64,000 bases of DNA, from positions 1,500 to 65,499 of the forward strand of contig JBBIPZ010000011.1 in NCBI GenBank assembly GCA_037442505.1, read 5' to 3'. Position 1 is the first letter of the stretch; every line of letters begins with the position of its first letter. This DNA comes from Deltaproteobacteria bacterium. GTDB taxonomy: Bacteria > CALINM01. Shown piece by piece: positions 1 to 64,000 of this stretch. The notes under the pieces were generated by a model that saw only the letters and a program-made list of their open reading frames with translations, was not told where the DNA came from and did not search any database. A program made the translations under genes and the position numbers.

Positions 1-1641
1 CACAATGTCCGACATGTCTGCAAGTTCTGTGAGGATTGTATCAATAACCACGCTGTAGATCTTTCTGTAGCCTTCTATCTGTCTTTTTACATCGGATGTG
101 CTGAATGGCCTGTTTGTACCATAAGACATCATGAATTCAGGCTCGTATTGCAATCCGTATGCCTTTGGATCAGCAAGTGTAAGGGCAACCTGCTGTGCTA
201 CATTGTGGGTTCCATGTGGGAAATAGACACTTTCCTGAAGATCTACCCTCTTTGGAGGATATTCGCACTTTGATGGCTCCATGTATTTTGGATTTTTATA
301 AACATCATGCAGATGCATGCCACCCACTGCGTCAAAGGCACCTACAAGCATGAGTACGATCTGTCTTGCCCTGTTATTCTGCACACCATATTCATGAGCA
401 CTCATACCACGGAAGGTATGTATCGCTACAGGACGGTATCTCAGAACCTTACCCTCTTTTACAACAGTTGCGCCAATCTGGGCGTGTTCACCAAACTCCT
501 TTGCTATCCTTTTAATCGTCCCAGCAGGCACACCCGTAACTTCCTCTGCATACTGAGGAGTTATATCTTTTATTGATTCTTTAAACACCTCAAAGGCTGT
601 CTTACAGGGCTTGCCATTAACAGTATAACTGCCTGAAATGGCTGGTTCGACATCTCCTTCGTATGGTCTGGCTGAATTTGATTTTTTATCCCAGATTAAG
701 GGCTTGCCGTCCTTTCTTACAAACTTTCCATCCTCGCCAACAAGCATGGGTGCATTGGTATAGGTAATGAGGAATTTTTCATCTACCTGATTATTCTTTA
801 TCAGCTCATTTGCCATGGCAAGGAGGAATACCGCATCTGTGGCAGGCCTTATTGGAATCCATTCGTTTGCCTTTGCTGCTGTATTTGAAAGCCTCGGCTC
901 AACCACAACATATTTCATTCCCCTTTCAATATTCTCAATAATCTTTCTGTCAAGCCACCTTGCCCATTGCTCTGCCTCCATCGGATTTGCACCCATGTTT
1001 ATGAAGTAATTACAATTGTCCACATCAGGCAGGAATGCATGATTACCCCAGGTTATCTCATCAGAGACATGTCTTGCAGCCTCACAAACGGTTGTCCTGT
1101 GGACTACATTGGGGGTGCCAAAAGCCTTACAAAATGCCTTTGGGAAATGGTCGCGCATTAGATATTTGCCATGACCATGCTGCCATACAAACTTGCTCGG
1201 ATTTTCAGCCTTGATCTTTTTAAGCCTCTTAACAATCTCATCAAAGGCCTCTTCGTAACTGATCTCGACCCATTTTGGGTCCTCTCCGGGACCTTTTTTA
1301 GCATTCGTTCTCTTAAGGGGCCTCTTTACCCTGTAAGGATTATAGGTGTCAAAGAGACCTGAAACACCTTTCGGACAGAGATGACCTGCATTCTGAGGAT
1401 TTTCAGGATTGCCGTAAATAGCCCTTATTACACCGTTAACCCTCCTCACCCTTATACCGCAGAAGTTTACGCACATCGTATCTGTGGACGGAATCAGGAC
1501 ATCCTCCTTCGGTGCAAAGGGAATCTTGCTCATGGATTCCTTTGCCATTACATCCGAGAGATTAAAAAACGTTTCTCCCATTGCTGCAAGCGCAGCAACT
1601 GCAGCTGAATTTTTCAAAAACTGTCTCCGGCTTATTGCCAT
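1..1641 (-). CDS. Tat-exported molybdopterin (Mo/W-bisPGD, DMSO reductase family) oxidoreductase catalytic subunit, Cys-ligated Psr/Arr/Sre/Soe-like lineage; 3' end truncated by window edge (547 codons visible)
   Basis: Not in the ORF track. Manually translated stop-free frame from ATG at 1641 (SD GGAGG at 1649-1653) to position 1. MAISRRQFLK twin-arginine signal; PSTDTMCVNFCG...x27...HLCPKG Fe-S motif; RTNAKKGPGEDPKWVEISYEEA; GTPNVVHRTTVC (Mo-ligand position); EPRLSNTAAKANEWIPIRPATD; EEVTGVPAGTIKRIAKEF; IDTILTELADMSDIV. The short plus-strand ORFs listed over 307-1608 are antisense shadows. Confidence 0.95.
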   Translation of the reverse strand, partial: MAISRRQFLKNSAAVAALAAMGETFFNLSDVMAKESMSKIPFAPKEDVLIPSTDTMCVNFCGIRVRRVNGVIRAIYGNPENPQNAGHLCPKGVSGLFDTYNPYRVKRPLKRTNAKKGPGEDPKWVEISYEEAFDEIVKRLKKIKAENPSKFVWQHGHGKYLMRDHFPKAFCKAFGTPNVVHRTTVCEAARHVSDEITWGNHAFLPDVDNCNYFINMGANPMEAEQWARWLDRKIIENIERGMKYVVVEPRLSNTAAKANEWIPIRPATDAVFLLAMANELIKNNQVDEKFLITYTNAPMLVGEDGKFVRKDGKPLIWDKKSNSARPYEGDVEPAISGSYTVNGKPCKTAFEVFKESIKDITPQYAEEVTGVPAGTIKRIAKEFGEHAQIGATVVKEGKVLRYRPVAIHTFRGMSAHEYGVQNNRARQIVLMLVGAFDAVGGMHLHDVYKNPKYMEPSKCEYPPKRVDLQESVYFPHGTHNVAQQVALTLADPKAYGLQYEPEFMMSYGTNRPFSTSDVKRQIEGYRKIYSVVIDTILTELADMSDIV

Positions 1642-1786
1642 CTTAACACCTCCTTAAACTTAAAAATATCTTTCTACAACTGGCAGCTTAAGTTCAACAT
1701 AATACATAAGATTTTGACATAAAAAAATAAATCTCCTCTCACTTCCTATGCGCATACATTTACCCAATTAGAATTATTGTTTTACA

Positions 1787-1801
1787 ACAACTTTCATGCC
1801 A
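1787..1801 (-). promoter_or_regulatory. Putative sigma54 (-24/-12) promoter for the molybdoenzyme gene
   Basis: Minus strand TGGCATGAAAGTTGT: GG-N10-GT, one mismatch (-12 C to T) from TGGCAC-N5-TTGC; ends about 145 nt upstream of the ATG. Confidence 0.55.
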
Positions 1802-1843
1802 ACATATAAATCTATGATTTTAAAGCCTTCTACAACATGGCTA

Positions 1844-1861
1844 TGTTACAAAAAAGAAACA
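1844..1861. promoter_or_regulatory. Imperfect palindrome TGTTAC-N6-GAAACA (candidate activator site, proximal)
   Basis: One mismatch from the perfect copy at 1934-1951, with the same 6-nt spacer. Confidence 0.45.
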
Positions 1862-1933
1862 GTAAGTTGCAAGATAAAAATACAAAACTATGAAAATTCA
1901 AAAAAATTTTTATACATTCAGGATAGAGATATT

Positions 1934-1951
1934 TGTTACATTTAAGTAACA
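1934..1951. promoter_or_regulatory. Perfect palindrome TGTTAC-N6-GTAACA (candidate upstream activator site)
   Basis: TGTTACATTTAAGTAACA read directly, 90 bp from the second copy, upstream of the putative sigma54 promoter. Confidence 0.55.
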
Positions 1952-2577
1952 TAAAGGGTTATTATCCTCTTATTTTTTTGCAACAGCTGAAAAATATTTC
2001 AGAATTTTCTCAAGACTTTCCTTCAACTTTATTAGTAATTAACGGCGTCTTATCTGAATGCCTTAAGGATTGAAAGTTTTTATATGTAAAAATCCATAAA
2101 AATACTGTTTTAAAACACAATACACATCTTAATGTCAATCTTTGCGCTATCTTTCGCTGCTAAAAATGGAAGACTGATATTTTCTCCATCCTTTTTATCA
2201 TCTAATTTTACACCTACATCTTTTTTTATAATGTTGTGATGGTGCTTGTGCTGTACTATTTACTTATAAAAAAGTTGTGGCTTCTACCTTGTAAGATTCA
2301 CACTCTAATATTAAATGCTTGATTTTTGACCACTGCTTCTACTGCTTAACATCTGTTAAGTAACAACTCATTTGTTCCACCTATTGCATTGCCCTTGCGG
2401 TATTTGTGATATACGAATATCGGCAACTATTTATTTTAATCATGAAAGAATGGGATGGTACCTTAACCCATTTCTATGTTTTTATTTTATTATTTAAGCA
2501 GTTTGATTATATTTCACAAATCATCAAACAAGAAGAGATTTTTTTGAAAGTCCATCTCTAATATTTGCCAGTAAAAG

Positions 2578-3912
2578 CTATTCAATTCCATACTCTTTAA
2601 TTTTGTAATGAATAGAACGAGGGCTAATTTCAAGAAGCTTTGCAGCTTTTAGTCTATTACCATTTGTAAGAGTAAGAGCCTTTTTTATGTAATCTCGTTC
2701 TACATCTTCAATAACCTTTTTTAGAGAGAGGATTGAAGAATCAACCTTTTCTGAATTGATATTTTCTCTTATAAACATATAATCTGGCAAATCATCAATA
2801 TCAATTAGATTATCATTGGAGAATATCAAGATGCGGTCAATTACATTTCTAAGCTCTCTAAAATTACCAAACCATGGATAATTTAGTAACACAGATAATG
2901 CGTCTTTTGATATCTCTTTCTTTACCTTATTTAATCTCAGGTTGACATAAGCAACTATGTCTTCCTTCCTTTCTCTCAAAGGTGGTATATGAATTGGAAT
3001 GACGTTAAGTCTGTAATAAAGATCATTTCTAAACCTGCCTTCATCTACAAGTGCTTTTAAATCTTTATTTGTAGCGGATATTATTCTAACATCTACCTTG
3101 ATTGTTTTAACATCACCAACAGGTCTAATCTCTCCATCTTCAAGAAATCTTAAAAGTTTACTCTGTAACGACTCACTCATCTCAGATATCTCATCCAGAA
3201 AACACGTACCACCATCTGCATATTCGAAAAGTCCCCTTTTTGGTTTAGTTGCATCGGTGAAAGCACCCCTCGCATACCCAAAAACTTCGCTTTCTAATAG
3301 ATTTTCTGGAATCGCCGCACAGTTAATTGCTACAAAAGGTTTAGATGCACGATGACTTTTCTGATGCAGAAGATGTGCAATAACTTCTTTTCCCACACCA
3401 CTCTCTCCTGTTATAAGCACAGGTTGCCTGTATGGAGCCACCTTTTCGACAGCCGCTATAACATTCTTAATTGCTGAACTTTCGAAAATAGTATTATCCA
3501 TTAACATTTGATTTGACTGCCATTTAAGCAATGTATTTTCTTTAATAAGACGTTGTCTTTCTTCAGCCTTTTTGATGGCAATTATAACTTCGTCTGTTTT
3601 GAAAGGTTTAGATATATAGTCGTAAGCACCTCTACGTATGACTTCTACGGCAGTTTCAACAGAACCAAAAGACGTCATCATGATGATTGTCAAGGAAAGT
3701 TCAAGTTTTTTAACCTCGTCTAAAAATACGAAACCATCCATTTCCGGCATTTTAATATCACAAAGCAAAATATCAAAAAGCTCATTTTTAACCTTCTCCA
3801 GACCAATAGCACCATTTTCAGCCATATCAACATCATAACCAGCTTTTTCAAGAACCTTTTTTAACATCTGTCTGATGCTTAATTCATCATCTATAACCAA
3901 TATTTTAGCCAA
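2578..3912 (-). CDS. Sigma54-dependent response regulator (REC-AAA+-HTH; AtoC/ZraR/PilR-like)
   Basis: N-terminal receiver (VIDDE, LLCDIKMP, DYISKPF), Walker A GESGVGKE, GAFTDA, LDEI, RFRNDLYYRLNV, C-terminal GNRLKAAKLLEISPRSIHYKIK. Confidence 0.93.
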   Translation of the reverse strand: MAKILVIDDELSIRQMLKKVLEKAGYDVDMAENGAIGLEKVKNELFDILLCDIKMPEMDGFVFLDEVKKLELSLTIIMMTSFGSVETAVEVIRRGAYDYISKPFKTDEVIIAIKKAEERQRLIKENTLLKWQSNQMLMDNTIFESSAIKNVIAAVEKVAPYRQPVLITGESGVGKEVIAHLLHQKSHRASKPFVAINCAAIPENLLESEVFGYARGAFTDATKPKRGLFEYADGGTCFLDEISEMSESLQSKLLRFLEDGEIRPVGDVKTIKVDVRIISATNKDLKALVDEGRFRNDLYYRLNVIPIHIPPLRERKEDIVAYVNLRLNKVKKEISKDALSVLLNYPWFGNFRELRNVIDRILIFSNDNLIDIDDLPDYMFIRENINSEKVDSSILSLKKVIEDVERDYIKKALTLTNGNRLKAAKLLEISPRSIHYKIKEYGIE

Positions 3913-5326
3913 TTTGCTCCTCCAGACCTTTTAAGAAAATTTTAAATATTGCCCCTTTATCGCTATTCTCAAATTGTATCTTCCCGCCATGCCTTTCAAC
4001 AAGTGTAAGGACTACACTTAAACCAAGTCCTGTGCCTTTGCCAGGTGGTTTGGTTGTAAAAAAAGGTTCAAATATCTTGTCTTTGATCTCATCCGGAACT
4101 CCTCCACCTTCATCTGAAATCGTAATTATAAGCATATCGCCTTCTAATTTCGAAGAAATCGTGATACTTCCGCCTTCAGGAGTAACATCAATTGCGTTAA
4201 TAAGTAAATTGAGAAACACCTGCTTAAGTGCCTCGCCGTTAAAATTAACTGGCATACTTTCTTTAAAATCATTAATAAGTTTAATCTTTTTAAAGTCCTT
4301 CTGCGGTGTCAAAAGTCTAATTGTTTCATCAAGTATATCGCGTGGGTTGCAGATTTCCAAAATATCGTCTTTATGGTTTCTTGCAAAGTTAAGCAGGTCT
4401 CTAATAATACGATTTATTCTTTCAGTCTCATCAAGTATGAGCTTCAATATATTTTTGTCTTCTTCATCTTTAGCATTGTCAATCATAAAAGAAAGATACC
4501 CAATTATACTTGTTAGTGGATTGCCAATTTCATGCGCTAATCCTGCCGCCAAACGACCAACTGTAGCCATTTTTTCAGAAAAAACAATTTCTTCCTGCGC
4601 AGTTTTAAGAGCTTCGTTAGTTTTTGAAAGTTTTTCTATCGTATTTTTCAGATCATTTCTATAATTTTCTAAATAGTCGCTCATTTGATTAAAGTGAGAA
4701 TACAATACATCCCATTCCTCTATATTAATGTATGAAAGTTTTTCACCAAAATTTCCACTTCCTACTTTTAAATGAGCATTTTTCAATAATTCAAATGGTG
4801 TGAAAAGCCTTTTTTTGTAGATAAAATAGGCAAAGGCTGTCAATGTTAATAGGCAAACTGCCCCAAAAGGCAAAAAAATCAAAATATCTTTTTTAATCAT
4901 CTTTTTTTCTACATCAAAATCTCTTTTTATAACTAAAAACAGAGGTTTTCCTTTTATATATACAGTTTGATAAACTGTAATCGAGGGGAAAAACAAATTA
5001 TTACCGACTATAGTGTCAGCCACTCCCAGCTTAATTTTTTCTTTATCAATTAAATTAACGCCAGATATAAGCTCTTTCGTAACAGGATCATATAATCCAT
5101 ACGAAACTCCAACAGGCAGAAATAATAGAATTTGCTCAATTTTATCAGGATTGTATTTTTCTGCATCGTAAAAGATTTTTTGCAAATATACGGTTTCTAA
5201 TTCAACCTGCCTCTTTATTGATATTTTAAATGTAGCAAAAGATGTGATAAATATGGCAAGAAACGATAACAAAAAAACACCAATTATTAGTTCTGTTTTT
5301 ATATTGCCAGTATAATTTTTTGCCAT
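3905..5326 (-). CDS. Membrane sensor histidine kinase (2 TM, HAMP, HisKA, HATPase), cognate of the downstream regulator
   Basis: Two hydrophobic segments; H-box LAHEIGNPL; N-box LNLLINAIDV; DEGGGV; FFTTKPPGKGTGLGL; overlaps the start of the regulator. Confidence 0.93.
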   Translation of the reverse strand: MAKNYTGNIKTELIIGVFLLSFLAIFITSFATFKISIKRQVELETVYLQKIFYDAEKYNPDKIEQILLFLPVGVSYGLYDPVTKELISGVNLIDKEKIKLGVADTIVGNNLFFPSITVYQTVYIKGKPLFLVIKRDFDVEKKMIKKDILIFLPFGAVCLLTLTAFAYFIYKKRLFTPFELLKNAHLKVGSGNFGEKLSYINIEEWDVLYSHFNQMSDYLENYRNDLKNTIEKLSKTNEALKTAQEEIVFSEKMATVGRLAAGLAHEIGNPLTSIIGYLSFMIDNAKDEEDKNILKLILDETERINRIIRDLLNFARNHKDDILEICNPRDILDETIRLLTPQKDFKKIKLINDFKESMPVNFNGEALKQVFLNLLINAIDVTPEGGSITISSKLEGDMLIITISDEGGGVPDEIKDKIFEPFFTTKPPGKGTGLGLSVVLTLVERHGGKIQFENSDKGAIFKIFLKGLEEQIG

Positions 5327-5384
5327 AAAATAATCCTAAAAATCTTAGGTTTATCAAATATTTTATACTAAAAAAGCAGAAAAA

Positions 5385-5393
5385 TGATATAAT
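5385..5393 (+). promoter_or_regulatory. Extended -10 promoter (TGnTATAAT) for clpS-clpA-aat
   Basis: TGATATAAT at 5385-5393, followed 6 nt later by the clpS ATG at 5400; no SD. Confidence 0.6.
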
Positions 5394-5399
5394 ATAATT

Positions 5400-5705
5400 A
5401 TGGATTTTTATGAATTAGTAGAAAAAAGCCAAAAAGAATCTGTTAAAACAAAAAAGCCTGATCTTTATAACGTTTTTCTTCTAAATGATGATTATACTAC
5501 TATGGATTTTGTAGTGGACATACTTATGTCTATTTTTCATAAAAATCAGATGGAAGCCACCAAAATAATGCTTCATGTTCATAATAACGGAAAGGGTTTA
5601 GCAGGAACATATATTAAAGATATTGCTGAAAGTAAGGTTAAAACTGTCCACAAACTCGCAAGAAAAAATGGTTTTCCATTAAGATGCAGTATCGAAAAAG
5701 AGTAA
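5400..5705 (+). CDS. clpS: ATP-dependent Clp protease adaptor ClpS
   Basis: YNVFLLNDDYTTMDFVV, HNNGKGLAG, FPLRCSIE; directly upstream of clpA. Confidence 0.96.
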   Translation: MDFYELVEKSQKESVKTKKPDLYNVFLLNDDYTTMDFVVDILMSIFHKNQMEATKIMLHVHNNGKGLAGTYIKDIAESKVKTVHKLARKNGFPLRCSIEKE

Positions 5706-5712
5706 CAAAATT

Positions 5713-7977
5713 ATGATAAATAAAGATCTCGAAATTATTATTGACGCAACTTTAAGAGAAGCAAAATTAGAGGGGCATGAGTATGCAACTGTTGAGCACA
5801 TACTTTATGCTGTTCTCCACGATGATTATGGTTCAGAGATTATCTTTCAATGTAAAGGTAACGTTGAACAAATGAAATCTGATTTAAAAGAGTTCTTTGC
5901 GGAATATATACCTCATGTTAAAGAAATAAGTGATTCAATGCCAATACTCTCATCTGGCTTTCAACGTGTTATTCAAACAGCAATAAGAAACGTACAGGCA
6001 GCTGGAAAAAAAGAAGTGGATGCTGGCGATTTGTTAAATGCAATATATTCTGAAACCGATTCTTATGCCTTAAATATTTTAAAAGCTCAAGGTATAACAA
6101 AGCTGGACATATTAAGATACATTTCTCACGGTATATCTAAAATACGTAATGATTATACTGATTATACATCTCACCAACATACTGAACATCAAAACAGACC
6201 CAAAAAAGAATTTACAAAAGATCCGCTTTCACAATTTAGTGTAGAATTAGTTGAATTAGCCTCAAAAGGCAAAATTTCTCCTGTAATTGGAAGAGAGTTA
6301 GAAATTGAGACTGCAATACACGTATTGTCAAGACGTAGAAAGAATAACGTTGTTTTTGTTGGAGAGCCAGGTGTTGGCAAAACCGCAATTGTAGAAGGGC
6401 TAGCTTTAAAAATATCAAAGGGAGACGTACCTGAAATTTTAAAAAATACAAAAATTTATTCGTTAGATTTAGGAGCGATGCTTGCTGGCACTCAATTTAG
6501 AGGTGATTTTGAAGCTCGTCTAAAAGGCACAGTTCAGGCATTATCCAGAATCCCTAATGCAATAGTATTTATCGATGAGATACACACGCTTGTTGGTGCT
6601 GGAGCATCGTCAGGCGGCTCTATGGATGCATCAAACATTTTAAAACCTTATCTAAATAGCGGTCAACTACATTGTATAGGCGCAACCACTTACGAAGAAT
6701 ATAAAAAGTTCTTTGATAAGGATCGTGCACTTTCAAGACGTTTCCAGAAGATTGACGTTTTAGAGCCTACGGTTGAAGAGACTTATAAAATCTTGTCTGG
6801 TCTGAAAAAATATTATGAAGAGTTTCACGGTGTCACATATACTGATAAAGCTTTACGTTTAGCAGTGGAACTATCTGCAAAATATATTAATGATAGACAT
6901 TTACCAGACAAGGCAATAGATATCATTGACGAAGTTGGTGCAAAGGTTAAGCTTTCCAACAGAGTGAATAAGGTTGTAAAGTCTAAAGATATTGAAAATA
7001 TAGTATCGAAGATTGCAAGAATACCAGTAAAAACTGTCTCTACAACCGAAACCAACAAACTGGTAAATTTAGAAGAAGAGCTTAAAAACGTTATATTTGG
7101 ACAGGATGAAGCTGTTAGGTCTGTTGTGCAAGCGATCAAACGCTCACGCGCAGGATTGGGCAACCAGAGCAGTCCAATAGGCTCATTTCTTTTTGTCGGT
7201 CCAACGGGCGTGGGTAAAACTGAACTTGCAAAACAGCTGGCAAACCTTTTAGGGATACATTTTTTGCGTTTTGATATGAGTGAATATATGGAAAAACATA
7301 CTGTTTCACGATTAATTGGTGCACCACCCGGCTATATTGGTTTTGATCAGGGTGGTTTACTTACTGACGAAATAAGAAAGTTTCCTCACACAGTTTTATT
7401 ATTAGACGAGATTGAGAAGGCACATCCAGACGTGTTCAATATACTGCTTCAGGTGATGGATTATGCCACATTAACAGATAATAACGGTAAAAAGGCTGAT
7501 TTCAGGAATGTTATTTTGATTATGACATCAAATGCCGGTGCAAAAGAAATGGAGAATACTACTATCGGTTTTGGCAACAGAATAGAAGAGCATAAGAAAG
7601 AAGGTCTTACTAATATTCAAAAACTTTTTTCACCAGAATTTAGAAACCGCTTAGATGCAATCATCACATTTAATCACTTGAACGAAAAAATATTGTTAGA
7701 GATTGTTGATAAATTTATCAACGAAATCAGGTTACAACTTGCTGATAAAAAGATTGATATTTATATCTCAGACGACGCTAAAAAATATCTGGCTTTAAAA
7801 GGCTATGATAAACGTTACGGTGCAAGACCGCTCAGACGTCTTATTGAAGCCGAAATAACCAACAAACTAACAGACGAAATACTTTTTGGAACACTCAAAA
7901 AAGGCGGTTCAGTAACAATCAATCTTGTAGAAAATAAGTTAAAGCTCCAATTCAATGGTAGTATTTTTAAAAACTAA
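5713..7977 (+). CDS. clpA: ATP-dependent Clp protease ATP-binding subunit ClpA
   Basis: N-domain HEYATVEHIL; two AAA+ modules (GEPGVGKT, GPTGVGKT); FDMSEYMEKHTVSRLIGAPPGY; IGF loop; 754 aa with no ClpB-type middle domain. Confidence 0.96.
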   Translation: MINKDLEIIIDATLREAKLEGHEYATVEHILYAVLHDDYGSEIIFQCKGNVEQMKSDLKEFFAEYIPHVKEISDSMPILSSGFQRVIQTAIRNVQAAGKKEVDAGDLLNAIYSETDSYALNILKAQGITKLDILRYISHGISKIRNDYTDYTSHQHTEHQNRPKKEFTKDPLSQFSVELVELASKGKISPVIGRELEIETAIHVLSRRRKNNVVFVGEPGVGKTAIVEGLALKISKGDVPEILKNTKIYSLDLGAMLAGTQFRGDFEARLKGTVQALSRIPNAIVFIDEIHTLVGAGASSGGSMDASNILKPYLNSGQLHCIGATTYEEYKKFFDKDRALSRRFQKIDVLEPTVEETYKILSGLKKYYEEFHGVTYTDKALRLAVELSAKYINDRHLPDKAIDIIDEVGAKVKLSNRVNKVVKSKDIENIVSKIARIPVKTVSTTETNKLVNLEEELKNVIFGQDEAVRSVVQAIKRSRAGLGNQSSPIGSFLFVGPTGVGKTELAKQLANLLGIHFLRFDMSEYMEKHTVSRLIGAPPGYIGFDQGGLLTDEIRKFPHTVLLLDEIEKAHPDVFNILLQVMDYATLTDNNGKKADFRNVILIMTSNAGAKEMENTTIGFGNRIEEHKKEGLTNIQKLFSPEFRNRLDAIITFNHLNEKILLEIVDKFINEIRLQLADKKIDIYISDDAKKYLALKGYDKRYGARPLRRLIEAEITNKLTDEILFGTLKKGGSVTINLVENKLKLQFNGSIFKN

Positions 7978-8599
7978 CGAGCCTTTCCCTGATCCGCGAT
8001 TTGCACCTGATTTTAGTCCACTTGCTTTTGGTTGTGATTTAAGCGTCGAAAGACTGTTAGCTGCCTATAAGAATGGAATTTTTCCCTGGTTTGCTGAAGG
8101 TGAGCCAATAATGTGGTGGTCACCCAATCCAAGATGTGTCATTTTTAAAGAAGATTTCTACATCACGAAAAGGTTAAAAAGAAAAATAAGAAACAGTAAA
8201 ATCAAAGTTACTTTTAACAAGGCATTCAAAGATGTAATTCAAAATTGTTCCAAAGTCCATACCATTAATAAAGGTGGCACATGGATTACTCAATCAATGA
8301 TAGATGCTTACATCAAACTATTTGATGCAGGATACTGCATTTCTGCAGAAAGCTGGCTTGATGATAAACTTGTTGGCGGTGTTTACGGAGTTTATGTTAA
8401 CAATGTATTTTCTGGGGAATCAATGTTTACAGTTGTAAATGATGCTTCAAAAATAGCATTTGCAACATTAGCGATAAACCTATTCGATAACGGATGCAAA
8501 CTTATCGATTGTCAGACACCTTCCGAACATATGTTTAACTTTGGAGCAAAGTTAATTCCAAGAGTTCTATTTCTTAATCTGTTGAAGAATGACTATTAA
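7955..8599 (+). CDS. aat: Leucyl/phenylalanyl-tRNA--protein transferase
   Basis: AYKNGIFPWF, WWSPNPR, GTWIT, SAESW, FSGESMF, ASKIAF, LIDCQ; canonical position after clpSA. Confidence 0.95.
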   Translation: MVVFLKTNEPFPDPRFAPDFSPLAFGCDLSVERLLAAYKNGIFPWFAEGEPIMWWSPNPRCVIFKEDFYITKRLKRKIRNSKIKVTFNKAFKDVIQNCSKVHTINKGGTWITQSMIDAYIKLFDAGYCISAESWLDDKLVGGVYGVYVNNVFSGESMFTVVNDASKIAFATLAINLFDNGCKLIDCQTPSEHMFNFGAKLIPRVLFLNLLKNDY

Positions 8600-9410
8600 A
8601 AATAGGTTTTGAACTTATATTTTCAAAAGGTGACGGTTCTTCATTCATCTTGACTTCAATCTTTCTTTCCATACTTATTACTAAACTTGACTTAAGGTAT
8701 CTGTCCAGTTCTTCTTCTGTGATAATTTTTACCTCTGCCATCCGTTTTAAAATTCTCTTTGCACGAAGTTCAACTGTATCTATCTTTTTGTAAGGATTAA
8801 AAATCTTAGGACCCGGTAACAACGAAGCAAGTAATGCCGCTTCCAATGGATTTAAAGCAGAAGGTGATTTTCCAAAATAAAATTTACTTGCGTGACCAAT
8901 GCCATAAACAAGCGGTCCAAACTCAACCGCATTAAGATATAACTCTAAAATACGTGATTTAGAAAGCTGCATCTCAAGTAAAAAGGCAATAACAACCTCT
9001 TTAAGCTTTCTGGAAATTGTTTTTTCCCTCGAAAGAAACACATTTTTGGCAAGCTGTTGTGTAATTGTGCTACCACCCCTTACATATTTACCTACTTCTA
9101 AGTTTTTTTTAAAAGCCTGTTTCATTGCATCTATATCAACACCTGAATGTTTATAAAACTTAGCATCTTCAGATAGTATTACAGCCCATTTAACATATTG
9201 ACTTATGTTTTTCCAGTAAACAAAGTATGGATTTTTTGGACCTAACGTATATGGATACCCCTTCTTATTCCAGTCATACACAGTTATAACCTTAGAGTAA
9301 CTTTTGTCTCTTAATGCTTTTACCTCATTAAAAATATAGAATCCATAACTTACAAAGAAAATTATAGTTGCAACAAAAATAACTACTGTCAGATAAATAA
9401 TTCTTCTCAT
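8574..9410 (-). CDS. mtgA: Monofunctional peptidoglycan transglycosylase (GT51)
   Basis: N-terminal TM; EDAKFYKHSGVD, RGGSTITQQLAKN, RKLKE, KSRILELYLN; no transpeptidase domain. Confidence 0.88.
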   Translation of the reverse strand: MRRIIYLTVVIFVATIIFFVSYGFYIFNEVKALRDKSYSKVITVYDWNKKGYPYTLGPKNPYFVYWKNISQYVKWAVILSEDAKFYKHSGVDIDAMKQAFKKNLEVGKYVRGGSTITQQLAKNVFLSREKTISRKLKEVVIAFLLEMQLSKSRILELYLNAVEFGPLVYGIGHASKFYFGKSPSALNPLEAALLASLLPGPKIFNPYKKIDTVELRAKRILKRMAEVKIITEEELDRYLKSSLVISMERKIEVKMNEEPSPFENISSKPIFNSHSSTD

Positions 9411-9415
9411 GTTTC

Positions 9416-10387
9416 TTAATTGTCCTGCGATGCCCTGATAATTCTGTCTCTTATCGCTATTCCTAAGCCTTGATTCTCTGGAAGCTGAGCTAGTATAACT
9501 TCTACCCCCGCAGCGTCCATGTATCTGAATGTAGAATAAAGAAGTCGAGCGTATTCAGTTATATCTTCAAATATAACCTTTTTGTAAAAACTACCTTTAA
9601 AATCTTTAATTCCCAGCAGAGCAACTTTTTTTTCAGTAAATTTTTCAATTGCTTTAGAAAGTTCGCTTTCTGTCTCGAAAGGGAAGACCATCGCTTCAGG
9701 TGCATAATGTTTGTAACGTGTGCCCGGGGATCTTTTCAAAATATCTAAAGATTCAGGGATAACGACAGGAAAACCTTTCTCTTTAAGTTCTTCTATGGTG
9801 ATTGCCCCAGCCCTTAATAACAGATATGGATGTGTTGTAACGTCAATAACTGTTGATTCTAAACCATAAACAGTCGCACCGCCATCGATTATAGCGTCAA
9901 CCTTTCCATCAAAGTCTTCAACAACATGAATAAAATCAGTGCCACTTGGTTTACCAGAAATATTTGCGCTGGGTGCAACTATCGGCGATGAGAGTTTCTT
10001 GATTAACTCAACCGCAATGAGATTGTCGGGCATTCTAACTGCGATCGTTTCAAGTCCAAAGGTATATCTTTTGTCTATTTTGCTTTTTAGAACCAGTGTT
10101 AAAGGTCCTGGCATAAATGCATCTACTATTTCCAATACCCTATCGGATACTTCTGCTAACGCTAATAATGTGTTTATATTGGCAACATGAAAGATTAACG
10201 GATTATCTCTTTTCCTGTGTTTCACCTCAAAAATTTTATTAACCGCATCTAAATTATATGCATCTGCACCAATACCATATACAGTCTCGGTAGGAAAGAC
10301 TACAAGCCCACCTTTAGATAAAACGTCTGCACAAGCCTCTGTGACTTTATCAATTCCTTCCGTTAAATTAAATATTCTTGTTTTCAT
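9416..10387 (-). CDS. sua5: Threonylcarbamoyl-AMP synthase, Sua5 type (YrdC + Sua5 C-terminal domain)
   Basis: FPTETVYGIGA, PSANISGKPS, PGTRYKHYAP. Start moved from 10426 to the ATG at 10387 because the extra N-terminus lies in the terminator hairpin. Confidence 0.94.
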   Translation of the reverse strand: MKTRIFNLTEGIDKVTEACADVLSKGGLVVFPTETVYGIGADAYNLDAVNKIFEVKHRKRDNPLIFHVANINTLLALAEVSDRVLEIVDAFMPGPLTLVLKSKIDKRYTFGLETIAVRMPDNLIAVELIKKLSSPIVAPSANISGKPSGTDFIHVVEDFDGKVDAIIDGGATVYGLESTVIDVTTHPYLLLRAGAITIEELKEKGFPVVIPESLDILKRSPGTRYKHYAPEAMVFPFETESELSKAIEKFTEKKVALLGIKDFKGSFYKKVIFEDITEYARLLYSTFRYMDAAGVEVILAQLPENQGLGIAIRDRIIRASQDN

Positions 10388-10404
10388 TGGATAAACGATT
10401 ATAA

Positions 10405-10448
10405 AACAATAGCACCTCCAAAACAAATATTTTGAAGGTGCTATTGTT
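10405..10448 (-). terminator. Rho-independent terminator downstream of glnA
   Basis: Minus-strand stem AACAATAGCACCTTCAAAA / TTTTGGAGGTGCTATTGTT (19 bp, one G:U), 6-nt loop, followed by a short U-rich stretch. Confidence 0.8.
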
Positions 10449-10475
10449 GTTATTTTTGAAATAATTTGTTAATTT

Positions 10476-11888
10476 TTATATATCGTAGTAAAGGAAAAAC
10501 TCCATTGGAGTGGGTCTTAAGTTAACAGCATTGAACTCTCTTTCTGTCTTATAACTAATCCATGCCTCAATAACATCTTTTGTAAAAACACCACCCTTTA
10601 AGAGAAATTCATGGTCTTCTTTTAAAGCCTTCAAAGCTTCCTGTAAAGAACCAGGAGCTGATGGAACATTTTTAAGTTCCTCTGGTGAAAGCGCATAAAT
10701 ATCTTTATCAAGTGGCTGTCCTGGATCAATCTTGTTTTCAATACCATCTAATCCAGCCATAAGCATTGCTGCGAATGCTAAGTAACCATTGCAGGATGGA
10801 TCTGGTGTCCTGAACTCGATCCTTTTTGCCTTTGGAGAAGGTGAATACATAGGAATTCTGATAGCAGCACTTCTGTTTCTGCTACTATAAGCAAGATTAA
10901 CAGGGGCTTCAAAACCAGGAACAAGTCTTCTATATGAATTAGTGGTTGGATTTGTAATTGCACAAAGAGCCCTTGCATGCTTTAAAATACCACCAATAAA
11001 ATATAATGCCAACTTACTGAGTCCACCATAACCATCTCCAGCAAAAAGTGGTTTACCCTTTTTCCACAAGGAAATATGCGTATGCATACCAGATCCATTA
11101 TCACCGTATAATGGTTTTGGCATAAATGTAGCTGTTTTTCCATTTCTTAAAGCAACATTCTTAACAATGTACTTAAACCACATAAGTTTATCTGCACACT
11201 TAAGCAAGCTATCAAATCTGAAATCTATTTCAGCCTGACCTGCTGAAGCAACTTCATGATGCTGCCTTTCCACATTAATACCAACACACTCCATCATCTT
11301 TACCATTTCATCCCTGATATTTTGCTGGCTATCTGCAGGAGAAACAGGAAAATAACCCTCTTTATGCCTGATTTTGTATCCTAAATTTGGTTCCTCTTCT
11401 CTACCAGAATTCCAGATAGCTTCATTAGAATCAACGAAATGATAACTATGATTGCTCCCCAGATCATACCTTACGTCATCAAAAATAAAAAACTCTGCCT
11501 CGGGACCAAAATATGCCACATCTGCTATACCTGTTGATAATAGATAGTTTTCAGCCTTTGTAGCGATATTTCTTGGGTCTCTTTCGTAAGCCACTTTTGT
11601 AATAGGATCGTAAACGTTACAGATGAGCGAAAGAGTTGGCATTTCAATAAAAGGATCAATAACTGCTGTAGACGGATCTGGCAGAAGAATCATATCACTT
11701 TCATGAATCGATTTCCAGCCTCTTATGCTGCTCCCGTCAAAACCAAGCCCTTCTTCAAATATTTCTTCATCAAATGCAGAGATTGGAATAGAAAAATGCT
11801 GCCAGGTGCCAATAAAGTCCATAAACTTAAAGTCAACAGACTGAGCACCATGTTCCTTTGCAAATTGTACTACTTCTTTTGAGTTCAT
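10476..11888 (-). CDS. glnA: Glutamine synthetase type I
   Basis: [68 protein letters not shown]. Confidence 0.98.
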
Positions 11889-11929
11889 TATAAACCTCCC
11901 ACGTTTTTTTCAATTTTATACCAAATATG

Positions 11930-11945
11930 AGCAAAAAGCTTGCCA
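11930..11945 (-). promoter_or_regulatory. Sigma54 promoter of glnA
   Basis: Minus strand TGGCAAGCTTTTTGCT, exact GG-N10-GC spacing, about 40 nt upstream of the ATG. Confidence 0.85.
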
Positions 11946-12023
11946 TAAAAATGCACTATTAAAAAACAATTTTGAACATTTTAACGACAATTTTACTTCA
12001 ATATAATTTTTTATGCCTATTTT

Positions 12024-13046
12024 TTAATCATTAAAAAGTGTATTCTGTTTTTTATGCTCAGGCAGTTTTAGATATTTATAGGCTAAAGATGTCGCGATTC
12101 TACCACGTGGAGTTCTTGCAATAAAGCCTTTTTGTATCAGATACGGTTCATAGACGTCTTCAATCGTTTCTTTTTCTTCACAAACCGAAACTGCAATCGT
12201 GTCTATTCCTACCGGTCCACCATTAAATTTTGAAATAATAGTCTTAAGAATATCCCTATCCATTGCATCCAGCCCTTCTTCATCGATATCCATAGCTGCT
12301 AAGCCTTTATCTGCAATCTCCTTATTTATGCTTCCGTTGCCAATAACCTGTGCATAGTCCCTGATTCTTTTTAAAATTCTGTTAGCAATCCTTGGTGTCC
12401 CCCTTGAGCGTCTTGCAATTTCGTTAGCACCATCATTATCAATCGAAATACCCAGAATTTTTGCAGATCTTTTAACTATAAAACTCAGCTCTTCTTGACT
12501 GTAATAATCCAGACGTGCCGAAAAGCCAAACCTATCACGTAATGGTGATGTAAGTGAACCCGCACGTGTAGTAGCACCAATTAATGTAAATTTTGGCAGT
12601 GTTATTCTTAAACTTTTTGCAGAAGGCCCCTGCCCAATTTTGATATCAATTTTAAAATCTTCCATTGCTGGATATAAGATTTCTTCAACTATCGAAGGCA
12701 ATCTGTGGATTTCGTCTATAAAAATAACATCTCTTTCAGATAGGCTTGAAAGCATGGCTGCCAGATCGCCAGGCTTTTCTAAAACAGGACCTGATGTAAT
12801 CCTTATATTAACACCAAGCTCTTTTGCAATTACGATGGAAAGAGAAGTTTTTCCAAGTCCCGGTGGTCCATATAACAAGATATGGTCTAACGCCTCACCT
12901 CTTTCTAAAGCTGCCTTTACAAAAATTTTAAGATTTTCTTTGATTTTAGATTGTCCTAAAAAGTCATCAAAAGAAGAAGGTCTAAGACTTTTGTCTAACT
13001 CGATATCTTCAAATGTTTTTTCAGGAACAACAAGTTCATCTCTCAT
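12024..13046 (-). CDS. ruvB: Holliday junction branch migration helicase RuvB
   Basis: [55 protein letters not shown]. Confidence 0.98.
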
Positions 13047-13049
13047 TTA

Positions 13050-13640
13050 TCACCTTTTTACCAACACTTTTAATGCTGTTTTCAAAACATCTTCTATTGG
13101 CGCACCATCTCCTAAAGATGTTTTTGAGATTTGTATTGCATCCTTCGCATCCTTCGGTGAGTATCCTAAAGATATCAACGCTAATTCAACATCCAGATAG
13201 GCAGCAGGTGTCTTATGGATCGTATCGGCAACTATATATTTCTTTATTTTGTCTTTTAGTTCGAAAATTATCCTTTCTGCAGTCTTTCTGCCTACCCCGG
13301 GAACATTAACAAATGCGTCTTTATTTTCAGTTGATATAAGGTTAATTAACTCATCTGCTTCTAAAGAAGACAACAAATTAAAGGCTGTTTTTACACCCAC
13401 ACCCTTTGCCATTCTCAAAAAATTGAAAACATCTTTGTCTTTGCGATGAAAAAAACCATATAGCGTAAAACCGTCCTCTTTGAATATCATCTGAATATAT
13501 AGAAAAATCTTTTTGCCCTCTTCTGGCAAAAGAGAGAACGCTTTTAAAGGAATATAAACTTCATAACCAACACCTGCAACATCAACTGTTATAACATCGA
13601 TTTTTTTTTCAGTTAATACACCATTAAGTGTACAGATCAT
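13050..13640 (-). CDS. ruvA: Holliday junction DNA-binding protein RuvA
   Basis: DVAGVGYEV, KGVGVKTA, VPGVGRKTAERIIFELKDK, ALISLGYS. Confidence 0.96.
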   Translation of the reverse strand: MICTLNGVLTEKKIDVITVDVAGVGYEVYIPLKAFSLLPEEGKKIFLYIQMIFKEDGFTLYGFFHRKDKDVFNFLRMAKGVGVKTAFNLLSSLEADELINLISTENKDAFVNVPGVGRKTAERIIFELKDKIKKYIVADTIHKTPAAYLDVELALISLGYSPKDAKDAIQISKTSLGDGAPIEDVLKTALKVLVKR

Positions 13641-13645
13641 CTTGT

Positions 13646-14125
13646 TTAAATCCTCATCCCGTATGATATATTACCATGAAAAATTGCAAGTGCAAGTGCA
13701 TCTGATGCATCTTCTTCTAACTCGTTGTTAATATTAAGTATCATTTTGACCATTCTTTGCAACGCCTCTTTATTAGCATCACCATAACCAGCTATCCCCT
13801 GCTTAACAGCCCTTGTTGCATATTCATACACAGCAATACTATAAGATAAGGCAGTTATAATACAGGCAGCACGCGCTTCGCCTATTAAAAATGCGGAACG
13901 CGCATTTTTCCCAATAAAAACCTTCTCTATCACCATGCAAGATGGCTTTATCTCTTTAACTAAACTGTTTAACTCAGTAAAAAGCTGAAACAATCTATCG
14001 TGTGTAGAAGATTTTGTATCGAGCTTTATTACACCTGCCTTAATCAAAGTAAAATCACCGCCACTTTTTCTCAAAAAGCCATAGCCAGTTTTTCTAAGGC
14101 CAGGATCAATACCGAGTATAATCAT
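13646..14125 (-). CDS. ruvC: Crossover junction endodeoxyribonuclease RuvC
   Basis: IILGIDPG, IEKVF, GEARAA, DASDALALAI. Confidence 0.96.
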   Translation of the reverse strand: MIILGIDPGLRKTGYGFLRKSGGDFTLIKAGVIKLDTKSSTHDRLFQLFTELNSLVKEIKPSCMVIEKVFIGKNARSAFLIGEARAACIITALSYSIAVYEYATRAVKQGIAGYGDANKEALQRMVKMILNINNELEEDASDALALAIFHGNISYGMRI

Positions 14126-14128
14126 ATG

Positions 14129-14869
14129 TCATTCTAAGTTTACATCATCAGGAATATCAAAATTGGCATAAACGTTCTGAACATCATCGTGGTCTTCCAG
14201 AGCGTCAAAGAGTTTAACCATGTTTTGAGCATCTTTATCTCTTACTTCAACGTAATTTTTTGGAAGCATTGTGATTTCAGCAACAGAATATTTCAAACCT
14301 TTCTTATCAAAAACATCTTTTACTGTTTCAAAATCTTCTGGTGCAGTAATCACTTCATGTGATTTGTCATCATGTCTAACATCTTCAGCCCCTGCCTCAA
14401 TGGCAATCTCCATCAGTTCTTCTTCAGAAATCACCCCTTCATCAAAAACGAAATAGCCTTTTTGATCAAAAATCCACGAGACACAACCAGACTCACCTAA
14501 ATTACCATTATATTTAGAAAAGATGTGTCTGATCTCGCCAACTGTTCTGTTTTTGTTATCAGTCATACAATCAACAAGTACCGCTACACCACCGGGACCA
14601 TATCCTTCGTAACGGATTTCTTCATATTGAACGTCCTGTAGCTCACCTGTACCTTTTTTTATAGCCCTATCAATATTGTCGTTAGGCATGTTCAAGTTTT
14701 TAGCCTTTGCAATAACAGTACGAAGTCTCGGATTCATATTAGGGTCTTTTCCCCCAAGTCTCACTGCAATAGTAATTTCTTTTGCAAGCTTTGTGAATAT
14801 TTTGCCACGTTTTGCATCAACAGCGGCCTTTTTGTGTTTAATTTGTGCCCATTTAGAATGTCCTGCCAT
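14129..14869 (-). CDS. yebC: YebC/PmpR family protein (TACO1-like)
   Basis: [42 protein letters not shown]; usual position upstream of ruvCAB. Confidence 0.96.
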
Positions 14870-14892
14870 TACTCCTCCTACTTTTTTTTCAA

Positions 14893-15990
14893 TTATTTCA
14901 ATAACAAGAATTTTTCAATAAATTCGTTAATTTCACCGTCTAAAACAGCGTCTGCGTTACTCGTTTCTACCAATGTCCTGTGGTCTTTAACCTGTTTATA
15001 AGGATGCAATACGTATGTTCTTATTTGGCTTCCCCATGCAATCTCTTTCTTCTGATCGTAATTCCTTTTCTTGTCTTCTTCACGTTTTTTTAGTTCTATT
15101 TCGTAAAGACGAGCTTTAAGTAATTTTAAAGCCATTTCTCTATTTTTATGCTGCGAACGCTCATTCTGACACTGAACTACAATACCAGTTGGCAAATGTG
15201 TAATCCTTACAGCAGAGTCAGTCTTGTTAACTTTTTGACCGCCACAACCAGAAGAACGATACGTATCGATTTTAATATCATCTTCCTTTATCTCGATATC
15301 AATATCATCTTCAACCTGCGGAATCACAGAGACAGACGCAAAGGATGTATGTCTTCTACCAGATGCATCAAACGGTGAAATTCTGATAAGCCTATGAATC
15401 CCTTCTTCAGCCTTTAAATACCCATAAGCATAATCACCATCTACCGTTATAGTGACGTTTTTTATACCAGCTTCATCACCGGGTAGAATGTCAACTATTT
15501 GTGTTTTATAGTCCATTCTTTCTGTCCATCGCAAATACATCCTGAGAAGCATCTCTGCCCAATCTTGTGATTCAGTCCCGCCAGCACCAGAATTAATACT
15601 TAAAATAGCGCCCTGTATATCTTCTGGTTGGGTAAACATCTTTCTTATTTCAAAATCACGCAAAAGCTTCTCAAAAAGCTTTATATTTGCAGACATTTCT
15701 GAAACTAATGCTGAGTCAGAGTCTTCTTTAACAAGTTCTCTTGCTGCTTTAATCTCCTCATATAGATTGATTATTTTATTCCATTCTTCAAAAAACTTGA
15801 TTAAAAGTGTTCTTTCCTTCAACAACTGCTTGCCATCTTCAATATTTTTCCAGAAGCTCTCTTTTGCGACAATGTTTTCTATCTCCTGTAGTCGCGCTTG
15901 TTTCTCTTCCAGATTTAAATGTTCTTTCAGAGTAAAAAATCTTTCTTCCAAATTATCTGAAATTTGTAATAAATCTTCCAGCAATGCCAC
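14893..15990 (-). CDS. prfB: Peptide chain release factor 2, single uninterrupted ORF
   Basis: SPF motif (RISPFD), GGQ (SGCGGQKVN), WGSQIRTY. True start may be TTG at 15984 (AGGAG 7 nt upstream) rather than GTG at 15990. Confidence 0.96.
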
Positions 15991-16134
15991 ACTCCTGTAG
16001 CTACAGATAAAATTTTTTGTAATATCAGAAAATTTATAAAATCATTTCCAATGATTTTAAAGACCTTTGTAAACCTTACATAAGTCTTAGCTTATATTTT
16101 AATGTAAGTAAGCTTTTTTTTCTACATTTTTTTC

Positions 16135-16163
16135 TTGCAATAAATTTAAGTATGTGTTTTAAT
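16135..16163 (+). promoter_or_regulatory. Sigma70-type promoter of tRNA-Asp
   Basis: TTGCAA-N17-TTTAAT with TG extension, 16 nt upstream of the tRNA. Confidence 0.55.
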
Positions 16164-16179
16164 ATTTGTCTAAACCAGC

Positions 16180-16256
16180 GGAGCCGTAGTTCAGTCGGTT
16201 AGAACGCCTGCCTGTCACGCAGGAGGCCGCGAGTTCGAGTCTCGTCGGCTCCGCCA
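16180..16256 (+). tRNA. tRNA-Asp (GTC)
   Basis: Acceptor stem GGAGCCG/CGGCTCC, anticodon arm CCTGC-CTGTCAC-GCAGG, T-loop GTTCGAG, encoded CCA; 77 nt. Confidence 0.98.
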
Positions 16257-16335
16257 TAAATAAAGTCATTTCGTGCTTCCTTTTCAGTAATAGTTTTTTA
16301 CCTTTGAAGTTGTCGTGGTGCTTTAGAGCTAAAGG

Positions 16336-16902
16336 TTAGCTATAGATCACGTATGTTCTGGCAATTTTATCGTGTAGAGCCTGATTGTTCCTGTCAAATA
16401 ATGCCCATATATAGCCCATGCCAAAAAGTAGACTTGACAATATTTTTCCTATAACTTCTCTTTTTAAAACTTCAGAAATTTCTGGATTTTTACCTTGTTT
16501 ATTAACAACTTTAATTCCAAGGACAGCTTTGCCGAGTGTTTTTCCATAAACATGTGTAAAATAGACATAGTAGAAAAACATAATCGATACACAGACAAAG
16601 TATATGATGCTCCCAATCATTATATTAGAAAAATCTTCATCAGTAATACCAAATGACTGAAATAGATAACTTAAAGACCAATCAATACCAAAAGAAACGA
16701 TAAGAAAAATAGCATTTAATAATAACATATCGATTATAAATGCAAGCAAACGAGAAAAAAAGCTTGCCTTCTTGTGCTCAAAAAAAGTAAATATGAACGT
16801 CTCGTTGCATACAGGACACCTAACTTTCGAAGCTACATTAACAATCTTCTCTTGTGACACTTCTTTAGAAAAAGAGCAAAAAGGACAGGTAATTTTAATC
16901 AT
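16336..16902 (-). CDS. RDD family membrane protein with N-terminal zinc ribbon
   Basis: ITCPFC...RCPVC N-terminus; SRLLAFIID; GKTLGKAVLGIKVV; QALHDKIARTYV. Start taken at MIKITCP. Confidence 0.88.
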   Translation of the reverse strand: MIKITCPFCSFSKEVSQEKIVNVASKVRCPVCNETFIFTFFEHKKASFFSRLLAFIIDMLLLNAIFLIVSFGIDWSLSYLFQSFGITDEDFSNIMIGSIIYFVCVSIMFFYYVYFTHVYGKTLGKAVLGIKVVNKQGKNPEISEVLKREVIGKILSSLLFGMGYIWALFDRNNQALHDKIARTYVIYS

Positions 16903-17497
16903 TTTGTTCCAAAAAATTAACAAGATTAAGTTTAATTTTTTCTAAAGCTATTTTCCTGTGACTAATGTTATTCTTATCCTCATTAGCAAGTTCAGCAAAC
17001 GTTTTATTTAATGGGGGATAAAAGAAAATTGGATCATAACCAAAACCATTATCACCCTTTGGTGTATCTATAATTAAACCATCTACCCTCCCATCTGCAG
17101 TGATATACCTACCATTTGGTTTATAAACTACCACACTGGAAACAAAGTGTGCTGTTCTTTTCTCTAAAGGAGTAGGCTTAAGCATCTGTAAAAGCAAACG
17201 ATTGTTTTGTTCGTCGTTTGCGTTAGCTCCAGCAAATCTATGAGAATAAACGCCTGGCTTGCCACCAAGAACATCGACTACCAGCCCCGAATCCTCCCCT
17301 AAAGCTATTATTCCGAATCTATCAGCAGCTGTTTTAGCCTTTTTTAAGGCGTTATCAAAAAATGTTTTGCCATCCTCAACAATATCAATATGCTGGAGGT
17401 CATTTAAAGTAAGAAACTCTATATCAGTTCCTTTAAAAATCTCAACAATTTCTTTTAACTTTTTCATATTACTTGTAACTAATAATATTTTTTTCAC
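16895..17497 (-). CDS. rdgB: Non-canonical purine NTP pyrophosphatase (RdgB/HAM1)
   Basis: [45 protein letters not shown]. Confidence 0.95.
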
Positions 17498-18209
17498 TGG
17501 TTAAAGCCTTTTTTTGTATCTTGAATAATTTTTTTATAGCTGTCCAGCCAACAGAGACGATCTTATCAAGTTCTTTTTTTGTAAAACTGCCACGTTCTCC
17601 CGTGCCTTGAATCTCTATTATTTTACCATCAGAATCCATTACGAGATTTAAGTCAATCTCACAACTACTATCTTCTTCATAATTTAAATCAACAAGAAGC
17701 TCGCCATTTACAATACCCAAAGACACCGCTGCAATTTTATTTTTTATAGGGTTTTCTGTAAAAATACCCTTTTCTAAACCTTTCTTGATAGCTAAAGATA
17801 AAGCAATAAATCCACCTGTAATCGAGGCTGTCCTTGTCCCCCCATCTGCCTGAATCACATCACAATCGATCCAGATGCTTCTTTCTCCCAATTTATTCAG
17901 ATCTGCCGCAGCTCTTAAAGCCCTTCCTATGAGCCTCTGGATCTCCTGTGTCCTGCCAGAAACTTTTCCCTGAGTTGATTCTCTCACCATTCTTGTATGT
18001 GTTGAACGTGGGAGCATAGAGTATTCAGCCGTAATCCATCCCTGTCCAGTTCCTTTTAAAAATGACGGTACTTTTTCTTCAATGGATGCATTGCACAAAA
18101 CTTTAGTATTTCCAAATTCGATTAAAACAGAACCTTCAGGATATATAACAAAATTTTTTGTCACTCTGATTTGTCTTAAATCAAATAATTTGCGTCCATC
18201 ATTTCTCAA
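17469..18209 (-). CDS. rph: Ribonuclease PH
   Basis: [51 protein letters not shown]; TTG start with GGAGG. Confidence 0.98.
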
Positions 18210-18257
18210 TGTGTTCCTCCATACAGATTATTGATTAAATTATAGATTAATCGATAG

Positions 18258-19241
18258 TTAAAGTAAATTGTTCTTCATATACCAATCAAACGTTTCTTTC
18301 AAGCCATTTATCAGAGAAAATTTTGGATTATAACCAAAATCCCTTTTTGCCTTCTCAATAGTAATTCCCCAATTTTCCTGAATCAAATCGATAACCCTGT
18401 CTTTATTTAGAGCATATGTCTTTTTAGTCAACCTGCCAATACCTTCATAGAAAAGTGTAATAGGAACGAGAATAAATCTTGGAATTAATACATCTCTTAG
18501 TTGTTTAGCCACAACCTTCGAAAAAGCATCTTTAATTTCATAAAAATATTCATTATGCCCACCCAGATAATATATCTCGCCTGAACACATCCTGCAATTT
18601 AAAGATTTTATTACCCCATCAACAAAATCGTCAATATAACATAGATTAACAATCCTGCTTAAACTACCAAACCTTACAAAAAAACCATGCTTTACTAACC
18701 TGAAAAGAGGTAATAAATTATAATCTCTTGGGCCATATACTACCGTTGGTCTAATGATTGTAATATTAAATTCTGATATGTGTTTTAACACCTCATCCTC
18801 AGCCAGCAATTTACTTTTACCCAGATGTGATACAGGCTTGGTGGTTGAATTTTCATTTTTCACTTCATCAGATAAAGATGGCCCAGATGCAGTATGGCTC
18901 GAAATATATAAAAATCTTTTCACACATCTGGCGTCTAAACATGCTTTGAGTATATTTTTTGTTCCTAAAAAATTAACCAGATAAAAGTTGTGCCAATCAA
19001 AGGTATTGGTTAAACCTGCTGCGTGAATGACGGTATCGATGTCTTTAAAACTATCTCTAAGCGTCTCAGGATAAAGAAAGTCGCTATATCTTATTTCAAC
19101 GTTGTGATAAATTTCATTCAACCATCTTTTATTGCTTTCTTTTCTGATAAGACAAACAACCTCATATCCTTCTTTAAGAAGTCTTTCTGCTAAAAAACTA
19201 CCCAAAAAACCGTTTGCCCCTGTTACAAGAATTTTCATCAA
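18258..19241 (-). CDS. NAD-dependent epimerase/dehydratase family (extended SDR) lacking the catalytic Tyr
   Basis: TGANGFLG, VIHAAG, YISS, IIRPTVVYGPRD; the YxxxK position reads LGKSK. Confidence 0.88.
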   Translation of the reverse strand: MMKILVTGANGFLGSFLAERLLKEGYEVVCLIRKESNKRWLNEIYHNVEIRYSDFLYPETLRDSFKDIDTVIHAAGLTNTFDWHNFYLVNFLGTKNILKACLDARCVKRFLYISSHTASGPSLSDEVKNENSTTKPVSHLGKSKLLAEDEVLKHISEFNITIIRPTVVYGPRDYNLLPLFRLVKHGFFVRFGSLSRIVNLCYIDDFVDGVIKSLNCRMCSGEIYYLGGHNEYFYEIKDAFSKVVAKQLRDVLIPRFILVPITLFYEGIGRLTKKTYALNKDRVIDLIQENWGITIEKAKRDFGYNPKFSLINGLKETFDWYMKNNLL

Positions 19242-19279
19242 AGAAAGTTTAGCAATTTTTACAGTTTTTAAGCAAGGAT

Positions 19280-20167
19280 TTAAAATTTTGCGGCTTTTTC
19301 TGCAACCTTCATTAAATACTGCCCATATGGGCTATTTTTTTGTTTGTTAGCCAGCTTAATTAGTTTTTCCCTATCTATAAATCCAGATAAATAAGCAATT
19401 TCTTCTATACAGGCAGCCTTGAGCCCCTGTCTTTTTTCAATAGTTGCAATAAATTCACCAGCTTCAAGAAGACTTTCTGGCGTCCCTGTATCAAGCCATG
19501 CATACCCTCTGCCCATAAGTTCCACTCTAAGCATTAGTTTTTGAAGATAAATTTTATTTACATCCGTAATCTCCAGTTCACCTCTTGCAGATGGCTTGAG
19601 AGAGTTTGCAATTGAAACCACATTATTATCGTAAAAATAAAGGCCTGTTACAGCGTAATTAGATTTTGGGTTTACTGGTTTTTCTTCAATAGAAAGAACG
19701 TTACCATTACTATCAAACTCGACAACTCCATATCTCTCAGGGTCATTAACATAGTAGCCAAACACAGTAGCACCGCCGAGTGTATTTACATCTTTACCAG
19801 CCTTTTTTAATAGCTCCGTAAGTCCATGACCAAAAAATATATTGTCACCAAGAATAAGACAAACTGTATCATTGCCGATAAAATCTGCGCCAAGAATAAA
19901 CGCCTCTGCGATTCCATTAGGTGCCTTTTGCTCACAATAGCTAACGTTTAAGCCCAGTTCGTTTCCATCATCAAACAAATGTTGAAACATTGGCAAATCT
20001 TTCGGTGTTGAAATAATAAGTATATCTCTTATTCCAGCTAACATTAGTACTGATAGCGGATAATAAATCATTGGTTTGTCATAAATGGGAAGCAACTGTT
20101 TGCTAACTGTTAAAGTAATTGGATACAACCTTGTGCCACTTCCACCTGCTAAAACGATACCTTTCAT
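19280..20167 (-). CDS. rfbA: Glucose-1-phosphate thymidylyltransferase
   Basis: [48 protein letters not shown]. Confidence 0.97.
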
Positions 20168-20183
20168 AAATCCTCCTTATAAC

Positions 20184-20273
20184 TGGCGGAGGGGGTGGGA
20201 TTCGAACCCACGTGCCCTTTAGGGGCAACCCGATTTCGAGTCGGGCCCGTTACGACCACTTCGGTACCCCTCC
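20184..20273 (-). tRNA. tRNA-Ser (CGA)
   Basis: GGAGGGG/CCCCTCC acceptor stem, anticodon arm CCCGA-CTCGAAA-TCGGG, long variable arm, GTTCGAATC, encoded CCA; 90 nt. Confidence 0.97.
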
Positions 20274-20283
20274 AATCTATCTA

Positions 20284-20730
20284 TTATAATCTTCTTTCTT
20301 CAAAAAAACGTCTAAGCAACCAACTCGCTTCATCTGCCATTATGCCAGCATAAACTTTAATTTTATGATTCCAGAGGGACAAGTCCATATTGAATCTGGT
20401 CATGTACCCCCATTTTTCGCTATAAGCACCAAAATAAAGTTCATCAATTCTGCTGTTTATTACTGCCGAAATACACATTGGACAGGGTTCTAAGGTAACA
20501 TAAAGTTTAATTCCTTTCAATCTAAAATTGTTTAGTGTCTTCGCAGATTCTTTTAAAACAAGAATTTCTGCATGTGCAGTTGGATCATTGAGCTTAATAA
20601 CCTGATTGTGGTTACTAACTAACAAATTTCCATTTAAAAAGGCTGCTGCACCAACAGGAATTTCACCCTCTGTATACGCCTTCATTGCCTCATTAAACGC
20701 AATAGCCATGAAGTCTTTTTCAGTCAACAT
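20284..20730 (-). CDS. tadA: tRNA adenosine(34) deaminase
   Basis: GEIPVGA, DPTAHAE, YVTLEPCPMC. Confidence 0.9.
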   Translation of the reverse strand: MLTEKDFMAIAFNEAMKAYTEGEIPVGAAAFLNGNLLVSNHNQVIKLNDPTAHAEILVLKESAKTLNNFRLKGIKLYVTLEPCPMCISAVINSRIDELYFGAYSEKWGYMTRFNMDLSLWNHKIKVYAGIMADEASWLLRRFFEERRL

Positions 20731-21670
20731 CTTTATGTCTACTTCTTCTCAATTTTAATACCTTACACGTGTCTTCAGTTAAATCACATTCGTAAGGACA
20801 AGGTTCGATATGTATCATTATATCGATATCCTTAAATTGACTGTTAATTTCGGTTTCAATTTTGTCTGCCATGTTGTGAGCTTCTTCTATCGTTGCTGTT
20901 CTACAAACAAGCAAATGAAAATCGATATATTTCTTAGAGCCTGTATATCTACTTCTTAAGTCGTGATACCCAGCATAAGGCATTGGCATTTTATCAATTA
21001 TTTCGTCAATCTTTTTAGTTAACTCATCTGAGATACTGGCGTCAGTAAGGATATAAAGTGCTTCTTTGCCGATCTTCGTTGCCTGATAAATTATGTATAA
21101 CCCAACAACCACCGCAAACAAGCTATCTATAAAAAATAAGCTAAAAATATAAGAAACTAATATTGCCAAAAATGCCGCAAAGTTTGTGTACAGATCTGTA
21201 GCGTAATGGACTGCATCAACTTTCAGTGCGTTTGAGCCAGTTATTTCTCCTACATGTCTTAGCACTTTAGCTATCAAATAGCTTCCAGTCAGAGATACCA
21301 ACATTACACTAATATCCCAGATAGTATAATTAATATGAGTGTTGTTTGTATAGTTAACAAATGCCTTGTAGATAATAATTAAGCCCGTAGTTATTATTAT
21401 AAGCGTCTGAACTATAGCAGCCAAATCCTCTATTTTGCTATGACCATATAGATGGTTTTTATCTGCTGGTTGCGAAGCCTTCCTTATCGCAAGAAAATTT
21501 ATGAAAGACATGAATATATCGAGCATGCTATCCAGCCCAGAAGAGATAACAGCCATCGAGCCCGACTTGTAACCAACTAAAAATTTAGAAGTTGACAAGA
21601 TAGATGCTAACGTTATTGCAAATAAAGAAGCCTTTTTTTTAGATTCCATTTTAAAAAAAGAGGCAGACAT
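20720..21670 (-). CDS. Cation diffusion facilitator family transporter (FieF-like) with Cys-rich C-terminal tail
   Basis: SSGLDSMLD, HLYGHSKIE, DAVHYATD, YHDLRSR, IHIEPCPYECDLTEDTC. Confidence 0.92.
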   Translation of the reverse strand: MSASFFKMESKKKASLFAITLASILSTSKFLVGYKSGSMAVISSGLDSMLDIFMSFINFLAIRKASQPADKNHLYGHSKIEDLAAIVQTLIIITTGLIIIYKAFVNYTNNTHINYTIWDISVMLVSLTGSYLIAKVLRHVGEITGSNALKVDAVHYATDLYTNFAAFLAILVSYIFSLFFIDSLFAVVVGLYIIYQATKIGKEALYILTDASISDELTKKIDEIIDKMPMPYAGYHDLRSRYTGSKKYIDFHLLVCRTATIEEAHNMADKIETEINSQFKDIDIMIHIEPCPYECDLTEDTCKVLKLRRSRHKDVD

Positions 21671-21691
21671 CCTGTGCCTGCCATCAAGATA

Positions 21692-22990
21692 TTAGTCCTT
21701 TAGTTCACCTTGCATGTAAAGATCATAAGCGGTAAGGTCAAAATAGCCATGTCCACTTAAGTTAAAAAGTATATTTACTTCTTTTTTTTCTTCCCTTGCC
21801 TTAATTGCTTCGTCAATAGCAGCTTTAATTGCATGTGAAGTTTCTGGGGCTGGAATTATACCTTCTGTCTTTGCAAACGTTAAAGCAGCCTCAAACACCT
21901 TTGTCTGCTCATAATTAACGGCCTCTATCAATTTTTTATGAGCTAAATAGGATACAATTGGAGAATCGCCATGATAACGCAACCCTCCTGCATGAATTGA
22001 GGGTGGAACAAAGTCATGCCCAAGCGTGTACATCTTCATCAAGGGTGTTAATCCTGCTTCATCACCAAAATCATACTCAAATTTACCCTTTGTAAGCGTG
22101 GGGCACGAAGCTGGTTCAACCGCGATAAAACGTGTATCTTTTTTGCTACCTTCCAATTTATCCTTTAAAAACGGAAAAACAAGCCCACCAAAGTTGCTTC
22201 CACCTCCAACGCAAGCTATGACAATATCTGGATACAAACCCATATCGGTAAGTTGTTTTTGTGCTTCCAACCCTATAACTGTCTGATGTAATAGAACATG
22301 ATTTAAAACGCTACCCAACGCATAGTGTGTATCGTCATGTGTAGCTGCATCCTCAACCGCTTCGCTTATAGCGATTCCTAAACTACCTGGACTGTTTGGG
22401 TCTTTTTCGAGAATGTGCCTTCCAGAGTTTGTTAAATTGCTTGGACTTGGAATTACTTTTCCTCCCCATGTCTCCATCATTATTCTACGATAAGGTTTCT
22501 GATTATAGCTAACTTTTACCATATAAACTGTACACTCTATACCAAAAAGGTTGCATGCAAAGCTAAGTGACGACCCCCACTGTCCAGCACCTGTTTCAGT
22601 TGCAAGCCTTTTTACCCCAACAATTTTGTTGTAATAAGCTTGTGGAACAGCAGTATTAGGCTTATGACTTCCCGGTGGGGAAACGCTCTCATCTTTAAAA
22701 AATATTTTTGCGGGTGTATTTAAAAAAGCCTCTAATCTTTTAGCCCTTCTTAGCGGTGTTGGCCTCCAGAGACTATAAATCTCCTTAACTTCATCAGGAA
22801 TGTCAATCCATTTCTCAGTGGATACTTCCTGCTCAATCAAAGGCATTGGAAAGATAGCAGCCAGTTTATCCGGAGTAACAGGCTGTTTTGTTTGCGGGTC
22901 TAAATAAGGCTCTAAAGGTTCTGGTAAATCAGCTAAAATGTTGTACCACTTCGCAGGCATATCTTTTTCAGACAAATAAATATTTCTCAT
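21692..22990 (-). CDS. trpB: TrpB2 (stand-alone tryptophan synthase beta-like PLP enzyme)
   Basis: [60 protein letters not shown]; no trpA adjacent. Confidence 0.94.
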
Positions 22991-23008
22991 TTACTCTCCC
23001 CTTTTTCG

Positions 23009-23797
23009 CTATTTTAAATGTTTTTTTATTTCATCAGTTCCTACTGCACCCATTATTACTTTTCCGTTTTGAAAAACTATTGTAGGCGTTGCCCCTATTC
23101 CCAATTTTTCAGCCAATTTCTTGTTTTCTTCTGCATAATTAACCTTGCCACACTCTATCTTTTCAACGGGTTTGCCATGATAACTATCCTCAAGCATCTT
23201 TACTGCACTATCCATATCTTTTTTTGATTTGCAAACTATCGATTGTGTTTTCCAGCCAGCGTCTTTATGCATCGGTAATGCAAACAAAATGATATATACT
23301 TTAAGCTGTGGCTCTTTTTTTAAAAGCTCTACCACCTGGTCGTGAAGCTTGGTGCAGAAAGGACATTCAGGATCGCTAAAGATGTATATTTTTTTCTTTC
23401 CCTGCTTGTTTCCCATTACAATAGCATTTTTAGTTGATATTTTTGAAACGTCTATACTGCTATTTTCATCAATAGTTTCTCTCGTAACATCTTTTTTGTT
23501 TTTGATATCTATTATTCGACCAAGAATAAGATTATTTTTTGAGAAATCAAGATAAACTACGCTCGTTTTACCATCCTTTTTTAACAGAACCTCATACAAT
23601 CCCCTAACATGAGAATGTCTTGCAGATTCCACTGCAACATTAGGATCAACAGCACTAAGGACAGCTTTTGCCTCTCCTTTCGTAATTTTGTGACAGGCAA
23701 CACAGTCACTACCACATCCTTGCATATCCTTGCCAAAAGCAAAGGAAATCGAAAATGAAAACATAAACATAACAATGGTGAAGAGAAGTTTCTTCAT
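23009..23797 (-). CDS. DsbC-family periplasmic thiol:disulfide isomerase with an extra N-terminal CxxxCxxCH motif
   Basis: Signal peptide; GCGSDCVACHK; dimerisation-domain-like VRGLYEV...VVYLD; active site FSDPECPFC; cis-Pro loop GATPT. Confidence 0.88.
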   Translation of the reverse strand: MKKLLFTIVMFMFSFSISFAFGKDMQGCGSDCVACHKITKGEAKAVLSAVDPNVAVESARHSHVRGLYEVLLKKDGKTSVVYLDFSKNNLILGRIIDIKNKKDVTRETIDENSSIDVSKISTKNAIVMGNKQGKKKIYIFSDPECPFCTKLHDQVVELLKKEPQLKVYIILFALPMHKDAGWKTQSIVCKSKKDMDSAVKMLEDSYHGKPVEKIECGKVNYAEENKKLAEKLGIGATPTIVFQNGKVIMGAVGTDEIKKHLK

Positions 23798-23866
23798 AAA
23801 ATAACACTCCTTTTTTAGTTTCTATATTTTATAATCTTTTGCATAAAACTTAAAGTAGAATTAACA

Positions 23867-25063
23867 TTAAAGCAATCTTTTTTCTCCCTTCAAATCTTTA
23901 AGTTCTGTTATGTCCCGAGTAACTTCTATGCAACCTAAGTATTTGTTTTCTTTGTCTCTTACTGCAAAGTATTGTATTAAGATTAACCTTCTATGTAAAT
24001 TTATCCAGAAGCTTTCAACGTCTTTTGTTTTCGACTTAAAGTCTTCAAGAATCTTGTTCACTATATGAACACTTTTTTCAGGATGACATTGCTGAACTTT
24101 TCTCCCAATAATTGCTTTAGTTCTAACGAATATCCTGTCTTTTGAGTCACTAAAATATCTAACAACATCATTACTATCTACAAAAGTTATATCAAACGGT
24201 AACGCATTTAAAAGCGATTGTAACTCATTTAAGTTAAAATGTCCTGTCTCTAATACCACATCTTTCTGTTCAGATACACTTAAATTTGAACCTTTTGATA
24301 AAATAAATTCACTCCATATTTCTGGTGTATAAAAATTTGTGAAACCTATCCCAACAAACTCTTTATAAATCATCAACCACTCGTCTTTTTCAATCAGACG
24401 CATCGCAACTGAAAATAAAATATTATTTTCTTTGTAAAAATGTCTTGACAACAGTTCTAACAACTCGTCAAGATTGTTTTTCAACGAAATGATGGCTTTA
24501 GATGACTTTTCATCATTTACCATTTCAAAATCAAGAAATATAAGTTTTTTAACCTCTCTAATCTTGTCGTGTTCCATCCACATTATTTTAGGAGGCTCTG
24601 TTACACCATGTTTTTCTAAATAAGGGAATAGAACATTCTCTTCTCTTAAATAGTGACATTCAGTACTTTTCAGGTAATTAATCATCGAAGATAAAGCTTC
24701 CATAGATAACGACTGTTCGTTTGTTAGCAGTTGTTTTAAATTATTCACCAATTCGAGCATTAATTTATGTTCTTTCATCAAAATATAGATAGGATGCCCA
24801 ATTGGCGCAAGGGTCACTTCACCTTCAATAGCCTCTTTAAAAAGCTGCATGTGAATTTCGCAAAGTTTTAGTACCTCTTCACGAGACATTCCTTCTTTTA
24901 TAAGTTCTTCTTCAAGCTCTGTAATCTCATTTGTTGTTACATGACTTAGAATTGAACGAAACTCTCTTTTTATATCTTCTAACGGTTGACCATCATGAAG
25001 TTTATATATTATCTCTTTTAATACATTTTTTTTAATTTCTTTCGTTAAATGATCTTGCTGCAT
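23867..25063 (-). CDS. DUF438 / hemerythrin-like / PAS_10 domain protein
   Basis: KLHDG...LCEIHM (DUF438), GHPIYILMKEH, HYLREENVLFPYLEKHG, MWMEHD, HFYKENNILF, LPFDITFVD...QCHPEKS. Confidence 0.9.
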   Translation of the reverse strand: MQQDHLTKEIKKNVLKEIIYKLHDGQPLEDIKREFRSILSHVTTNEITELEEELIKEGMSREEVLKLCEIHMQLFKEAIEGEVTLAPIGHPIYILMKEHKLMLELVNNLKQLLTNEQSLSMEALSSMINYLKSTECHYLREENVLFPYLEKHGVTEPPKIMWMEHDKIREVKKLIFLDFEMVNDEKSSKAIISLKNNLDELLELLSRHFYKENNILFSVAMRLIEKDEWLMIYKEFVGIGFTNFYTPEIWSEFILSKGSNLSVSEQKDVVLETGHFNLNELQSLLNALPFDITFVDSNDVVRYFSDSKDRIFVRTKAIIGRKVQQCHPEKSVHIVNKILEDFKSKTKDVESFWINLHRRLILIQYFAVRDKENKYLGCIEVTRDITELKDLKGEKRLL

Positions 25064-25068
25064 GTGTG

Positions 25069-27024
25069 CTACCTCCTTTGTGATGTTATTTTAAATTTTT
25101 TTCTTAGAATTATATATAATATCCCACAAATTGCAATAACACCAACAATAAGCCTGATAACAAAAATAATGAGATATCTTTTTAACCACTGGACTCTCTC
25201 AATGATATCATTTGTGGCATTAATTTCACTTAGCTTTATAAATTTTTTGTAATGATAGAAAGCATAAAGATACCTTCCTTTATGATCGTAAATTTGAGCT
25301 AAATTAAAATGCGCTGTCGGAAAATCGCTATTGAAAAACAATGTCTCTTTAAAAAAACTTTCTGCTTGCTCTATTTTCCCTTCAGAAAGCTTTATAACAC
25401 CCAAATTATTATAAGCTTCCTGTTTGCCATTTGGATTATCATTATTAACTACCTTTTTTAAAATAGCCTCTGCATCACTCTTTTTTCCTTCATTTAATAG
25501 AATATTCGAATACATCACGAAGCCTCTGTTTGAAGGATTTTCCCGCAGCACTTTTTCAAGTTCAATTTTAACCATTTCAACATTCTTCTCTTCCTGACCA
25601 TAACCAGATACATAAACAGGCTTTAAGCTTTCTAACTCGTCTTTATTTGCCACCTCTGGATATCTGTTACGATCTAAAAAAATCATCGCATTATCATCAA
25701 AATATACAAGTGCGTAATTTTTTTTAAGCTCAGTGATATACAATGCCAACTCTGGATGATCAAAATCAATAAAAAAAATGTCTGGAGTAAAGTTTTCGAT
25801 GATTTTCAAAAAAGCATCCCTATTTTTGTGAGAATTGGCATAAAGCTTGATGAAATCAATTGGATAACAAAGTCTGCCATCAATCACCGGTTTGCAATCA
25901 GGATATAGATACTTTATTATATACCCACCAAATGCATAAGAATTGAAAATTTTGCCTTGTATTTTTTTCTTTTTTAAATAATCAACAGCACCTTTTGGAT
26001 AAAAATAGCTTGCTTCACCATATCCATAAGGTATTATGGGATTATAAAGATAATCTTTTACACAAAAGATAAGTATTACTACGAAAACAGATACCTTAAA
26101 TAAACTAAGTTTCTCTTCTCCCGGCTTAACTAATCCCCTATATCCAGTGATAGTCACCCAGAATCCAACAAATGCAAAGTAGTCGATAAACCTAACAAAT
26201 CTTATAGAAAGCAATAAATAAAAGAGATAAAATGATACTAATAACCATTTTTTTTCAGCAATAAGAAGATAAGCAGATACTAAAATTAACATGCCATAAA
26301 AAGAAAAGTAAAGTCTCGAATCTGTTGGCTGCCATTCAGATACCTTAATATAGTCGAATATGTTTTTTGTATCGCCCCAAAATGGGTTTAAAACTTCCAT
26401 AAATGGCAGATAAAAATGTTGATTAACAAGGCTGCCTAAAACAAGCGCTATAAAAGTTTTTGGCAATCCAATCCTTAACTGTCTGTTATAAGGATAGAGT
26501 AAGAGTAGATTAACTATCCCAAGTATAAAGCTGTTATTGGTATTTACCCAAAATAACTGATTTAAAAACAATAAAAAACGGAAAAATTTTGGTCTTTTTA
26601 TAAGCAGAAAAACATTAATAGCAAAAAACAAATAACTTAAATTATGTGGACGAAATAACAATCTATAACGCAATGTGAAGATAGACAACAGCAAAACAGA
26701 CAACAACAAAAATATATTAGTTTTTCGGTATACACATTTAGCAAGCAAAATAAAGCTCAATGCAACCACGATACACTGAACAATCGTTAAAAACGGTAGA
26801 CCAAACACATCACTAAAAAAATTAGCAAACTCCGAAAAAATAAATGAATAGTTTTTATAAGGAAAATCGGGAAAACTGTAAGAAAAGAGATTGATTTTAA
26901 TAGGCGATAAGATACTTTCTATTTCTGCAACTTTCAAATAGTAAAACAGATCAAAACTTCTTACCTTGATAAAGGAAAAGACAAAAGAAAATATTGCTAT
27001 TAAAAATAAATGTAGCCTTTTCAC
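25069..27024 (-). CDS. Polytopic membrane protein (GT-C-like glycosyltransferase fold) with C-terminal TPRs
   Basis: Many TM segments with FDLFYYL, FRPHNLS, SEWQP; soluble IFNSYAFGGY...IDGR; TPRs AYNNLGVI, AHFNLAQIY. Function is inferred. Confidence 0.65.
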   Translation of the reverse strand: MKRLHLFLIAIFSFVFSFIKVRSFDLFYYLKVAEIESILSPIKINLFSYSFPDFPYKNYSFIFSEFANFFSDVFGLPFLTIVQCIVVALSFILLAKCVYRKTNIFLLLSVLLLSIFTLRYRLLFRPHNLSYLFFAINVFLLIKRPKFFRFLLFLNQLFWVNTNNSFILGIVNLLLLYPYNRQLRIGLPKTFIALVLGSLVNQHFYLPFMEVLNPFWGDTKNIFDYIKVSEWQPTDSRLYFSFYGMLILVSAYLLIAEKKWLLVSFYLFYLLLSIRFVRFIDYFAFVGFWVTITGYRGLVKPGEEKLSLFKVSVFVVILIFCVKDYLYNPIIPYGYGEASYFYPKGAVDYLKKKKIQGKIFNSYAFGGYIIKYLYPDCKPVIDGRLCYPIDFIKLYANSHKNRDAFLKIIENFTPDIFFIDFDHPELALYITELKKNYALVYFDDNAMIFLDRNRYPEVANKDELESLKPVYVSGYGQEEKNVEMVKIELEKVLRENPSNRGFVMYSNILLNEGKKSDAEAILKKVVNNDNPNGKQEAYNNLGVIKLSEGKIEQAESFFKETLFFNSDFPTAHFNLAQIYDHKGRYLYAFYHYKKFIKLSEINATNDIIERVQWLKRYLIIFVIRLIVGVIAICGILYIILRKKFKITSQRR

Positions 27025-27212
27025 GCTAAATTCTCAATTTTTTTTTAAGATTTTATCACAAAGCAAGTGATTTAGATAGTTTAACAATTACTTTTTCAAG
27101 TTGTTATGAAATAGGTGAAGTATATGAAGGCATAACTAAACAAAAATAACTTAACTTTTTTTTAATTTTAAGCGATAATACAATACATAAAATTTCAAAG
27201 ATAGGAGAAAGT

Positions 27213-27869
27213 ATGAAGTTTTTTATTGATACCGCTAATTTAGACGAAATAAAAAAAGGTATAGATATTGGAATGGTGGACGGTGTAACAACTAATCCTT
27301 CATTGATAGCAAAGGAAAAAAAGCCCTTTCTGGAACTTGTAAAGGATATTTTGAAACTTGTTCCTGGTCCTGTAAGCATTGAGGTTACTGCACCTGATGT
27401 AGATGGCATGATTAAAGAAGCTCAAAAATATGCAAAGTTAGGTGATAATGCAGTTATAAAAGTTCCAACAACTATTGATGGTTTAAAGGTTATAAAGAAT
27501 CTTACCGCACTCGGTATAAAAACTAATGCTACGCTTATTTTTTCTCCTACACAGGCTTTGTTAGTAGCAAAAGCTGGAGCCACCTATGCAAGTCCATTTA
27601 TTGGAAGGCTTGATGACATTTCACAAAGAGGGATGGATCTTATCGAGCAAGTTATGCAGATTTATACTAACTACGATTTCGATACAGAAGTTATTGTAGC
27701 AAGTGTTAGACATCCAATGCACGTTTTAGAAGCTGCGCTGCTCCGTGCTCATATTGCAACTATCCCATTTTCTACAATTATGCAGTTAGTAAAACATCCA
27801 CTAACAGATGTTGGTATAGAAAAGTTCAATAAAGACTGGGAAGCATATAACAAGAGCATTAAGAAATGA
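27213..27869 (+). CDS. tal: Transaldolase / fructose-6-phosphate aldolase (short type)
   Basis: [48 protein letters not shown]. Confidence 0.94.
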
Positions 27870-27888
27870 GCCCTTTGAAAAAGGTCTC
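27868..27888. terminator. Short hairpin between convergent tal and mtnA
   Basis: GAGCCCTTT-GAA-AAAGGTCTC, one mismatch; fills the 18-nt gap between the stop codons. Confidence 0.4.
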
Positions 27889-28922
27889 TATACTGGTTTT
27901 AAGCGCTTAACTTCAGCCGGTTTAACAACTCCCTTCTCTGTGATTATACCAGTAATAAGTTCGGCTGGTGTCACATCAAAAGAAGGGTTATATACATTAA
28001 CGCCTTCTGGCACAAGCCTTTTACCCGCAAAATGAGTTATTTCAGTTGCAGGCCTTTCTTCGATAGGAATGTCAACACCAGACTGAATGTTAAAGTCAAA
28101 TGTGGATAATGGAGCTGCGATATAAAAAGGAATATTGTGATATTTTGCTAACACCGCAAGACTATATGTACCAATTTTATTTGCTGTATCACCATTTGCA
28201 GCAATTCTGTCTGCACCTACTACTATAAAATCAACTTTTCTCTGCGACATCAAATACCCCGCCATATTATCACAGATAACCGTTACTGGAATGCCATCCT
28301 TATTAAGTTCCCATGCAGTTAAGCGAGCACCCTGCAGGTACGGGCGAGTTTCATCAGCATAAACATTAATCTTTTTACCTTTCTTATGTGCGGCTCTTAT
28401 AACTGATAGCGCTGTTCCAAACTCAGAAGTAGCCAGGGCACCGGCATTGCAATGAGTTAAAATCGAATAACCATCTTTTATAAGTGCTTCTCCATTTTCA
28501 CCAATCTTCTTGCAGGTTAACACGTCTTCTTCGTATATTCGCTTTGCCTTTAAAACAAGCTCATCTTTAATCTCGTTTAAAGATAAACACGGACTCTCAT
28601 AAAATGTTCGTTTCATTCTGTTAATAGCCCAAAAAAGATTTACAGCTGTCGGTCTTGTTTTTGCAAACTCATCTAAAATCTCATCAAATTTAGTCTTAAA
28701 CTCCTCTTTATCAAGTGTCTCAATATTTTTTGCCCCTAATGCGATACCAAAAGCTGCAGCTATACCTATAGCTGGTGCACCTCGAATTATCATTTCTTTA
28801 ATAGCTGTTGCCACTTCTTTATAATCAGTGTAACTATAGTAAATTTCCTGTTCAGGTAATAGGCGCTGGTCAAGCATACTAACCTTTTCCCCATCAAAGC
28901 GAATTGTATAAAATGATGCCAT
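27888..28922 (-). CDS. mtnA: S-methyl-5-thioribose-1-phosphate isomerase
   Basis: LDQRLLP, IRGAPAIG, RPTAVNL, LTHCNAGALAT, ETRPYLQGARLT, NGDTANKIGTY, NPSFDVTP. Confidence 0.96.
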   Translation of the reverse strand: MASFYTIRFDGEKVSMLDQRLLPEQEIYYSYTDYKEVATAIKEMIIRGAPAIGIAAAFGIALGAKNIETLDKEEFKTKFDEILDEFAKTRPTAVNLFWAINRMKRTFYESPCLSLNEIKDELVLKAKRIYEEDVLTCKKIGENGEALIKDGYSILTHCNAGALATSEFGTALSVIRAAHKKGKKINVYADETRPYLQGARLTAWELNKDGIPVTVICDNMAGYLMSQRKVDFIVVGADRIAANGDTANKIGTYSLAVLAKYHNIPFYIAAPLSTFDFNIQSGVDIPIEERPATEITHFAGKRLVPEGVNVYNPSFDVTPAELITGIITEKGVVKPAEVKRLKPV

Positions 28923-28924
28923 TT

Positions 28925-30415
28925 TTAATGCTCCTTCTTTGAGATTCTCTTTTTTTGTTTAACAATCTTTTTTAATTCTTTCACTTCAAGTCCAAAGTTA
29001 GTAACCTTTTTTCTGAGGGTGTTTCTATTAATACCTAATATTTCTGCGGCTTTAATCTGATTGCCCCCCGTCATTATAAGTATTTTTTTTATCAATGGTT
29101 TTTCCACCTGCGAAACAACAAATTCATAAACATCTTTCATTTCTCCGTCCTGTAGTAGCCTTATAAGCTCGTTAAGCTTCAAATCAACAATCTCTTCTAA
29201 GGAAAGTTCTTTCATCATATTTTCACGCTCTTTTTCGAATATTAAAAAAGGGAAATCATTTTTTTCAAGAACTGTCGAACGTGAAATTAAATAAGCTCTT
29301 TTAATAGCATTTAAAAGTTCTCTCACATTTCCAGGCCAAGAATATGACTTAAGAAACTTTAAAGCATCCTCTGAAATTGTTTTTTTTAATCCGTACTCAT
29401 TAGAGAGATTTTTGAGAAAATAGTTTATCAAAAGTGGTATATCGTCATATCTGTCACGTAAAGGTGGTAAAACAATAGAAATCTGGTTAAGTCGGTCATA
29501 AAGATCTGCTCTAAACATTTTGTTTTTTATCAGTTCTAATAAATCCTGATTGGTTGCAGCAATTATTCTAACATCAATACGTATAGGATTATTACCCCCC
29601 ACAGGTATAACCTCTTTCTCCTCTATCACACGCAATATTTTTGCTTGCAAATCAATAGACATATCGCCTATTTCATCAAGAAATAGAGTTCCATTATGTG
29701 CCAACTCAAACTTACCTATCTTTCTTTCTGTTGCACCTGTAAAGGCTCCTTTCTCATAGCCAAAAAGCTCACTTTCCAGCAGTTCTTTAGGGATCGCTGC
29801 ACAATTAACCGAGATAAACTGTTGATTTGCCCGTTTTCCGCTATTATGTATCGCCCTTGCAACAAGCTCTTTTCCAGTTCCTCTTTCGCCCTGTATCAAC
29901 ACCGTAATGTCACTATCTGCTATTTTACCAATGATCTTAAATATCTCATTCATAGCAGGGGTATTGCCAATTATATTCAGTTCATCTTCAACGTTATTTT
30001 TAGCATTTTTTTCTTTCGACTTTGCAGAACAAGTTTGTTCATATGACTTAATTGCCTTATCTGCAAGCTTTTCTATAGCTGAAATATCAAAAGGCTTGGT
30101 TATGTATTCAAAGGCACCCCTTTTCATCGCCTCTACGGCATTTTTCATTGTGCTTTGTGCCGTCATTACGATTACTGGTGTTTGAACATTAGAAGCCTTT
30201 ATCTGATTTAGCACATCAAGTCCAAAGATATCAGGCATTATTATATCCATAAAAATCAAATCATAGTTTTGATTTGCAATTTTTTCGAGAGCTTCTTTTC
30301 CCGTATAGGCTTCATCAACAATAAAATCTTTACTCGCAAACAAACGCTTCAACACCCAACAAATATTCTTTTCGTCGTCTACAACAAGAATTTTTTTTGT
30401 TTTATCAAGCGTCAT
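28925..30415 (-). CDS. ntrC: NtrC-like sigma54 response regulator
   Basis: REC domain; GERGTGKE; ESELFGYEKGAFTGA; WPGNVREL; GGNQIKAAEILGINRNTLRKK; paired with a cytoplasmic PAS kinase. Orthology to NtrC is inferred. Confidence 0.82.
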   Translation of the reverse strand: MTLDKTKKILVVDDEKNICWVLKRLFASKDFIVDEAYTGKEALEKIANQNYDLIFMDIIMPDIFGLDVLNQIKASNVQTPVIVMTAQSTMKNAVEAMKRGAFEYITKPFDISAIEKLADKAIKSYEQTCSAKSKEKNAKNNVEDELNIIGNTPAMNEIFKIIGKIADSDITVLIQGERGTGKELVARAIHNSGKRANQQFISVNCAAIPKELLESELFGYEKGAFTGATERKIGKFELAHNGTLFLDEIGDMSIDLQAKILRVIEEKEVIPVGGNNPIRIDVRIIAATNQDLLELIKNKMFRADLYDRLNQISIVLPPLRDRYDDIPLLINYFLKNLSNEYGLKKTISEDALKFLKSYSWPGNVRELLNAIKRAYLISRSTVLEKNDFPFLIFEKERENMMKELSLEEIVDLKLNELIRLLQDGEMKDVYEFVVSQVEKPLIKKILIMTGGNQIKAAEILGINRNTLRKKVTNFGLEVKELKKIVKQKKRISKKEH

Positions 30416-31470
30416 AGATGCTCCTTCATTGGGAGAAAGATGCTTATTTTGGTCCCACTATTTTTCTTGCTTTCTACGTTGATAAAGCCCGAGTGGTCTA
30501 AAATTACCTTTTGAGCATATACCATTCCTAAACCAGTGCCACCTTGTTTGGTTGTAAAGAAAGGAGTGAATAAATGTTTTAAATCTTCTTCTGTAATGCC
30601 ATAGCCCGTGTCTGTGACCTCTATGAGTAAATAGTTGTATTCTTTTTTGTTTTCACGAGATTTCATATCTAACAACACTTTAATTTTTACTGTGACCTTG
30701 CCTCCAATAAAACAGGCTTCTACTGCATTTTTAATTATATTAAAAAGAGCCTTATGAATGCTCTCTTTGTCTCCACAAAAATCTGGAAACGTTGAGTCAT
30801 ACTCTTTTAAAATTACTAACTTTTTTTCTAATATCATTGGCCTTAAAGATTCAATTATATTCTGTACAACATCCAGAATGTTAAATATTTCTATGTTAAT
30901 CTTCTGAGGCGCAGAATAATCAAGAAGGGATTGAATTATCGTTTCAATTCTTGAAAGCTCTGTAAATATGATTTCAAATGCTTCTGCTTCGTTCTTGCCA
31001 ACTCCATCTTTTTTCATTAATTGCAAAATACCTTTTATAACTCCTAAAGGATTTTTAATTTCGTGTGCCATGCTTGCAAATAAAGTTGCCAGTTTTTCTA
31101 CATGAGCTTGCTGTTGTTTTGTTGATTCTATAGATTTAAAAAAAGAACAATCTTCCAAAATTATGACAATATCGCCATCCTTAGAAAGTAAAGGAATCAG
31201 GTAAAAGTTCAATAAAAACCTCTTACCAAAATAGTTTATAAAGGGTTCTTCATAAACACGTGCAACTTTACCCTCTTGTTTCACCTTTAAAAAGATGTCT
31301 TTAATTTTTTGAGAAAACGATAATTCGTCAAAAGGTTTTTTTAGCTTGTTTAAAGAGAGCCCCAAAATATTTTCAGCAGATGTGTTAACGTAACATATTT
31401 TATCTTCAGAATAAAGCAAAATACCAAAAGGGAGCTGTTCTAAAATTTTATCGTAAATACTTGTTTTCAT
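30412..31470 (-). CDS. ntrB: NtrB-like cytoplasmic PAS histidine kinase
   Basis: PAS (YVNTSAENILG), H-box MAHEIKNPL, NIIKNAVEA, FTPFFTTKQGGTGLG; no TM. ATG at 31470 preferred over TTG at 31479. Confidence 0.8.
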   Translation of the reverse strand: MKTSIYDKILEQLPFGILLYSEDKICYVNTSAENILGLSLNKLKKPFDELSFSQKIKDIFLKVKQEGKVARVYEEPFINYFGKRFLLNFYLIPLLSKDGDIVIILEDCSFFKSIESTKQQQAHVEKLATLFASMAHEIKNPLGVIKGILQLMKKDGVGKNEAEAFEIIFTELSRIETIIQSLLDYSAPQKINIEIFNILDVVQNIIESLRPMILEKKLVILKEYDSTFPDFCGDKESIHKALFNIIKNAVEACFIGGKVTVKIKVLLDMKSRENKKEYNYLLIEVTDTGYGITEEDLKHLFTPFFTTKQGGTGLGMVYAQKVILDHSGFINVESKKNSGTKISIFLPMKEHL

Positions 31471-31471
31471 A

Positions 31472-31906
31472 TCAATCAATTGTCTCTAAAATCATGCCTA
31501 CTCTTACCAATCCGCCCTTCAAAACTTTACAAAAGATACCTTCTTTTGGCATCACACAATCACCAACAGTTTTATATATGTTGCATTTTGTGTGACAGAT
31601 CTTGCCATGTTGACTTACCTCAAGTAAAACATCTCCAACTGTTAGTTTTGTACCGATAGGTAAAGCAAGCAAATCAATGCCCTCTGTAGTTATATTCTCA
31701 GCAAAATCACCAGCTTTAACATCCAGCCCCATTTTTTGCATTTTTTCTATGCTTTCCTGTGCCAGAAGGCTTACCTGCCTTATTCCACCTTCTGCATGGG
31801 CGTCTCCTTCTATGCCTTTTTGTTCTATCAGCATTGCTTCATTAACAGGCCTCTTTTTAATAGATTTCTTTTCACAAACATTAATCGAAATAATTTTCCC
31901 TTTCAT
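31472..31906 (-). CDS. MOSC domain protein
   Basis: GIEGDAHA, RQVSLLA, GDFAENITTEG, GKICHTKC, CVMPKEGIF. Confidence 0.92.
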   Translation of the reverse strand: MKGKIISINVCEKKSIKKRPVNEAMLIEQKGIEGDAHAEGGIRQVSLLAQESIEKMQKMGLDVKAGDFAENITTEGIDLLALPIGTKLTVGDVLLEVSQHGKICHTKCNIYKTVGDCVMPKEGIFCKVLKGGLVRVGMILETID

Positions 31907-31921
31907 TTTTCCTCCAATTTA

Positions 31922-34162
31922 CTAATTTCTAATGTGATTTGCCTTTATAATAAGTTCATCATAATCTTCTCCATCTTCTGGAAATCTGGCAAAACCATAT
32001 CTTACAGTAACCACTTGATCTATCAGATGTTTTGGATCCCAATCTTCTTTTTCGAACATCTTTTTTAATCTGAAGATTATTTCTAATGTTTTCTCATCAG
32101 CATCCACCAAAACCACACCAAATTTATTTACGTTTAACCTTGCTACAACCTCAAAACTTCTTATCTTTTCTCTTATCTGTGTGGCAATACTTTTAATAAT
32201 GTTATCAGTAGTTTTTTTACCGTAAGCATTTAGATATTTTTCGTATGGTTCAAATTCTCCCACGAGAATTATCACCCTTTTCCCATGTCTTTTTGCCCTC
32301 ATCACCTCATCATAAACACGGCTTTCAAAGTATCTAAAGTTAGGCAACCCGGTAAGCGCATCAAAAAACTCTTCATCTTTAAATGCCCTTTTTCTATGTA
32401 AATCGCTTAAGAGCTCTGCAGCCTTTTCAAAAAGTTTTAGTATGAAGTTTTTATCTGATTTCGAAAATACCTCACCTATTATTTTACCTTCACTGTTATA
32501 AAAAGAAAATGTCATATAAATTTGTTCGTTAAAATGTAACGGCGCTATTAAAAAACTGTGAACAGCATGAGAATATATAAAAAACTGTTTGTCTTTGTTT
32601 GTATTTTTTACCAATGCTATTTCTCCGTTTGTAAGAACTGTCTTTTTAACTATTTCACGGTCAATCTGGAAAAACTCTTTTTTTATTATTCCATCCATAC
32701 CATAAACATCTTTAACCACATAAGATTTTCTATCCTCGTCGTAGATTCTAAAAACACCGATTTTTGCATCTAACTCTTTTGCAAGATTGTGTAATATATA
32801 AGAGCCAAACGCAACAGGATTATCAAAAAGTGTAAGTTCTGACACAAGTTTATCAATAAGTTCTTTGCGTCTATTTTGTTCTATCAACCCCTCTTTTTGA
32901 TAACTTAAAGAAATTAGCCTCGAAATTTGTGATGCCAATTCTTTAAAAAAGCTTGTTTTTTCGTTACACTCTTTTTCAAAATTTATAATTGATAACACTC
33001 CAAAGCATGTATCACCATCTATTAAAGGCAAGGATAGATATCCTTTAAAACCTTCACAATCAGGTTCGATAAAGCATATCTCTTTTTTATCCAGGAAAAC
33101 TTTGCGTTCTATAGTATTCTCCGAAAGCACATCACTAAACTCTAAAAAAGGCAGGTTTGTACTAACAGATTCAGAATACTCATCACCACCATAAATAGCT
33201 ATTAACGAATGAACGCCAAAAACTTCTTTGAAATATCCAACGATCTTGTTAAGTTTATCTTGAATAGGCAATTTTTCTGATATTATTTTTGATAATTCGG
33301 AAACAGTTTTAAACATCTTCGCATCTTCTCTGTATTCTGTGAAACTTTTAGATGTAAAAAGTATATCCGTAATAACCTTTGATACATCAACAACAAACGT
33401 GAGGTCTTTTTCTGAAAACGCATTAATGTTATTTTGATTGGCTAAATTCAGTACACCTACTAAATTATTTTCTTTAACCAACGGAACACATATCGCAGAC
33501 TTTATATCTTCACGTTTTCTTAATTTTTTAAAGTTTCTGTCATCGGGACTTCCGCTAATAATAACAGGTTTTTTTGTATTGGCAACAGTTCCTGCAATCC
33601 CCTCTCCGAGTGGTATCTTTACAAAATCCCATAAAATTCTATCTATACCATAAGCCATTGCAATCTTTAAAACACTCTCCTTATTGTCAAAAAGCATTAT
33701 AGAGCCTCTTGTAGCACCGATATAACTACAAAGCCCTCTTAATATTTCGTTTAGTAATTTTTCTCTATCGAAAAGCATAGATATGTTATTAGCTATATTC
33801 TTAAGTTCAGAAACAATTTTAAGATAGTCTTTTTTTGTAGATGTCTCTAAAGCAGGAAGCTCATAAAGAAATGCTGCAGAAGTACCACTGATTACCTTAA
33901 TATTATCCAAGCCCAACTTAATTAGTTGATTTTTTAATGACTCATCATCATCTACGTTCAGTATCGCAAAGATACTATCTTTCTCAGCCATAATATCCTT
34001 TAAGCTGCTTTTTATAATTTTTTTTGGAATATCTGAGTTCTGAATATAATTTCTATTTTCGGGAACGATAACATACAAAACCTCTACATTCTTTTCATTC
34101 AAGATGGCATTATACAGAGAAACTACCTTTTCACTACTGCCATAAAGGACAATCTTATACAT
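31922..34162 (-). CDS. Multi-GAF (three) protein with C-terminal degenerate GGDEF domain
   Basis: GAF1 RGSIML...GEGIAG...ICVPL...GVLNL; two further GAF-like repeats; DALTGLPNFRYF; signature site reads NVNKF. Start ATG at 34162 lies 1 nt after the upstream stop. Confidence 0.87.
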   Translation of the reverse strand: MYKIVLYGSSEKVVSLYNAILNEKNVEVLYVIVPENRNYIQNSDIPKKIIKSSLKDIMAEKDSIFAILNVDDDESLKNQLIKLGLDNIKVISGTSAAFLYELPALETSTKKDYLKIVSELKNIANNISMLFDREKLLNEILRGLCSYIGATRGSIMLFDNKESVLKIAMAYGIDRILWDFVKIPLGEGIAGTVANTKKPVIISGSPDDRNFKKLRKREDIKSAICVPLVKENNLVGVLNLANQNNINAFSEKDLTFVVDVSKVITDILFTSKSFTEYREDAKMFKTVSELSKIISEKLPIQDKLNKIVGYFKEVFGVHSLIAIYGGDEYSESVSTNLPFLEFSDVLSENTIERKVFLDKKEICFIEPDCEGFKGYLSLPLIDGDTCFGVLSIINFEKECNEKTSFFKELASQISRLISLSYQKEGLIEQNRRKELIDKLVSELTLFDNPVAFGSYILHNLAKELDAKIGVFRIYDEDRKSYVVKDVYGMDGIIKKEFFQIDREIVKKTVLTNGEIALVKNTNKDKQFFIYSHAVHSFLIAPLHFNEQIYMTFSFYNSEGKIIGEVFSKSDKNFILKLFEKAAELLSDLHRKRAFKDEEFFDALTGLPNFRYFESRVYDEVMRAKRHGKRVIILVGEFEPYEKYLNAYGKKTTDNIIKSIATQIREKIRSFEVVARLNVNKFGVVLVDADEKTLEIIFRLKKMFEKEDWDPKHLIDQVVTVRYGFARFPEDGEDYDELIIKANHIRN

Positions 34163-34163
34163 A

Positions 34164-35198
34164 TTAATTCTCTCCAAACTCAAATTTTAGTTTAATTTTT
34201 AAAGATTTTTCTGTTTTACCGAAACTAAACTTAAGAGGTATCTCTATCTCACTCTCACTAACAGATGGATTTTGTAATTCCACTTTGAACTCATCTTCTA
34301 TAACTTGCTTTTCTTCGTATGTTAAAGCCTGCTGGGATAAAATATTGTTTTCAAATACTTTTGGTGCTTCTTCGCTTACAGCTTCTCGTTCAGGCTCTTT
34401 TTTAATCTCATCAAAAAGTTCTAATTCTTCCTCAATTTCATGTTCTTCGCTCTTTTCCTCTTCAACCTTTTCAGTTTCTGTCTCTCCTAATAAATCGAGC
34501 ATTTTAAGAGCTTCATCTGAATAATCTTCAGGCAGATATGCAGCTCTTTTTTTAACTTCTTCTGATTCTTTTTTTACTTCAGGCTCCTCTTCAGCTGTAA
34601 CAGAAGCAAATTCAGATGAATCCTTAAGCTTTTTCATAACTAACCGACAAATAGCTGTTAATGTTTCAAGCACACCTTTACCTTCTGTAGCTACGGCCTG
34701 AAAAAAAGGCACTTTAAATTTATTTAACTGAGCGTATAGCTCTTCTAAATCCATAACATCAGGTAAATCTCTTTTATTAAACTGAATCACAAATGGCATA
34801 TCTTTAAAATTTTTGCCATGTTCTTTTAAGTTATCTTCCAGATTTTTAAGACTTTCTAAATTGTCTTCTAACATCTGTTTTTGAGAGTCAGCAACAAACA
34901 CAATACCATCTACGCCCTTTAAAACCATTTTTCTTGTAGTGTTATAAAAAATTTGGCCGGGAACAGTATAAAGATGAAAACGTACTTTATAACCTCCAAT
35001 CTCGCCCATATTAATAGGCAAAAAATCAAAAAAAAGAGTCCTATCCGTTTGCGTGGCAAGACTGATAAGTTTACCCCTGCTTTCTGGCTTCAACTTTTTG
35101 TGAATGTAAACAATATTAGTAGTTTTCCCAGATAAACCAGGACCGTAATAAACGATTTTTGCATTTACTTCTTTGTTCGTGTAGTTAATAAAAGCCAT
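34164..35198 (-). CDS. MglA-family small Ras-like GTPase with long acidic C-terminal extension
   Basis: KIVYYGPGLSGKTTN, DRTLFFDF, LYTVPGQ, GVDGIVFVADS, NKRD, AVA; about 150 extra residues, Glu-rich. Confidence 0.92.
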   Translation of the reverse strand: MAFINYTNKEVNAKIVYYGPGLSGKTTNIVYIHKKLKPESRGKLISLATQTDRTLFFDFLPINMGEIGGYKVRFHLYTVPGQIFYNTTRKMVLKGVDGIVFVADSQKQMLEDNLESLKNLEDNLKEHGKNFKDMPFVIQFNKRDLPDVMDLEELYAQLNKFKVPFFQAVATEGKGVLETLTAICRLVMKKLKDSSEFASVTAEEEPEVKKESEEVKKRAAYLPEDYSDEALKMLDLLGETETEKVEEEKSEEHEIEEELELFDEIKKEPEREAVSEEAPKVFENNILSQQALTYEEKQVIEDEFKVELQNPSVSESEIEIPLKFSFGKTEKSLKIKLKFEFGEN

Positions 35199-36274
35199 CA
35201 GCCCTTCCTTGTAACCATAATTTTTCTTGCAATAGTTGCTAATTGTGATGATACATTTCTGCTCTTTGCCACAGTAGCAAGGTCTTTAACACCTAAGGAA
35301 GGTAAAAATTTTATTGCATTTTGCAGCGGAGTTTTAGGATTCAGTACAAGATTCAGCTTTACATTGTAATTTTGTGTCCAGTTTCTATCGTTCGCTATCA
35401 TCCGTATTATATCATCAGGCAGATTTTTGTCCTGAGAAAACTTAATAATTTCGCCCTCCGTAATACGTGGATTTTTTAGAACAGCAGTGGAAACTAACTT
35501 ATTTGTATCTTTTATTAAAATACTTCTAACCTCTTTGTTTCCAAGAGAAGCCAGTTTAATCTTTTCAGCCACGCCCATTTTTGCAATTTTACCAGCGATA
35601 CTTCTTTTTTTCTCTTCATCATCCTCCTTAACTTCATCAACGAACTGCTTATAATTTTCCTCTTTTTTCTTTTCTATAGCGGTAGTTTTTTTAACAGGTA
35701 TCGAAGATGTATTATTAGCTTTATCTGTTGTAGCCGGTTTATCTTGTTTAAACACTTCATCTGTTTTACTCGAATCAACTTTTTCGCCAGATGTTTTAGG
35801 TTGTTTGTAATGTAAGACTTTCACGTAATGCTCTTTTGGAAGTGCAGTATTATTCAACAGATTATCAATCGTTCCCGAGTCTTTTGACCATTTTTCTTCA
35901 TTCTTGAGCAATATCTCTAATATATCAGTTTTGGGCAGTTTAGAAAAAAGTCTTATTGCCTTTATAGGAACATTTTGGTGTAACAGTATATTCTGTAAAA
36001 CGTCTAAATCCTTTTGAAAAACATAGGATAAAAAATAAAGTTCTTGTTCACCAGGAATATCTGTTAGTAAAAAATTTTTAATCAATGTGCGGGGCATCTT
36101 TTCTAAAACTTCTATACATTTTTCTCTTATGCCATCGCTATTTTCTATGGCATATCTAACTATTATGTAAATCAGCTCATTTGGTGGCAGAGGAAATTTT
36201 CCCTCTACCACCATAAACTTAATCTCTTTTTTTTGTTCTAAAAGCAGTTTTTGAGCAATCTCTGAAAGCTTCAT
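35198..36274 (-). CDS. Conserved hypothetical protein with two helical-repeat (HEAT/LRV-like) domains and a charged linker
   Basis: EGKFPLPP N-domain; C-domain KIKLASLGNKEVRSILIKD...AVLKNPRIT...LVLNPKTP; stop/start overlaps with both neighbours. Confidence 0.8.
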   Translation of the reverse strand: MKLSEIAQKLLLEQKKEIKFMVVEGKFPLPPNELIYIIVRYAIENSDGIREKCIEVLEKMPRTLIKNFLLTDIPGEQELYFLSYVFQKDLDVLQNILLHQNVPIKAIRLFSKLPKTDILEILLKNEEKWSKDSGTIDNLLNNTALPKEHYVKVLHYKQPKTSGEKVDSSKTDEVFKQDKPATTDKANNTSSIPVKKTTAIEKKKEENYKQFVDEVKEDDEEKKRSIAGKIAKMGVAEKIKLASLGNKEVRSILIKDTNKLVSTAVLKNPRITEGEIIKFSQDKNLPDDIIRMIANDRNWTQNYNVKLNLVLNPKTPLQNAIKFLPSLGVKDLATVAKSRNVSSQLATIARKIMVTRKG

Positions 36275-38355
36275 TATCCTTCCGATTTCTCTTTTTTTGC
36301 TTGTTGGATTATCTTTTCACTTAAATGTGTCGGTACTTCCTCATAATGAGAAAATTTTACCGTAAACAAAGCCTTTCCACTCGTCAAAGATTTTAAGTCA
36401 TTAGCATATTTAAGTATTTCAGCCATTGGAACTTTGGCTCTAATAATCTGGCTGTTAGCCTTTGGCTCAACACCTACAACATGCCCCCTTTTGCTATTAA
36501 TATCTCCTATTATATCCCCCATGCATTCATCCGGTGTTATTACCTCTAAATCCATAATTGGTTCAAGCAAAACAGGATTTGCATTTTGGGCTGCTTTTTG
36601 AAATGCCATTGAACCAGCTATTTTAAAAGCCATTTCTGAGGAATCAACAGGATGAAACGAACCATCATATAATCTAACCCTTACATCAACGGTAGGAAAT
36701 CCAGCAATAACACCTTCCTGCATCGCTTCAACAATACCTTTCTCAACCGCTGGTATATACTGCTTTGGTATAACACCACCAACTATATTATCAATAAATT
36801 CAAAACCTGCACCTCGAGGTAGAGGCTCTATTTCAATCCAGCAATCCCCATACTGTCCTCTTCCACCTGACTGTTTCTTGTATTTTCCTTGTGCCTGTGC
36901 CCTGATCTTTATAGTTTCTTTATAAGGAACTTTAGGCGTTTTTAGTTCTACTTCAACTCCATACTTTCTTTTCATTTTTTCGAGAGTAATTTCTATGTGT
37001 GTCTGACCTACTCCAGAAAGAAGAAACTCTTTCGTTTGCTCATTCATAGAAAAGCCAATCGTTGGGTCTTCATCAATAATTTTTTGAATTGATTGACTTA
37101 ATTTGTCTTCATCAGCTCTTGTTTTAGGCACAACCGCAAAAGAAATCACCGGTTCAGGAATATCTGGTGCTTTATAAAGTATAGGGGCATTTTCATCACA
37201 AAGGGTGTCGCCTGTCTTAACATCTTTTAATTTTGGTAAAGCAACAATATCACCAGCACAAGCTTGATTTACAGGTTTAAATTTTTTCCCTTCTATAATC
37301 ATAATATTCCCTATGCGTTCCCTGTTTCCAGTTTTCGCATTAAGAACGGTTGTTTCTGGCGTCATCTTGCCTGAAAAGACACGCATAACTGAAACTTTAC
37401 CTGTAAAGGCATCAACATAAGTTTTAAATATAAATCCAGAAAAAGGTGCATCTGGCACCCTTTTTCTTCTTTCTTCCTGCTTGGTTACAGGGTTTATACC
37501 AATAGTATCTGGTACTTCGTCAGCAGACGGCAATGTCAAATTTACCCAGTTTAAAAGATGAGCTACTCCAATATTTTTGTAAGCAGAACCACACAATACA
37601 GGAATAAACTGATGTGTCTGAGCCCCTAACTTAAGGGCAGCTATAATCTCTTCGTTTGATATTTCCTGCCCTTCTAAATACTTTTCTGTCAACTCATCAC
37701 TTACTTCAGCAACCTTTTCTACAAGAAAATCTCTGAGCCTTTCAACCTCTGATTCTATCTCTTTGGGAATCTCACCTTTTTTATATGTTCCCGAGCCATT
37801 TTCATCAAAATAAAAGGCTTCTTTAGTTAAAAGCTCTACAAAACCCTTAAAATCAGACTCTTGCCCAATTGGGTACTGTAACGGCACTGGAGTTACCTTA
37901 AGCTCTTTCTCCAAATCATCAACCGCTTTCAAAAAGTCCGCCCTCTCTCTGTCCATCTTGCTCACAAAAGCTATTCTTGGAATACGCCATTCCTCCAACA
38001 AATTCCATAATGTATGCGTTTCAACCTTTACTCCTGATATTGCACTTATAATTACCACAGCACCAGTTGCAGCTTTGAGACAAAATTCCGTATCTTTCAA
38101 AAAGTTAGCATAACCTGGCGTGTCGATTATATTTATGTAATTTTTATTCCAGAGTATGTGATGAAAGGCAGAAGAAATACTTATTTTTCTTTCAATCTCT
38201 TCAGGTTCAAAATCAAAAACAGTTGTACCATCATCAACTTTTCCCATCTTTTCTGTAACTTTCGCATTGAAAAGCATTGCCTCAGCAAGTGTTGTTTTTC
38301 CGGCTCCCCCATGCGCAACTAATGCAATGTTCCATCTTTTTTCAAAATCTGCCAT
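36274..38355 (-). CDS. fusA: Elongation factor G paralogue (EF-G2 type)
   Basis: Full five-domain EF-G layout (KYKKQSGGRGQYG, DGSFHPVDSSEMAFK, LLEPIM) with a divergent G-domain: AHGGAGKTT, EEIERKISI, DTPGY, SKMD; not in an rpsL-rpsG-fusA-tuf operon. Confidence 0.92.
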   Translation of the reverse strand: MADFEKRWNIALVAHGGAGKTTLAEAMLFNAKVTEKMGKVDDGTTVFDFEPEEIERKISISSAFHHILWNKNYINIIDTPGYANFLKDTEFCLKAATGAVVIISAISGVKVETHTLWNLLEEWRIPRIAFVSKMDRERADFLKAVDDLEKELKVTPVPLQYPIGQESDFKGFVELLTKEAFYFDENGSGTYKKGEIPKEIESEVERLRDFLVEKVAEVSDELTEKYLEGQEISNEEIIAALKLGAQTHQFIPVLCGSAYKNIGVAHLLNWVNLTLPSADEVPDTIGINPVTKQEERRKRVPDAPFSGFIFKTYVDAFTGKVSVMRVFSGKMTPETTVLNAKTGNRERIGNIMIIEGKKFKPVNQACAGDIVALPKLKDVKTGDTLCDENAPILYKAPDIPEPVISFAVVPKTRADEDKLSQSIQKIIDEDPTIGFSMNEQTKEFLLSGVGQTHIEITLEKMKRKYGVEVELKTPKVPYKETIKIRAQAQGKYKKQSGGRGQYGDCWIEIEPLPRGAGFEFIDNIVGGVIPKQYIPAVEKGIVEAMQEGVIAGFPTVDVRVRLYDGSFHPVDSSEMAFKIAGSMAFQKAAQNANPVLLEPIMDLEVITPDECMGDIIGDINSKRGHVVGVEPKANSQIIRAKVPMAEILKYANDLKSLTSGKALFTVKFSHYEEVPTHLSEKIIQQAKKEKSEG

Positions 38356-38435
38356 AGTTACCCCCTTTTGTTTTTTTCGATAAAGTCATAAATAAATTTA
38401 TCACAAATTAAATAACTTTCTATAATCTTTTTTGA

Positions 38436-39209
38436 CTAATCTTTGACGTTCATTTCATATAGCAGTTTTAGCCCATAAAGAGTTAGATGTTCGTCCACAA
38501 TTTTTATATGTGACGTTTCTTTAGATATTACTGTTGCAAGACCACCCGTAGCAATAAACTTTAACCCTTTTTCATTCATCTCATACATAATCTTATCACA
38601 GATAGCATCAACCATTCCTGCGTAACCGTAAACTATGCCTGCTTGAATCGCCGCAACGGTGTTTTTGCCAATAATCCTTTCTGGTCTAATCAGTTCTATC
38701 TTTGGTAATTTTGCCGTACGTTCTGACAATGCTTCTAATGATATCTCTATCCCCGGTATTATGACTCCACCTAAATATTCTCCCTTTTTTGACACACAAT
38801 CAAACGTTGTAGCAGTACCAAAATCAACTATAACAAGCGGGTTTTTGTATTTATTATATGCTGCAACTGCATTAACAATTCTATCAGCCCCTACTTCTTT
38901 GGGATTATCGTAAAGTATTGGCATACCAGTCTTTATACCGGGACCAACGAAAAACGCATCCTTGTGAAAGTATTTTTTACTCATCCTCGATAGCGTAATA
39001 GTGAGAGGAGGCACGACATTTGAAATCGCAATACCGGTTATATCTGATACCGCAATCTGTGAATGTTCGATAAAATTATAAAACAGTATTCCAAGCTCGT
39101 CTGCAGTACGATTTTTTTCAGTCCTTACGCGCCAAGAATTTATTATCTTTTCCCCTTTAAAAATACCTGCTGCAATCTGCGTATTACCTACATCAATTAC
39201 GAACAACAT
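38436..39209 (-). CDS. coaX: Type III pantothenate kinase
   Basis: IDVGNT, ISNVVP, GADRIVNA, VDFGTATTFD, IATGG. Confidence 0.96.
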   Translation of the reverse strand: MLFVIDVGNTQIAAGIFKGEKIINSWRVRTEKNRTADELGILFYNFIEHSQIAVSDITGIAISNVVPPLTITLSRMSKKYFHKDAFFVGPGIKTGMPILYDNPKEVGADRIVNAVAAYNKYKNPLVIVDFGTATTFDCVSKKGEYLGGVIIPGIEISLEALSERTAKLPKIELIRPERIIGKNTVAAIQAGIVYGYAGMVDAICDKIMYEMNEKGLKFIATGGLATVISKETSHIKIVDEHLTLYGLKLLYEMNVKD

Positions 39210-39246
39210 ATCTGACTCCTTACAATTTAGTTAGATTATCATTTGC

Positions 39247-39687
39247 TCAAAACTCTTTCCACATTATTAATGCATCTTCTCCTGTATCTTGATAATAATT
39301 TTTTCGTACTCCCTTTATAACAAAACCAAAATGCTTATAAAAATTAATCGCATTATCATTTCTGTGCCTTACCTCAAGTGTAAATTTATTTGCACCCTTT
39401 TTAGCAGCATCTTGAAATAACGTTTCAATGATAAGTCTGCCCACGCCCTTTTTTCTTTGCTCTGAGGCAACTGCAAGATTTAAGATGTGAACTTCCGGAA
39501 CGATAAGCCAGGAAAGAACATATCCAACCACTTTATCAGATTGTTCAGCCACCAAATTTAGGGAAAGAGGAAAAAGAATCTCTTCTTTTATAAGCTGTTT
39601 AGACCACGGAGTAGGAAAAGACATTTTTTCTATTTCTTCAATCTCTTCAATATCTGAAAGCTGTGCGGTTCGAATTGTAATATTCAT
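39247..39687 (-). CDS. rimI: Ribosomal protein S18 alanine N-acetyltransferase
   Basis: SFPTPWS, HILNLAV...RKKGVG, TLEVR..N..A..FY..FGF, RKNYYQDTGEDALIM. Confidence 0.9.
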   Translation of the reverse strand: MNITIRTAQLSDIEEIEEIEKMSFPTPWSKQLIKEEILFPLSLNLVAEQSDKVVGYVLSWLIVPEVHILNLAVASEQRKKGVGRLIIETLFQDAAKKGANKFTLEVRHRNDNAINFYKHFGFVIKGVRKNYYQDTGEDALIMWKEF

Positions 39688-40577
39688 ATTTCACCTTTTA
39701 ATTTTGTAAGCTCTTCCTCTATCATTCTTATCACGATAGCCTTTTCAGATGACCATGAAGGTGCTATAAGCTCTCCCTTGTGTGCATCACCTGTAACTCT
39801 ATGAATAACTATATCAGGAGACAGATGATATAAAAATTTAGCTACTAAAGACACATATCTATCTCGCTCTATAGGCAGAAAATCACCTGAACGGTATAAC
39901 TTTTCAAGCCGACTCCCTTTTGCAACATAAAGCAAATGAATCTTAACACCATTGACTTGAAGATTGTTCAAGTATCGAGCAGTCTCGAAAATCTCATCTT
40001 CGTTCTGTTCAGGAAAACCAATGATAATGTGAGCTACTATGTCAAAAGGATATTGTTTAGCTAATTTAACAGCATTGGTAAAGCTTTCAAGTGTGTGTCC
40101 CCTACCAATCCAATTTAAGGTGTGAGGGTTGATTGTTTGAAGCCCTAACTCCAAAAAAACTTTATGATCTTTGGAAAACTCATTCAAAACATCAAGTTTC
40201 TCCTTATCCACACAATCAGGCCTTGTACCAACAGAAATTCCTACAATATCATCAAACTTTCTTATATTACCCCAAATATCTCTTAGAAAATCTGGTGGAG
40301 CATACGTGTTAGTGTATGACTGGAAATATGCTATAAACGCATCTACATTTCTGTATTTACGCTTAATTCCTTCTATGCCTCTAAATATCTGTTCTTCGAT
40401 ACTCAAGCCTTGCTTTGACAGGCCAGTGCCAGAACCTCTATCGTTACAATAAACACAAGGTGTTCCGTTATCCCTGTTTGGGCAGGAAAGTCCAGCATCA
40501 ATCGTAACTTTATATACTTTCTTGCCGAAAATTTCGAAAAAATAAGATTTTAAATCTCTATAAGGTCTTTTTTTCAT
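39684..40577 (-). CDS. TIGR01212 (YhcC-like) radical SAM protein
   Basis: IDAGLSCPNRD...CVYC, YFQSYTNTY, GTRPDC, ELGLQT, GVKIHLL, IHRVTGD; start taken at MKKRPY. Confidence 0.9.
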   Translation of the reverse strand: MKKRPYRDLKSYFFEIFGKKVYKVTIDAGLSCPNRDNGTPCVYCNDRGSGTGLSKQGLSIEEQIFRGIEGIKRKYRNVDAFIAYFQSYTNTYAPPDFLRDIWGNIRKFDDIVGISVGTRPDCVDKEKLDVLNEFSKDHKVFLELGLQTINPHTLNWIGRGHTLESFTNAVKLAKQYPFDIVAHIIIGFPEQNEDEIFETARYLNNLQVNGVKIHLLYVAKGSRLEKLYRSGDFLPIERDRYVSLVAKFLYHLSPDIVIHRVTGDAHKGELIAPSWSSEKAIVIRMIEEELTKLKGEI

Positions 40578-40671
40578 TTCAAACTTGGTGTTTTTATTAT
40601 AAAATAACATAGTTAGGAAAAACAAGAACCCTTTAAACTACTACAAAAAAATACCTTTTAGGAGGCATATC

Positions 40672-42495
40672 ATTTACGATGTCATTGTGTTAGGTGCAGG
40701 ACATGCAGGCTGTGAAGCTGCAAATGCCGCTGCGACCCTGGGAATGAAAACACTTCTCATAACTATAAATTTAGACAACATTGGACATATGCCATGCGCT
40801 CCAGCTGTCGGCGGTGTGGGAAAAGGTCATTTAGTTAGAGAAGTTGATGCTCTAAACGGCTTAATAGGTTATGTTACTGACCTAACTGCCCTTCAGTACA
40901 AAACTTTAAACACGTCAAAAGGGTTAGCTGTTCATTCAACACGTGCCCAGGTTGATAAACATCTTTACAGGGTAAAGATGAGACAAATTCTGGAAGAAAA
41001 GCAAAATCTATTTATCAGACAGGCGCTTATTACTGACATTATTGTGAAAAATGATGAAGTGATTGGGCTGAAAGATGCCTTTGGTTTTTGTTTTTATGGT
41101 AAAGCTATAATCATCACAGCTGGAACATTCCTTTCTGGTTTAATACACATAGGTGATAAAAAGTTTCCTGCTGGAAGGGCTGGCGAATTCCCTGCCAATG
41201 AGTTAGCTCATAGCATTAAGTCCTTAGGTTTTCAAATGGGACGCTTCAAGACTGGAACAGGACCAAGGCTAAAACGTTCCTCAATTGATTTTTCCAAATT
41301 AGAACTGCGCCCTGGTGATGGAAAGCCACGTTACTTTTCTTACCGTTCCCATAATTTACCATACGTAGAATATCCTTGTTATGTTACTTACACAAACAAA
41401 GATACCCATAATTTGATACTTGATAACTTGGACAAATCAGCTCTATATAGCGGACAGATAAAAGGCACCCCTGTTAGATACTGTCCTTCATTAGAGGATA
41501 AGGTTGTAAAATTCAGAGACAAAGAAAGACATCAGGTTATACTCGAACCTGAAGGTAAAGATACAGATGAAATCTATGTGTCAGGACTTGGCAATAGTAT
41601 GCCTCCTGAAATACAGGAAAGGATTTTTCGTTCACCGAAAGGGCTTGAAAATGCTGTAATTTTAAGACCTGCATATGCCATAGAATACGACTATATTCTA
41701 CCTCATCAGTTAAAACCAACTCTTGAGACAAAGTATATCAAGAACTTATTTTTTGCTGGTCAGGTAAATGGAACAACCGGATACGAAGAGGCAGCAGCAC
41801 AAGGTATAGTCGCTGGAATAAACGCAGCTTTGAAAACTTCTGATAAATCAGAGTTTATCTTAGACAGAAGCGAATCTTATATTGGAGTTATGGTAGATGA
41901 CCTTGTAACAAAAGGAACAGACGAACCATACAGAGTTTTTACTTCCAGGGCGGAGTACCGGCTTTTCCTTCGAGAAGATAATGTCTACTTTAGATTGGCC
42001 GATAAGGCTTTTTCTTCAGGACTTATTCCTAAAGAGCGCTATGATTATATTCAGAAGCTCTATGAGGATGCACTCAAACTAAAAGAAACTCTCAAAGAAT
42101 ACACCATCAAAGATGAAGACAAAAACGAGAGTATTAGTTTAGAAACATATTTAAGACGCAGCAACATCTCTTTAAGACAATTTGAGAAAATATGTAAAGA
42201 ATATGCTCCTGAAGTATTAGATTTTGTTGAGATAGAAACTAAATATAAAGGTTACTTAGATAGGCAAAAAAGAGAGGTGGAAAAACTAAAAAATTTAGAA
42301 GCTATAAAGATACCGTCTGATTTCCAATATAACATACCGGGAATTTCATTAGAACTTCGAGAAAAGTTCGAAAAAATTAAGCCACTAAATTTAGGTCAGG
42401 CTTCTCGTATTCCTGGCTCAACCCCTTCTGCGATAGCTTTACTTATGATTTATCTAAAGAAGGAAAATCAAAACACCACAACTACAAATGCATAA
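40672..42495 (+). CDS. mnmG: tRNA uridine 5-carboxymethylaminomethyl modification enzyme MnmG; likely non-AUG start
   Basis: YDVIVLGAGHAGCEAA, GGVGKG, RYCPSLEDK, AGQVNGTTGYEEAAAQG, EPYRVFTSRAEY. The conserved N-terminus extends upstream of the track's GTG (40687) to ATT at 40672 (or ATC at 40669), after AGGAGG. Confidence 0.95.
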   Translation: MYDVIVLGAGHAGCEAANAAATLGMKTLLITINLDNIGHMPCAPAVGGVGKGHLVREVDALNGLIGYVTDLTALQYKTLNTSKGLAVHSTRAQVDKHLYRVKMRQILEEKQNLFIRQALITDIIVKNDEVIGLKDAFGFCFYGKAIIITAGTFLSGLIHIGDKKFPAGRAGEFPANELAHSIKSLGFQMGRFKTGTGPRLKRSSIDFSKLELRPGDGKPRYFSYRSHNLPYVEYPCYVTYTNKDTHNLILDNLDKSALYSGQIKGTPVRYCPSLEDKVVKFRDKERHQVILEPEGKDTDEIYVSGLGNSMPPEIQERIFRSPKGLENAVILRPAYAIEYDYILPHQLKPTLETKYIKNLFFAGQVNGTTGYEEAAAQGIVAGINAALKTSDKSEFILDRSESYIGVMVDDLVTKGTDEPYRVFTSRAEYRLFLREDNVYFRLADKAFSSGLIPKERYDYIQKLYEDALKLKETLKEYTIKDEDKNESISLETYLRRSNISLRQFEKICKEYAPEVLDFVEIETKYKGYLDRQKREVEKLKNLEAIKIPSDFQYNIPGISLELREKFEKIKPLNLGQASRIPGSTPSAIALLMIYLKKENQNTTTTNA

Positions 42496-42522
42496 TCCAT
42501 AACAACGAATCAGGAGGTTAGA

Positions 42523-43839
42523 ATGATAGAAAGATACACAAGAAAAGAAATGGCAAAAATATGGGAGCCACAAAACAAATTTAAGATCTGGTTGGATATT
42601 GAACTTGCCGCATGTGAAGCTTTTTATAAACTTGGGCTCGTACCAAAGAAATCTCTTGATACCATCAAGAAGAAGGCTAACTTTGACATAAAAAGAATAG
42701 ATGAAATCGAGCTGGTTGTGAAACATGATGTAATTGCGTTTTTAACCTCTGTAGGAGAATTTATCGGTGAAGACTCAAGGTTCCTGCATTACGGTATGAC
42801 ATCCTCAGATGTTTTAGACACTTCACTTGCGGTTCAATTAAAGCAGGCTGGAGAACTTATCATCACAGGAATTGATGCGCTTTTGAATGCCTTAAAAGAT
42901 AAGGCTATGGAATATAAACATACTCCTACTATCGGAAGGTCTCATGGGATTCATGCAGAGCCAACCACATTTGGTTTGAAAATGGCTCTTTTCTATGAGG
43001 CGATGAAAAGAAACAAAATACGCTTTGAGAGGGCTGTCGAAAATATTTCTTATGGCAAGATTTCTGGTGCAGTAGGTAATTTTGCAAATATAAACCCCTT
43101 TGTAGAAAACTACGTCTGCGAAAAACTTGGATTAAAACCTGAACCTGTTTCAACACAGATAATTCAACGTGATAGACATGCGGAATACTTTTTAGCACTT
43201 TCCATGACAGCCACGACAATTGAGCAAATTGCGGTAGAAATAAGACATTTACAGCGTACAGAAGTTAGAGAGGCTGAAGAATTCTTTTCAAAGGGGCAAA
43301 AAGGCTCTTCCGCAATGCCACATAAGAGGAATCCGATTATTTCTGAAAACCTTACAGGACTTGCCAGACTGGTTAGAGGATACGCAATTGCATCATTAGA
43401 AAACATTCCTCTCTGGCATGAAAGAGATATTAGCCATAGTTCAGTAGAAAGAGTTATCGGTCCAGATGCTACAATTCTTGTTGACTTTATGTTATATAGA
43501 ATAACCAACCTCATAAAGAATCTTATCGTGTATCCTGAAAATATGTTAAAAAATCTAAATGCAACAAAAGGACTTATATTTTCTCAGCGCATTCTTCTCA
43601 TGCTTGCAGAAGCTGGTATTAAAAGAGAAAAGGCTTACGAAATTGTTCAAAGAAACGCCATGAAAAGCTGGGAAGATGGAAAAGATTTTAAAACATTGAT
43701 AAAAAACGATAAAGATGTTAAAAAATATCTAAAGCCGTCAGAAATAGAGAGTGCCTTTGATATAGATTATTACTTAAAAAATGTTGACTTTATTTTTGAC
43801 AGGGTTTTTGGCAGAACAACAAAAACAAAAAAAGGGTGA
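42523..43839 (+). CDS. purB: Adenylosuccinate lyase
   Basis: MIERYT, HDVIAF, GRSHGIHAEP, GSSAMPHKRNP, WHERDISHSS. Confidence 0.98.
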   Translation: MIERYTRKEMAKIWEPQNKFKIWLDIELAACEAFYKLGLVPKKSLDTIKKKANFDIKRIDEIELVVKHDVIAFLTSVGEFIGEDSRFLHYGMTSSDVLDTSLAVQLKQAGELIITGIDALLNALKDKAMEYKHTPTIGRSHGIHAEPTTFGLKMALFYEAMKRNKIRFERAVENISYGKISGAVGNFANINPFVENYVCEKLGLKPEPVSTQIIQRDRHAEYFLALSMTATTIEQIAVEIRHLQRTEVREAEEFFSKGQKGSSAMPHKRNPIISENLTGLARLVRGYAIASLENIPLWHERDISHSSVERVIGPDATILVDFMLYRITNLIKNLIVYPENMLKNLNATKGLIFSQRILLMLAEAGIKREKAYEIVQRNAMKSWEDGKDFKTLIKNDKDVKKYLKPSEIESAFDIDYYLKNVDFIFDRVFGRTTKTKKG

Positions 43840-43842
43840 AAT

Positions 43843-46806
43843 ATGGCTTGGAGAGTTGTCATTAGCTTAAAAAAAGGCATCACAGACCCACGAGGAAAAA
43901 GCTTAAAAGATAAAATAGGTAAGTTTCTTAACATAAAAGTCGAGGATATTTCTGTAAATGATGTTTTTACGATAGACTCAAAACTCACAAAAACCGAGGT
44001 TGAGCTGATTGCAAAAGAACCTTTTTGTGACCCTATAATTCAGGAATATAAAATTAATCCCGAACTTCCTGAAGATTTCAAATACTTTTTAGAAGTTGGT
44101 TTTTTACCGGGCGTTACTGACAATGTAGGAAAAACAGCAAAACAGTCAATTGAAACCTTGCTTGGTAAAAAGCTACCTCAAGAAGATAATGTTTACACTT
44201 CACAGCTATACTGCTTTAAAGGTAACATTTCGAAAGAAGATGTACAAAGGATTGCTAACGAGTTACTTTATAATCAACTGATTCAGCAGTATCACATCTA
44301 TTCGACAAAAGATAAACCCTCTATCTTCATACCAAAGGTGAGTATAAAACAAAAACCTCAGGTTGTAACATTCAACCTGTATGAACTTTCTGATGAGGAA
44401 CTTATAAAACTATCAAAAGACAGGCTTCTTGCTTTAAATTTAGAAGAGTTGAAAGCTATTCAATCTTTTTATAGAAAAAAAGATTTTCAGACAAAAAGAA
44501 AGCAGTTAGGGTTAACTGATGAGATTACAGACGTTGAACTGGAAGCTATCGCACAAACGTGGTCAGAACACTGCAAACATAAAATCTTTAACGCAACAAT
44601 TCTGTATGAAGATGAAAACGGCAATAAAGAAATAATAAAAAGTCTTTTCAAGACATACATTAAGGCATCTACAGAAAAAATCCGAAAAAAAAGGAAGGAC
44701 GATTTTCTTGTTTCAGTCTTCGTTGATAATGCTGGAGTTATAACCTTTAATAAAGACTGGAATGTAGTTTTTAAGGTAGAAACACATAACAGCCCTTCTG
44801 CATTAGATCCTTATGGTGGAGCACTCACAGGCATTGTAGGCGTAAACAGAGATGTATTGGGTACAGGTATCGGTGCAAAGTTAATTTTCAATACAGATGT
44901 TTTCTGTTTTGCAAACCCATTTTACCAGGAAAAATTACCACCACGCATTCTACATCCACAACGTATTTATGATGGAGTTGTAACAGGTGTAGAGCATGGT
45001 GGAAATAAAAGTGGGATTCCCACAATTAACGGCAGTATTGTCTTTGACAATCGCTATTTAGGAAAACCTCTTGTTTACTGTGGTACTGGTGGAATTATGC
45101 CTAAGGTAATTAACGGGAAAAAATCCCATGAAAAATTCATAAATGATGGCGATTTAATCGTTATGGTTGGTGGCAGGATTGGCAAAGATGGTATTCATGG
45201 TGCTACATTTTCATCCGAAGAACTACACGAAGGTTCACCGGCTACTGCGGTGCAGATTGGGGACCCAATTACTCAAAAGAAGATGGCCGATTTTCTTTAC
45301 AAAGCAAGAGATCTTGGGCTATATACTGCTATAACTGATAATGGCGCAGGTGGGCTATCTTCTTCCGTTGGTGAAATGTCACAACTGTCTGGTGGTTGTG
45401 AAATAGAACTTGATAAAGCACCACTTAAATACACAGGATTAAATCCATGGGAAATACTTGTATCAGAATCACAGGAAAGGATGACATTAGCTGTTCCCAC
45501 TAAAAATATTAGAAAATTTCTGAAATTATCAGAAAAATACGATGTTGAATCAACAGTTATTGGAAAATTTACAAAGAGCGGCTATTTTCACGTTTTATAT
45601 AATGAAAAAACTGTTGCTTTGTTACCTCTTGACTTTTTACACAATGGTCTGCCTGAGATGAAGTTAACTGCAAAATTTACAAAAAGTAAAGAGCCCAGGC
45701 TTATTTTGCCCAAAATTAAAAATTATGGTCAGATGCTTAAAGATCTACTCTCTTCTCTTAATGTATGCAGTAAAGAATCCGTTGTAAGAAGATACGACCA
45801 TGAAGTTCAGGGCATGAGTGTTATAAAACCTTTTGTCGGACTCAAAAACGATGGTCCTTCTGATGCAGCAGTTATTAAGCCTTTGCCAGAAAGTAACGAA
45901 GGATTGGTAATATCGCACGGTATATGTCCTAAGTTTAGTGATTACGATACCTACAATATGGCTGCATTGGCACTTGATGAAGCGATAAGAAACGCTGCCT
46001 GCACTGGAGCAGATATCGGTAGAATGGCATGTTTAGATAACTTTTGTTGGTGTGATCCCATAAAAAGCGACAAAAACCCTGATGGTGAATATAAACTTGC
46101 TCTGTTAGTTAGAGCAAATAAGGCTCTTTATGATTACACGATTAGCTATGGTGTTCCATGTATTTCTGGGAAAGACTCTATGAAAAACGATTATATCATG
46201 GGAAACCTTAAGATATCTATACCACCTACACTTCTTTTCTCTTTAATTGGTGTAATCGATGACGTAACAAAGACAACAACTATGGATTTCAAAAATGATG
46301 GCGACGTTATTTTTATTGCAGGCATAACCAAAGATGAAATCGCCGGTTCTGAATACTGCAATTTGCTAAATTTAAAAGGTGGAAAGTTGCCGGAAGTCGA
46401 TGCAAAGTTAAACAAAAATATTTATTCTAAAATAGCGAAATGTATACGAAATGGGCTAATTAATGCTGCTCATGACTGCTCTGATGGTGGATTAGCAGTA
46501 GCTATTTCTGAAATGGCATTTTCTGGAGGAAAAGGCTGCATTATCGATTTGTCATCCTTACCCTATATCGGATCAGGCAGAGAAGACTTGATGCTTTTTT
46601 CTGAATCGGCAGGCAGAATTTTATTTACGACGAGTTACTCCAATGCACACAAAATTAAGCAATTATTTAAGGGATTACCTGTAGCACAGATTGGAAAAGT
46701 TGGTTATAGTGAATATGTTGAAATTTATAATGGGAAAAATATCGTTATAAAAGAACGTATTGATGAATTAAAATATTTTTGGCAAAAAATACTCAAGGAA
46801 CTGTAA
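43843..46806 (+). CDS. purL: FGAM synthase synthetase subunit PurL with fused N-terminal PurS-like domains (no glutaminase domain)
   Basis: N-terminal ITDPRG and GFLPGVTDNVG; QTWSEHCKHK; KVETHNSPS; AVQIGDP; DNGAGG; SGKDS; HDCSDGG. Confidence 0.95.
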   Translation: MAWRVVISLKKGITDPRGKSLKDKIGKFLNIKVEDISVNDVFTIDSKLTKTEVELIAKEPFCDPIIQEYKINPELPEDFKYFLEVGFLPGVTDNVGKTAKQSIETLLGKKLPQEDNVYTSQLYCFKGNISKEDVQRIANELLYNQLIQQYHIYSTKDKPSIFIPKVSIKQKPQVVTFNLYELSDEELIKLSKDRLLALNLEELKAIQSFYRKKDFQTKRKQLGLTDEITDVELEAIAQTWSEHCKHKIFNATILYEDENGNKEIIKSLFKTYIKASTEKIRKKRKDDFLVSVFVDNAGVITFNKDWNVVFKVETHNSPSALDPYGGALTGIVGVNRDVLGTGIGAKLIFNTDVFCFANPFYQEKLPPRILHPQRIYDGVVTGVEHGGNKSGIPTINGSIVFDNRYLGKPLVYCGTGGIMPKVINGKKSHEKFINDGDLIVMVGGRIGKDGIHGATFSSEELHEGSPATAVQIGDPITQKKMADFLYKARDLGLYTAITDNGAGGLSSSVGEMSQLSGGCEIELDKAPLKYTGLNPWEILVSESQERMTLAVPTKNIRKFLKLSEKYDVESTVIGKFTKSGYFHVLYNEKTVALLPLDFLHNGLPEMKLTAKFTKSKEPRLILPKIKNYGQMLKDLLSSLNVCSKESVVRRYDHEVQGMSVIKPFVGLKNDGPSDAAVIKPLPESNEGLVISHGICPKFSDYDTYNMAALALDEAIRNAACTGADIGRMACLDNFCWCDPIKSDKNPDGEYKLALLVRANKALYDYTISYGVPCISGKDSMKNDYIMGNLKISIPPTLLFSLIGVIDDVTKTTTMDFKNDGDVIFIAGITKDEIAGSEYCNLLNLKGGKLPEVDAKLNKNIYSKIAKCIRNGLINAAHDCSDGGLAVAISEMAFSGGKGCIIDLSSLPYIGSGREDLMLFSESAGRILFTTSYSNAHKIKQLFKGLPVAQIGKVGYSEYVEIYNGKNIVIKERIDELKYFWQKILKEL

Positions 46807-46807
46807 A

Positions 46808-47605
46808 ATGGCAAACTGTCTTGTTTTAACTGGCTTTGGAATCAACTGTGAGAATGAAACATTAACTGCCTTAAAGCTGGCAGGCGCTAAACATGCAGAG
46901 ATAGTCCATATTTCAGAAATTATTTCAGGAGAAAAAAGATTAAAAAATTACCAATTTATTGTGTTTCCGGGCGGGTTTTTAGATGGCGACGATTTAGGCT
47001 CTGCAAAAGTACAGGTTAACAGATTTAGACACTCACTCATTGACAGGATAAAAAGAAAGCTTTCAGATGAATTGATGGAGTTTGTGGAAAAAGATAAATT
47101 AGTGTTAGGAATCTGTAATGGCTTTCAGTTTATGGTTAAGTTAGGTATTATTCCTATGATAAACAACAATGGTTTTCAACAAACTGCAACATTAACTTTT
47201 AACGACTCTAACAGATTTGAAGATCGCTGGGTTTATCTTAAGGTTAACCAAAATTCACCCTGTATCTTTACGAACGGTATTTCTCAACTTTATTTACCAG
47301 TACGTCATGGTGAGGGTAAGTTTGTAACATCAACAAAAGTTCTATCTGAAATAAATAAACTTAATTTATACTGTTTACAGTACGCTGATGAAGACGGAGA
47401 ACCAACCATGGATTATCCTTTAAACCCTAATGGTTCAATGTTTTCGATTGCCGGAATATCTGATAAAACTGGACGTTTATTTGGTTTAATGCCTCATCCA
47501 GAAGCATTTGTGTTTAAAACAAACCATCCCAACTGGACCAGACAGGAGATTGGCGAGCCTGACGGATTGAAAATTTTTAAAAATGCTATAAACTATTTAA
47601 AGTAG
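46808..47605 (+). CDS. purQ: FGAM synthase glutaminase subunit PurQ
   Basis: GFGINCE, PGGFLDGDD, GICNGFQ, PVRHGEG, NPNGS, LMPHPE. Confidence 0.96.
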   Translation: MANCLVLTGFGINCENETLTALKLAGAKHAEIVHISEIISGEKRLKNYQFIVFPGGFLDGDDLGSAKVQVNRFRHSLIDRIKRKLSDELMEFVEKDKLVLGICNGFQFMVKLGIIPMINNNGFQQTATLTFNDSNRFEDRWVYLKVNQNSPCIFTNGISQLYLPVRHGEGKFVTSTKVLSEINKLNLYCLQYADEDGEPTMDYPLNPNGSMFSIAGISDKTGRLFGLMPHPEAFVFKTNHPNWTRQEIGEPDGLKIFKNAINYLK

Positions 47606-47613
47606 GTGAAAAA

Positions 47614-49014
47614 ATGGGAGAACTTTGTTGGAAAGAAGAGTGTGGAATTTTTGGTATTTATAATAACCGTGAAGCGGCAAATTTAACCTATTTAGGGTTG
47701 TATGCACTCCAGCATAGAGGCCAGGAAAGTGCTGGTATTGCTACTTTCGATGGTAAATGTATGCATTCCCATCGTCATATGGGATTAGTAGCGGATATTT
47801 TTAAACAACATATTATAGAGACACTTAAAGGAAATTCTGCCATTGGCCACGTCAGGTATTCGACAGCTGGTTCAAGTAACGAAAAAAATTGTCAGCCTTT
47901 TTTGATGGAGTATTCTTTAGGTAGTCTTGCCATAGCTCACAATGGTAATTTAATCAATAACATTCCTATAAGAAAAAGGTTAGTCGATTCTGGATCACTA
48001 TTTCAATCAAATTCTGATACAGAAGTAATAATGCATTTAATGGCAAAATCACCTTTACCAACTGCTGAGGATCGGCTCATAGATGCCCTACATCAAATTA
48101 AAGGTGCTTACTGTCTGGTTATACTTTCTGAAAATAAGTTAATCGCTGCAAGAGATCCACATGGCTTTCGCCCACTTGTTTTAGGCAGACTTGGCAATTC
48201 TTATGTCATTGCTTCAGAAACTTGCGCCTTTGACCTTATCGAAGCTGAGTTTATTAGAGAAATAGAGCCGGGTGAAGTCGTTGTTATTGACGATAATGGC
48301 ATAAGAACAATTTTTCCATTTGAAAATAAACCCAAAAAACAATGCATTTTTGAATTTATTTATTTTGCAAGACCTGATAGTCATATATTTGGTGAAAATG
48401 TGTATATGGTCAGGAAAAAACTGGGAGAACTACTTTTTGCTTCAGACAAAACAGATGCAGATATAGTTGTGCCTGTTCCAGACTCTGGCATACCCGCCGC
48501 AATAGGATATGCAAATAAAGCAAAACTCCCTCTCGAACTTGGTTTAATTAGAAACCATTATGTAGGAAGAACTTTTATAGAACCAAAACAATCTATAAGG
48601 CATTTTGGTGTAAAAATTAAACTAAATGTATCTCCAGAAATTCTGAAAAATAAAAGGGTTATTGTGATTGACGATTCGATTGTGAGAGGAACTACAAGTA
48701 GAAAAATTATAAAAATGGTGAGACAGGGTGGCGCGAAGGAAGTTCACTTTCGAATTAGCTCTCCTCCAATAATTTCTCCCTGTTATTATGGGATAGACAC
48801 ACCAACACACAAGGAGTTGATAGCTAACAGTCATACAGTTGAAGAGATTAATCGCTATATCACTTCAGACACATTGTCTTATTTATCAATTGATTGTTTG
48901 AGATCAGCTGTAAAAAATCCAGATGATTTTTGCTACGCATGTTTTACCGCCAGGTACCCAATTGATTTCCCACAGGAAGAGCTTGAACAACTAAAACTAT
49001 TCAGGAGAAGATGA
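47614..49014 (+). CDS. purF: Amidophosphoribosyltransferase (Fe-S type)
   Basis: KEECGIFG, ALQHRGQES, GHVRYST, AHNGN, DDSIVRGTT, CYYGID, CYACF. Confidence 0.98.
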   Translation: MGELCWKEECGIFGIYNNREAANLTYLGLYALQHRGQESAGIATFDGKCMHSHRHMGLVADIFKQHIIETLKGNSAIGHVRYSTAGSSNEKNCQPFLMEYSLGSLAIAHNGNLINNIPIRKRLVDSGSLFQSNSDTEVIMHLMAKSPLPTAEDRLIDALHQIKGAYCLVILSENKLIAARDPHGFRPLVLGRLGNSYVIASETCAFDLIEAEFIREIEPGEVVVIDDNGIRTIFPFENKPKKQCIFEFIYFARPDSHIFGENVYMVRKKLGELLFASDKTDADIVVPVPDSGIPAAIGYANKAKLPLELGLIRNHYVGRTFIEPKQSIRHFGVKIKLNVSPEILKNKRVIVIDDSIVRGTTSRKIIKMVRQGGAKEVHFRISSPPIISPCYYGIDTPTHKELIANSHTVEEINRYITSDTLSYLSIDCLRSAVKNPDDFCYACFTARYPIDFPQEELEQLKLFRRR

Positions 49015-49559
49015 TGTTAAAAGAGCTGACTAAACTGATAAAAGACATTGCTTATGAACGTAAAAAAGTAGTTCTTGCTTCAGGAAAAGAGAGTGATTTT
49101 TATGTTGATTTAAGAAATATAACCTTACATCCGAGAGGTCTTTCAATAGTATCAAATCTTCTTTTTGAACAGATAACATCTAAATTTCCTAACGTAAAGG
49201 CAGTTGGTGGTCCAACATTAGGTGCAGATCCGATCACTGCTGGTATATGTGTAATAAGCGAACAGAAAGGTCAACCTTTATATGGCTTCATCATCAGAAA
49301 AGAGCCCAAAAAACATGGACTATCAAAGATGATAGAAGGCGATAAAAACCTACCTCATAACTGTCCTGTGGTAATAGTAGAAGACGTTGTTACCAGTGGA
49401 TCGTCGTCATACAAGGCTTATAATATTGCAAAAGAAGCAAGCTTAAACGTTTTAGGGATTGCAGCTATTCTTGACAGAGAAGAAGGTGCAACGGAATTTT
49501 TTAAAAGTAATAACATAAGTTTCTTTTCATTACTGAAAAAAAGTGATATTTTAGGGTAA
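49011..49559 (+). CDS. pyrE: Orotate phosphoribosyltransferase
   Basis: LASGKESDFYVD, GADPI, RKEPKKHG, VEDVVTSG. Confidence 0.93.
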   Translation: MMLKELTKLIKDIAYERKKVVLASGKESDFYVDLRNITLHPRGLSIVSNLLFEQITSKFPNVKAVGGPTLGADPITAGICVISEQKGQPLYGFIIRKEPKKHGLSKMIEGDKNLPHNCPVVIVEDVVTSGSSSYKAYNIAKEASLNVLGIAAILDREEGATEFFKSNNISFFSLLKKSDILG

Positions 49560-49562
49560 CTT

Positions 49563-50186
49563 ATGATTAAAAAGCTTGCCTTAATCCTATCTTTGACTTT
49601 TATACTCGTTTGTTGTCAGACTGCTTCTATAAAAAAGCAGTTAGTAGAATTAGGCGCAATACCATCAGAACATACTTCTGAATACCTAAACGTTTATAAA
49701 AAATACACATTAACTCAAAAAATTTATGAGGAATTTGAAACCAAATGTATCATCAGTGTGACATCTTTTACAAAAGAGTTCGTTAACGCATATCTGAAAG
49801 AGAGGATGGATTTTCTTAAAGAAACTGATTTTCTCGTATTACAGGACAGAGAAAAACAAATAAACGAGAAAAACATCAAATTCTTTGTTAGTTTTTATAC
49901 TCCAAATCCAGAATTTACTGATTTAGAAAAAGCCAACTCGATATGGCAGGTTTACATAGAAAGGCAAGACAAAACAAGATTGCTACCTCTCGCTATAAGG
50001 AAAAATACTGAACCTTACCCTGTAATTAATCATTTTTTCCCTTCACTTGATCCATGGTCAACTCCTTATATTCTCATTTTTCAAAGGTACAAAGATGACA
50101 ATCTTAACCTGAAAGATGGCGAAGAGTTTAAATTGGTATTCAAAAGTGTTATTGGAACAACTTACTTTAATCTAAAAAACATATAG
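49563..50186 (+). CDS. Hypothetical putative lipoprotein
   Basis: Basic N-terminus, hydrophobic stretch and Cys (FILVCC); 207 aa inside the pur run; no motif recognised. Confidence 0.7.
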   Translation: MIKKLALILSLTFILVCCQTASIKKQLVELGAIPSEHTSEYLNVYKKYTLTQKIYEEFETKCIISVTSFTKEFVNAYLKERMDFLKETDFLVLQDREKQINEKNIKFFVSFYTPNPEFTDLEKANSIWQVYIERQDKTRLLPLAIRKNTEPYPVINHFFPSLDPWSTPYILIFQRYKDDNLNLKDGEEFKLVFKSVIGTTYFNLKNI

Positions 50187-50210
50187 CAACATTGAAGGAG
50201 TATAATCTAT

Positions 50211-51245
50211 ATGGGAATCACTTACAAAGACGCTGGAGTAAATATTGACGAAGGAAACGAGACTGTTAACAGAATAAAACCTTTGGCTAAAGCAACCTTT
50301 AGACCTGAGGTTTTATCTGACATAGGAAGTTTTTCTGCATTTTTTAGTTTAAATACCAAGAAGTATAATGAACCGGTGCTTGTTTCGTCAACAGACGGTG
50401 TAGGGACCAAACTAAAAATTGCTTTTGATAGTGGAATTCATCACACTGTTGGTATAGATCTTGTTGCAATGGTAGTTAATGACATTATTGTGAGTGGTGC
50501 AGAGCCTTTGTTTTTTCTTGATTACTTTGCATGTGGAAAACTAAACGCTTCCGTTACTGAACAGGTAGTAAAAGGTATATCTGAAGGTTGTAAAGAGGCA
50601 AACTGTTCTTTAATTGGTGGTGAAACTGCCGAATTGCCTGGGTTTTATAATGAAAATGAGTACGATTTAGCTGGATTTGGAGTGGGCGTAGTTGATAAGG
50701 AAAAAATTATCGACGGAAGTCATATCACAATCGGCGACGTAATTATCGGAATAGAATCGTCAGGCCTTCACAGTAATGGTTACTCACTCGTTAGAAAAGT
50801 TTTTTTTGACAGACATAAATATAAATTAGACTCATACATTGATGACTTAGGAAAAACGCTTAGAGAAGAGCTGTTAACACCAACAAAAATATATGTTAAG
50901 CCAATCTTGAATATATTGAAACATTTTGAAATAAAAGGGATTGCCCATATAACTGGTGGTGGCTTTTTAGAAAATATCCCCCGTGTCATACCATCGCAAA
51001 CTAAAGCTGTCCTTAATCTTTCTAATTTTCAAATGCCTCCTATATTTCAACTTGTAAAAAAATTAGGCGACATAGATGATAAAGAGATGTATAGAACATT
51101 CAATTGTGGAGTTGGATTAACTCTGATAGTTTCAAATGATAATGCAGATGATATAATCTCGCTACTTAACAATATGAAGATCAAATCATCAATAATTGGT
51201 GAAATTAGAAAGCGAGAAGATGAAGCTTCTATCGAAATTTTATAG
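50211..51245 (+). CDS. purM: Phosphoribosylformylglycinamidine cyclo-ligase
   Basis: TYKDAGV, TDGVGTK, GGETAELPG, SGLHSNG, HITGGG, FNCGVG. Confidence 0.98.
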   Translation: MGITYKDAGVNIDEGNETVNRIKPLAKATFRPEVLSDIGSFSAFFSLNTKKYNEPVLVSSTDGVGTKLKIAFDSGIHHTVGIDLVAMVVNDIIVSGAEPLFFLDYFACGKLNASVTEQVVKGISEGCKEANCSLIGGETAELPGFYNENEYDLAGFGVGVVDKEKIIDGSHITIGDVIIGIESSGLHSNGYSLVRKVFFDRHKYKLDSYIDDLGKTLREELLTPTKIYVKPILNILKHFEIKGIAHITGGGFLENIPRVIPSQTKAVLNLSNFQMPPIFQLVKKLGDIDDKEMYRTFNCGVGLTLIVSNDNADDIISLLNNMKIKSSIIGEIRKREDEASIEIL

Positions 51246-51257
51246 GGTATATGACTT

Positions 51258-51917
51258 ATGTCTTTAAATCTTGGCGTATTGGTCTCTGGTAGTGGCTCTA
51301 ATCTACAGGCTATCATCGACAACATTGAAAGTGGCAAGCTTTCATCTAAAATTGCCGTTGTTATATCTAACAATCCTCAGGCATACTCTATAGAAAGAGC
51401 CAAACTACACAAGATACCTTACGAAATCATTGAACACAAAAATTTCCCAACGCGAGAAGAGTTTGATAGAAAGCTTGTTGAAGTGCTAAAGTCATACAAT
51501 GTTGACCTTGTTGTTATGGCTGGCTTTTTAAGAGTGATTACAAAAACACTTCTTGATGCTTTTCCTATGAGAATAATGAATATCCACCCTGCCTTGCTTC
51601 CTGCCTTTCCTGGTTTGCATGTTCAAAAAAAGGCTCTTGAATATGGTTGTAAATTTGCTGGCTGTACCGTTCATTTTGCAGATGAAGGTGTAGATTCTGG
51701 ACCTATAATAATCCAGGGCGTTGTGCCCATCTTAGACGATGATACAGAAGATACTCTTTCAAAACGTATTCTCTCTGTAGAACATAAAATTTACTCTACA
51801 GCAATTAAACTATACGAAGAAAACAGAATTAGCATTGTTGGCAGAAGGGTTATAATAAATCCGGCACTGTCACCTGACGAAAAAAACTTTCTGACTAATC
51901 CTCTGATATTAGTATAA
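51258..51917 (+). CDS. purN: Phosphoribosylglycinamide formyltransferase
   Basis: VSGSGSNLQAI, MAGFLR, NIHPALLPAFPG, GCTVHF, DSGPII. Confidence 0.98.
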   Translation: MSLNLGVLVSGSGSNLQAIIDNIESGKLSSKIAVVISNNPQAYSIERAKLHKIPYEIIEHKNFPTREEFDRKLVEVLKSYNVDLVVMAGFLRVITKTLLDAFPMRIMNIHPALLPAFPGLHVQKKALEYGCKFAGCTVHFADEGVDSGPIIIQGVVPILDDDTEDTLSKRILSVEHKIYSTAIKLYEENRISIVGRRVIINPALSPDEKNFLTNPLILV

Positions 51918-51931
51918 AAATAAAAAAATCT

Positions 51932-52954
51932 TTAAGGGAATATAGGTGGTAAAAATAGCGCCTCTTCCTCAGGAAAACCGCACATTATGTTCATATTTTG
52001 CACAGCCTGTCCTGAAGCGCCCTTAGTTAAATTATCGATAACAGAGATTGTTACTAATGTTTTTGTTCTTATATCAATTTTAAATCCAATATCACAGTAG
52101 TTACTTCCTACGACGCTTTCTATTGTTGGCAACTCATCTTTAAATAATCTAACAAACTTTTCATCACCATAATAAGCTCTGTAAATATTGAAAATATCTT
52201 CTTCACTCACCAATTCCTTCATCTTCGAGTATGTCGTAGTTAAAATCCCCCTTTTAATGGGAAGTAAGTGAGGGGTAAATAATACAGTAACATTTTTACC
52301 AGATGACGATAGCACTTCTTCTATCTCTGGTTGATGTCTGTGCTTGGTAACATTATAAGCCTTAAAGCCGCCATATACTTCGCAAAAATGTGTTTTTAGA
52401 CTTAATCCCCTGCCCGCACCAGTCACACCTGACTTACTGTCAATAAATATAGTTTCATTATTTATCACTGACTCTTTCAAAAGAGGATACAGGGCTAAAA
52501 TTGCACTTGTTGGATAACACCCCGGATTAGCAACAAGTTTTGTCTCTTTAATTTGATTACGGAAAAGTTCTGGCAACCCATATACTGCCTGTTCAGTTAA
52601 GCTGAAATAAGGATGCTCTCCGTACCAGCTTCGGTAACGTTCATAATCCTTCAGTCTGAAATCAGCGCTCAAATCAATAACTTTTATTCCCGCATCAAGA
52701 AGAGGTTTTACCACTTTATAAGCTTCTTGATGTGGAAGCGCAGTAAATGCAACATCTATATCAACGTTAGTAGTTATCTCAGAACAGGGAATATCTAAAA
52801 TATTTGAATAAGCTGGAAAAACATCAGAAAATCTTTTTCCTACATGCTGATTACTTGAAAGATAAGAAATTTTGATACGAGAATGCCGAACCAGTATCCT
52901 CACCAGTTCGGCACCTGTATAACCTGTTGCTCCAAATATGCCAATTTTAAGCAA
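51932..52954 (-). CDS. argC: N-acetyl-gamma-glutamyl-phosphate reductase
   Basis: GATGYTG, DLSADFRL, ANPGCYPT, SGVTGAG, HRHQPE, IDNLTKGASGQAVQN. Confidence 0.97.
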   Translation of the reverse strand: MLKIGIFGATGYTGAELVRILVRHSRIKISYLSSNQHVGKRFSDVFPAYSNILDIPCSEITTNVDIDVAFTALPHQEAYKVVKPLLDAGIKVIDLSADFRLKDYERYRSWYGEHPYFSLTEQAVYGLPELFRNQIKETKLVANPGCYPTSAILALYPLLKESVINNETIFIDSKSGVTGAGRGLSLKTHFCEVYGGFKAYNVTKHRHQPEIEEVLSSSGKNVTVLFTPHLLPIKRGILTTTYSKMKELVSEEDIFNIYRAYYGDEKFVRLFKDELPTIESVVGSNYCDIGFKIDIRTKTLVTISVIDNLTKGASGQAVQNMNIMCGFPEEEALFLPPIFP

Positions 52955-52979
52955 AACTTTTCCCTTCTAAGGCTTTAAA

Positions 52980-53378
52980 TTAACGTTTAGAGAACTGGAA
53001 TCTCTTTCTCGCCTTTGGCCTTCCGTATTTCTTTCTTTCAACTTCTCTCGGGTCTCTTGTTAGATAACCAGCTTTTTTAAGTGATTGTCTTAGCTCCGGG
53101 TTAAAATTTAGCAAAGCTCTCGCAATGCCGTGTCTCAATGCCCCAGCTTGTCCCATTATACCACCACCTGTAAGTGTGGCATAAATATCCAAGGAAGAGG
53201 TAAGGTTAGTCAAAACTAAAGGCTCTTTAACAACCTTCAACGCTGTCGGATATTTAAAATAACTTTCTACAGCAACTTTGTTAACTATTATTTTACCATT
53301 ACCAGATTTTACCCACACCCTTGCTATTGACCTTTTTCTTCTTCCAGTACCATAAAATTTTTTCTCTAACATAGACAT
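52980..53378 (-). CDS. rpsI: 30S ribosomal protein S9
   Basis: YGTGRRK, GGGIMGQAGA, RDPREVERKK, QFSKR. Confidence 0.98.
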   Translation of the reverse strand: MSMLEKKFYGTGRRKRSIARVWVKSGNGKIIVNKVAVESYFKYPTALKVVKEPLVLTNLTSSLDIYATLTGGGIMGQAGALRHGIARALLNFNPELRQSLKKAGYLTRDPREVERKKYGRPKARKRFQFSKR

Positions 53379-53394
53379 CTTAACTCCTTAAATT

Positions 53395-53823
53395 TTATAA
53401 ATTTATCAAAACAGGCTGTTGTGCCGCATGAGGATGTTCACTGGTCATGTAAAGCTTAAGCCTCTTAATTCTGTGGTCCCTTAACTTATTTTTTGGCAAC
53501 ATCCCATAAACAGCCTCCCATAATATCTGGCCGGGCTTCTCAGCCTTTAACTTTTCGGCAGTAGTAGATCTAAAACCTGCAGGATAACCTGTATGCCAAT
53601 AATATGTCTTAGAAACAAGCTTGTTTCCGGTAAGAACAACATCATTTGCATTAATTACTACTACAAAATCTCCACAATCTACAGAAGGTGTAAAGTAAGC
53701 CTTGTGCTTTCCAATTAACAGTCTCGCTATCTCGGTAGCTAATCTGCCCAACGTTTTGCCTTTTGCATCGACAAGATGCCATTTCCTTTCAGTATCTGTC
53801 ATTTTAGGCCAATATGTTCTCAT
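53395..53823 (-). CDS. rplM: 50S ribosomal protein L13
   Basis: WHLVDA, LGRLA, DCGDFVVVIN, HTGYP, GMLPKN. Confidence 0.98.
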   Translation of the reverse strand: MRTYWPKMTDTERKWHLVDAKGKTLGRLATEIARLLIGKHKAYFTPSVDCGDFVVVINANDVVLTGNKLVSKTYYWHTGYPAGFRSTTAEKLKAEKPGQILWEAVYGMLPKNKLRDHRIKRLKLYMTSEHPHAAQQPVLINL

Positions 53824-53860
53824 TTCGAAACACTCCTTCTATTTAAATATTAGATTGTAA

Positions 53861-53890
53861 ATTTTAATCCATTCTGGCATTAATTGTCAA
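53861..53890 (-). promoter_or_regulatory. Sigma70 promoter of rplM-rpsI
   Basis: Minus strand TTGACA-N18-TAAAAT, about 37 nt upstream of the rplM ATG. Confidence 0.65.
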
Positions 53891-53942
53891 TAAGAAAGAA
53901 GGTTTTTTTGACTTTTTTTATAAAAATGTTAAACTTAATGTT

Positions 53943-54230
53943 GTGAAAAATACATTTTTCTTATTTATTTTAGCTATTTTTCTCATGACTGGATGTAAGG
54001 AAAATCCTGTTCAGGAATATGGTTCTACTCTTACTAATGCTGTTAAACAATCACAAAATGTCAGCATAATATCCGAAATTTCAAACATAAAAAAAGCTAT
54101 CAGGGAATTCAGTGAAGAAAAAGGCAGACTGCCACAAAATATTGAAGAAATTGAAAATTTTATGGGGCGAACTATAGATAAACAAAACATCTCTTATGAT
54201 CCTGAAACAGGGGAAGTTACTAAAAAATAA
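53943..54230 (+). CDS. Small putative lipoprotein with a pseudopilin-like C-terminal segment
   Basis: Lipobox FLMTGC; C-terminal IKKAIREFSEEKGRLPQNIEEI...YDPETG; GTG start. Confidence 0.7.
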   Translation: MKNTFFLFILAIFLMTGCKENPVQEYGSTLTNAVKQSQNVSIISEISNIKKAIREFSEEKGRLPQNIEEIENFMGRTIDKQNISYDPETGEVTKK

Positions 54231-56123
54231 TTATTTCCTCAATTTTCTTCCTTCCTGAACTCTAATTGTAAATTTTACACTGTCTAAGTATTCAAGAAAA
54301 GGTATAATATATTTTCTTGACATGCCAAAAAGTTCTCTTACATCTTGCGGTGTCAAAAAAGGTTTTTTTGAGAAAAAATCAATCAACCTGACTTTTGTAG
54401 ACTCTAAAACATCTTTTGTTATAAAATAGCTTTCATTGATTTTGACAATTTTTCCCTGTCTTACCAATGAAACCAGAGCTTCTTTTAATTTTTTTACGTC
54501 AACTTTAAGCTTTTCTGCAATTACTTCTAAATCGTCGGGAATAAGTCCGTAATCTCTATAAATTTGCTCTATCTTAACAAACAATTCATTCGTCTCAGAC
54601 TTATTAGCAAAAGACTTGCTTGCTACAAGCTCACCAATTATAGTAATTAAATTTTCTTCCTGCAGTAACTTTAATACAAATGGAAAAATATTATCACTAC
54701 AACCGACTTTCATAAAAAGCTCATCTTTATTAATACCCATTTTTAAAATATTTTCCTGATGAAACTTAACCAACTGATTGATCGTTGTTTGTTTTATGTG
54801 TTCTATAACACTTTTATGATAATATCTTTTTTTGTCGTCTTTCACAATTATGGATTTACTTTCTAAATCTTTCAACGTCCTAATTATCAGAGAACTATCT
54901 TCTTTTAACAACACTAACAGACTATCAAGGGTTATGCCATTATCTTCATTTTCAAGAGTGAAGATTGTAATTATATCTTCTATATTACCAACACTTAAAT
55001 TTCTTAGATACTCTTCAGTATAATATTCCCTATTAAATGTCGGAATTTTAGGATTAAGTATCCTTCCGCCACCCAGGGTTGTATAAATACCATAACCCCT
55101 TATAACGTACTGATCGCCATAAGATGCCACAACCGATTTATCAAGCCTTACCATTGCGTAAGCCTTTTCTCCAGGCAACAGTTTATCTTTATTTAAAATA
55201 AAAATTTCTGCATTTGTTTTTGAAGTAAAAAGATGAAACTGACATACAAATCTTTGTTTTAATGGTTTTACATTATATGGCAAATAATTTAGCTCTATCA
55301 GAATTCTGTTTGTGGGTTCGAAAGCTTCATTATCAACTACTACCATTCCCCTCTCTAACTCATATCTTTCGACATCACTAAAATTTATAGCTAACCTTTC
55401 CCCCGCAACACCTTCATCAATGTTCTTGCCATGGCTCTGTAAACCTCTAACCCTAAGAAGTAAGCGTTGAGGCAATACATACACTTCCTGACCTCGCTTA
55501 ATAGTCCCAGAAATAGCTGTTCCACGAACGACTGTGCCAAATCCTTTGATCGTTATAACATCATCTATCGGCAGCCTGAAAGGTATCCCGTGGGGTTTTT
55601 CAATCACGTTTTTTGCAATATCATCTAAAACTTTAACAAACTCATCCAAACCATCTCCAGTAAGAGCAGACACCGCAACTATCGGAGCGTCCTTTAAATT
55701 TGTGTCTTTAATGAAATCCTTAATGTCTTCCTTTTGAAGTTCAAGCAGTTCAGCATCTACAAGATCTTTTTTTGTCAATACCACTATGCCATTTTTAATC
55801 CCGAGTATATCACAAATATATAAATGTTCTCTTGTTTGTGGCTTTATCCCTTCGTCTGCTGCAATAACTAAAGCAACCACATCTATACCTGCCGCACCTG
55901 CTACCATTTTACTAACAAACTTCTCATGCCCCGGTACATCAACGATTCCAACCTTTATACCAGATGGCAACATCAAATGAGCATAACCAAGCTCAATAGT
56001 GATACCCCTTTCTTTCTCTTCTTTCAATCTGTCACAATCGATGCCTGTAAGGGCTTTTACAAATGTAGTTTTTCCGTGATCTATATGCCCTGCTGTGCCA
56101 AGAATTATGTTTTTTACAGCCAT
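54231..56123 (-). CDS. selB: Selenocysteine-specific translation elongation factor
   Basis: [40 protein letters not shown]-terminal winged helix [15 protein letters not shown]; 630 aa. Confidence 0.97.
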
Positions 56124-57394
56124 TTTAAGGCCTTCTTTCCTATATCCTTTCTAAAATGCATTTTTTCAAAGTATATTTTTGATACAGCATCATAACCCCG
56201 CTTAATTGCATCGTCAATATTTTCTCCTAAAGCTGTTACGCCAAGCACCCTTCCCCCATCTGTAAAAAATTTATTGTCAACAAGTTTTGTCCCGGCATGA
56301 AACACAACAACATCTTCTATTTCTCTGATAGCTTCTAATCCTTTAATTTCGTAACCTTTACAATATTTGTCAGGATATCCACCAGAAGCCATCACAATAC
56401 AAACAGCTGGTCTTTGATCCCACAAAAGATACTCATTATGTAAATTACCATCCACGCATCCAAGCAAGACAGGAACTATATCACTTTCAATACGCATTAG
56501 AAGCGGTTGTGCTTCAGGATCGCCAAAACGTGTATTAAACTCCAATACTTTCACTTCACCATCTTTTACCATCAATCCTGCATATAAAACACCTGTAAAT
56601 GGGGTGCCTTCTTTTGCCATACCCTCTATTACTGGATAAACAACTTGATTTAAAGCCTTTTCGAACACATCTTGAGTAACAACAGGCGCCGGTGAATATG
56701 CCCCCATACCACCCGTGTTGGGTCCTTCATCATTATCAAACACCCTTTTATGGTCTTGCGAAGAATCCATCGGGATTACTGTTTTTCCATCAGAAAATAC
56801 GAGGAACGAGGCTTCTTCACCTTCAATACATTCCTCTATAACGACTTCTCTGCCGGCTTCGCCAAACACATTTTTTGAGAAAATATTATCTAAAGCTTCC
56901 AAACCTTCTTCAACTGTTCTACAAACATACACACCTTTTCCTGCAGCAAGACCATCAGCTTTTACTACTATTGGAGCGCCTTTAGAAATTATATACTGCT
57001 TTGCCTTGTCGTATTCTGCATTGCTAAACACTTCAAAATCAGCAGTTGGTATGCCATACTTTCTCATAAACTTCTTAGCAAAAACTTTACTACCCTCGAG
57101 AACTGCTGCAGATTTTTTTGGTCCAAACGCCTTTACGTTTAGTTCTTCTAACACATCAACCAATCCAAGATTTAGTGGTGCTTCAGGTCCAACGACAACA
57201 AAATCTATTCCCTTTTCTTTAACAAAATTAACAATGCCTTCAATATCTTCAGCCTTAATCGAGACATTATTTGCGATCAACGCTGTACCACCATTTCCTG
57301 GAGCACAATAAAGCTCTTTAACAAGTATACTTTGTTTTATCTTCCAGCAAAGGGCATGTTCCCTGCCCCCTCCACCTATAACTAATACTTTCAT
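56114..57394 (-). CDS. purD: Phosphoribosylamine--glycine ligase
   Basis: KVLVIGGGGREHA, VGPEAPL, KADGLAAGKGV, QDHKR, GPNTGGMGAY, EFNTRFGDPE; start at MKVLV with GGAGG. Confidence 0.98.
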   Translation of the reverse strand: MKVLVIGGGGREHALCWKIKQSILVKELYCAPGNGGTALIANNVSIKAEDIEGIVNFVKEKGIDFVVVGPEAPLNLGLVDVLEELNVKAFGPKKSAAVLEGSKVFAKKFMRKYGIPTADFEVFSNAEYDKAKQYIISKGAPIVVKADGLAAGKGVYVCRTVEEGLEALDNIFSKNVFGEAGREVVIEECIEGEEASFLVFSDGKTVIPMDSSQDHKRVFDNDEGPNTGGMGAYSPAPVVTQDVFEKALNQVVYPVIEGMAKEGTPFTGVLYAGLMVKDGEVKVLEFNTRFGDPEAQPLLMRIESDIVPVLLGCVDGNLHNEYLLWDQRPAVCIVMASGGYPDKYCKGYEIKGLEAIREIEDVVVFHAGTKLVDNKFFTDGGRVLGVTALGENIDDAIKRGYDAVSKIYFEKMHFRKDIGKKALKWL

Positions 57395-57423
57395 AGCTTC
57401 CTCCAAATATTTATCTCTTTATT

Positions 57424-59970
57424 TTACATAGCAGCTTCGTACCAGTTTTTACCTCTGCCAATTTTTACTTCAAGAGGGACATTAAAGTCAACTACATTTT
57501 CCATTTTATTTTTAATTACCGCTATAGCCTCGTTCGTTCTGACATCCTCAACCTCTAAAAGTAGCTCATCGTGAACCTGTAAAAGCATTTTAAAAACTAT
57601 CCGTCTCTCTTGCAAATCTTTAAAAACATCAATCATCGCCTTTTTCACAATATCTGCTGCTGTTCCTTGAAGTGGTGTGTTTATCGCAATTCTTTCTGCA
57701 TTCTGCCTTACATTATGATCGGGCGAATCGATCTCGTAAATATATCTTTTTCTGCCAAAATACGTTGTTACAAACTTATTCTGTCTTGCTTGAGCCACCA
57801 ATTTTTCTCGATACTCTTTTACTTTTGGATAGCTTTCAAAATACCTATTTATAAATATTTCAGCATCTTTGGCGGAAATATTAAGTTCTCTCGACAAAGA
57901 ATATCTACCCATACCATACAAAATGCCAAAATTTATTGTCTTAGCCTGCCTTCTCATCTCTTTTGTAACCATATCAGGAATAACACCAAATATTTTTGCT
58001 GCGGTCATGGTGTGAATATCACGTCTCTTTTTGAAGTCTTCTATAAGATTTTCGTCCTGAGAAAGCTCTGCAAGTATTCTGATTTCAATCTGGGAATAGT
58101 CTGCAGAAACAAGAAAATACCCATCGTCAGCAATAAAAGCCTTCCTTAATTTTTCTCCCCATTCATACTTGATAGGAATATTTTGAAGATTGGGATTACT
58201 ACTCGATAGTCTTCCTGTTGCTGTCAGAGTCTGATTAAATGTAGTGTGTATCCTGCCATCATGTCTAACATAATTCGGCAACACATCGATATACGTATTT
58301 TTTATCTTCGCCATATTTCGATATTCTAAAAGCAAAGGAATGACTGAATGACTTTCGTATAACTCATCAAGCACATCTGATGCTGTTGAAAGACTTTTTT
58401 TCCCTTTTTTAACGGGCTTCAGCCCTAACTTTTCGTACAATACTGTGGCAAGCTGTTTGGGTGAATTTATATTAAACTCAACTCCTGTTAGTTGATATAT
58501 CTTTTTTTCCATCTCATCTAACCGCAACTTCAAATCCTCGTTAATTTCTTTAAGATAATCAACGTTCACTTTTATGCCCCAGTTTTCCATTTTAACAAGT
58601 ATCACTGAAAGCGGCTTTTCTATTTCATTATAAAGTCTTAATAGCTGCTCGTCCTCATTAATTTTATTGACAACTTTTTTTGATATATTTATAAGACCTT
58701 TTAACAAAACAGCATGTTTTTTCTCATACTCATCTTCTGGAAAAAGTGATGCAATTTTGTTTTTACCAATTTCAGGAATAAAACCATACTCATCTCTAAA
58801 AATATCTTCTGCTGTATGCATATGATTGGCAGCGCTGTTAAGAAGGTAGGAGGCTAAAGATAAATCAAAAAAATCAAAAAAATCACTTTTGCACTCAATC
58901 AATATTTTTATCAAATGCTTTCCATCAGATGTGTAGCATTTTTTATTTTGAATCTGCTGCAAAAAATTTTCTATTTCTGACGTAACTTTGTAAATCTTTT
59001 TTCCATCTTCGGTAAATAATATTATTTTTTTATCATCGCCAATAGTTGGCACAGAAATATAAATAACGTCAGACTTAATGGTTTTTCGATTATAATTTTC
59101 GATTTCCAGAATAGAAAGGTCAATAGTTTCTCCCAACTGCATTTCCTTTATGATATCGTAAAACTCGAGTTCTTTTAACAATTCCAATAGCTTTAAGTCA
59201 TCAAAAGTCTTAACCTGCATTTCATCTATCTGAATATCTATTTTTTCATTTTTCAGTTCGCAAAGTTTTCTACTTAGAAATGCAAACTCTTTCCCGTCTA
59301 AAAGAAGCTTCTGCAGGCGTTCTGGTAATTTGGCAATATTTTCATAGATATTTTCCAGCGAACCAAACTCGTTTATCAGTTTTAATGCAGTTTTTTCTCC
59401 AATTCCTTTCACACCGGGTATCCCATCTACTGTATCACCAGAAAGCGCTAAATAATCCACCAACTGCGAAGGTAATACACCCAAAAGCTCTTTTACAGCT
59501 TTATCATCAATAAATCTATCTTTTTGAGGGTGCCATATCACCACCCCAAATTTTGTAAGCTGATAAAGATCCTTATCAGATGTCACGACAACAACCGATA
59601 ACTCATCCTTATGTTCCAATGCTATGCTCGCTATTACATCATCCGCTTCAAAACCATCTTTAACGATAGTTTTTATATTCATAGCATCCAATAATCGCAT
59701 AACATATGGAAATTGGATAATTATCTCACCTGGTATGGGTTGTCTTTTTACTTTATATTCTTTCATCATTTCGTGCCTGAAAGTAGGACCTTTAGGATCA
59801 AAAATAACAGCAATATATTCTGGAAGGTGTTCGGTAACAATTTTGTTAAGCATCTTAAAAAAACCAAAGACTACGCGAGTAGGTAAGCCTTTTTTTGTTG
59901 AAAGGTATGGTAAGGCAAAATAAGCTCTATATAAAAAGGAGCTGCCATCTATTAAGTATAGTTTTTTCAT
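57424..59970 (-). CDS. polA: DNA polymerase I
   Basis: 5'-3' exonuclease (IDGSSFLYRAY, EADDVI, GVKGIGEKTA); polymerase TGRLSS.NPNLQNIP, DYSQIEIR, AKTINFG..YG, QVHDEL; proofreading domain looks degenerate. Confidence 0.97.
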   Translation of the reverse strand: MKKLYLIDGSSFLYRAYFALPYLSTKKGLPTRVVFGFFKMLNKIVTEHLPEYIAVIFDPKGPTFRHEMMKEYKVKRQPIPGEIIIQFPYVMRLLDAMNIKTIVKDGFEADDVIASIALEHKDELSVVVVTSDKDLYQLTKFGVVIWHPQKDRFIDDKAVKELLGVLPSQLVDYLALSGDTVDGIPGVKGIGEKTALKLINEFGSLENIYENIAKLPERLQKLLLDGKEFAFLSRKLCELKNEKIDIQIDEMQVKTFDDLKLLELLKELEFYDIIKEMQLGETIDLSILEIENYNRKTIKSDVIYISVPTIGDDKKIILFTEDGKKIYKVTSEIENFLQQIQNKKCYTSDGKHLIKILIECKSDFFDFFDLSLASYLLNSAANHMHTAEDIFRDEYGFIPEIGKNKIASLFPEDEYEKKHAVLLKGLINISKKVVNKINEDEQLLRLYNEIEKPLSVILVKMENWGIKVNVDYLKEINEDLKLRLDEMEKKIYQLTGVEFNINSPKQLATVLYEKLGLKPVKKGKKSLSTASDVLDELYESHSVIPLLLEYRNMAKIKNTYIDVLPNYVRHDGRIHTTFNQTLTATGRLSSSNPNLQNIPIKYEWGEKLRKAFIADDGYFLVSADYSQIEIRILAELSQDENLIEDFKKRRDIHTMTAAKIFGVIPDMVTKEMRRQAKTINFGILYGMGRYSLSRELNISAKDAEIFINRYFESYPKVKEYREKLVAQARQNKFVTTYFGRKRYIYEIDSPDHNVRQNAERIAINTPLQGTAADIVKKAMIDVFKDLQERRIVFKMLLQVHDELLLEVEDVRTNEAIAVIKNKMENVVDFNVPLEVKIGRGKNWYEAAM

Positions 59971-59985
59971 AGGTTACATTATATT

Positions 59986-61719
59986 TTAATCTAAAATGCA
60001 AAAATCTTTCAGCACAAAATCCCATTTTTTATAACCATTATAACTACTCATTTTTGGCAAACCAACAATATCTAAATAACTACCTAGCTTTAAAGCATCG
60101 TTAAACATAGAAAAGCCAATTCCACTAAAAATTTTCCCATCTTTGCTCAACTGAAGTTTCATGTGATTTTCTTTTTGTCCCACTGGTCTTAAATGTTCTA
60201 CTTTTACTTCTGAAATTAAAAAAGTTGGTTCTGGATTTCCCTTCCCAAAAGGTTCTAATAATGCAAGTTGTTCAAAAAAAAGTTCGTCTATCTCGCTTAC
60301 ATCTAAAACTGTATCAATTTTACAATAGTTATAAACATCACCGTTTAGCAGATACCTTTTTGCCAACTCGTTTATCGATATCTCAAAATCTTTTAAGAAT
60401 TCCTTCCTTAATGATAATCCACATGCCATATCATGCCCCCCAAAACTTAAAAGATTATGAGATATTTCACCTATAACCTCCGTTAAAGGGAAGCCCGGCA
60501 CACTCCTGCCAGAACCTTTAATTATCCCTTCCTCCTCATCACAGCATATGAAAAACGGCTTGTTGTACCTTTCTAATAGCTTTGACGCTACTATTCCCAA
60601 TACACCCGGATGCCACTGAGGGGAATATAACACATACACAAGAGATTCATTCCCACCGTCAATCATCTTGAGCGCATCTTTTATCATCTTCTCTTCCTCT
60701 TTTTGTCGGCGATTGTTTTCATTATTCAAAGTACGCACCAGTTCTTTCGCTGTTTCCTCATTGTCAGAAATTAAGAGTTCGAAGGCATGTTTTGGGTTAC
60801 TCATTCTACCGGGGGCATTAAGTCTTGGTGTAATCCTGAAGGTAATCAAGCGAGTGTCCAAATTTTCAATATTTAGCTCTTTTAATAATGAGCGCACTCC
60901 TACTTTATTACTGTTTTTAATTTCTTCGATACCATACTTAACAAAAACACGGTTGGGCCCAAGAATAGGCACCATATCTGATATTGTTCCTATGGCAACG
61001 AGGTCTAAATACTCTCTAAGATTAGGCTCTTTATTTTTAGTAAAAAATCCAGCTTCTCTTAAAACTTTTCTAAGTTTAATCAAAAAATAAAACGCAACAC
61101 CTACACCTGACATTTCTTTAAAAGGAAAGTTGCTATCTTCTCGCTTTGGATTTATAACAGCATAAGCTGGTGGCAATCTTTTAGGCACATTATGATGATC
61201 TGTTATTATAAAATCAATCCCGAGGTTGTTGCCATATTCGACAAGCTCGTAGTCACTGATACCACAATCTACCGTCATTATAATATCAACGCCATTTCTC
61301 TTAAAATCATCGATAGCTTTTTTGTTAAGGCTATATCCATCCTCAAACCTGTCTGGTAAATAATACAAAACATCTGCCCCAATCTTTTTTAAAAACAAAT
61401 ACATAACTGCACAAGCTGTAACCCCATCGGCATCATAGTCACCATAAATCGCAATTTTTTCTTTATTGAAAATCGCTTTTGCTACTCTCTCCGCGCCTTT
61501 TTTAAGGTCCTTTAGCATAGATGGGACTGGCAGAGTATTCAAGGAGGGCCTTAAAAAATCGTTTATTTCGGTTTCAGACTTTAACCCCCTTGAAATTACG
61601 ATTCTTGCAATTGCATCCTTAAAATTGAAAACCTTTTTAATGTGATTAACTAAACTTTCATCACATTTATTTACAATCCAGCTATTTGCCTTTTTCATTT
61701 TCACCATTCTTACAGGCAT
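59986..61719 (-). CDS. recJ: Single-stranded-DNA-specific exonuclease RecJ
   Basis: YGDYDADG, PDRFEDGY, TVDCG, ITDHH, PRLNAPGR, GSGRS, GGHDMACG, LEPFGKGNP; exact start uncertain (61719, 61707 or 61698). Confidence 0.96.
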   Translation of the reverse strand: MPVRMVKMKKANSWIVNKCDESLVNHIKKVFNFKDAIARIVISRGLKSETEINDFLRPSLNTLPVPSMLKDLKKGAERVAKAIFNKEKIAIYGDYDADGVTACAVMYLFLKKIGADVLYYLPDRFEDGYSLNKKAIDDFKRNGVDIIMTVDCGISDYELVEYGNNLGIDFIITDHHNVPKRLPPAYAVINPKREDSNFPFKEMSGVGVAFYFLIKLRKVLREAGFFTKNKEPNLREYLDLVAIGTISDMVPILGPNRVFVKYGIEEIKNSNKVGVRSLLKELNIENLDTRLITFRITPRLNAPGRMSNPKHAFELLISDNEETAKELVRTLNNENNRRQKEEEKMIKDALKMIDGGNESLVYVLYSPQWHPGVLGIVASKLLERYNKPFFICCDEEEGIIKGSGRSVPGFPLTEVIGEISHNLLSFGGHDMACGLSLRKEFLKDFEISINELAKRYLLNGDVYNYCKIDTVLDVSEIDELFFEQLALLEPFGKGNPEPTFLISEVKVEHLRPVGQKENHMKLQLSKDGKIFSGIGFSMFNDALKLGSYLDIVGLPKMSSYNGYKKWDFVLKDFCILD

Positions 61720-63277
61720 ATACTGCTACTACAGCAGTGCTATCATAGTAGATTGGATATATTTTATCGGAAAGTTTTGAATTTTTGAAATTCTGGCAAT
61801 AGGGATTAATAAGAAATTTTAGGTCCTTGTAATATCTTGTAATTGAAAACTCATTCACAATAAAGTAACGATTTGGGGATTTACAAACAAGCTCAACTAA
61901 TTCCTCTTCACTCAAATTTCTACTGACATTTTCAAATTTCATATCACCAGCATAGTAAGCTATAAGATAATTAGTTGAGGTGCTTATAAGAGTGGCATCC
62001 TCTGGTACATGTGCCTTTAGCCATTCCCCGGTTTTTTTATATAATCTTTCTTGCTCAAAGATTTCGTTTAGCTCTCCATATTTTTCAAACCTCTCGTAAA
62101 TCTTATAATATCCCCAAGAGGTGAACAACAAAAACGCTACCAAATATATAAAAAATTTAGCAATAACAGCTTTAGTATCAAGTTTAAACATTTTATACAC
62201 GCCAAATAAACCTATCCCAAAATAAACTAATATAACAGAAGTCGTTGGAGAAAGATACCTTTCATCAACTTTAAATATGAGTGGAGCAGCAAAGGGCAAT
62301 ATCATTGAAATAAAAAATATAAATGACTTCCAGCCTAATTTTGAACTATTTAATGTGTAAACAAAAAAAATAGTTGAAAGTAGCAGTAGAATTCCAAAAA
62401 AATAATTATAGTCTGAAAATATCCAGACAGCATTTGACAAGTTTTTATTAAGGAAACTATAAGTTTTTGATAAATCATATGTAAATGTGGCAAAAAAACC
62501 CTGTCCTACATCAGGAATTCCCATAATATTTTTTATATGCCAGAGTATTTCTGATGATTTACCTGAAAAAACAAACTTTCCCTTCATTTCTTTTAGAAAG
62601 ATTAAATATGGACTGATCGTAAGTACAAAACATATGAGATTAACAACTAACCACTTAAGCTTATGTATTATTTCAACCCCGCCAACTATAAAACAGAAAA
62701 ATGTCAAAGCTAAGTAAATCAAAATCCCTTCTGGCCGACCAAGATATATAAGTCCACCGCAAATACCAGATATCAAAGCAAAGTTAAGTGTGTATTTTCC
62801 TTTGAGTATTTCTGAAATCAAGTATGCGTAGAGAAAAAATACAAATATATAAGTGGTTTCAGACATAACCTGTACATTGACAAAAGCTATCTGAGGATGG
62901 AATGCATAAAGCAATATAGAGAAAAATGCAGCTTCCTTGTTTAAAATGTTTTTTACCAGTAGATATATGGGAAATACTGTTGCAGCACCAAAAATAATAT
63001 TGATTATGCTACCAATTTCATCAAGTGGTAAAGGTAAAAAAGAAAATATCGCAATAATCGCTGGCAAAAGAGGTGTCCAATTAATCATTTCTGTTACAAA
63101 AACACCTTTAGTCATATTTTTTGCTATCTTCACATACTGATAACCATCATAGTCTGGAACCATCAAGAGATGATATGTGTTTGTGTAAAATCTGAAAACC
63201 AACGCTGCCAAAAAAACAAGAAAAACAAAAATTTCCGTGTAATAAACTGTAAAAAACTTCTTTGCTCCTCTATTCAT
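61682..63277 (-). CDS. ArnT/PMT-like (family 39-type) membrane glycosyltransferase
   Basis: N-terminal TM, acidic loop PDYDGYQY, multiple TMs, SETTYIF, GRPEG, RY motif, soluble C-terminal domain. Confidence 0.75.
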   Translation of the reverse strand: MNRGAKKFFTVYYTEIFVFLVFLAALVFRFYTNTYHLLMVPDYDGYQYVKIAKNMTKGVFVTEMINWTPLLPAIIAIFSFLPLPLDEIGSIINIIFGAATVFPIYLLVKNILNKEAAFFSILLYAFHPQIAFVNVQVMSETTYIFVFFLYAYLISEILKGKYTLNFALISGICGGLIYLGRPEGILIYLALTFFCFIVGGVEIIHKLKWLVVNLICFVLTISPYLIFLKEMKGKFVFSGKSSEILWHIKNIMGIPDVGQGFFATFTYDLSKTYSFLNKNLSNAVWIFSDYNYFFGILLLLSTIFFVYTLNSSKLGWKSFIFFISMILPFAAPLIFKVDERYLSPTTSVILVYFGIGLFGVYKMFKLDTKAVIAKFFIYLVAFLLFTSWGYYKIYERFEKYGELNEIFEQERLYKKTGEWLKAHVPEDATLISTSTNYLIAYYAGDMKFENVSRNLSEEELVELVCKSPNRYFIVNEFSITRYYKDLKFLINPYCQNFKNSKLSDKIYPIYYDSTAVVAVYACKNGENEKGK

Positions 63278-63998
63278 AAAGCAACCTCGCTAAAATAGTC
63301 GTTTGACTTGCATAATATGGAACAGGAATATTTTTTATTAAATCTGGCAAAATTTTTTTTAACGTTGATGCAAACGGCACCTTATATCTAATCGCCATGT
63401 CAACCAAATACCCAAAATCAAGGGTTTGCCAATAAGGCTTGAATAAAAATAGTTTGTAACCCGTTTTTTCGCAAATTTTAGTGATAGATTTGTGATCAAA
63501 ATGATGTAAGTGAACTGACAAAATCCACCAGAACCTCTTTCCACTTAACTTTGCCATCCATGTCCCTATATCTGGATAGTTAATCAACAATATTCCATTA
63601 TGTTTGAGAAGCCGTTTAATTTTAAATAATGCATCTTTTGGCTCAACAAGATGCTCTATTACATCCCACAAACACACCATATCAAAATATCTATCAGGAA
63701 AAGGATTTTCATCTATCGTACCCTGTGTAATATTTAAACCTCTCTTTTTACCTTCTTCAGACAGATATAAAGATGGTTCTAATCCGTGAGCATCATATCC
63801 AAACTTTGCTGCCGCCTCTAAAAAAGCTCCACCAGCAGTACCGATATCAAGAACTTTAGCACCTTCCGCCGGCAAATGTTCTTTTATCTTGTTTAATGCA
63901 TTGTAAAAGCTTTTAACCCTGTTTTTATATTGACTGTCGTGTAGTGATTGCTCTGTATTGATATAACCTCTTAAAATAACTTCCTTAGGGTAACGTGG
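63270..63998 (-). CDS. Class I SAM-dependent methyltransferase (5' end beyond window)
   Basis: VLDIGTAGG, GLEPS, FDMVCLWDVIEHL, HLHHF; the frame stays open upstream of the track's TTG (63875) to the window edge. Confidence 0.9.
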   Translation of the reverse strand, partial: PRYPKEVILRGYINTEQSLHDSQYKNRVKSFYNALNKIKEHLPAEGAKVLDIGTAGGAFLEAAAKFGYDAHGLEPSLYLSEEGKKRGLNITQGTIDENPFPDRYFDMVCLWDVIEHLVEPKDALFKIKRLLKHNGILLINYPDIGTWMAKLSGKRFWWILSVHLHHFDHKSITKICEKTGYKLFLFKPYWQTLDFGYLVDMAIRYKVPFASTLKKILPDLIKNIPVPYYASQTTILARLLYE

Positions 63999-64000
63999 AT

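Follow-up and report, generated by a model that had tools for sequence, protein, structure and literature searches.

A periplasmic Mo/W oxidoreductase family beside ArrA, ArxA and PsrA/PhsA, and a clade in it with aspartate at the first FS0 cysteine position

In the DMSO reductase superfamily, the FS0 iron-sulfur cluster is the gate for every electron that passes to or from the Mo/W centre, and its ligands set both its potential and its spin state, with the His ligand of nitrate reductase being the classic example. Precedents in the superfamily for a non-Cys FS0 ligand position are NarG, which has a His-ligated FS0, and AioA, where FS0 is a [3Fe-4S] cluster. Further afield, [4Fe-4S] clusters held by three Cys and one Asp are found in Pyrococcus furiosus ferredoxin, the DPOR NB-protein, and B. 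subtilis Fnr, with Asp and Cys being interchangeable. In ArrA, the arsenate pocket is one that we take to consist of His189, Ser190, and Lys198 (6cz7 numbering). The four-ligand FS0 motif of the superfamily is (C/H)-x2-3-C-x3-C-x27-34-C. The canonical motif, which in ArrA, PsrA, and ArxA is C-x2-C-x3-C-x27-C, has been stated previously (PMC2500031). At the locus analysed here, the first of these ligands is Asp, while the three Cys that follow, and their spacing, conform to the motif.

The catalytic subunit gene and its operon

The window that we analysed is a stretch of 64,000 nucleotides (contig JBBIPZ010000011.1, positions 1,500 to 65,499), and its translation revealed a gene on the minus strand that starts with an ATG at 1639-1641 and continues as an open frame off the left edge. 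The features of this gene are as follows.

1..1641, minus strand: first 547 codons of the gene for the catalytic A subunit (from translation), cut by the window edge
1612..1629, minus strand: twin-arginine motif RRQFLK, in a Tat signal peptide of about residues 1-33
1375..1482, minus strand: FS0 motif D54-x2-C57-x3-C61-x27-C89 (from translation, aligned to ArrA, PsrA, and ArxA)
1480..1482, minus strand: GAT codon of Asp54, where the first FS0 Cys would otherwise stand (from translation)
1162..1173, minus strand: H157-G-K-Y160, the family-conserved counterpart of the ArrA (R/K)GRY active-site motif
1069..1101, minus strand: HRTTVCEAARH loop with Cys186 (TGT, 1084-1086), the predicted Mo/W ligand, which aligns with ArrA Cys193

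The encoded protein begins MAISRRQFLK, and the A subunits of relatives are about 856 residues long. An earlier note made from the letters of this DNA had assigned the gene to a periplasmic enzyme of the DMSO reductase family, which is borne out by the Tat motif and by the Pfam domains TAT_signal, Molybdop_Fe4S4, and Molybdopterin in the 547 residues available. The remaining domain of the superfamily set, Molydop_binding, is found in the full-length and 96% identical relative P0001, this part of the gene lying beyond the window. Also as noted earlier, the gene is missing from the track of open reading frames, because no stop codon occurs inside the window and frames running over an edge were skipped. 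Cys186, the protein ligand to Mo/W that is expected in this superfamily, is present in 46 of 46 sequences, and together with the HGKY and HRTTxCEAARH motifs it is kept throughout the family. On these sequence grounds, the gene is identified as one for the predicted catalytic subunit of a Tat-exported Mo/W-bisPGD oxidoreductase. Its GC content is 44.5%, as against 34.9% for the window. The minus-strand orientation, the signature of horizontal transfer, the A-B-C(dihaem)-D operon, and the arsenic-linked context of this gene are all observations beyond those of the earlier note.

Around the FS0 motif, the residues read IPST-D54-TM-C57-VNF-C61, followed by 27 residues and then C89-PKG, with codons TGC (1471-1473) for Cys57, TGC (1459-1461) for Cys61, and TGT (1375-1377) for Cys89. 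This minus-strand translation reproduces the motif as first reported, with a GAT codon rather than one for Cys, Sec, or His, and the reported interval spans exactly D54 to C89. In ungapped HMMER alignments, D54 stands opposite the first FS0 Cys of ArrA (6cz7), and in a MAFFT alignment it also stands opposite those of PsrA and ArxA. We searched the Asp-type proteins for a compensating Cys, and none is specific to the Asp forms: only Cys57, Cys61, Cys89, and Cys186 are invariant, while Cys171 is enriched in Asp-type proteins but is missing from 3 of 24.

By sequence, the enzyme is none of ArrA, ArxA, and PsrA/PhsA but a member of an unnamed family whose branch lies next to theirs. Among its relatives, the operon order is A (catalytic), B (a four-cluster ferredoxin), C (a dihaem cytochrome c), and D (a TorD/NarJ-type chaperone), and an NrfD-type quinol or anchor subunit was found in none of the family operons. 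The C subunit has about 90 residues, a Sec signal, two CxxCH motifs, and two invariant His, and goes by "hypothetical protein" wherever a source gives it a name; its AF2 model (pLDDT 55) did not have the quality needed for a fold search. In our literature search, both the family and a DxxCxxxC FS0 were undescribed, with searches for DxxCxxxC-type motifs giving zero matches; the earlier note's caution that this variant might already be characterised thus found no such description in the searchable literature. A Thioalkalivibrio candidate for "alternative arsenite oxidation" proved to be SoeABC, a different family. The passages searched in papers on arx diversity and on sulfur-oxidiser genomes make no mention of the arx-adjacent operon of Sulfuricystis multivorans J5B, and we found no link between the A-B-C(dihaem)-D family and the deep Arr/Arx-adjacent clade of a paper on Methanoperedenaceae.

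Asp/Cys exchange and the type of cluster

Asp is present in all 24 full-length clusters formed at 90% identity, and in three fragments as well, over pairwise identities of 53-90%. At the nucleotide level, the GAT codon recurs in the loci of 17 relatives from separate assemblies (71-91% nucleotide identity in those compared); the Asp-type loci examined always have GAT and the Cys-type loci TGT or TGC, an exchange that takes two base changes. A search with the N-terminal fragment for more Asp sequences returned only 5 proteins. In fact, the position is occupied only by Asp or Cys in all 116 sequences that bear the motif. In a neighbour-joining tree of 46 of the approximately 600 family members, the clade with x27 spacing is monophyletic and contains four Cys-bearing lineages, and because each of these has an Asp-type nearest relative, Asp and Cys must have been swapped at least four times. 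One pair of Asp and Cys forms, P0001 (Asp) and P0008 (Cys), is 87% identical. The question raised earlier, as to whether Asp is conserved across a clade or whether close homologues all have Cys, is therefore settled in favour of the former: Asp is fixed in 27 protein clusters, with GAT throughout, and the Cys lineages nest beside Asp-type relatives. Hosts of the Asp clade are Thermodesulfovibrionales, Thermodesulfobacteriota, Caldimicrobium, and similar anaerobes of hot springs or the subsurface.

We infer from this pattern that Asp54 is most likely a cluster-ligating side chain, and that FS0 would be a 3Cys/1Asp [4Fe-4S] cluster rather than an unliganded [3Fe-4S] one, since the position is only ever Asp or Cys and no compensating Cys is found. 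The earlier note had named these two cluster types as the alternatives, and we consider them the right ones to weigh. An AioA-like [3Fe-4S] cluster on Cys57, Cys61, and Cys89, with a non-ligating Asp54 kept for some other purpose, for example its charge or a hydrogen bond close to the cluster or pterin, strikes us as unlikely. Three Cys do suffice for such a cluster, a three-Cys site is apparently tolerated in the B subunit of the same enzymes, and ferredoxins with Asp-ligated clusters readily lose the fourth iron. However, a residue with no ligand role should drift, as happens in group III of B, where the second Cys is lost and is replaced variably by Arg, Lys, or Ala, which is what would be expected of a truly unliganded [3Fe-4S] site; at position 54, by contrast, 116 sequences and at least four exchanges have given nothing other than Asp or Cys. 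A coupling of Asp to the three-Cys group III of B was also considered and ruled out, as the Cys-revertant loci L021 and L022 keep a three-Cys B.

Far less probable is that Asp marks a degenerating FS0 in a pseudo-enzyme such as QrcB or ActB, with redox function lost or being lost. In favour of this is the distant paralogue P0153 (42% identity), where FS0 is of the Asp type and the Mo-ligand Cys has given way to Gly, so that in its lineage Asp accompanies decay of the catalytic site. In the clade of the window gene, however, Cys57, Cys61, Cys89, Cys186, and the active-site motifs are all invariant, the genes for B, C, and D and those for cofactor synthesis have been retained, and the operon has been moving between phyla at about 90% identity. 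As for a mutation private to this strain, or a mistake in sequencing or assembly, the recurrence of GAT in 17 loci from separate assemblies and of Asp in 27 clusters leaves this with practically no probability, and we rejected it.

With Asp54 as a ligand, its carboxylate would bind one iron to give the 3Cys/1Asp [4Fe-4S] cluster next to the pterin, and the oxygen ligand would be expected to alter the potential of FS0, its spin state, and the ease with which one iron is lost. Electrons could then move in either direction between Mo/W, the Asp-ligated FS0, FS1-FS4 in B, and the two haems c in C, and from there may be exchanged with other periplasmic or membrane cytochromes. Natural Asp/Cys pairs, such as P0001 and P0008, could serve to measure the effect of an oxygen ligand on a molybdoenzyme relay.

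Upstream region and arsenic-linked context

Upstream of the A gene, the window holds the following features.

1642..2577, no strand: AT-rich non-coding stretch of 936 bp with 28.8% GC, upstream of the A gene
1787..1801, minus strand: imperfect sigma-54-like -24/-12 element TGGCATGAAAGTTGT (GG-N10-GT), 146 nt upstream of the ATG
2578..3912, minus strand: sigma-54-dependent AtoC/NtrC-type response regulator, directly upstream of the spacer and on the same strand as A
3905..5326, minus strand: sensor histidine kinase (HisKA and HATPase_c), overlapping the regulator gene by 8 nt

About 400 bp of the spacer, on the side of the A gene, are shared with locus L001. The element at 1787..1801 is a putative, imperfect sigma-54-like promoter element, and in L005, L009, L014, and L020 the A gene is preceded by better ones, of the form TGGCAT-N5-TTGCT. 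The regulator is 42% identical to the one beside the family operon of Caldimicrobium, and no sensor domain was recognised in the kinase. With a GC3 of 26% for the regulator, the kinase/regulator pair is host-like in composition, unlike the imported A gene, and the link of the regulator to the imported operon is therefore uncertain. Within the spacer, tblastn gave nothing for a decayed porin or X gene, and there was no Moco or other riboswitch, with Rfam finding only two tRNAs in the window.

Judged from gene context, the substrate is probably an arsenic oxyanion, through either arsenate reduction or arsenite oxidation, as pointed to by the company that the operon often keeps in relatives: sensors of the ArrX/AioX type, regulators of the sigma-54 type, phosphate-type porins, and ars genes. 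The sensor protein X of relatives resembles ArrX (1e-55) and AioX (1e-42) most closely, its first domain matching them far better than PtxB/PhnD, and is 39% identical to a putative ArxX of Sulfuricystis. X-S-R genes lie beside relatives in L006, L007, L008, L009/L014/L020, L018, and L028, with AtoC-type sigma-54 regulators being used, as with AioR and ArxR. Moreover, ars genes are nearby in four distant genomes, one of them from an archaeon, and phosphate-selective porins occur in or beside the operon in relatives. Several other loci have neither ars genes nor an XSR system, and in the window itself we found no X protein or porin, only the kinase and the sigma-54 regulator.

A separate matter, independent of the Asp question, is whether the family instead acts on a sulfur compound (polysulfide, thiosulfate, or tetrathionate) or another oxyanion, the arsenic neighbours being coincidental island cargo, which we regard as somewhat unlikely. 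Among NCBIfam models, PhsA scores best (288 bits), the hosts take part in sulfur cycling, some of the operons adjoin FccAB-like genes, TusA, or DsrE, and many of the relatives' loci are without ars genes. Against this, the operons lack an NrfD/PsrC-type subunit, the phosphate-type porins and a basic active-site pocket fit a phosphate-like oxyanion, and X falls within the AioX/ArxX/ArrX subfamily, in which those proteins that have been tested bound arsenite or arsenate/phosphate only, not thiosulfate or tetrathionate. As to the direction of catalysis, the AioR/ArxR-type sigma-54 regulators, c-type cytochrome partner, and [3Fe-4S]-type FS4 lean towards oxidation, while the ArrX-like sensor and strictly anaerobic hosts lean towards arsenate reduction.

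The best joint explanation, which we hold with moderate confidence, is a soluble periplasmic A-B-C-D oxidoreductase with an Asp54-ligated 3Cys/1Asp [4Fe-4S] FS0 and an arsenic oxyanion as substrate. More tentatively, as a bolder proposal that could well be wrong, the family may add a third, so far unrecognised lineage to the respiratory arsenic oxidoreductases, next to Aio and Arr/Arx. Sensors of the ArrX/AioX type would switch it on, and it would act on arsenate/arsenite or on thioarsenate, the latter by analogy with thiosulfate reductase and from the neighbouring FccAB-like genes. In thermophilic anaerobes, it would then combine an FS0 retuned from Cys to Asp with a [3Fe-4S] FS4, and would be the first member of the Mo/W-bisPGD superfamily in which Asp ligates FS0. 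The family has gone unannotated, though in hot-spring, subsurface, and sediment organisms it repeatedly lies beside arsenic sensors, arsenic-resistance genes, and phosphate-type porins. A new arsenic-transforming enzyme, if confirmed, would bear on how arsenic moves through groundwater and geothermal settings, and would affect gene-marker surveys that count only aioA, arxA, and arrA; some arsenate respirers do lack arrA (PMC2500031).

Comparison with described enzymes

The closest match in both sequence and fold is ArrAB from Shewanella sp. ANA-3 (PDB ID: 6cz7; phmmer 1e-53). An AF2 model of the A enzyme, built without cofactors (pLDDT 88), gave ArrA as the top Foldseek match, with an E-value of 7e-50 and a TM-score of 0.72. 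Both are Tat-exported, soluble, and periplasmic, with x2/x3/x27 spacing in FS0, a Cys ligand to Mo, a four-cluster B subunit, a TorD-like chaperone, and no obligatory membrane subunit, and the best NCBIfam match for the family B subunit is ArrB. However, the identity to ArrA is only about 22-23%, Asp replaces the first FS0 Cys, HGKY replaces RGRY, and the family has in addition a dihaem cytochrome c. Group III of B also differs, having three Cys in the Asp clade. While HGKY keeps the Gly, basic residue, and Tyr of (R/K)GRY, the ArrA motif itself and its arsenate pocket are not matched: the pocket reads HRTTxCEAARH as against SHSSVCAEAHK, and the arsenate-binding residues are not conserved one-for-one. 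In line with this, all of the curated cut-offs for ArrA, ArrB, and PhsA exceed the scores obtained, with P0001 at 219 bits and the window fragment at 154 bits for ArrA (NF041714, cut-off 1600 bits), and the best model, PhsA, at 288 of the 694 bits called for.

To ArxAB (arxB2ABCD with arxXSR), the family stands at a distance similar to that from ArrA, with 33% and 26% identity in two segments, and X-S-R regulation by a sigma-54 AtoC-type regulator likewise occurs beside family operons. In Sulfuricystis multivorans, the family operon even adjoins arxB2ABCD, the arx cluster there being separate and bona fide. In contrast to Arx, the XGRGWG motif is absent, no NrfD-type ArxC occurs in the family operons, ArxB2 is lacking in the Asp clade, and ArxA has Cys at the first FS0 position. 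The second-best structure is PsrA from T. thermophilus (2vpw), and PsrABC/PhsABC share the FS0 spacing and the Cys ligand to Mo, though the third gene of the family encodes a dihaem cytochrome c and not the membrane quinol subunit NrfD/PsrC, and FS0 has Asp.

The family differs from AioA (C-x2-C-x3-C-x70-S with a Rieske partner) in that Cys89 is present at x27 and the partner is a four-cluster ferredoxin; in AioA, the fourth ligand is absent (Ser), and neither there nor in NarG, with its His at x3 spacing and Asp as the Mo ligand, is Asp found at FS0. The described proteins with Asp-ligated [4Fe-4S] clusters have folds and functions unrelated to those of the family, which is known here by its sequence signature and exchange pattern. 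NapAB, too, is a Mo-bisPGD enzyme that is soluble and periplasmic and has a small dihaem cytochrome c as its partner, but it lacks a B ferredoxin linking FS0 to the haems, and the family C subunit gives no Pfam match to NapB.

The window gene and its upstream region

At the left edge of the window, the minus strand carries the N-terminal 547 codons of the gene for the catalytic subunit (A) of a molybdoenzyme. As the earlier note had remarked, this gene is absent from the ORF listing, which is explained by its stop-free frame, since ORFs running off the window end were skipped there. The product begins with MAISRRQFLK, a twin-arginine signal in translation, and has the Pfam domains TAT_signal, Molybdop_Fe4S4, and Molybdopterin. 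The following features were read by translation, apart from Cys186, which was placed by alignment with ArrA Cys193.

1639-1641, minus: ATG of the A gene, open to the left window edge
1480-1482, minus: GAT codon of D54
1375-1482, minus: FS0 motif IPST-D54-TM-C57-VNF-C61-x27-C89-PKG
1375-1377, minus: TGT codon of C89
1084-1086, minus: Cys186, predicted Mo/W ligand

The coordinates first proposed for the motif of FS0, the iron-sulfur cluster beside the pterin, are exact, and so is the claim that Asp stands in place of its first cysteine, as the codon is GAT and D54 lies opposite the first cluster cysteine of ArrA in ungapped HMMER alignments and of ArrA, PsrA, and an ArxA in a MAFFT alignment. 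Within the Mo/W-bisPGD superfamily, other non-Cys FS0 positions are the His of NarG-type enzymes and the missing ligand of AioA, and Asp-ligated [4Fe-4S] clusters occur in unrelated proteins. The window enzyme combines a standard Mo/W-bisPGD architecture with a residue that would be an unusual ligand to the cluster. C-x2-C-x3-C-x27-C is the canonical motif of this enzyme group (PMC2500031).

The A gene has 44.5% GC (GC3 43%), as against 34.9% GC for the window and a GC3 of ~26% for the adjoining regulator, kinase, and clpA genes (2578-7977). Its nearest relative locus, L001 (91% nucleotide identity), has unrelated surroundings of arsenic and chromate resistance genes, and homology stops ~400 bp upstream of the gene, so that only this gene-proximal part of the spacer below is common to both. 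MAGs from different phyla (Thermodesulfovibrionales, Caldimicrobium, Thermodesulfobacteriota, and Syntrophaceae; relatives ~90% identical) encode near-identical proteins, as do hot-spring, subsurface, and sediment metagenomes, from which we conclude that the operon is horizontally mobile. Together, the GC contrast and the ~90% relatives in other phyla point to a recent horizontal acquisition of the window gene.

1642-2577: AT-rich spacer upstream of A, 936 bp, 28.8% GC
1787-1801, minus: candidate sigma-54-like element, imperfect, TGGCATGAAAGTTGT
2578-3912, minus (the A gene's strand): sigma-54 response regulator
3905-5326, minus (the A gene's strand): histidine kinase
16180-16253, plus, and 20187-20273, minus: tRNA genes, the sole Rfam matches in the window

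The spacer holds no ORF of more than 50 aa and no Rfam match. The kinase and regulator genes, which are host-like in composition, overlap by 8 nt (3905-3912), making co-translation likely. In the N-terminal half of the kinase no sensor domain was recognised, unlike in the sCache/HAMP kinases beside the relatives' operons, and the window contains neither a porin nor the periplasmic binding (sensor) protein X. This kinase and regulator may plausibly control the imported operon.

Aspartate and cysteine at FS0

A search of 5.8 billion proteins found 591 relatives, the best 120 of which were examined (~860 aa each, 55-96% identity). The earlier note had asked whether Asp is conserved across a clade or whether close homologues all have Cys; among the 116 readable motifs in these best 120 of 591, the first FS0 position was Asp in 25, Cys in 91, and nothing else. 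Among the matches listed, every Asp form falls within a single subclade with x27 spacing before the last FS0 cysteine; in the large proteobacterial subclade, the spacing is x28 and the first residue is Cys. In a neighbour-joining tree of 46 sequences, the x27 subclade is monophyletic, with 24 Asp and seven Cys members. Asp-type proteins keep the residue even at 53% pairwise identity, and three further fragments have it too. For each of its four Cys lineages (proteins P0008; P0013; P0020/P0021/P0023; P0067/P0082), the nearest relative outside that lineage is an Asp-type protein, and hence Asp and Cys were exchanged at least four times. Moreover, the codon is GAT in 17 of 17 relatives' Asp-type loci examined (18 with the window gene) and TGT or TGC in Cys-type loci, so each exchange takes two substitutions. 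An assembly error or private mutation as the source of the Asp is excluded by GAT in the 17 relatives' loci.

The Asp forms have no cysteine of their own; invariant cysteines are limited to 57, 61, 89, and 186. This leaves two options for FS0, a 3Cys/1Asp [4Fe-4S] and a three-Cys [3Fe-4S] cluster. For the A subunit, AF2 gives a confident model (pLDDT 88), which contains no cofactors. On evolutionary grounds, the strict alternation of Asp and Cys argues that a metal-binding side chain would be required at this position. A contrast is seen in the B subunit (four-cluster ferredoxin), where cysteine group III lacks its second Cys (C-K-G-[R/K/A]-[K/R]-Y-C-x3-C-P) in the x27 clade and one archaeal locus (relatives' loci L001, L002, L006-L014, L020-L022).

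L001:12582-13238: B subunit, example of the three-Cys group III

Proteobacterial relatives retain C-x-G-C, and the three-Cys group persists in loci where A went back to Cys. The variable residue at the lost B cysteine would be as expected for a position truly without a ligand, in contrast with FS0. A [3Fe-4S] FS4 results from the Trp of NarH and from C102 variants of E. coli DmsB; the B group III resembles these and predicts a [3Fe-4S] FS4 as in NarH. For bioinorganic study, the value of the family is that natural Asp/Cys pairs exist.

A more distant protein, P0153 (872 aa), is 42% identical to P0001, the full-length A protein closest to the window copy; its FS0 is Asp-type (PSV-D-LM-C-PVS-C-x27-C), Gly occupies the Mo-ligand Cys position, and the HGKY motif is absent. 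In this lineage, which may represent a non-catalytic paralogue, Asp accompanies an apparent decay of the active site, and this counts as a caution on the ligand reading.

The operon and its arsenic-linked neighbours

Since the window ends before the B, C, and D genes, these are described from relatives.

A: 856 aa, catalytic subunit
B: ~218 aa, four-cluster ferredoxin
C: ~116 aa, dihaem cytochrome c (L001:13254-13607; P0121-P0150, 30 clusters)
D: TorD/NarJ-type chaperone

C has a Sec-type signal, no Pfam family above threshold, and the label "hypothetical protein" wherever a source names it (30 clusters); its two CxxCH motifs and the further invariant His54 and His57 identify it as a dihaem cytochrome c. 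The relatives' operons examined have no NrfD-type subunit, and the proteobacterial ones add a large Fe-S protein, together with FccAB-like genes in some cases and a NapC/NirT tetrahaem quinol dehydrogenase in others. Electrons would run between Mo/W, FS0, FS1 to FS4, the two haems c, and other cytochromes.

Over ~16 distinct contexts, six kinds of neighbour recur: genes for X, kinase, and regulator, ars, arx, porin, cofactor supply, and sigma-54 promoters. X, the kinase, and the sigma-54 regulator are encoded upstream in L006, L007, L008, L009/L014/L020, L018, and L028. X matches ArrX (1e-55) and AioX (1e-42), its first domain far above PtxB/PhnD, and shares 39% identity with the putative ArxX of Sulfuricystis. 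Tested ArrX/AioX-subfamily members bind only arsenite or arsenate/phosphate. AioR and ArxR, yet not ArrR, are AtoC-type sigma-54 regulators (PMC5908839). In three loci (L007:5269-7002, L020:5215-6981, L028:3217-4926), X consists of two Phosphonate-bd domains in tandem (~580 aa), its first half being most like ArrX/AioX and its second most like phosphite-binding PtxB (4e-36). A phosphate-selective porin (Porin_O_P, 3.6e-27) or porin-like gene is found within or next to the operon in L002, L009/L014/L020, L021, and L022.

L020:14327-15574; L002:6988-8013; L021:4518-5609; L022:12304-12573: porin or porin-like genes

Several loci have sigma-54 promoter elements (GG-N10-GC) upstream of A, and neighbouring FmdE, ModE-like HTH protein, MoeA, MobA/B, MoaA, and MOT1 transporter genes amount to a dedicated cofactor supply. 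Arsenic resistance genes (ArsR, Acr3, ArsP, ArsC, thioredoxin) are near the operon in L001, L005, L011/L025, and the archaeal MAG L013. In Sulfuricystis multivorans J5B (L005, AP018718.1, 20086-42665), a Cys-type family operon sits directly downstream of arxB2ABCD and is followed by cytochrome c and FCSD (FccAB-like), TusA, ArsR, ArsC, and Acr3; the arx cluster is described in PMC6549141 and PMC6397845, whose passages retrieved by term searches do not mention this operon. Together, the recurrent neighbours point to an arsenic oxyanion as the probable substrate, which would be arsenate in a reduction or arsenite in an oxidation. A sulfur compound, or thioarsenate, is a live alternative.

Relation to known enzymes

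Full-text searches of about 8.3 million openly accessible papers and preprints found no report of Asp at FS0, no characterised DxxC variant of the kind the earlier note had allowed for, and no report of the A-B-C(dihaem)-D family. This unnamed family is probably arsenic-related, and its environmental value is that it may supply an additional arsenic enzyme. On clustering at 50%, the A family shrinks to a handful of representatives, outside which the enzymes are 31-38% identical and differ in FS0 spacing.

Curated models for PhsA (288 bits; cut-off 694) and ArrA (219 bits; cut-off 1600) failed against full-length P0001, as did that for ArrB (178 bits; cut-off 450) against its B partner, and identity of A to bona fide ArxA is 26-33%. 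The nearest solved structure is ArrA (sequence 1e-53; Foldseek E 7e-50, TM 0.72), followed by PsrA. The family-invariant active-site signature of A is HGKY, together with HRTTxCEAARH around the Mo-ligand Cys; the predicted pocket is basic and would fit an oxyanion. ArrA has RGRY and SHSSVCAEAHK at these places, and ArxA has GRGWG.

Follow-up and report, generated by a model that had tools for sequence, protein, structure and literature searches.

A Tat-exported molybdenum/tungsten oxidoreductase with a dihaem cytochrome c partner: a possible analogue of respiratory arsenate reductase

The left edge of the 64,000-nucleotide stretch of DNA analyzed here (the window) carries the 5' part of a gene for an exported molybdenum or tungsten (Mo/W) oxidoreductase, subunit A, and raises the question of which substrate the enzyme would act on and through which partners it would exchange electrons. 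Gene content, family placement, motifs, neighbourhood statistics and promoter elements were observed directly and are described below. Our answer, to which we give somewhat less than an even chance, is that A may be an analogue of the respiratory arsenate reductase ArrAB in its host. The argument for arsenate draws on sensors, promoters and neighbours, that is, on association.

We completed the open reading frame with 1,499 further contig bases, reaching the gene end at G000:C11:573 (contig C11 of the host genome, G000); the full-length protein has 856 aa. A is a Mo/W-bisPGD catalytic subunit. The first-pass annotation had placed Cys186 at the metal-ligand position, and alignments by HMMER, MAFFT and BLASTP all paired this residue with Cys193, the Mo ligand of Shewanella ArrA. 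The Tat signal read at the same time, SRRQFLK, was borne out by TIGR01409, with which the fragment reached 22.0 bits and the complete protein 21.2 (cutoff 16.7); the corresponding scores with Pfam TAT_signal were 22.9 and 22.2 (cutoff 22.7). The FS0 motif D54-x2-C57-x3-C61-x27-C89 has the Asp variant of the first ligand. WQHGHGKY had been proposed to stand where ArrA has RGRY, and all three aligners agreed on that position: within the motif H155-G-H-G-K-Y160, H155-G156-H157 fell on ArrA R163-G164-R165, and G-K-Y-L is inserted after it. The segment PVAIHTFRGMSAHEYG...VGAFDAVGG was also found as described and is conserved across the family. The block P-Y-R-P-V-A...V-G-x-x-D-x-x-G-G is common to large unnamed groups, many of them without a Tat signal, and Arr/Phs-like neighbours have a shorter version of it.

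Table 1. Positions of the features discussed (window coordinates unless a locus is named).
Feature	Position	Strand	Remark
Subunit B	L001 2..559		left of the window, cut by contig end
Subunit A, full length	L001 570..3140		
Subunit A, 5' part (547 codons)	1..1641	-	ORF begins at the 1641 ATG and runs past the left edge
Ribosome-binding site AAGGAGG	1649..1655	-	8 nt upstream of ATG
Sigma54-type -24/-12 element TGGCATGAAAGTTGT	1787..1801	-	160 nt upstream of ATG
Upstream element ...ACTGTTTCTTTTTTGTAACATA...	1842..1867	-	matches ...ACTGTTTCTTTTAAGTAACATA... in the G004 arrA promoter
Palindrome GTTACTTAAATGTAAC	1935..1950	-	309 nt upstream of ATG
Sigma54-dependent response regulator	2578..3912	-	adjoins operon
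Histidine kinase	3905..5326	-	paired with the 2578..3912 regulator

The earlier statement that A fits no family held: neither A nor its 53 nearest cluster representatives, picked by tree position, reached any NCBIfam cutoff. The best curated model was PhsA (NF012032) with 282.7 bits against a cutoff of 694, with lower scores for ArrA (NF041714; 217.3 against 1600), NapA (112 against 904) and TtrA (NF011567; 100.6 against 1750), and these cutoffs rule out an ordinary PsrA, PhsA, ArrA or TtrA. The closest solved structure by sequence was ArrA 6cz7 (2.1e-53), with PsrA second (1.1e-45), and ArrA was also the closest by fold (1.2e-42, TM 0.71/0.74; PsrA 1.7e-39). A sits in a large unnamed monophyletic clade (44 leaves, support 1.0, stem 0.283) that has a four-gene core and in which G158-K159-Y160, H181-R182, C186-E187 and R190-H191 were invariant in 123 family members. 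The source names of neighbouring clusters were generic only, and the literature searched yielded no account of an arsenic enzyme built as A-B-dihaem cytochrome. One search returned 701 matches at E <= 1e-10, and another scan matched at least 655 metagenome stretches, 550 of those 655 being confirmed relatives. Family members come from several phyla, in lineages of hot-spring, sediment and groundwater type, and from archaea; the hosts include Chromatiaceae, Sulfuricystis and other Proteobacteria, and Sulfuricystis multivorans is a cultured carrier (WP_172599973.1). All 41 records matched in a plasmid collection were below 60% identity (23-33% in the matches listed), and therefore that collection holds no family member. 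PhsA as the best curated model and PsrA as the second-best structure suggest another possibility, namely that A reduces a sulfur compound (polysulfide, thiosulfate, tetrathionate or elemental sulfur, in the manner of Psr/Phs/Ttr or MOLY) and that the arsenic genes described below are bystanders in metal/metalloid islands. We consider this rather unlikely; the 283 bits of PhsA are far under the cutoff of 694.

In close relatives the operon order was A-B-dihaem cytochrome c-TorD-type chaperone, while in the host the four genes were split over contigs C11 and C36, with the cytochrome and the chaperone at the end of C36. The first-pass annotation had expected B and C partners left of the window and had proposed inspecting the adjacent DNA for 4Fe-4S and NrfD/PsrC subunits. 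B was indeed there, a four-cluster Fe-S (ferredoxin-type) subunit with four Cys groups in which Arg at position 93 marks a missing-Cys-ligand variant; ArrB was its best curated model (132 bits, cutoff 450). An NrfD/PsrC-type C, on the other hand, was absent: in the close relatives and at the C36 end, the dihaem cytochrome c and the chaperone stood after B instead, and no NrfD-type gene was seen among the core operon genes of 56 family lineages. Of these lineages, 51 had B, 41 the chaperone and 34 the cytochrome. The only invariant residues of the cytochrome were two CxxCH motifs, His53 and His56. It gave 0 matches to NCBIfam, with no NapB model among them, and its nearest clusters in a protein atlas were named 'hypothetical protein' only. 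Docking of B with the cytochrome scored 0.67 (best control, 0.00), a mark reached by 116 of 157 solved complexes but by only 2 of 215 mismatched pairs; contact agreement between runs was at least 79% and partner pLDDT at least 73. A ferredoxin-like gene lay 3' of the chaperone in 20 of the 56 lineages, and NapC/CymA- or NapC/NirT-type tetrahaem quinol dehydrogenases (7 lineages) or cytochrome b561 fusions (6) lay beside the operon. Apparent B-cytochrome fusions (250-350-aa 'cytochrome' ORFs) were discarded as out-of-frame extensions that overlap the real B and have no Fe-S motifs. A polyferredoxin was likewise rejected as a membrane anchor, having no convincing transmembrane segments and reaching no curated family.

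A genome-wide search of the host gave 0 matches to arrA over cutoff. No other non-FDH Mo catalytic subunit, nitrate reductase or haem-copper oxidase was found there, nor any cytochrome bd over cutoff; two [NiFe] hydrogenases and a Sec-type FDH were present, and contig C24 carried an ACR3-type ars island. The operon looks horizontally acquired, since its A gene has a GC content of 0.44 as compared to 0.355 for the genome and the family was absent from 5/5 relatives in the phylum (present in 1 of 6 genomes). The GC contents of A and B (0.437 and 0.461) were the highest among 816 windows. Part of this excess is intrinsic to the A gene, which in L010 and L011, too, exceeded its flanks by 5 to 7 GC points. 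In the donor-like class, whose 63 genomes include a Caldimicrobium-labelled MAG, only 2 carried the family, and all other A-type matches in that class were at or below 37% identity. In gene content, the host lineage is related to sulfur-metabolising thermophiles, and a sulfur substrate keeps some plausibility because A is the only non-FDH Mo enzyme of an anaerobe from such a lineage.

Upstream of A, the GGAGG of the ribosome-binding site was invariant in an alignment of 8 orthologous upstream regions. The -24/-12 element recurred with equal spacing upstream of the orthologues L003, L005, L007, L008 and L033 and of the canonical arrA of a sister genome, G004. Its weight comes from this conservation across loci only, because the sigma54 pattern taken alone did not exceed chance in the window (48 matches, 37.8 expected). 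The ACTGTTTCTTTTTTGTAACATA element also matched the GTAAC-N6-GTAAC sites of L003 and L008 and probably represents activator half-sites, while the palindrome GTTACTTAAATGTAAC is predicted, again with some probability, to be an enhancer-binding-protein site. Exact copies of GTTAC-N6-GTAAC number only 4 across the 2.1-Mb genome; the three besides this one lie inside genes, and none of them has a sigma54-like element within 400 nt. The response regulator that adjoins the operon has a DNA-recognition helix unlike that of regulators beside orthologous operons, and its link to the operon is therefore doubtful. The sensor domain of its paired kinase matched no Pfam family and is likewise unlike those beside orthologous operons; the kinase resembled those of the sensor modules described below in its kinase core alone, with only ~32% identity there. 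We consequently did not adopt this pair as the operon's controllers. Rfam gave no match on window 1..6000, and a literature search found no usable published AioR binding site.

Elsewhere in the family, modules of an AioX/ArrX-type sensor (X), a histidine kinase (HK) and a sigma54 response regulator (RR) adjoined the operon. In raw counts around this family's loci only, 13 of the 56 lineages had X+HK/RR, 13 had ars-type genes and 24 had either, with aioB/aioBA adjoining in 3; among lineages with long flanks, 18 of 24 had X+HK/RR or ars-type genes. Of the six lineages in the window's clade, only 3 had X and 1 had ars genes, and in the host itself neither adjoins the operon. Neighbours exceeded the curated cutoffs for ACR3 (420 bits, cutoff 283), arsenite methyltransferase (375, cutoff 263), ArsR (55.9, cutoff 55) and AioB (192, cutoff 96). 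The pocket of the AioX subfamily as given in an excerpt of PMC5908839 (Tyr88, Cys106, Tyr131, Ser161 and His192) was kept in 18 of 18 X proteins; according to the same excerpt, the only ones of the oxyanions tested to be bound by AioX, ArxX and ArrX were arsenite and arsenate. X proteins of the window's clade matched ArrX best (~1e-48 to 1e-50), ahead of AioX (1e-30) and PtxB/PhnD (1e-10 to 1e-22), a match that does not tell ArrX from an arsenite-sensing ArxX, for which no structure exists. In G004, which belongs to the window's own phylum, an X-HK-RR module lies directly upstream of canonical arrA (RGRY)-arrB-arrD; it was 62/60/64% identical to that of L007, and the arrA promoter there has the same -24/-12 and upstream elements as the window. 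The Cys106 pocket, the ArrX/AioX match far above other binders and the like regulator type and promoter driving a canonical arr operon all argue against a sulfur compound as the substrate, as does the finding of no rhodanese, TusA or DsrE among the recurrent neighbour clusters run against Pfam, although TauE-type sulfite exporter genes lay nearby in 4 loci. Of the respiratory S/Se/As/Sb role first suggested for A, the context thus indicates an oxyanion and specifically arsenic, the substrate itself being proposed by analogy.

For A as an arsenate reductase, we infer the substrate, the direction of catalysis, the electron path and the regulator as follows. B would be exported together with A, C would be a small periplasmic dihaem (bis-His) cytochrome c docking on B, and D would be a TorD-type chaperone that serves maturation in the cytoplasm. 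H2 or formate would feed electrons into a periplasmic cytochrome pool, and from there they would travel via the dihaem cytochrome, B with its Fe-S wire and FS0 to the Mo/W centre of A, the small two-haem cytochrome taking the place of the usual membrane anchor. Arsenate would be reduced to arsenite in a cationic His/Lys/Arg pocket of A, and the arsenite would then be dealt with by the ACR3-type ars island. Transcription would proceed from the sigma54 promoter with its GTTAC-N6-GTAAC enhancer sites. Three components would control it: a periplasmic oxyanion sensor resembling ArrX, a kinase and an activator of the sigma54 type, and contig C5 carries a module that probably fills this role in trans. 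That module may instead serve another oxyanion, since its closest orthologue, found in G002, stands before another Mo enzyme, 1071 aa in length.

Each of the two branches of the family goes with its own sensor type and its own Fe-S ligand variant. In the more distant branch the sensors are AioX-like (half of all X proteins, including one beside the L044 operon), and because of this and of the aioBA genes alongside in 3 lineages, part of the family may oxidise arsenite. For A itself we find it distinctly unlikely that the enzyme is an anaerobic arsenite oxidase with an Arx-like function, passing electrons through the dihaem cytochrome to a photosystem or respiratory chain. The Chromatiaceae, Sulfuricystis and other Proteobacteria among the hosts are typical of Arx, and Aio likewise delivers its electrons via a soluble cytochrome c. 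The ferredoxin-like gene after the chaperone recalls the arx-specific arxB2 (excerpt of PMC6549141), and Arr and Arx are described as bidirectional in vitro (excerpt of PMC13685797). However, the search for a high-potential acceptor in the host (haem-copper oxidase, cytochrome bd over cutoff, nitrate reductase) was negative, the sensors of the window's clade are ArrX-like, the ArxA motif GRGWG is absent, and periplasmic reductases typically take in electrons through modules such as the NapC/CymA-type dehydrogenases and cytochrome b561 fusions.

Other oxyanions or arsenic species (antimonate, thioarsenate, selenite, tellurite or phosphite) would fit ArrX/AioX-like sensors and ACR3-type pumps as well, and ACR3 exports Sb(III) too. 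We judge it improbable that A acts on one of these. In its favour, A differs from ArrA at every diagnostic active-site position except the Cys, the X proteins are only ~40% identical to ArrX, and the porin downstream in L007 is weakly like the selenite/tellurite porin ExtI (29.7 bits, cutoff 150). The arsenic-specific neighbours (arsenite methyltransferase, aioBA), the tie of the G004 regulator orthologue to canonical arrA and the ligands reported for AioX, ArxX and ArrX in the excerpt of PMC5908839 point the other way.

A wider joint reading, which we put forward as unlikely, would place the family next to Aio, Arr and Arx as a fourth type of bioenergetic molybdoenzyme for arsenic, dihaem-wired and running in both directions. 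Its own dihaem subunit would link it to the cytochrome c pool, not a membrane anchor to quinones. Members with ArrX-type sensors, Asp at FS0 and a B missing a Cys ligand would be arsenate reducers, and those with AioX-type sensors and all-Cys clusters arsenite oxidisers; since both branch types occur in the family, the catalytic direction would be set by the tuning of the Fe-S wire and the sensor recruited. In the host, an anaerobe of a candidate phylum, the family enzyme would also have replaced canonical arrABD, which the sister genus still keeps. Arsenic-cycling surveys count arrA, arxA and aioA; should a fourth, widespread enzyme perform the same chemistry, some arsenic mobilisation would escape them. 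The family is also a natural experiment in how the direction of catalysis is determined in enzymes of the Arr/Arx type, and the cultured S. multivorans makes the arsenic reading directly testable.

Among known systems, SoeA was compared by description only: an excerpt of PMC6620896 gives it as cytoplasmic with no Tat signal, and the Tat signal of A argues against SoeA as so described. PsrABC/PhsABC (2vpw) belong to the same superfamily branch as A but differ in the subthreshold PhsA score, in having PsrC/PhsC, and in that the neighbourhood of the family is arsenic- and not sulfur-related. MOLY (MolyA-MolyB-MolyC; orthogroup 1, Novak et al. 2026), from sulfur-disproportionating Desulfobacterota, was also compared by description only; it occurs in thermophilic vent and hot-spring anaerobes, and its substrate is not known. 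According to excerpts of PMC9676032, PMC12998232 and PMC13490349, it likewise consists of an exported A and B with a TorD-type chaperone and no anchor, which favours a sulfur substrate for A, as do Porin O/P-like genes that adjoin the operon in L005 and L007 and, in the excerpt of PMC13490349, a Ttr homologue in Dissulfuribacter. In the excerpt of PMC9676032, on the other hand, MOLY is three contiguous genes with no cytochrome, and Caldimicrobium has only 'much lower identity' homologues, whereas in our family the cytochrome gene lies between B and the chaperone. L032, tried as a MOLY-type comparator, turned out to be an ArrA-type cluster (RGRY). NapAB with NapC/NapGH is similar in architecture only: it too is a soluble periplasmic Mo enzyme fed via a small dihaem cytochrome c, and NapC/NirT-type dehydrogenases accompany the family operon in 7 lineages, but NapA lacks a four-cluster B partner and is only distantly related to A, and the cytochrome does not match NapB.

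With ArxB2-A-B-C-D/ArxXSR the family shares an Arr-like Mo enzyme, XSR-type regulation, a TorD-type chaperone, an extra ferredoxin-like gene in many members and Gamma-/Betaproteobacteria as hosts. It is set apart by motif and gene content, having a dihaem cytochrome and no ArxC (NrfD) membrane subunit; within the ArxA motif X-G-R-G-W-G (164-168), GRGWG occurred in none of the proteins compared, and a GRG-type neighbour, P0261, fell outside the family. ArrA of Shewanella sp. ANA-3 (6cz7) and Chrysiogenes arsenatis was only ~22-27% identical to A, which lies in its separate long-stemmed clade. The ArrA active-site motif comprises R163-G-R-Y166, H189, C193, K198 and Y210 in ANA-3 numbering (excerpt of PMC13685797), and A keeps only C193 (as Cys186), with H155-G-H157 then G-K-Y for RGRY, R182 for H189, H191 for K198 and F203 for Y210. 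A dedicated dihaem cytochrome c gene inside the operon is a further difference from Arr. Nevertheless, both systems have a Tat-exported Mo-bisPGD A with FS0 (in its Asp variant here), the Cys ligand and a similar length (856 vs ~850 aa), a four-cluster ferredoxin-type B (here with Arg93) and a TorD-type chaperone. The regulation proposed for the family, through an ArrX-like sensor with its kinase and an activator of the sigma54 type, is also like that of Arr, and Shewanella Arr similarly has no NrfD anchor and relies on c-type cytochromes.

The window starts at base 1500 of contig C11, and the remaining 1,499 bases of the contig complete gene A, which encodes the catalytic subunit, to 856 aa with TAT signal, Molybdop_Fe4S4, Molybdopterin and Molydop_binding domains in Pfam. 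The open reading frame, the Pfam domains and the completed gene bore out the sequence observations of the first-pass annotation on A in every checkable detail. That annotation had also predicted partner B and C subunits to the left of the window. Gene B, whose product has 4Fe-4S dicluster domains (Pfam), was indeed found there, starting 10 nt after A and truncated at residue 186 by the contig end, but no NrfD/PsrC-type gene belonging to the operon was detected at the orthologue loci or at the C11 and C36 ends. In orthologues of 84-90% identity on long contigs, the gene order is A (856 aa), B (~219 aa), a 116-aa cytochrome (signal peptide, two CxxCH motifs) and a NarJ/TorD-family chaperone of 231-245 aa. 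In the same genome (G000), contig C36 carries at its end the last 58 residues of the cytochrome and an intact chaperone gene; therefore, the operon is complete in G000 and split by an assembly gap. Elsewhere in the window, ORFs of 101 and 754 aa (5400..7977, plus strand) lie divergent from the kinase gene and presumably encode ClpS and ClpA.

Coordinates of the features of the A-B operon and its upstream region
Feature	Position	Strand	Remarks
A, 5' part	window 1..1641	minus	open frame from ATG at 1641, off left edge; AAGGAGG precedes ATG
B	L001 (window operon end) 2..559 = G000:C11:2-559	minus	ferredoxin-type, cut by contig end
FS0 ([4Fe-4S] cluster) motif of A	residues 54-89, window 1375..1482	minus	D-x2-C-x3-C-x27-C, Asp as first ligand
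sigma54-type -24/-12 element TGGCATGAAAGTTGT	-160 from A		upstream of A
palindrome GTTACTTAAATGTAAC	-309 from A		upstream of A
element ...ACTGTTTCTTTTTTGTAACATA...	between -160 and -309 elements		upstream of A

None of the curated NCBIfam models was satisfied by A (score/cutoff: PhsA 283/694, ArrA 217/1600, DmsA/YnfE 196/778, TtrA 101/1750), which upholds the earlier remark that the protein fits no nameable family. Among representatives of the neighbouring clades, 0 of 53 reached any curated cutoff (best Arr-like 667/1600, best Phs-like 482/694). The closest solved structures by sequence were ArrA (2.1e-53) and then PsrA (1.1e-45), and Foldseek with the AlphaFold model of A, which was of good quality (mean pLDDT 83.7, pTM 0.86), returned ArrA (1.2e-42, TM 0.71/0.74) followed by PsrA (1.7e-39, TM 0.64/0.74). 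We consider it unlikely that A is a sulfur-compound reductase. A word-indexed search gave 701 matches to A at E <= 1e-10. The 120 listed were full length, 53-96% identical and all generically named; they came from Thermodesulfobacteriota-type MAGs, Beta- and Gammaproteobacteria, WOR-3 and archaea, and among all carriers identified here only Sulfuricystis multivorans (WP_172599973.1) is cultured. When 50%-identity representatives were searched exhaustively, three fell in the family (51, 47 and 42% identity), all other full-length matches being at 37% or below. In a FastTree phylogeny of 165 sequences, the family formed a 44-leaf clade with support of 1.0 and a long stem. Its place among the neighbouring clades was not robust, with support of 0.34 in one tree; in the other, the group of P0125, which lacks the Mo-ligand Cys, was sister to the family (support 0.86). 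P0125 and its 7-member cluster have Gly in place of this Cys and Asp at FS0, and may be non-canonical or non-catalytic relatives. We conclude that A is real and well conserved, and that it belongs to an unnamed Arr-like family in which a dihaem cytochrome is the partner protein.

We mapped A onto ANA-3 ArrA by HMMER, MAFFT and BLASTP, which were concordant. The available excerpt of the source gives, in ANA-3 numbering, RGRY at 163-166 as diagnostic of ArrA and GRGWG at 164-168 of ArxA, with positions 189, 193, 198 and 210 common to both (PMC13685797). H155-G-H157 of A aligned to R163-G-R165 of ArrA and was followed by a G-K-Y-L insertion, while R182 aligned to H189, C186 to C193, H191 (with R190 adjoining) to K198 and F203 (members have F, H or I) to Y210. 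Since the diagnostic residues other than the Cys are replaced, the family does not pass as ArrA or ArxA by these motifs. The true RGRY proteins (P0244 and the A proteins of L032 and genome G004) lie outside the family at 27% identity. Among 123 family members, H155 was found in 112, G156 in 107, H157 and W198 in 121 each, and K159, H181 and H201 in 122 each; G158, Y160, R182, T183, T184, C186, E187, R190 and H191 were invariant or nearly so. The pocket of A is still cationic, as expected of an oxyanion site, although other residues form it. There is a slim chance that A acts on another oxyanion. The first FS0 ligand was Asp in 18 of the 22 members at 65% identity or higher and in 7 of 101 others.

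The only invariants of the cytochrome across 16 diverse members were the two CxxCH motifs, His53 and His56, which is the set that two bis-His haems would require. In docking of the mature cytochrome on B the score was 0.67, and the highest of three controls gave 0.00. A score this high is attained by 116 of 157 solved complexes and by 2 of 215 mismatched pairs. Runs agreed on at least 79% of contacts, with a partner pLDDT of at least 73. The prediction, which supports binding of the cytochrome to B, places Cys-rich loops of B opposite two parts of the cytochrome, its second haem motif and its conserved C-terminal tail. Inside this predicted interface lies the loop at B residue 93, where the third cluster motif reads CKGRKYC, as against C-x-G-C-x-Y-C, and the second Cys is missing. 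This second Cys of the third C-x2-C-x2-C-x3-C group was Arg/Lys in 14/14 members of the window clade (the window's branch of the family) and Cys in 52/60 others. Its loss may leave a [3Fe-4S] cluster facing the cytochrome. This change and the Asp at FS0 of A might tune the redox chain.

We compared 18 periplasmic sensors (X), 17 adjoining family operons and one on contig C5 of G000. The AioX/ArxX/ArrX pocket, in the part of the source available, comprises Tyr88, Cys106, Tyr131, Ser161, Ser163, His192 and Asp210, and PhnD is described there as being without Cys106 and Asp210 (PMC5908839). In 18/18 X, positions 88, 106, 131, 161 and 192 were Tyr, Cys, Tyr, Ser and His, position 163 was Ser/Thr and position 210 was Asp/Glu. 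The X of L033 (a 71% orthologue) and the C5 copy had ArrX as their best match among solved structures (1.1e-49 and 4.1e-48); AioX came second (~1e-30), ahead of binders of phosphite and phosphonate (1e-10 to 1e-22). These 'ArrX-like' proteins might also be 'ArxX-like', because no ArxX structure exists for comparison. The two X proteins of the metagenomic locus L044 matched AioX best (5e-62, 9e-55), with ArrX behind (~1e-33 to 1e-35). The X tree had two clades, parallel to the A phylogeny: ArrX-like X pair with A proteins 56-90% identical to that of the window, and AioX-like X with those 51-56% identical. At L044 (1300..16103), two AioX-like sets of X, histidine kinase and sigma54 response regulator (X-HK-RR) flank the family operon, and aioB adjoins the second set.

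We collected 84 loci (12 species genomes, 1 fetched and 71 metagenomes), leaving out L012 and L013, which at 31% identity fall outside the family. Gene calling favoured ORFs conserved between loci, all proteins were clustered, and dereplication of A at 90% identity gave 57 lineages, or 56 after removal of L057, whose A was not recognised. B was present in 51/56 lineages, the chaperone in 41/56 and the dihaem cytochrome in 34/56, the last an undercount since cytochromes whose ORF extension overlaps B were discarded. PhnD-like X with a kinase or sigma54 regulator occurred in 13/56, any ars-type gene in 13/56, two or more in 11/56, ACR3 in 8/56, and X or ars in 24/56. In the 24 lineages with long flanks (upstream >= 4 kb, downstream >= 6 kb), X was found in 12, ars in 8 and either in 18. 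Further recurrent neighbours among the 56 were polyferredoxin (20), Moco-biosynthesis or FmdE genes (16), NapC/NirT-type cytochromes (7) and an octahaem-cytochrome b561 fusion (6). Neighbour representatives exceeded the curated cutoffs for ACR3 (420/283), arsenite methyltransferase (375/263) and ArsR/SmtB (55.9/55), and the Tat-Rieske neighbour was AioB (192/96); LMW-PTP ArsC (63/174) and small thioredoxin (56/62) neighbours were below theirs. Three lineages have aioB adjoining the family operon, and in two of them aioA is visible as well. The arsenic argument from these frequencies presumes that ars and aio genes are rare per 16-kb stretch, which is our estimate.

The region between A and the next gene (window 1642..2577) is unusually long at 936 bp and AT-rich (GC 0.288), and its likeness to orthologue upstream regions is limited to the promoter-proximal 310 nt. 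Orthologues L003, L005, L007, L008 and L033 share the upstream -24/-12 element and its spacing with the window operon, and palindromes are also present at L003 and L008; the upstream regions of L004 and L035 contain neither. Of four exact copies of the palindrome in the 2.1-Mb genome, the other three are intragenic and without a sigma54-like element. Regulators adjoining orthologous operons have the recognition helix AAELLGISRKTLWEKL in common; the regulator adjoining the window operon has a different one, AAKLLEISPRSIHYKI, and that of the C5 X-HK-RR module, AAELLGISRKNLWEKL, is nearly the orthologue-adjoining helix. The C5 module is host-like in GC (0.31-0.33) and has orthologues in sister genomes, the nearest (G002; 62/70/70% identity) lying upstream of a cytochrome c7-B-1071-aa Mo enzyme operon. 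The promoter of that operon contains GTTACCAAAAAGTAAC, and therefore the C5-type regulator subfamily uses that palindrome. The C5 module may have had a different enzyme as its original target, and we infer that it controls the window operon in trans. The G002 locus (L111, G002:C65:31067-40165) runs X-HK-RR, cytochrome c7, B-type subunit and 1071-aa Mo enzyme; in G000 (L015, G000:C5:13529-18684) the module and c7 are kept, the G002-type B and A are missing, and transglutaminase-like and rhodanese genes stand instead.

G004 represents another genus of the window's phylum, which has 6 species genomes only. Its X-HK-RR, 62/60/64% identical to the module adjoining the window-clade operon of L007, sits directly upstream of a canonical arrA-arrB-arrD. 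This arrA encodes FIRGRYSD and SPNSISHSAICAEAEKFG, its product shares 57% identity with the L032 protein of Arr type, and its promoter has TGGCATAAAAGTTGA at -133, plus ...ACTGTTTCTTTTAAGTAACATA.... Module and promoter match the window-clade kit; thus one sensor/regulator/promoter kit drives a classical Arr or a family operon. The full G004 locus (L110, G004:C21:12652-21652) comprises a two-domain X, kinase, sigma54 regulator, RGRY arrA-arrB-arrD and a second X-HK-RR set. L032 (G025:C5:753-6534) is an ArrA-type A-B-TorD cluster with RGRY and PNNISHSSICAE..K, directly preceded by a gene whose 526-aa product has 12 CxxCH motifs; its genome belongs to the class holding donor-like MAGs.

The GC content of A (0.437) and B (0.461) exceeds that of the genome (0.355, SD 0.025), and C11:1-2500 has the highest GC of 816 genome windows. 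Some of this excess belongs to the gene itself, as it is also seen at L010 and L011. MAGs with the 84-90% orthologues have 41-45% GC, and the family is present in 1/6 genomes of the phylum and in 2/63 genomes of the class to which one donor-like MAG belongs. Base composition and distribution suggest that the operon was acquired horizontally.

The G000 draft is 97.7% complete and encodes two [NiFe] hydrogenases, many multihaem cytochromes and a selenocysteine-type formate dehydrogenase, whose operon (G000:C15:20155-25506) has one in-frame TGA in the catalytic subunit gene (186 + 812 aa), as would be expected for selenocysteine. An ars island (G000:C24:472-4050) carries an ArsP-type permease, a thioredoxin-like gene, an LMW-PTP-type ArsC and an ACR3 that is 69% identical to the ACR3 adjoining family operons. 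No arrA over cutoff was found in the genome. The draft yielded no non-FDH Mo catalytic subunit other than A, and hence no nitrate reductase; no haem-copper oxidase, or cytochrome bd over cutoff, was found either. With no high-potential sink in view in this draft, arsenate reduction is much more plausible in G000 than arsenite oxidation, and we regard it as quite unlikely that A is an arsenite oxidase. An arsenate respiratory reductase is the most likely identity of A in G000, which we put forward tentatively.

In the openly accessible full texts searched, no account was found of an arsenic enzyme with the A-B-dihaem cytochrome-chaperone subunit set. The accessible parts of three papers describe the MOLY cluster of sulfur disproportionation, with MolyA, MolyB and TorD-like MolyC, as exported and with no substrate assigned (PMC9676032, PMC12998232, PMC13490349), and credit Caldimicrobium with no more than low-identity homologues of MOLY. 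Compared by these published descriptions only, MOLY resembles the window operon, unlike which it is drawn as three contiguous genes without the cytochrome.

Follow-up and report, generated by a model that had tools for sequence, protein, structure and literature searches.

The nearest working analogue of the gene cluster examined here is a hub in Bdellovibrio, where MglA, without MglB, binds the TPR protein Bd2492, which in turn binds CdgA, a protein carrying GVNEF (PMC3983030). Characterised MglA proteins are 195-197 aa long (PMC4316618), and a canonical mglA-mglB pair has been reported for Geobacter (PMC2825233). EF-G paralogues of Bacteroides operate with little or no GTP hydrolysis, according to work cited in PMC12172202. 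The cluster in the window, as we call the whole 64,000-nt stretch of DNA that was analysed, is comparable to the Bdellovibrio hub at the level of genes: the alpha-solenoid (TPR) protein Bd2492 and the degenerate-GGDEF protein CdgA have as counterparts a helical-repeat protein (HEL) and a protein with three GAF domains and a degenerate GGDEF domain (GAF/dGGDEF), encoded on either side of an MglA-type GTPase. No description of the four-gene cluster that these genes form with one for an EF-G paralogue was found in the literature.

Analysis of the minus strand between 27888 and 38355 recovered eight co-oriented genes, with all open reading frames at the coordinates given by the earlier note and every one of its coupled-looking junctions reproduced on the window sequence. 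The junctions consist of TAATG between EF-G and HEL (base 36274 common to both), TGATG between HEL and the GTPase (base 35198 common to both), 1 nt between the GTPase stop ending at 34164 and the GAF/dGGDEF ATG at 34162, a 15-nt spacer with GGAGG inside it before the MOSC gene, 1 nt between the MOSC stop ending at 31472 and the kinase ATG at 31470, a 4-nt ATGA overlap (30412-30415) between the kinase and the sigma-54 activator, and a 2-nt gap before mtnA. The proposed end of the run at EF-G did not hold, as co-oriented genes (CoaX, RimI and a radical-SAM gene) continue upstream to 40625. CoaX, a type III pantothenate kinase (38436..39209, minus strand; the syntenic gene of locus L001 carries Pan_kinase), is separated from the EF-G paralogue by 80 nt, and a transaldolase-family gene (27213-27869, plus strand), convergent to mtnA, is the next gene past the other end. 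Gaps of 2 nt or less were found at 6/7 junctions in the run compared with 11/40 elsewhere in the window (Fisher P = 0.006). The median gap over these 40 other co-directional junctions is 10 nt; with genes packed densely throughout the window, close spacing is weak evidence. The folds and families previously assigned to the eight proteins were upheld by Pfam, but the labels 'EF-G2', 'NtrB' and 'NtrC' fell under the NCBIfam curated cut-offs.

The GTPase gene (34164..35198; all features below are on the minus strand unless stated) encodes a 344-aa group-1 MglA-type protein with a C-terminal extension, matching Pfam Arf/Ras-type families and MglA chains. Its G domain (aa 1-194, 34617-35198) contains the P-loop GPGLSGKT (35121-35144), an Arg finger within DRT (35037-35045), TVPGQ (34953-34967) and NKRD (34767-34778); both the intrinsic Arg finger and the catalytic Gln are retained. 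Comparison with M. xanthus MglA chains gave 262 bits and 60% identity, and the AF2 model of the G domain matched 6h17 with a TM score of 0.93. Together with DRT and TVPGQ, these values bear out the earlier call: the protein is a true MglA type. The G domain is followed by a disordered acidic tail (aa 195-300, 34299-34616, net charge -23), in which the motif YLPEDYSDEALKMLD (34494-34538) is conserved in the clade, and by a conserved three-strand beta module (aa 301-344, 34167-34298). Tail and module are conserved across class A and class B relatives, whereas nothing like this 150-aa extension with its beta module occurs in the characterised MglA proteins. Across the family the G domain is very highly conserved, and the closest relatives of the GTPase are all tailed, all with HEL upstream. 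Outside the window clade, a GAF/dGGDEF gene was found with 0/7 GTPases that have intact catalytic residues, which speaks against a joint switch of the core proteins.

No Robl_LC7 (MglB) match was identified in the window by Pfam on 48 ORFs, with CoaX, the radical-SAM gene, GidA, PurB and PurL covered through precomputed Pfam hits of L001 and the ORFs at 5713-7977 and 12024-13046, outside the Pfam scan, named by eye. No roadblock/MglB gene was detected within 7-10 kb of the cluster in 13 annotated related loci either, in agreement with the earlier statement that the window holds none. Among uncultured Geobacter or Geobacteraceae contigs with a HEL locus, L029 carries a class-B GTPase and L037 carries none. 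Since Geobacter is reported to have mglA-mglB and the uncultured Geobacter contig L029 also has a HEL-linked GTPase, the latter is more likely an extra paralogue.

HEL (358 aa, 35198..36274) was modelled by AF2 as a two-domain ARM/HEAT-like protein: one alpha-solenoid lies at the N terminus (aa 1-158, 35801-36274) and a second, strongly basic one at the C terminus (aa 225-358, 35201-35602), and the two are joined by a disordered linker (aa 159-224, 35603-35800); pLDDT was >90 in both domains and <50 in the linker. No Pfam or NCBIfam match to HEL was detected, and Foldseek returned generic ARM/HEAT matches alone (E of at least 0.006). The family comprises 1346 clusters at E <= 1e-30 and is present in 528 species genomes, and its best-conserved stretch is AEKIKLASLGNKEVR (35525-35569). 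The C domain carries a net charge of +12 to +15 in 19/19 aligned members, and such a strongly basic charge is typical of nucleic-acid binders. In P0349, P0353 and P0380 the C domain is fused to PATAN/DUF4388; these fusions appear to point to pilus or polarity pathways. HEL was found without an adjoining GTPase in 17/61 distant loci flanked by sufficient sequence on either side, the GTPase-less loci belonging to Desulfuromusa, Malonomonas, Geothermobacter, Myxococcaceae and Vulgatibacter. The invariant HEL residues are retained there, and therefore the conserved surface of HEL cannot serve this GTPase alone.

The GAF/dGGDEF protein (746 aa from the ATG at 34162, 31922..34162) is a sensor or receptor protein by its Pfam domains. 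An N-terminal domain of unknown type (33788-34162) precedes GAF1 (33359-33769), GAF2 (32843-33325), GAF3 (32369-32842) and a degenerate GGDEF domain (31925-32362), and HHalign gave 97.7% for GAF1 against GAF2 and 97.0% for GAF1 against GAF3. NVNKF (32120-32134) stands instead of the GGDEF motif, and RSFE (32150-32161) occupies the I-site position. GG[DE]EF was found in 0/41 homologues and the I-site-position motif in 41/41, as RxxD in 33 and RxxE in the 8 of the window clade. The GGDEF domain is thus predicted to be non-catalytic with an I-site-like motif retained; c-di-GMP binding is uncertain because the window clade carries RxxE and not RxxD.

The EF-G paralogue (693 aa, 36274..38355) contains five EF-G domains (Pfam, NCBIfam) and the P-loop AHGGAGKTT (38290-38316). 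Its switch II reads DTPGY (38110-38124), compared with DTPGH in canonical EF-G. The Y aligns opposite the H of solved EF-G chains, and by this alignment the paralogue lacks the switch-II catalytic His. Analysis of 68 cluster-linked EF-Gs, in 11 of which the motif was not located, revealed His in 0/57 readable motifs, with D (37), Y (12), V (6), F (1) or I (1) in its place. The Myxococcota copies have a degenerate NKxD too.

The remaining four genes are peripheral. The small MOSC-domain protein (144 aa, 31472..31906; Pfam MOSC, 44 bits) matches the C-terminal half of the NCBIfam MoaC/MOSC model PRK14499 and is probably tied to molybdenum cofactor metabolism. Its gene directly follows the GTPase in L088 and L090 and HEL in L037; it was found in 0/39 distant loci with at least 9 kb downstream and in none of 57 distant metagenome loci. 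In a few other lineages MOSC thus recurs beside the GTPase or HEL, but it lies outside the core and is unrelated to signalling. The kinase (30412..31470) is a cytoplasmic PAS-HisKA-HATPase histidine kinase (Pfam) of NtrB- or AtoS-like architecture, with NCBIfam scores of 136 for NtrB (cut-off 240) and 201 for AtoS (cut-off 646). The activator (28925..30415) is a REC / sigma-54 AAA+ / Fis-HTH response regulator of the NtrC family (Pfam), scoring 509 with TIGR01818 ntrC (cut-off 558.6). MtnA, S-methyl-5-thioribose-1-phosphate isomerase (27888..28922; TIGR00512, 468.7 against a cut-off of 279), ends the run and is a housekeeping enzyme of methionine salvage. The kinase was confined to the 7 close loci whose downstream sequence was long enough, and kinase, activator and MtnA were each found in 0/39 distant loci; by this distribution they appear to be additions confined to the window's clade. 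A sigma-54-type promoter lies ahead of glnA in the window, which also has a second kinase/activator pair at 2578-5326, and glnE follows mtnA in L003.

Neighbourhoods were surveyed from two independent anchors, HEL and GAF/dGGDEF, in 80 species genomes and 80 metagenome contigs, the GAF/dGGDEF-anchored reverse survey using a different collection. The HEL anchor gave 77 distant loci with HEL ~26-33% identical. Upstream, CoaX was the neighbour found most constantly (58/61), and the EF-G paralogue was present in 56/67; the GTPase was found in 49/67, and GAF/dGGDEF followed the GTPase in 32/33 class-B loci. The reverse survey revealed the GTPase upstream in 50/57 loci (88%), HEL in 31/35 and EF-G in 22/27. 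In 50/62 loci the HEL stop and the GTPase start overlap, and the gap is <=30 nt in 61/62; between the GTPase and GAF genes it is <=30 nt in 36/42. The order nadC-birA-coaX-EF-G was seen in L003, L087-L089, L171 and L172 (L087 without EF-G), within a longer syntenic housekeeping block (valS-nadC-birA-coaX ... MOSC-mogA). After removal of the CoaX signal, the distance matrices of the four proteins were still correlated (0.55 for GTPase-GAF, 0.37 for HEL-GTPase), which is weak evidence for the cluster; the EF-G and GAF matrices correlate at 0.47. Of the co-occurrence that the earlier note had proposed, the part comprising HEL, the GTPase and GAF/dGGDEF stood, and it extends as far as Myxococcota and Desulfuromonadota-like genomes, whose HEL is only ~28% identical; the part extending to the kinase, activator and MtnA did not. 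By gene content and order, the EF-G paralogue, HEL, the GTPase and GAF/dGGDEF make up a conserved core cluster, present in hundreds of distantly related bacteria.

Conservation of the cluster may partly be inherited gene order. That this alone explains the locus, with neighbours in the housekeeping block of a compact genome acting independently, is improbable: the block reaches valS, nadC, birA, coaX, MOSC and mogA with no obvious common function, junctions elsewhere in the window are short too, and some loci have HEL or EF-G but no GTPase, but order and overlaps (including most HEL/GTPase overlaps) persist from Myxococcota to Desulfuromonadota-like lineages while surrounding genes change, catalytic residues of three core proteins have decayed in parallel in Myxococcota, and GAF/dGGDEF was always found with a GTPase in the genome survey (32/32 distant loci carrying it, plus the window clade), with the GTPase upstream at the frequency given by the reverse survey. 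An ordinary MglA/MglB switch is possible but doubtful; here the GTPase would be the only MglA of the organism, MglB would be encoded elsewhere, HEL and GAF/dGGDEF would be at most pili or polarity effectors, and EF-G would be irrelevant. The identity to M. xanthus MglA, the complete set of group-1 catalytic motifs and the PATAN fusions fit such a switch, as does the very high G-domain conservation, expected if several partners including MglB constrain the domain, and the visible genome amounts to 64 kb only. However, the tail and beta module, the tailed, HEL-linked closest relatives, and the Geobacter pair alongside L029, which favours an extra paralogue, speak against it.

We also consider it rather unlikely that the GTPase, HEL and GAF/dGGDEF act at the ribosome to regulate the EF-G paralogue, for instance through a switch to slow GTP-sparing elongation or recycling upon nucleotide signals, with HEL-C on rRNA or the ribosome. 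The conserved position of EF-G in both surveys, the loss of its catalytic His and in Myxococcota of an intact NKxD, the EF-G-GAF correlation and the charge of HEL-C are consistent with this, as are the Bacteroides paralogues and the EF-G/HEL start/stop overlap in 15 loci, Myxococcota included. Yet EF-G is the loosest member, the majority of its gaps being 30-150 nt and a ~1-kb gene (usually a SPOR-domain gene in annotated examples) lying between EF-G and HEL in 14 loci; the GTPase occurs without EF-G in 3 loci and EF-G without the GTPase in 10; ribosome binding by HEL is putative only; and we know of no precedent for a Ras-like GTPase controlling EF-G. The full model of the earlier note, a single eight-gene pathway with an MglB-independent GTPase wired to translation and, through NtrB/NtrC, to nitrogen status, is very improbable. 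Junctions of <=15 nt at 7/7 positions, the eight-gene arrangement in 7/7 close relatives with enough sequence, the sigma-54-type promoter ahead of glnA and the position of glnE would suit it, but kinase, activator and MtnA are absent from the 39 distant loci and from every annotated class-A locus, MtnA serves methionine salvage, both regulators score under the NtrB and NtrC cut-offs, and the second kinase/activator pair could equally be the nitrogen pair. The eight genes as a single module were therefore rejected, and since three of them are confined to the window's clade the nitrogen link is without comparative support.

Taken together, we consider it probable that the run, operon-like in layout, is composite and has an ancient four-gene core at its heart. 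In this core the GTPase would act as a GTP/GDP switch, with HEL, co-produced through translational coupling, as its first partner in the role of effector or scaffold. The GAF/dGGDEF protein would dock onto the HEL-GTPase pair, its GAF domains delivering a small-molecule signal and its RxxD/E site possibly c-di-GMP. Binding, GAP or GEF roles and output are what we infer for the cluster, the two candidate outputs being the organisation of cell poles or type IV pili and control over the EF-G paralogue encoded alongside. The proposed arrangement would mirror the MglA-Bd2492-CdgA hub of Bdellovibrio.

Two neighbourhood surveys revealed that the MglA-type GTPase, the helical-repeat protein (HEL, 358 aa) and the 3xGAF protein with a degenerate GGDEF domain (GAF/dead-GGDEF) form a conserved unit beside an atypical EF-G. 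In each survey the 80 loci analyzed were the best-scoring ones, not a random sample. The first survey was built on an alignment of HEL relatives, which occur in 528 species genomes, and its best 80 loci were annotated by phmmer with the window proteins. Its 77 distant loci came mostly from Myxococcota and 'Deltaproteobacteria' MAGs, and their HEL proteins were ~26-33% identical to that of the window; the core thus co-occurs far outside close relatives. Counted over the distant loci with enough flank, CoaX was upstream of HEL in 58/61, EF-G was upstream of HEL in 56/67 and an MglA-like GTPase was downstream of HEL in 49/67. These GTPases comprised tailed proteins with intact catalytic residues (class A) and divergent proteins that have lost the Arg finger and catalytic Gln (class B); a GAF/GGDEF gene followed the GTPase in 32/33 distant class-B loci and in 0/7 distant class-A loci. 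The second, independent survey was anchored on GAF/GGDEF in metagenome contigs and placed a GTPase upstream of this gene in 50/57 loci, with HEL nearby in 31/35 and EF-G nearby in 22/27.

All eight genes of the run were found together only in the window clade (7 close loci with enough sequence), and MOSC, the kinase, the activator and MtnA were present in 0/39 distant loci of the HEL-anchored survey. The close loci are carried by the MAGs CAZIMS01, JAOAGA01, JAOABK01 and JBEQAF01. The suggestion of an earlier note that the eight genes are one signalling module therefore did not hold. MOSC turns up repeatedly beside the cluster in a few other lineages; the kinase, the activator and MtnA do not. 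Annotated contigs with tailed class-A GTPases and HEL homologues showed the recurring order nadC-birA-coaX-EF-G-(SPOR protein)-HEL-GTPase-(MOSC)-mogA. The HEL stop codon overlaps the GTPase start in 50 of 62 loci and the gap is <=30 nt in 61/62; the GTPase-to-GAF gap is <=30 nt in 36/42. EF-G and HEL are less tightly spaced: 15 loci show an overlap, most gaps measure 30-150 nt, and 14 loci have an insert of ~1 kb, which in annotated examples is mostly a gene for a SPOR-domain protein. Such a gene, encoding a septal peptidoglycan-binding domain, lies directly before HEL in five loci from Desulfuromonadota-like genomes (L004, 8151-8960; L087, 5466-6863; L088, 5877-6941; L089, 5909-7204; L171, 5700-6983), where it comes after the EF-G paralogue or, in L087, which is without EF-G, after coaX.

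Eight minus-strand ORFs were confirmed at 27888-38355, where the earlier note had placed them. Their junctions are TAATG for EF-G/HEL (36274), TGATG for HEL/GTPase (35198), a stop, 1 nt and ATG for GTPase/GAF (34164/34162), 15 nt with GGAGG ahead of MOSC, a stop, 1 nt and ATG for MOSC/kinase (31472/31470), an ATGA overlap for kinase/activator (30412-30415) and 2 nt ahead of MtnA, all on the minus strand. The co-oriented run extends beyond EF-G as far as 40625, through CoaX, RimI and a radical-SAM gene, and at its other end terminates at a convergent transaldolase-family gene. Just past that gene, on the minus strand like the run (23867-27024), lie genes for a TPR protein of 651 aa and for a DUF438-hemerythrin-PAS protein; the same gene pair was seen in L001, the closest relative looked at, and other genes occupy this place in L002 and L003.

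Gaps of <=2 nt were more frequent in the run (6/7) than elsewhere in the window (11/40; Fisher p = 0.006). Tight packing is by itself a weak argument for a module, however, because the 40 other co-directional junctions of the window are also short (median gap 10 nt). The embedding of the cluster in a longer syntenic housekeeping block counts against a dedicated unit. Mirror-tree analysis revealed that the distance matrices of the four core proteins (EF-G, HEL, GTPase and GAF/dead-GGDEF) are still correlated once the CoaX signal is removed, with a positive partial Mantel result for all pairs; these correlations lend the cluster weak support, since this type of test is inflated by shared phylogeny. 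Scans for promoters and terminators over 27000-41000 gave counts at or below the shuffle expectation and are therefore uninformative on operon limits. All records of the organism come from metagenomes of hot springs, sediment and the subsurface, and a search for sequencing runs containing the window sequence returned DNA metagenome runs from these three settings and no RNA runs.

The wiring to nitrogen status proposed in the earlier note did not hold, as the two regulators fall below the NtrB/NtrC cut-offs and are absent from the distant loci. By Pfam, the kinase (PAS-HisKA-HATPase) and the activator (REC, sigma-54 AAA+ and HTH) have an NtrB/NtrC-type architecture. The kinase scored 136 against NtrB PRK11073 (cut-off 240), and the activator 509 against NtrC TIGR01818 (cut-off 558.6) and 420 against PRK10923 (cut-off 620); 'NtrB/NtrC' is therefore only a family-level label. 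The AtoS and AtoC models gave 201 and 440, equal to or above the Ntr models yet below their own cut-offs. MtnA passed TIGR00512 at equivalog level (468.7 versus 279). A second histidine kinase (3905-5326) and a sigma-54 response regulator (2578-3912) overlap by 8 nt at 2578-5326 on the minus strand, and either of the two kinase/sigma-54 activator pairs of the window could be the true nitrogen regulators. A sigma-54-type promoter match, TGGCAAGCTTTTTGCT (11930-11945, minus), with 1 mismatch to TGGCAC-N5-TTGCW, sits ~40-55 nt ahead of the start of glutamine synthetase (glnA, 10476-11888, minus). Window positions 1-2577 held no complete ORF >=90 aa and no Rfam match; the GC content of 0.41 is above that of the rest of the window, and the segment probably belongs to a long gene cut by the left edge of the window. 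Within the purine-biosynthesis run (purB, purL, purQ, purF ... purM, purN), the plus strand carries an ORF of 207 aa (49563-50186) for which Pfam gave no match.

Analysis of the GTPase revealed the P-loop GPGLSGKT and the NKRD motif, with Pfam matches to Arf, Ras and Gtr1. It scored 262 bits against MglA chains, and its G domain (aa 1-194) shares 60% identity with M. xanthus MglA. The sequence TVPGQ (aa 78-82), with Thr for the usual Asp and the catalytic Gln, is invariant in 39 tailed relatives, and an Arg finger (R53, in TDRTLFFDF) lies beside the G2 Thr. Class-B GTPases have DPS or DPT in place of the Arg finger and PGG or PGA in place of the catalytic Gln, and keep the P-loop and NKRD. An AF2 model of the window GTPase matched 6h17 (M. 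xanthus MglA-GTPgammaS) with a TM of 0.93 and rmsd of 1.9, compared with a TM <= 0.77 for the best non-MglA structures. By these motifs and this fold the protein is a group-1 MglA-type GTPase, predicted to bind and hydrolyze GTP. At 344 aa it exceeds the ~195-aa single-domain MglA plan. Its G domain leads into an acidic, disordered tail (aa 195-300, net charge -23) and then a beta module (aa 301-344) with three strands at aa 304-338 (AF2 pLDDT 76-86) and the pattern 'IPL.f......k...l.I.l', which is conserved in tailed class-A and in Myxococcota class-B proteins. Within the otherwise variable tail, the short motif YLPEDYSDEALKMLD (aa 221-235; window 34494-34538) is conserved across the window clade; its LPEDY is invariant in 10 orthologues, the motif is absent from more distant tails, and it may be a linear binding motif.

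The cognate Roadblock/LC7 GAP of MglA, MglB, is usually encoded within four genes. No Roadblock/LC7 (Robl_LC7) domain was identified by Pfam in 48 window ORFs or within 7-10 kb in 13 annotated related loci, which upheld the claim that the GTPase has no adjacent mglB; the annotation of the syntenic locus L001 supplied the identity of five more window genes, and inspection by eye that of two ORFs. A canonical mglA-mglB pair of neighbouring genes, GSU0099/0098, has been reported from Geobacter (PMC2825233), and an uncultured Geobacter contig (L029) encodes HEL with a class-B GTPase, while a Geobacteraceae contig (L037) has HEL followed by MOSC. Because of this pair, these two HEL loci and the shared tail, the HEL-linked tailed GTPase is more likely an extra MglA paralogue. 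The MglA groups were defined in a 2014 survey that took only proteins of 150-240 aa, which explains why the tailed subfamily is missing from it (PMC4316618).

HEL was predicted by AF2 to comprise two alpha-solenoid domains (pLDDT >90) linked by a disordered stretch. Foldseek searches with the model returned only generic ARM/HEAT/importin/Puf matches (E >= 0.006, TM <= 0.25) and no specific relative. The window protein had no Pfam or NCBIfam match. The family, which numbers 1346 clusters at E <= 1e-30, is without a Pfam model, and Pfam at E <= 1 on six members gave only sub-threshold LRV_2 and HEAT repeat matches. The conserved part is the C-terminal domain, with many invariant Lys and Arg residues and a net charge of +12 to +15 in 19/19 aligned members. 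Three HEL-family proteins of 546-930 aa (P0349, P0353 and P0380) combine this domain with one, two or four PATAN (DUF4388) domains in a single chain, a fusion that ties the family to PATAN signalling proteins. No adjacent GTPase was present beside HEL in Desulfuromusa, Malonomonas and Geothermobacter (order EF-G-(SPOR)-HEL) or in Myxococcaceae and Vulgatibacter (order coaX-HEL); in Geothermobacter ehrlichii, for instance, the EF-G, SPOR and HEL genes are present and the GTPase gene is missing. The invariant HEL residues are kept in these loci, and HEL must therefore have a function beyond this GTPase.

GAF/dead-GGDEF starts with an N-terminal domain of unknown type, followed by three GAF domains (HHalign 97.7%, 97.0%) and then a GGDEF domain (PF00990, 80 bits, aa 607-749 of the 753-aa ORF). 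The GGDEF signature reads NVNKF in the window and GG[DE]EF in 0/41 homologues, and the upstream DxD-type stretch, which holds the metal-binding Asp residues of diguanylate cyclases, is also replaced. In c-di-GMP receptors of the degenerate-GGDEF type, such as CdgA and PelD, an RxxD I-site lies five residues before the GGDEF position; at this position, RSFE (RxxE) was found in the window clade (8/41) and RxxD in 33/41; the Arg of this I-site-like RxxD/E motif is invariant among the 41 homologues. Response regulators related to c-di-GMP were observed a few kb 3' of HEL/GTPase in L090 (4370-5089), L171 (8583-9302), L172 (10779-11609) and L089 (12053-13495 and 14782-16443). Their types were REC-PilZ, MshEN-REC, REC-GAF-GGDEF and PATAN-REC-GAF, and the lineages that carry them are without the GAF/dead-GGDEF gene.

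The EF-G has the five-domain architecture (Pfam GTP_EFTU, D2, III, IV and C) and passed the canonical model TIGR00484 (751.7 versus a cut-off of 659.4). Both curated EF-G2 models failed (NF009377, 621.6 versus 890; NF058620, 545.5 versus 1000), and PDB sequence searches ranked Thermus EF-G (626 bits) above EF-G-2 1wdt (483 bits). In alignments with solved EF-G and RRF2mt chains its DTPGY stands opposite DTPGH, and its AHGGAGKTT opposite AHIDAGKTT. The switch-II catalytic His was present in 0/57 readable cluster-linked EF-Gs (37 D, 12 Y, 6 V, 1 F and 1 I); a further 11, in which a DxPGH-type motif was not found, were left out of this count. NKxD is degenerate as well in the Myxococcota cluster EF-Gs. 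Because the switch-II His has an established role in GTP hydrolysis, the window protein is a distinct paralogue and unlikely to be the housekeeping translocase. Myxococcota loci such as L018, L027, L036, L048 and L075 display parallel nucleotide-site decay in three cluster proteins, with genes and order kept: EF-G has DTPGD and N-G-x-D for NKxD, the GTPase is without Arg finger and Gln, and the GGDEF motif is gone. Elsewhere in the window, the selenocysteine-specific elongation factor SelB is encoded at 54231-56123 (minus), from which the organism probably uses selenoproteins.

Literature searches combining MglA with EF-G, C-terminal extension, Geobacter and GGDEF found no description of the cluster. 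The closest known system is that of Bdellovibrio, where MglA was shown experimentally to bind the TPR protein Bd2492 1:1 and Bd2492 to bind the degenerate-GGDEF receptor CdgA (PMC3983030). Shared features are an MglA-type GTPase without neighbouring mglB, an alpha-helical-repeat partner, and a dead GGDEF site (GVNEF in CdgA, NVNKF in the window) with a receptor-type site kept, which in the window is putative. In contrast, the Bdellovibrio hub genes are scattered and those of the window cluster adjacent and overlapping; HEL, ARM/HEAT-like and with no TPR match, is an analogue of Bd2492 rather than a homologue; and the cluster adds a 150-aa GTPase tail, three GAF domains and the EF-G paralogue. 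By analogy, the window core may work on the same logic, and we infer that its proteins bind one another. Group-1 MglA proteins of M. xanthus and Thermus thermophilus share the G-domain fold and motifs of the window GTPase (PMC4316618, PMC3199381), which differs in having no adjacent mglB, a tail with a beta module and a fixed HEL partner gene. SofG of M. xanthus, compared here by its description, is likewise an extra group-1 paralogue with an intrinsic Arg finger; MglB does not stimulate it and its GAP is not known (PMC4316618). SofG has 239 aa and has not been described in connection with HEL, EF-G or a GGDEF protein. Thermus EF-G-2 and Bacteroides EF-G2, both cited in PMC12172202, resemble the window EF-G as second, divergent EF-Gs with altered G motifs, and the Bacteroides protein is cited there as working without GTP hydrolysis; unlike these EF-G2/EFG-II types, the window EF-G scores nearer canonical EF-G models.

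Two other identities were considered and set aside. SopA (MXAN_0371), which regulates M. xanthus type IV pilus formation in the MglA/SgmX pathway, is described, like HEL, as having two conserved folded regions, a non-conserved disordered linker and no known domains or Foldseek match (PMC11580455). Compared by this description and by its termini, it is a different protein: the primer-deduced ends MPPPDA...LKAVPK differ from those of the Myxococcaceae HEL homologues, which adjoin coaX. A role in anti-phage defence was dropped after PADLOC models gave no match to HEL, the GTPase, GAF/dead-GGDEF or MOSC; the sole match among the core proteins was a weak mad8 hit on the EF-G P-loop region (E = 2e-4).

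In the mechanism we favour, the GTPase would be a nucleotide switch, HEL would be its stoichiometric partner, as effector or scaffold, and GAF/dead-GGDEF would join the pair as a ligand receptor, perhaps for c-di-GMP. The GAF/GGDEF gene nearly always accompanies hydrolysis-dead class-B GTPases but, outside the window clade, is missing beside class A. This pattern suggests that the switch can be driven by ligand sensing in place of hydrolysis; in the window clade, catalytically intact GTPase motifs and the GAF/GGDEF gene occur together. Pole or pilus organization is the output suggested by the PATAN fusions of HEL and by the PilZ, MshEN and PATAN response regulators nearby. A ribosome-directed role is also possible, because the EF-G paralogue is constant and the HEL domain very basic. 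In a specific form of this idea, which we regard as improbable, the GTPase and a c-di-GMP/GAF-ligand receptor, joined by the basic alpha-solenoid HEL, would control a hydrolysis-deficient EF-G on the ribosome; if true, Myxococcota and Desulfuromonadota-like bacteria would couple elongation or recycling directly to second-messenger and GTP status.

MglA serves as the model of a eukaryote-like small GTPase that organizes a bacterial cell. To our knowledge, little has been established about the control of MglA paralogues without adjacent MglB, beyond MglB, RomR/RomX, RomY and a few Myxococcus effectors. The cluster described here appears to be a new version of the MglA-type switch and offers a concrete candidate partner set kept together by evolution in >500 species, comprising an uncharacterized protein family of >1300 sequence clusters (HEL), a tailed MglA subfamily left out by an earlier size filter and a conserved pseudo-cyclase with a putative receptor-type site. 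With a His-less EF-G paralogue beside a signalling GTPase, the role of such EF-G copies becomes testable. The GTPase lineages without Arg finger and Gln nearly always keep GAF/dead-GGDEF, which suggests a natural experiment on how a switch works without hydrolysis.
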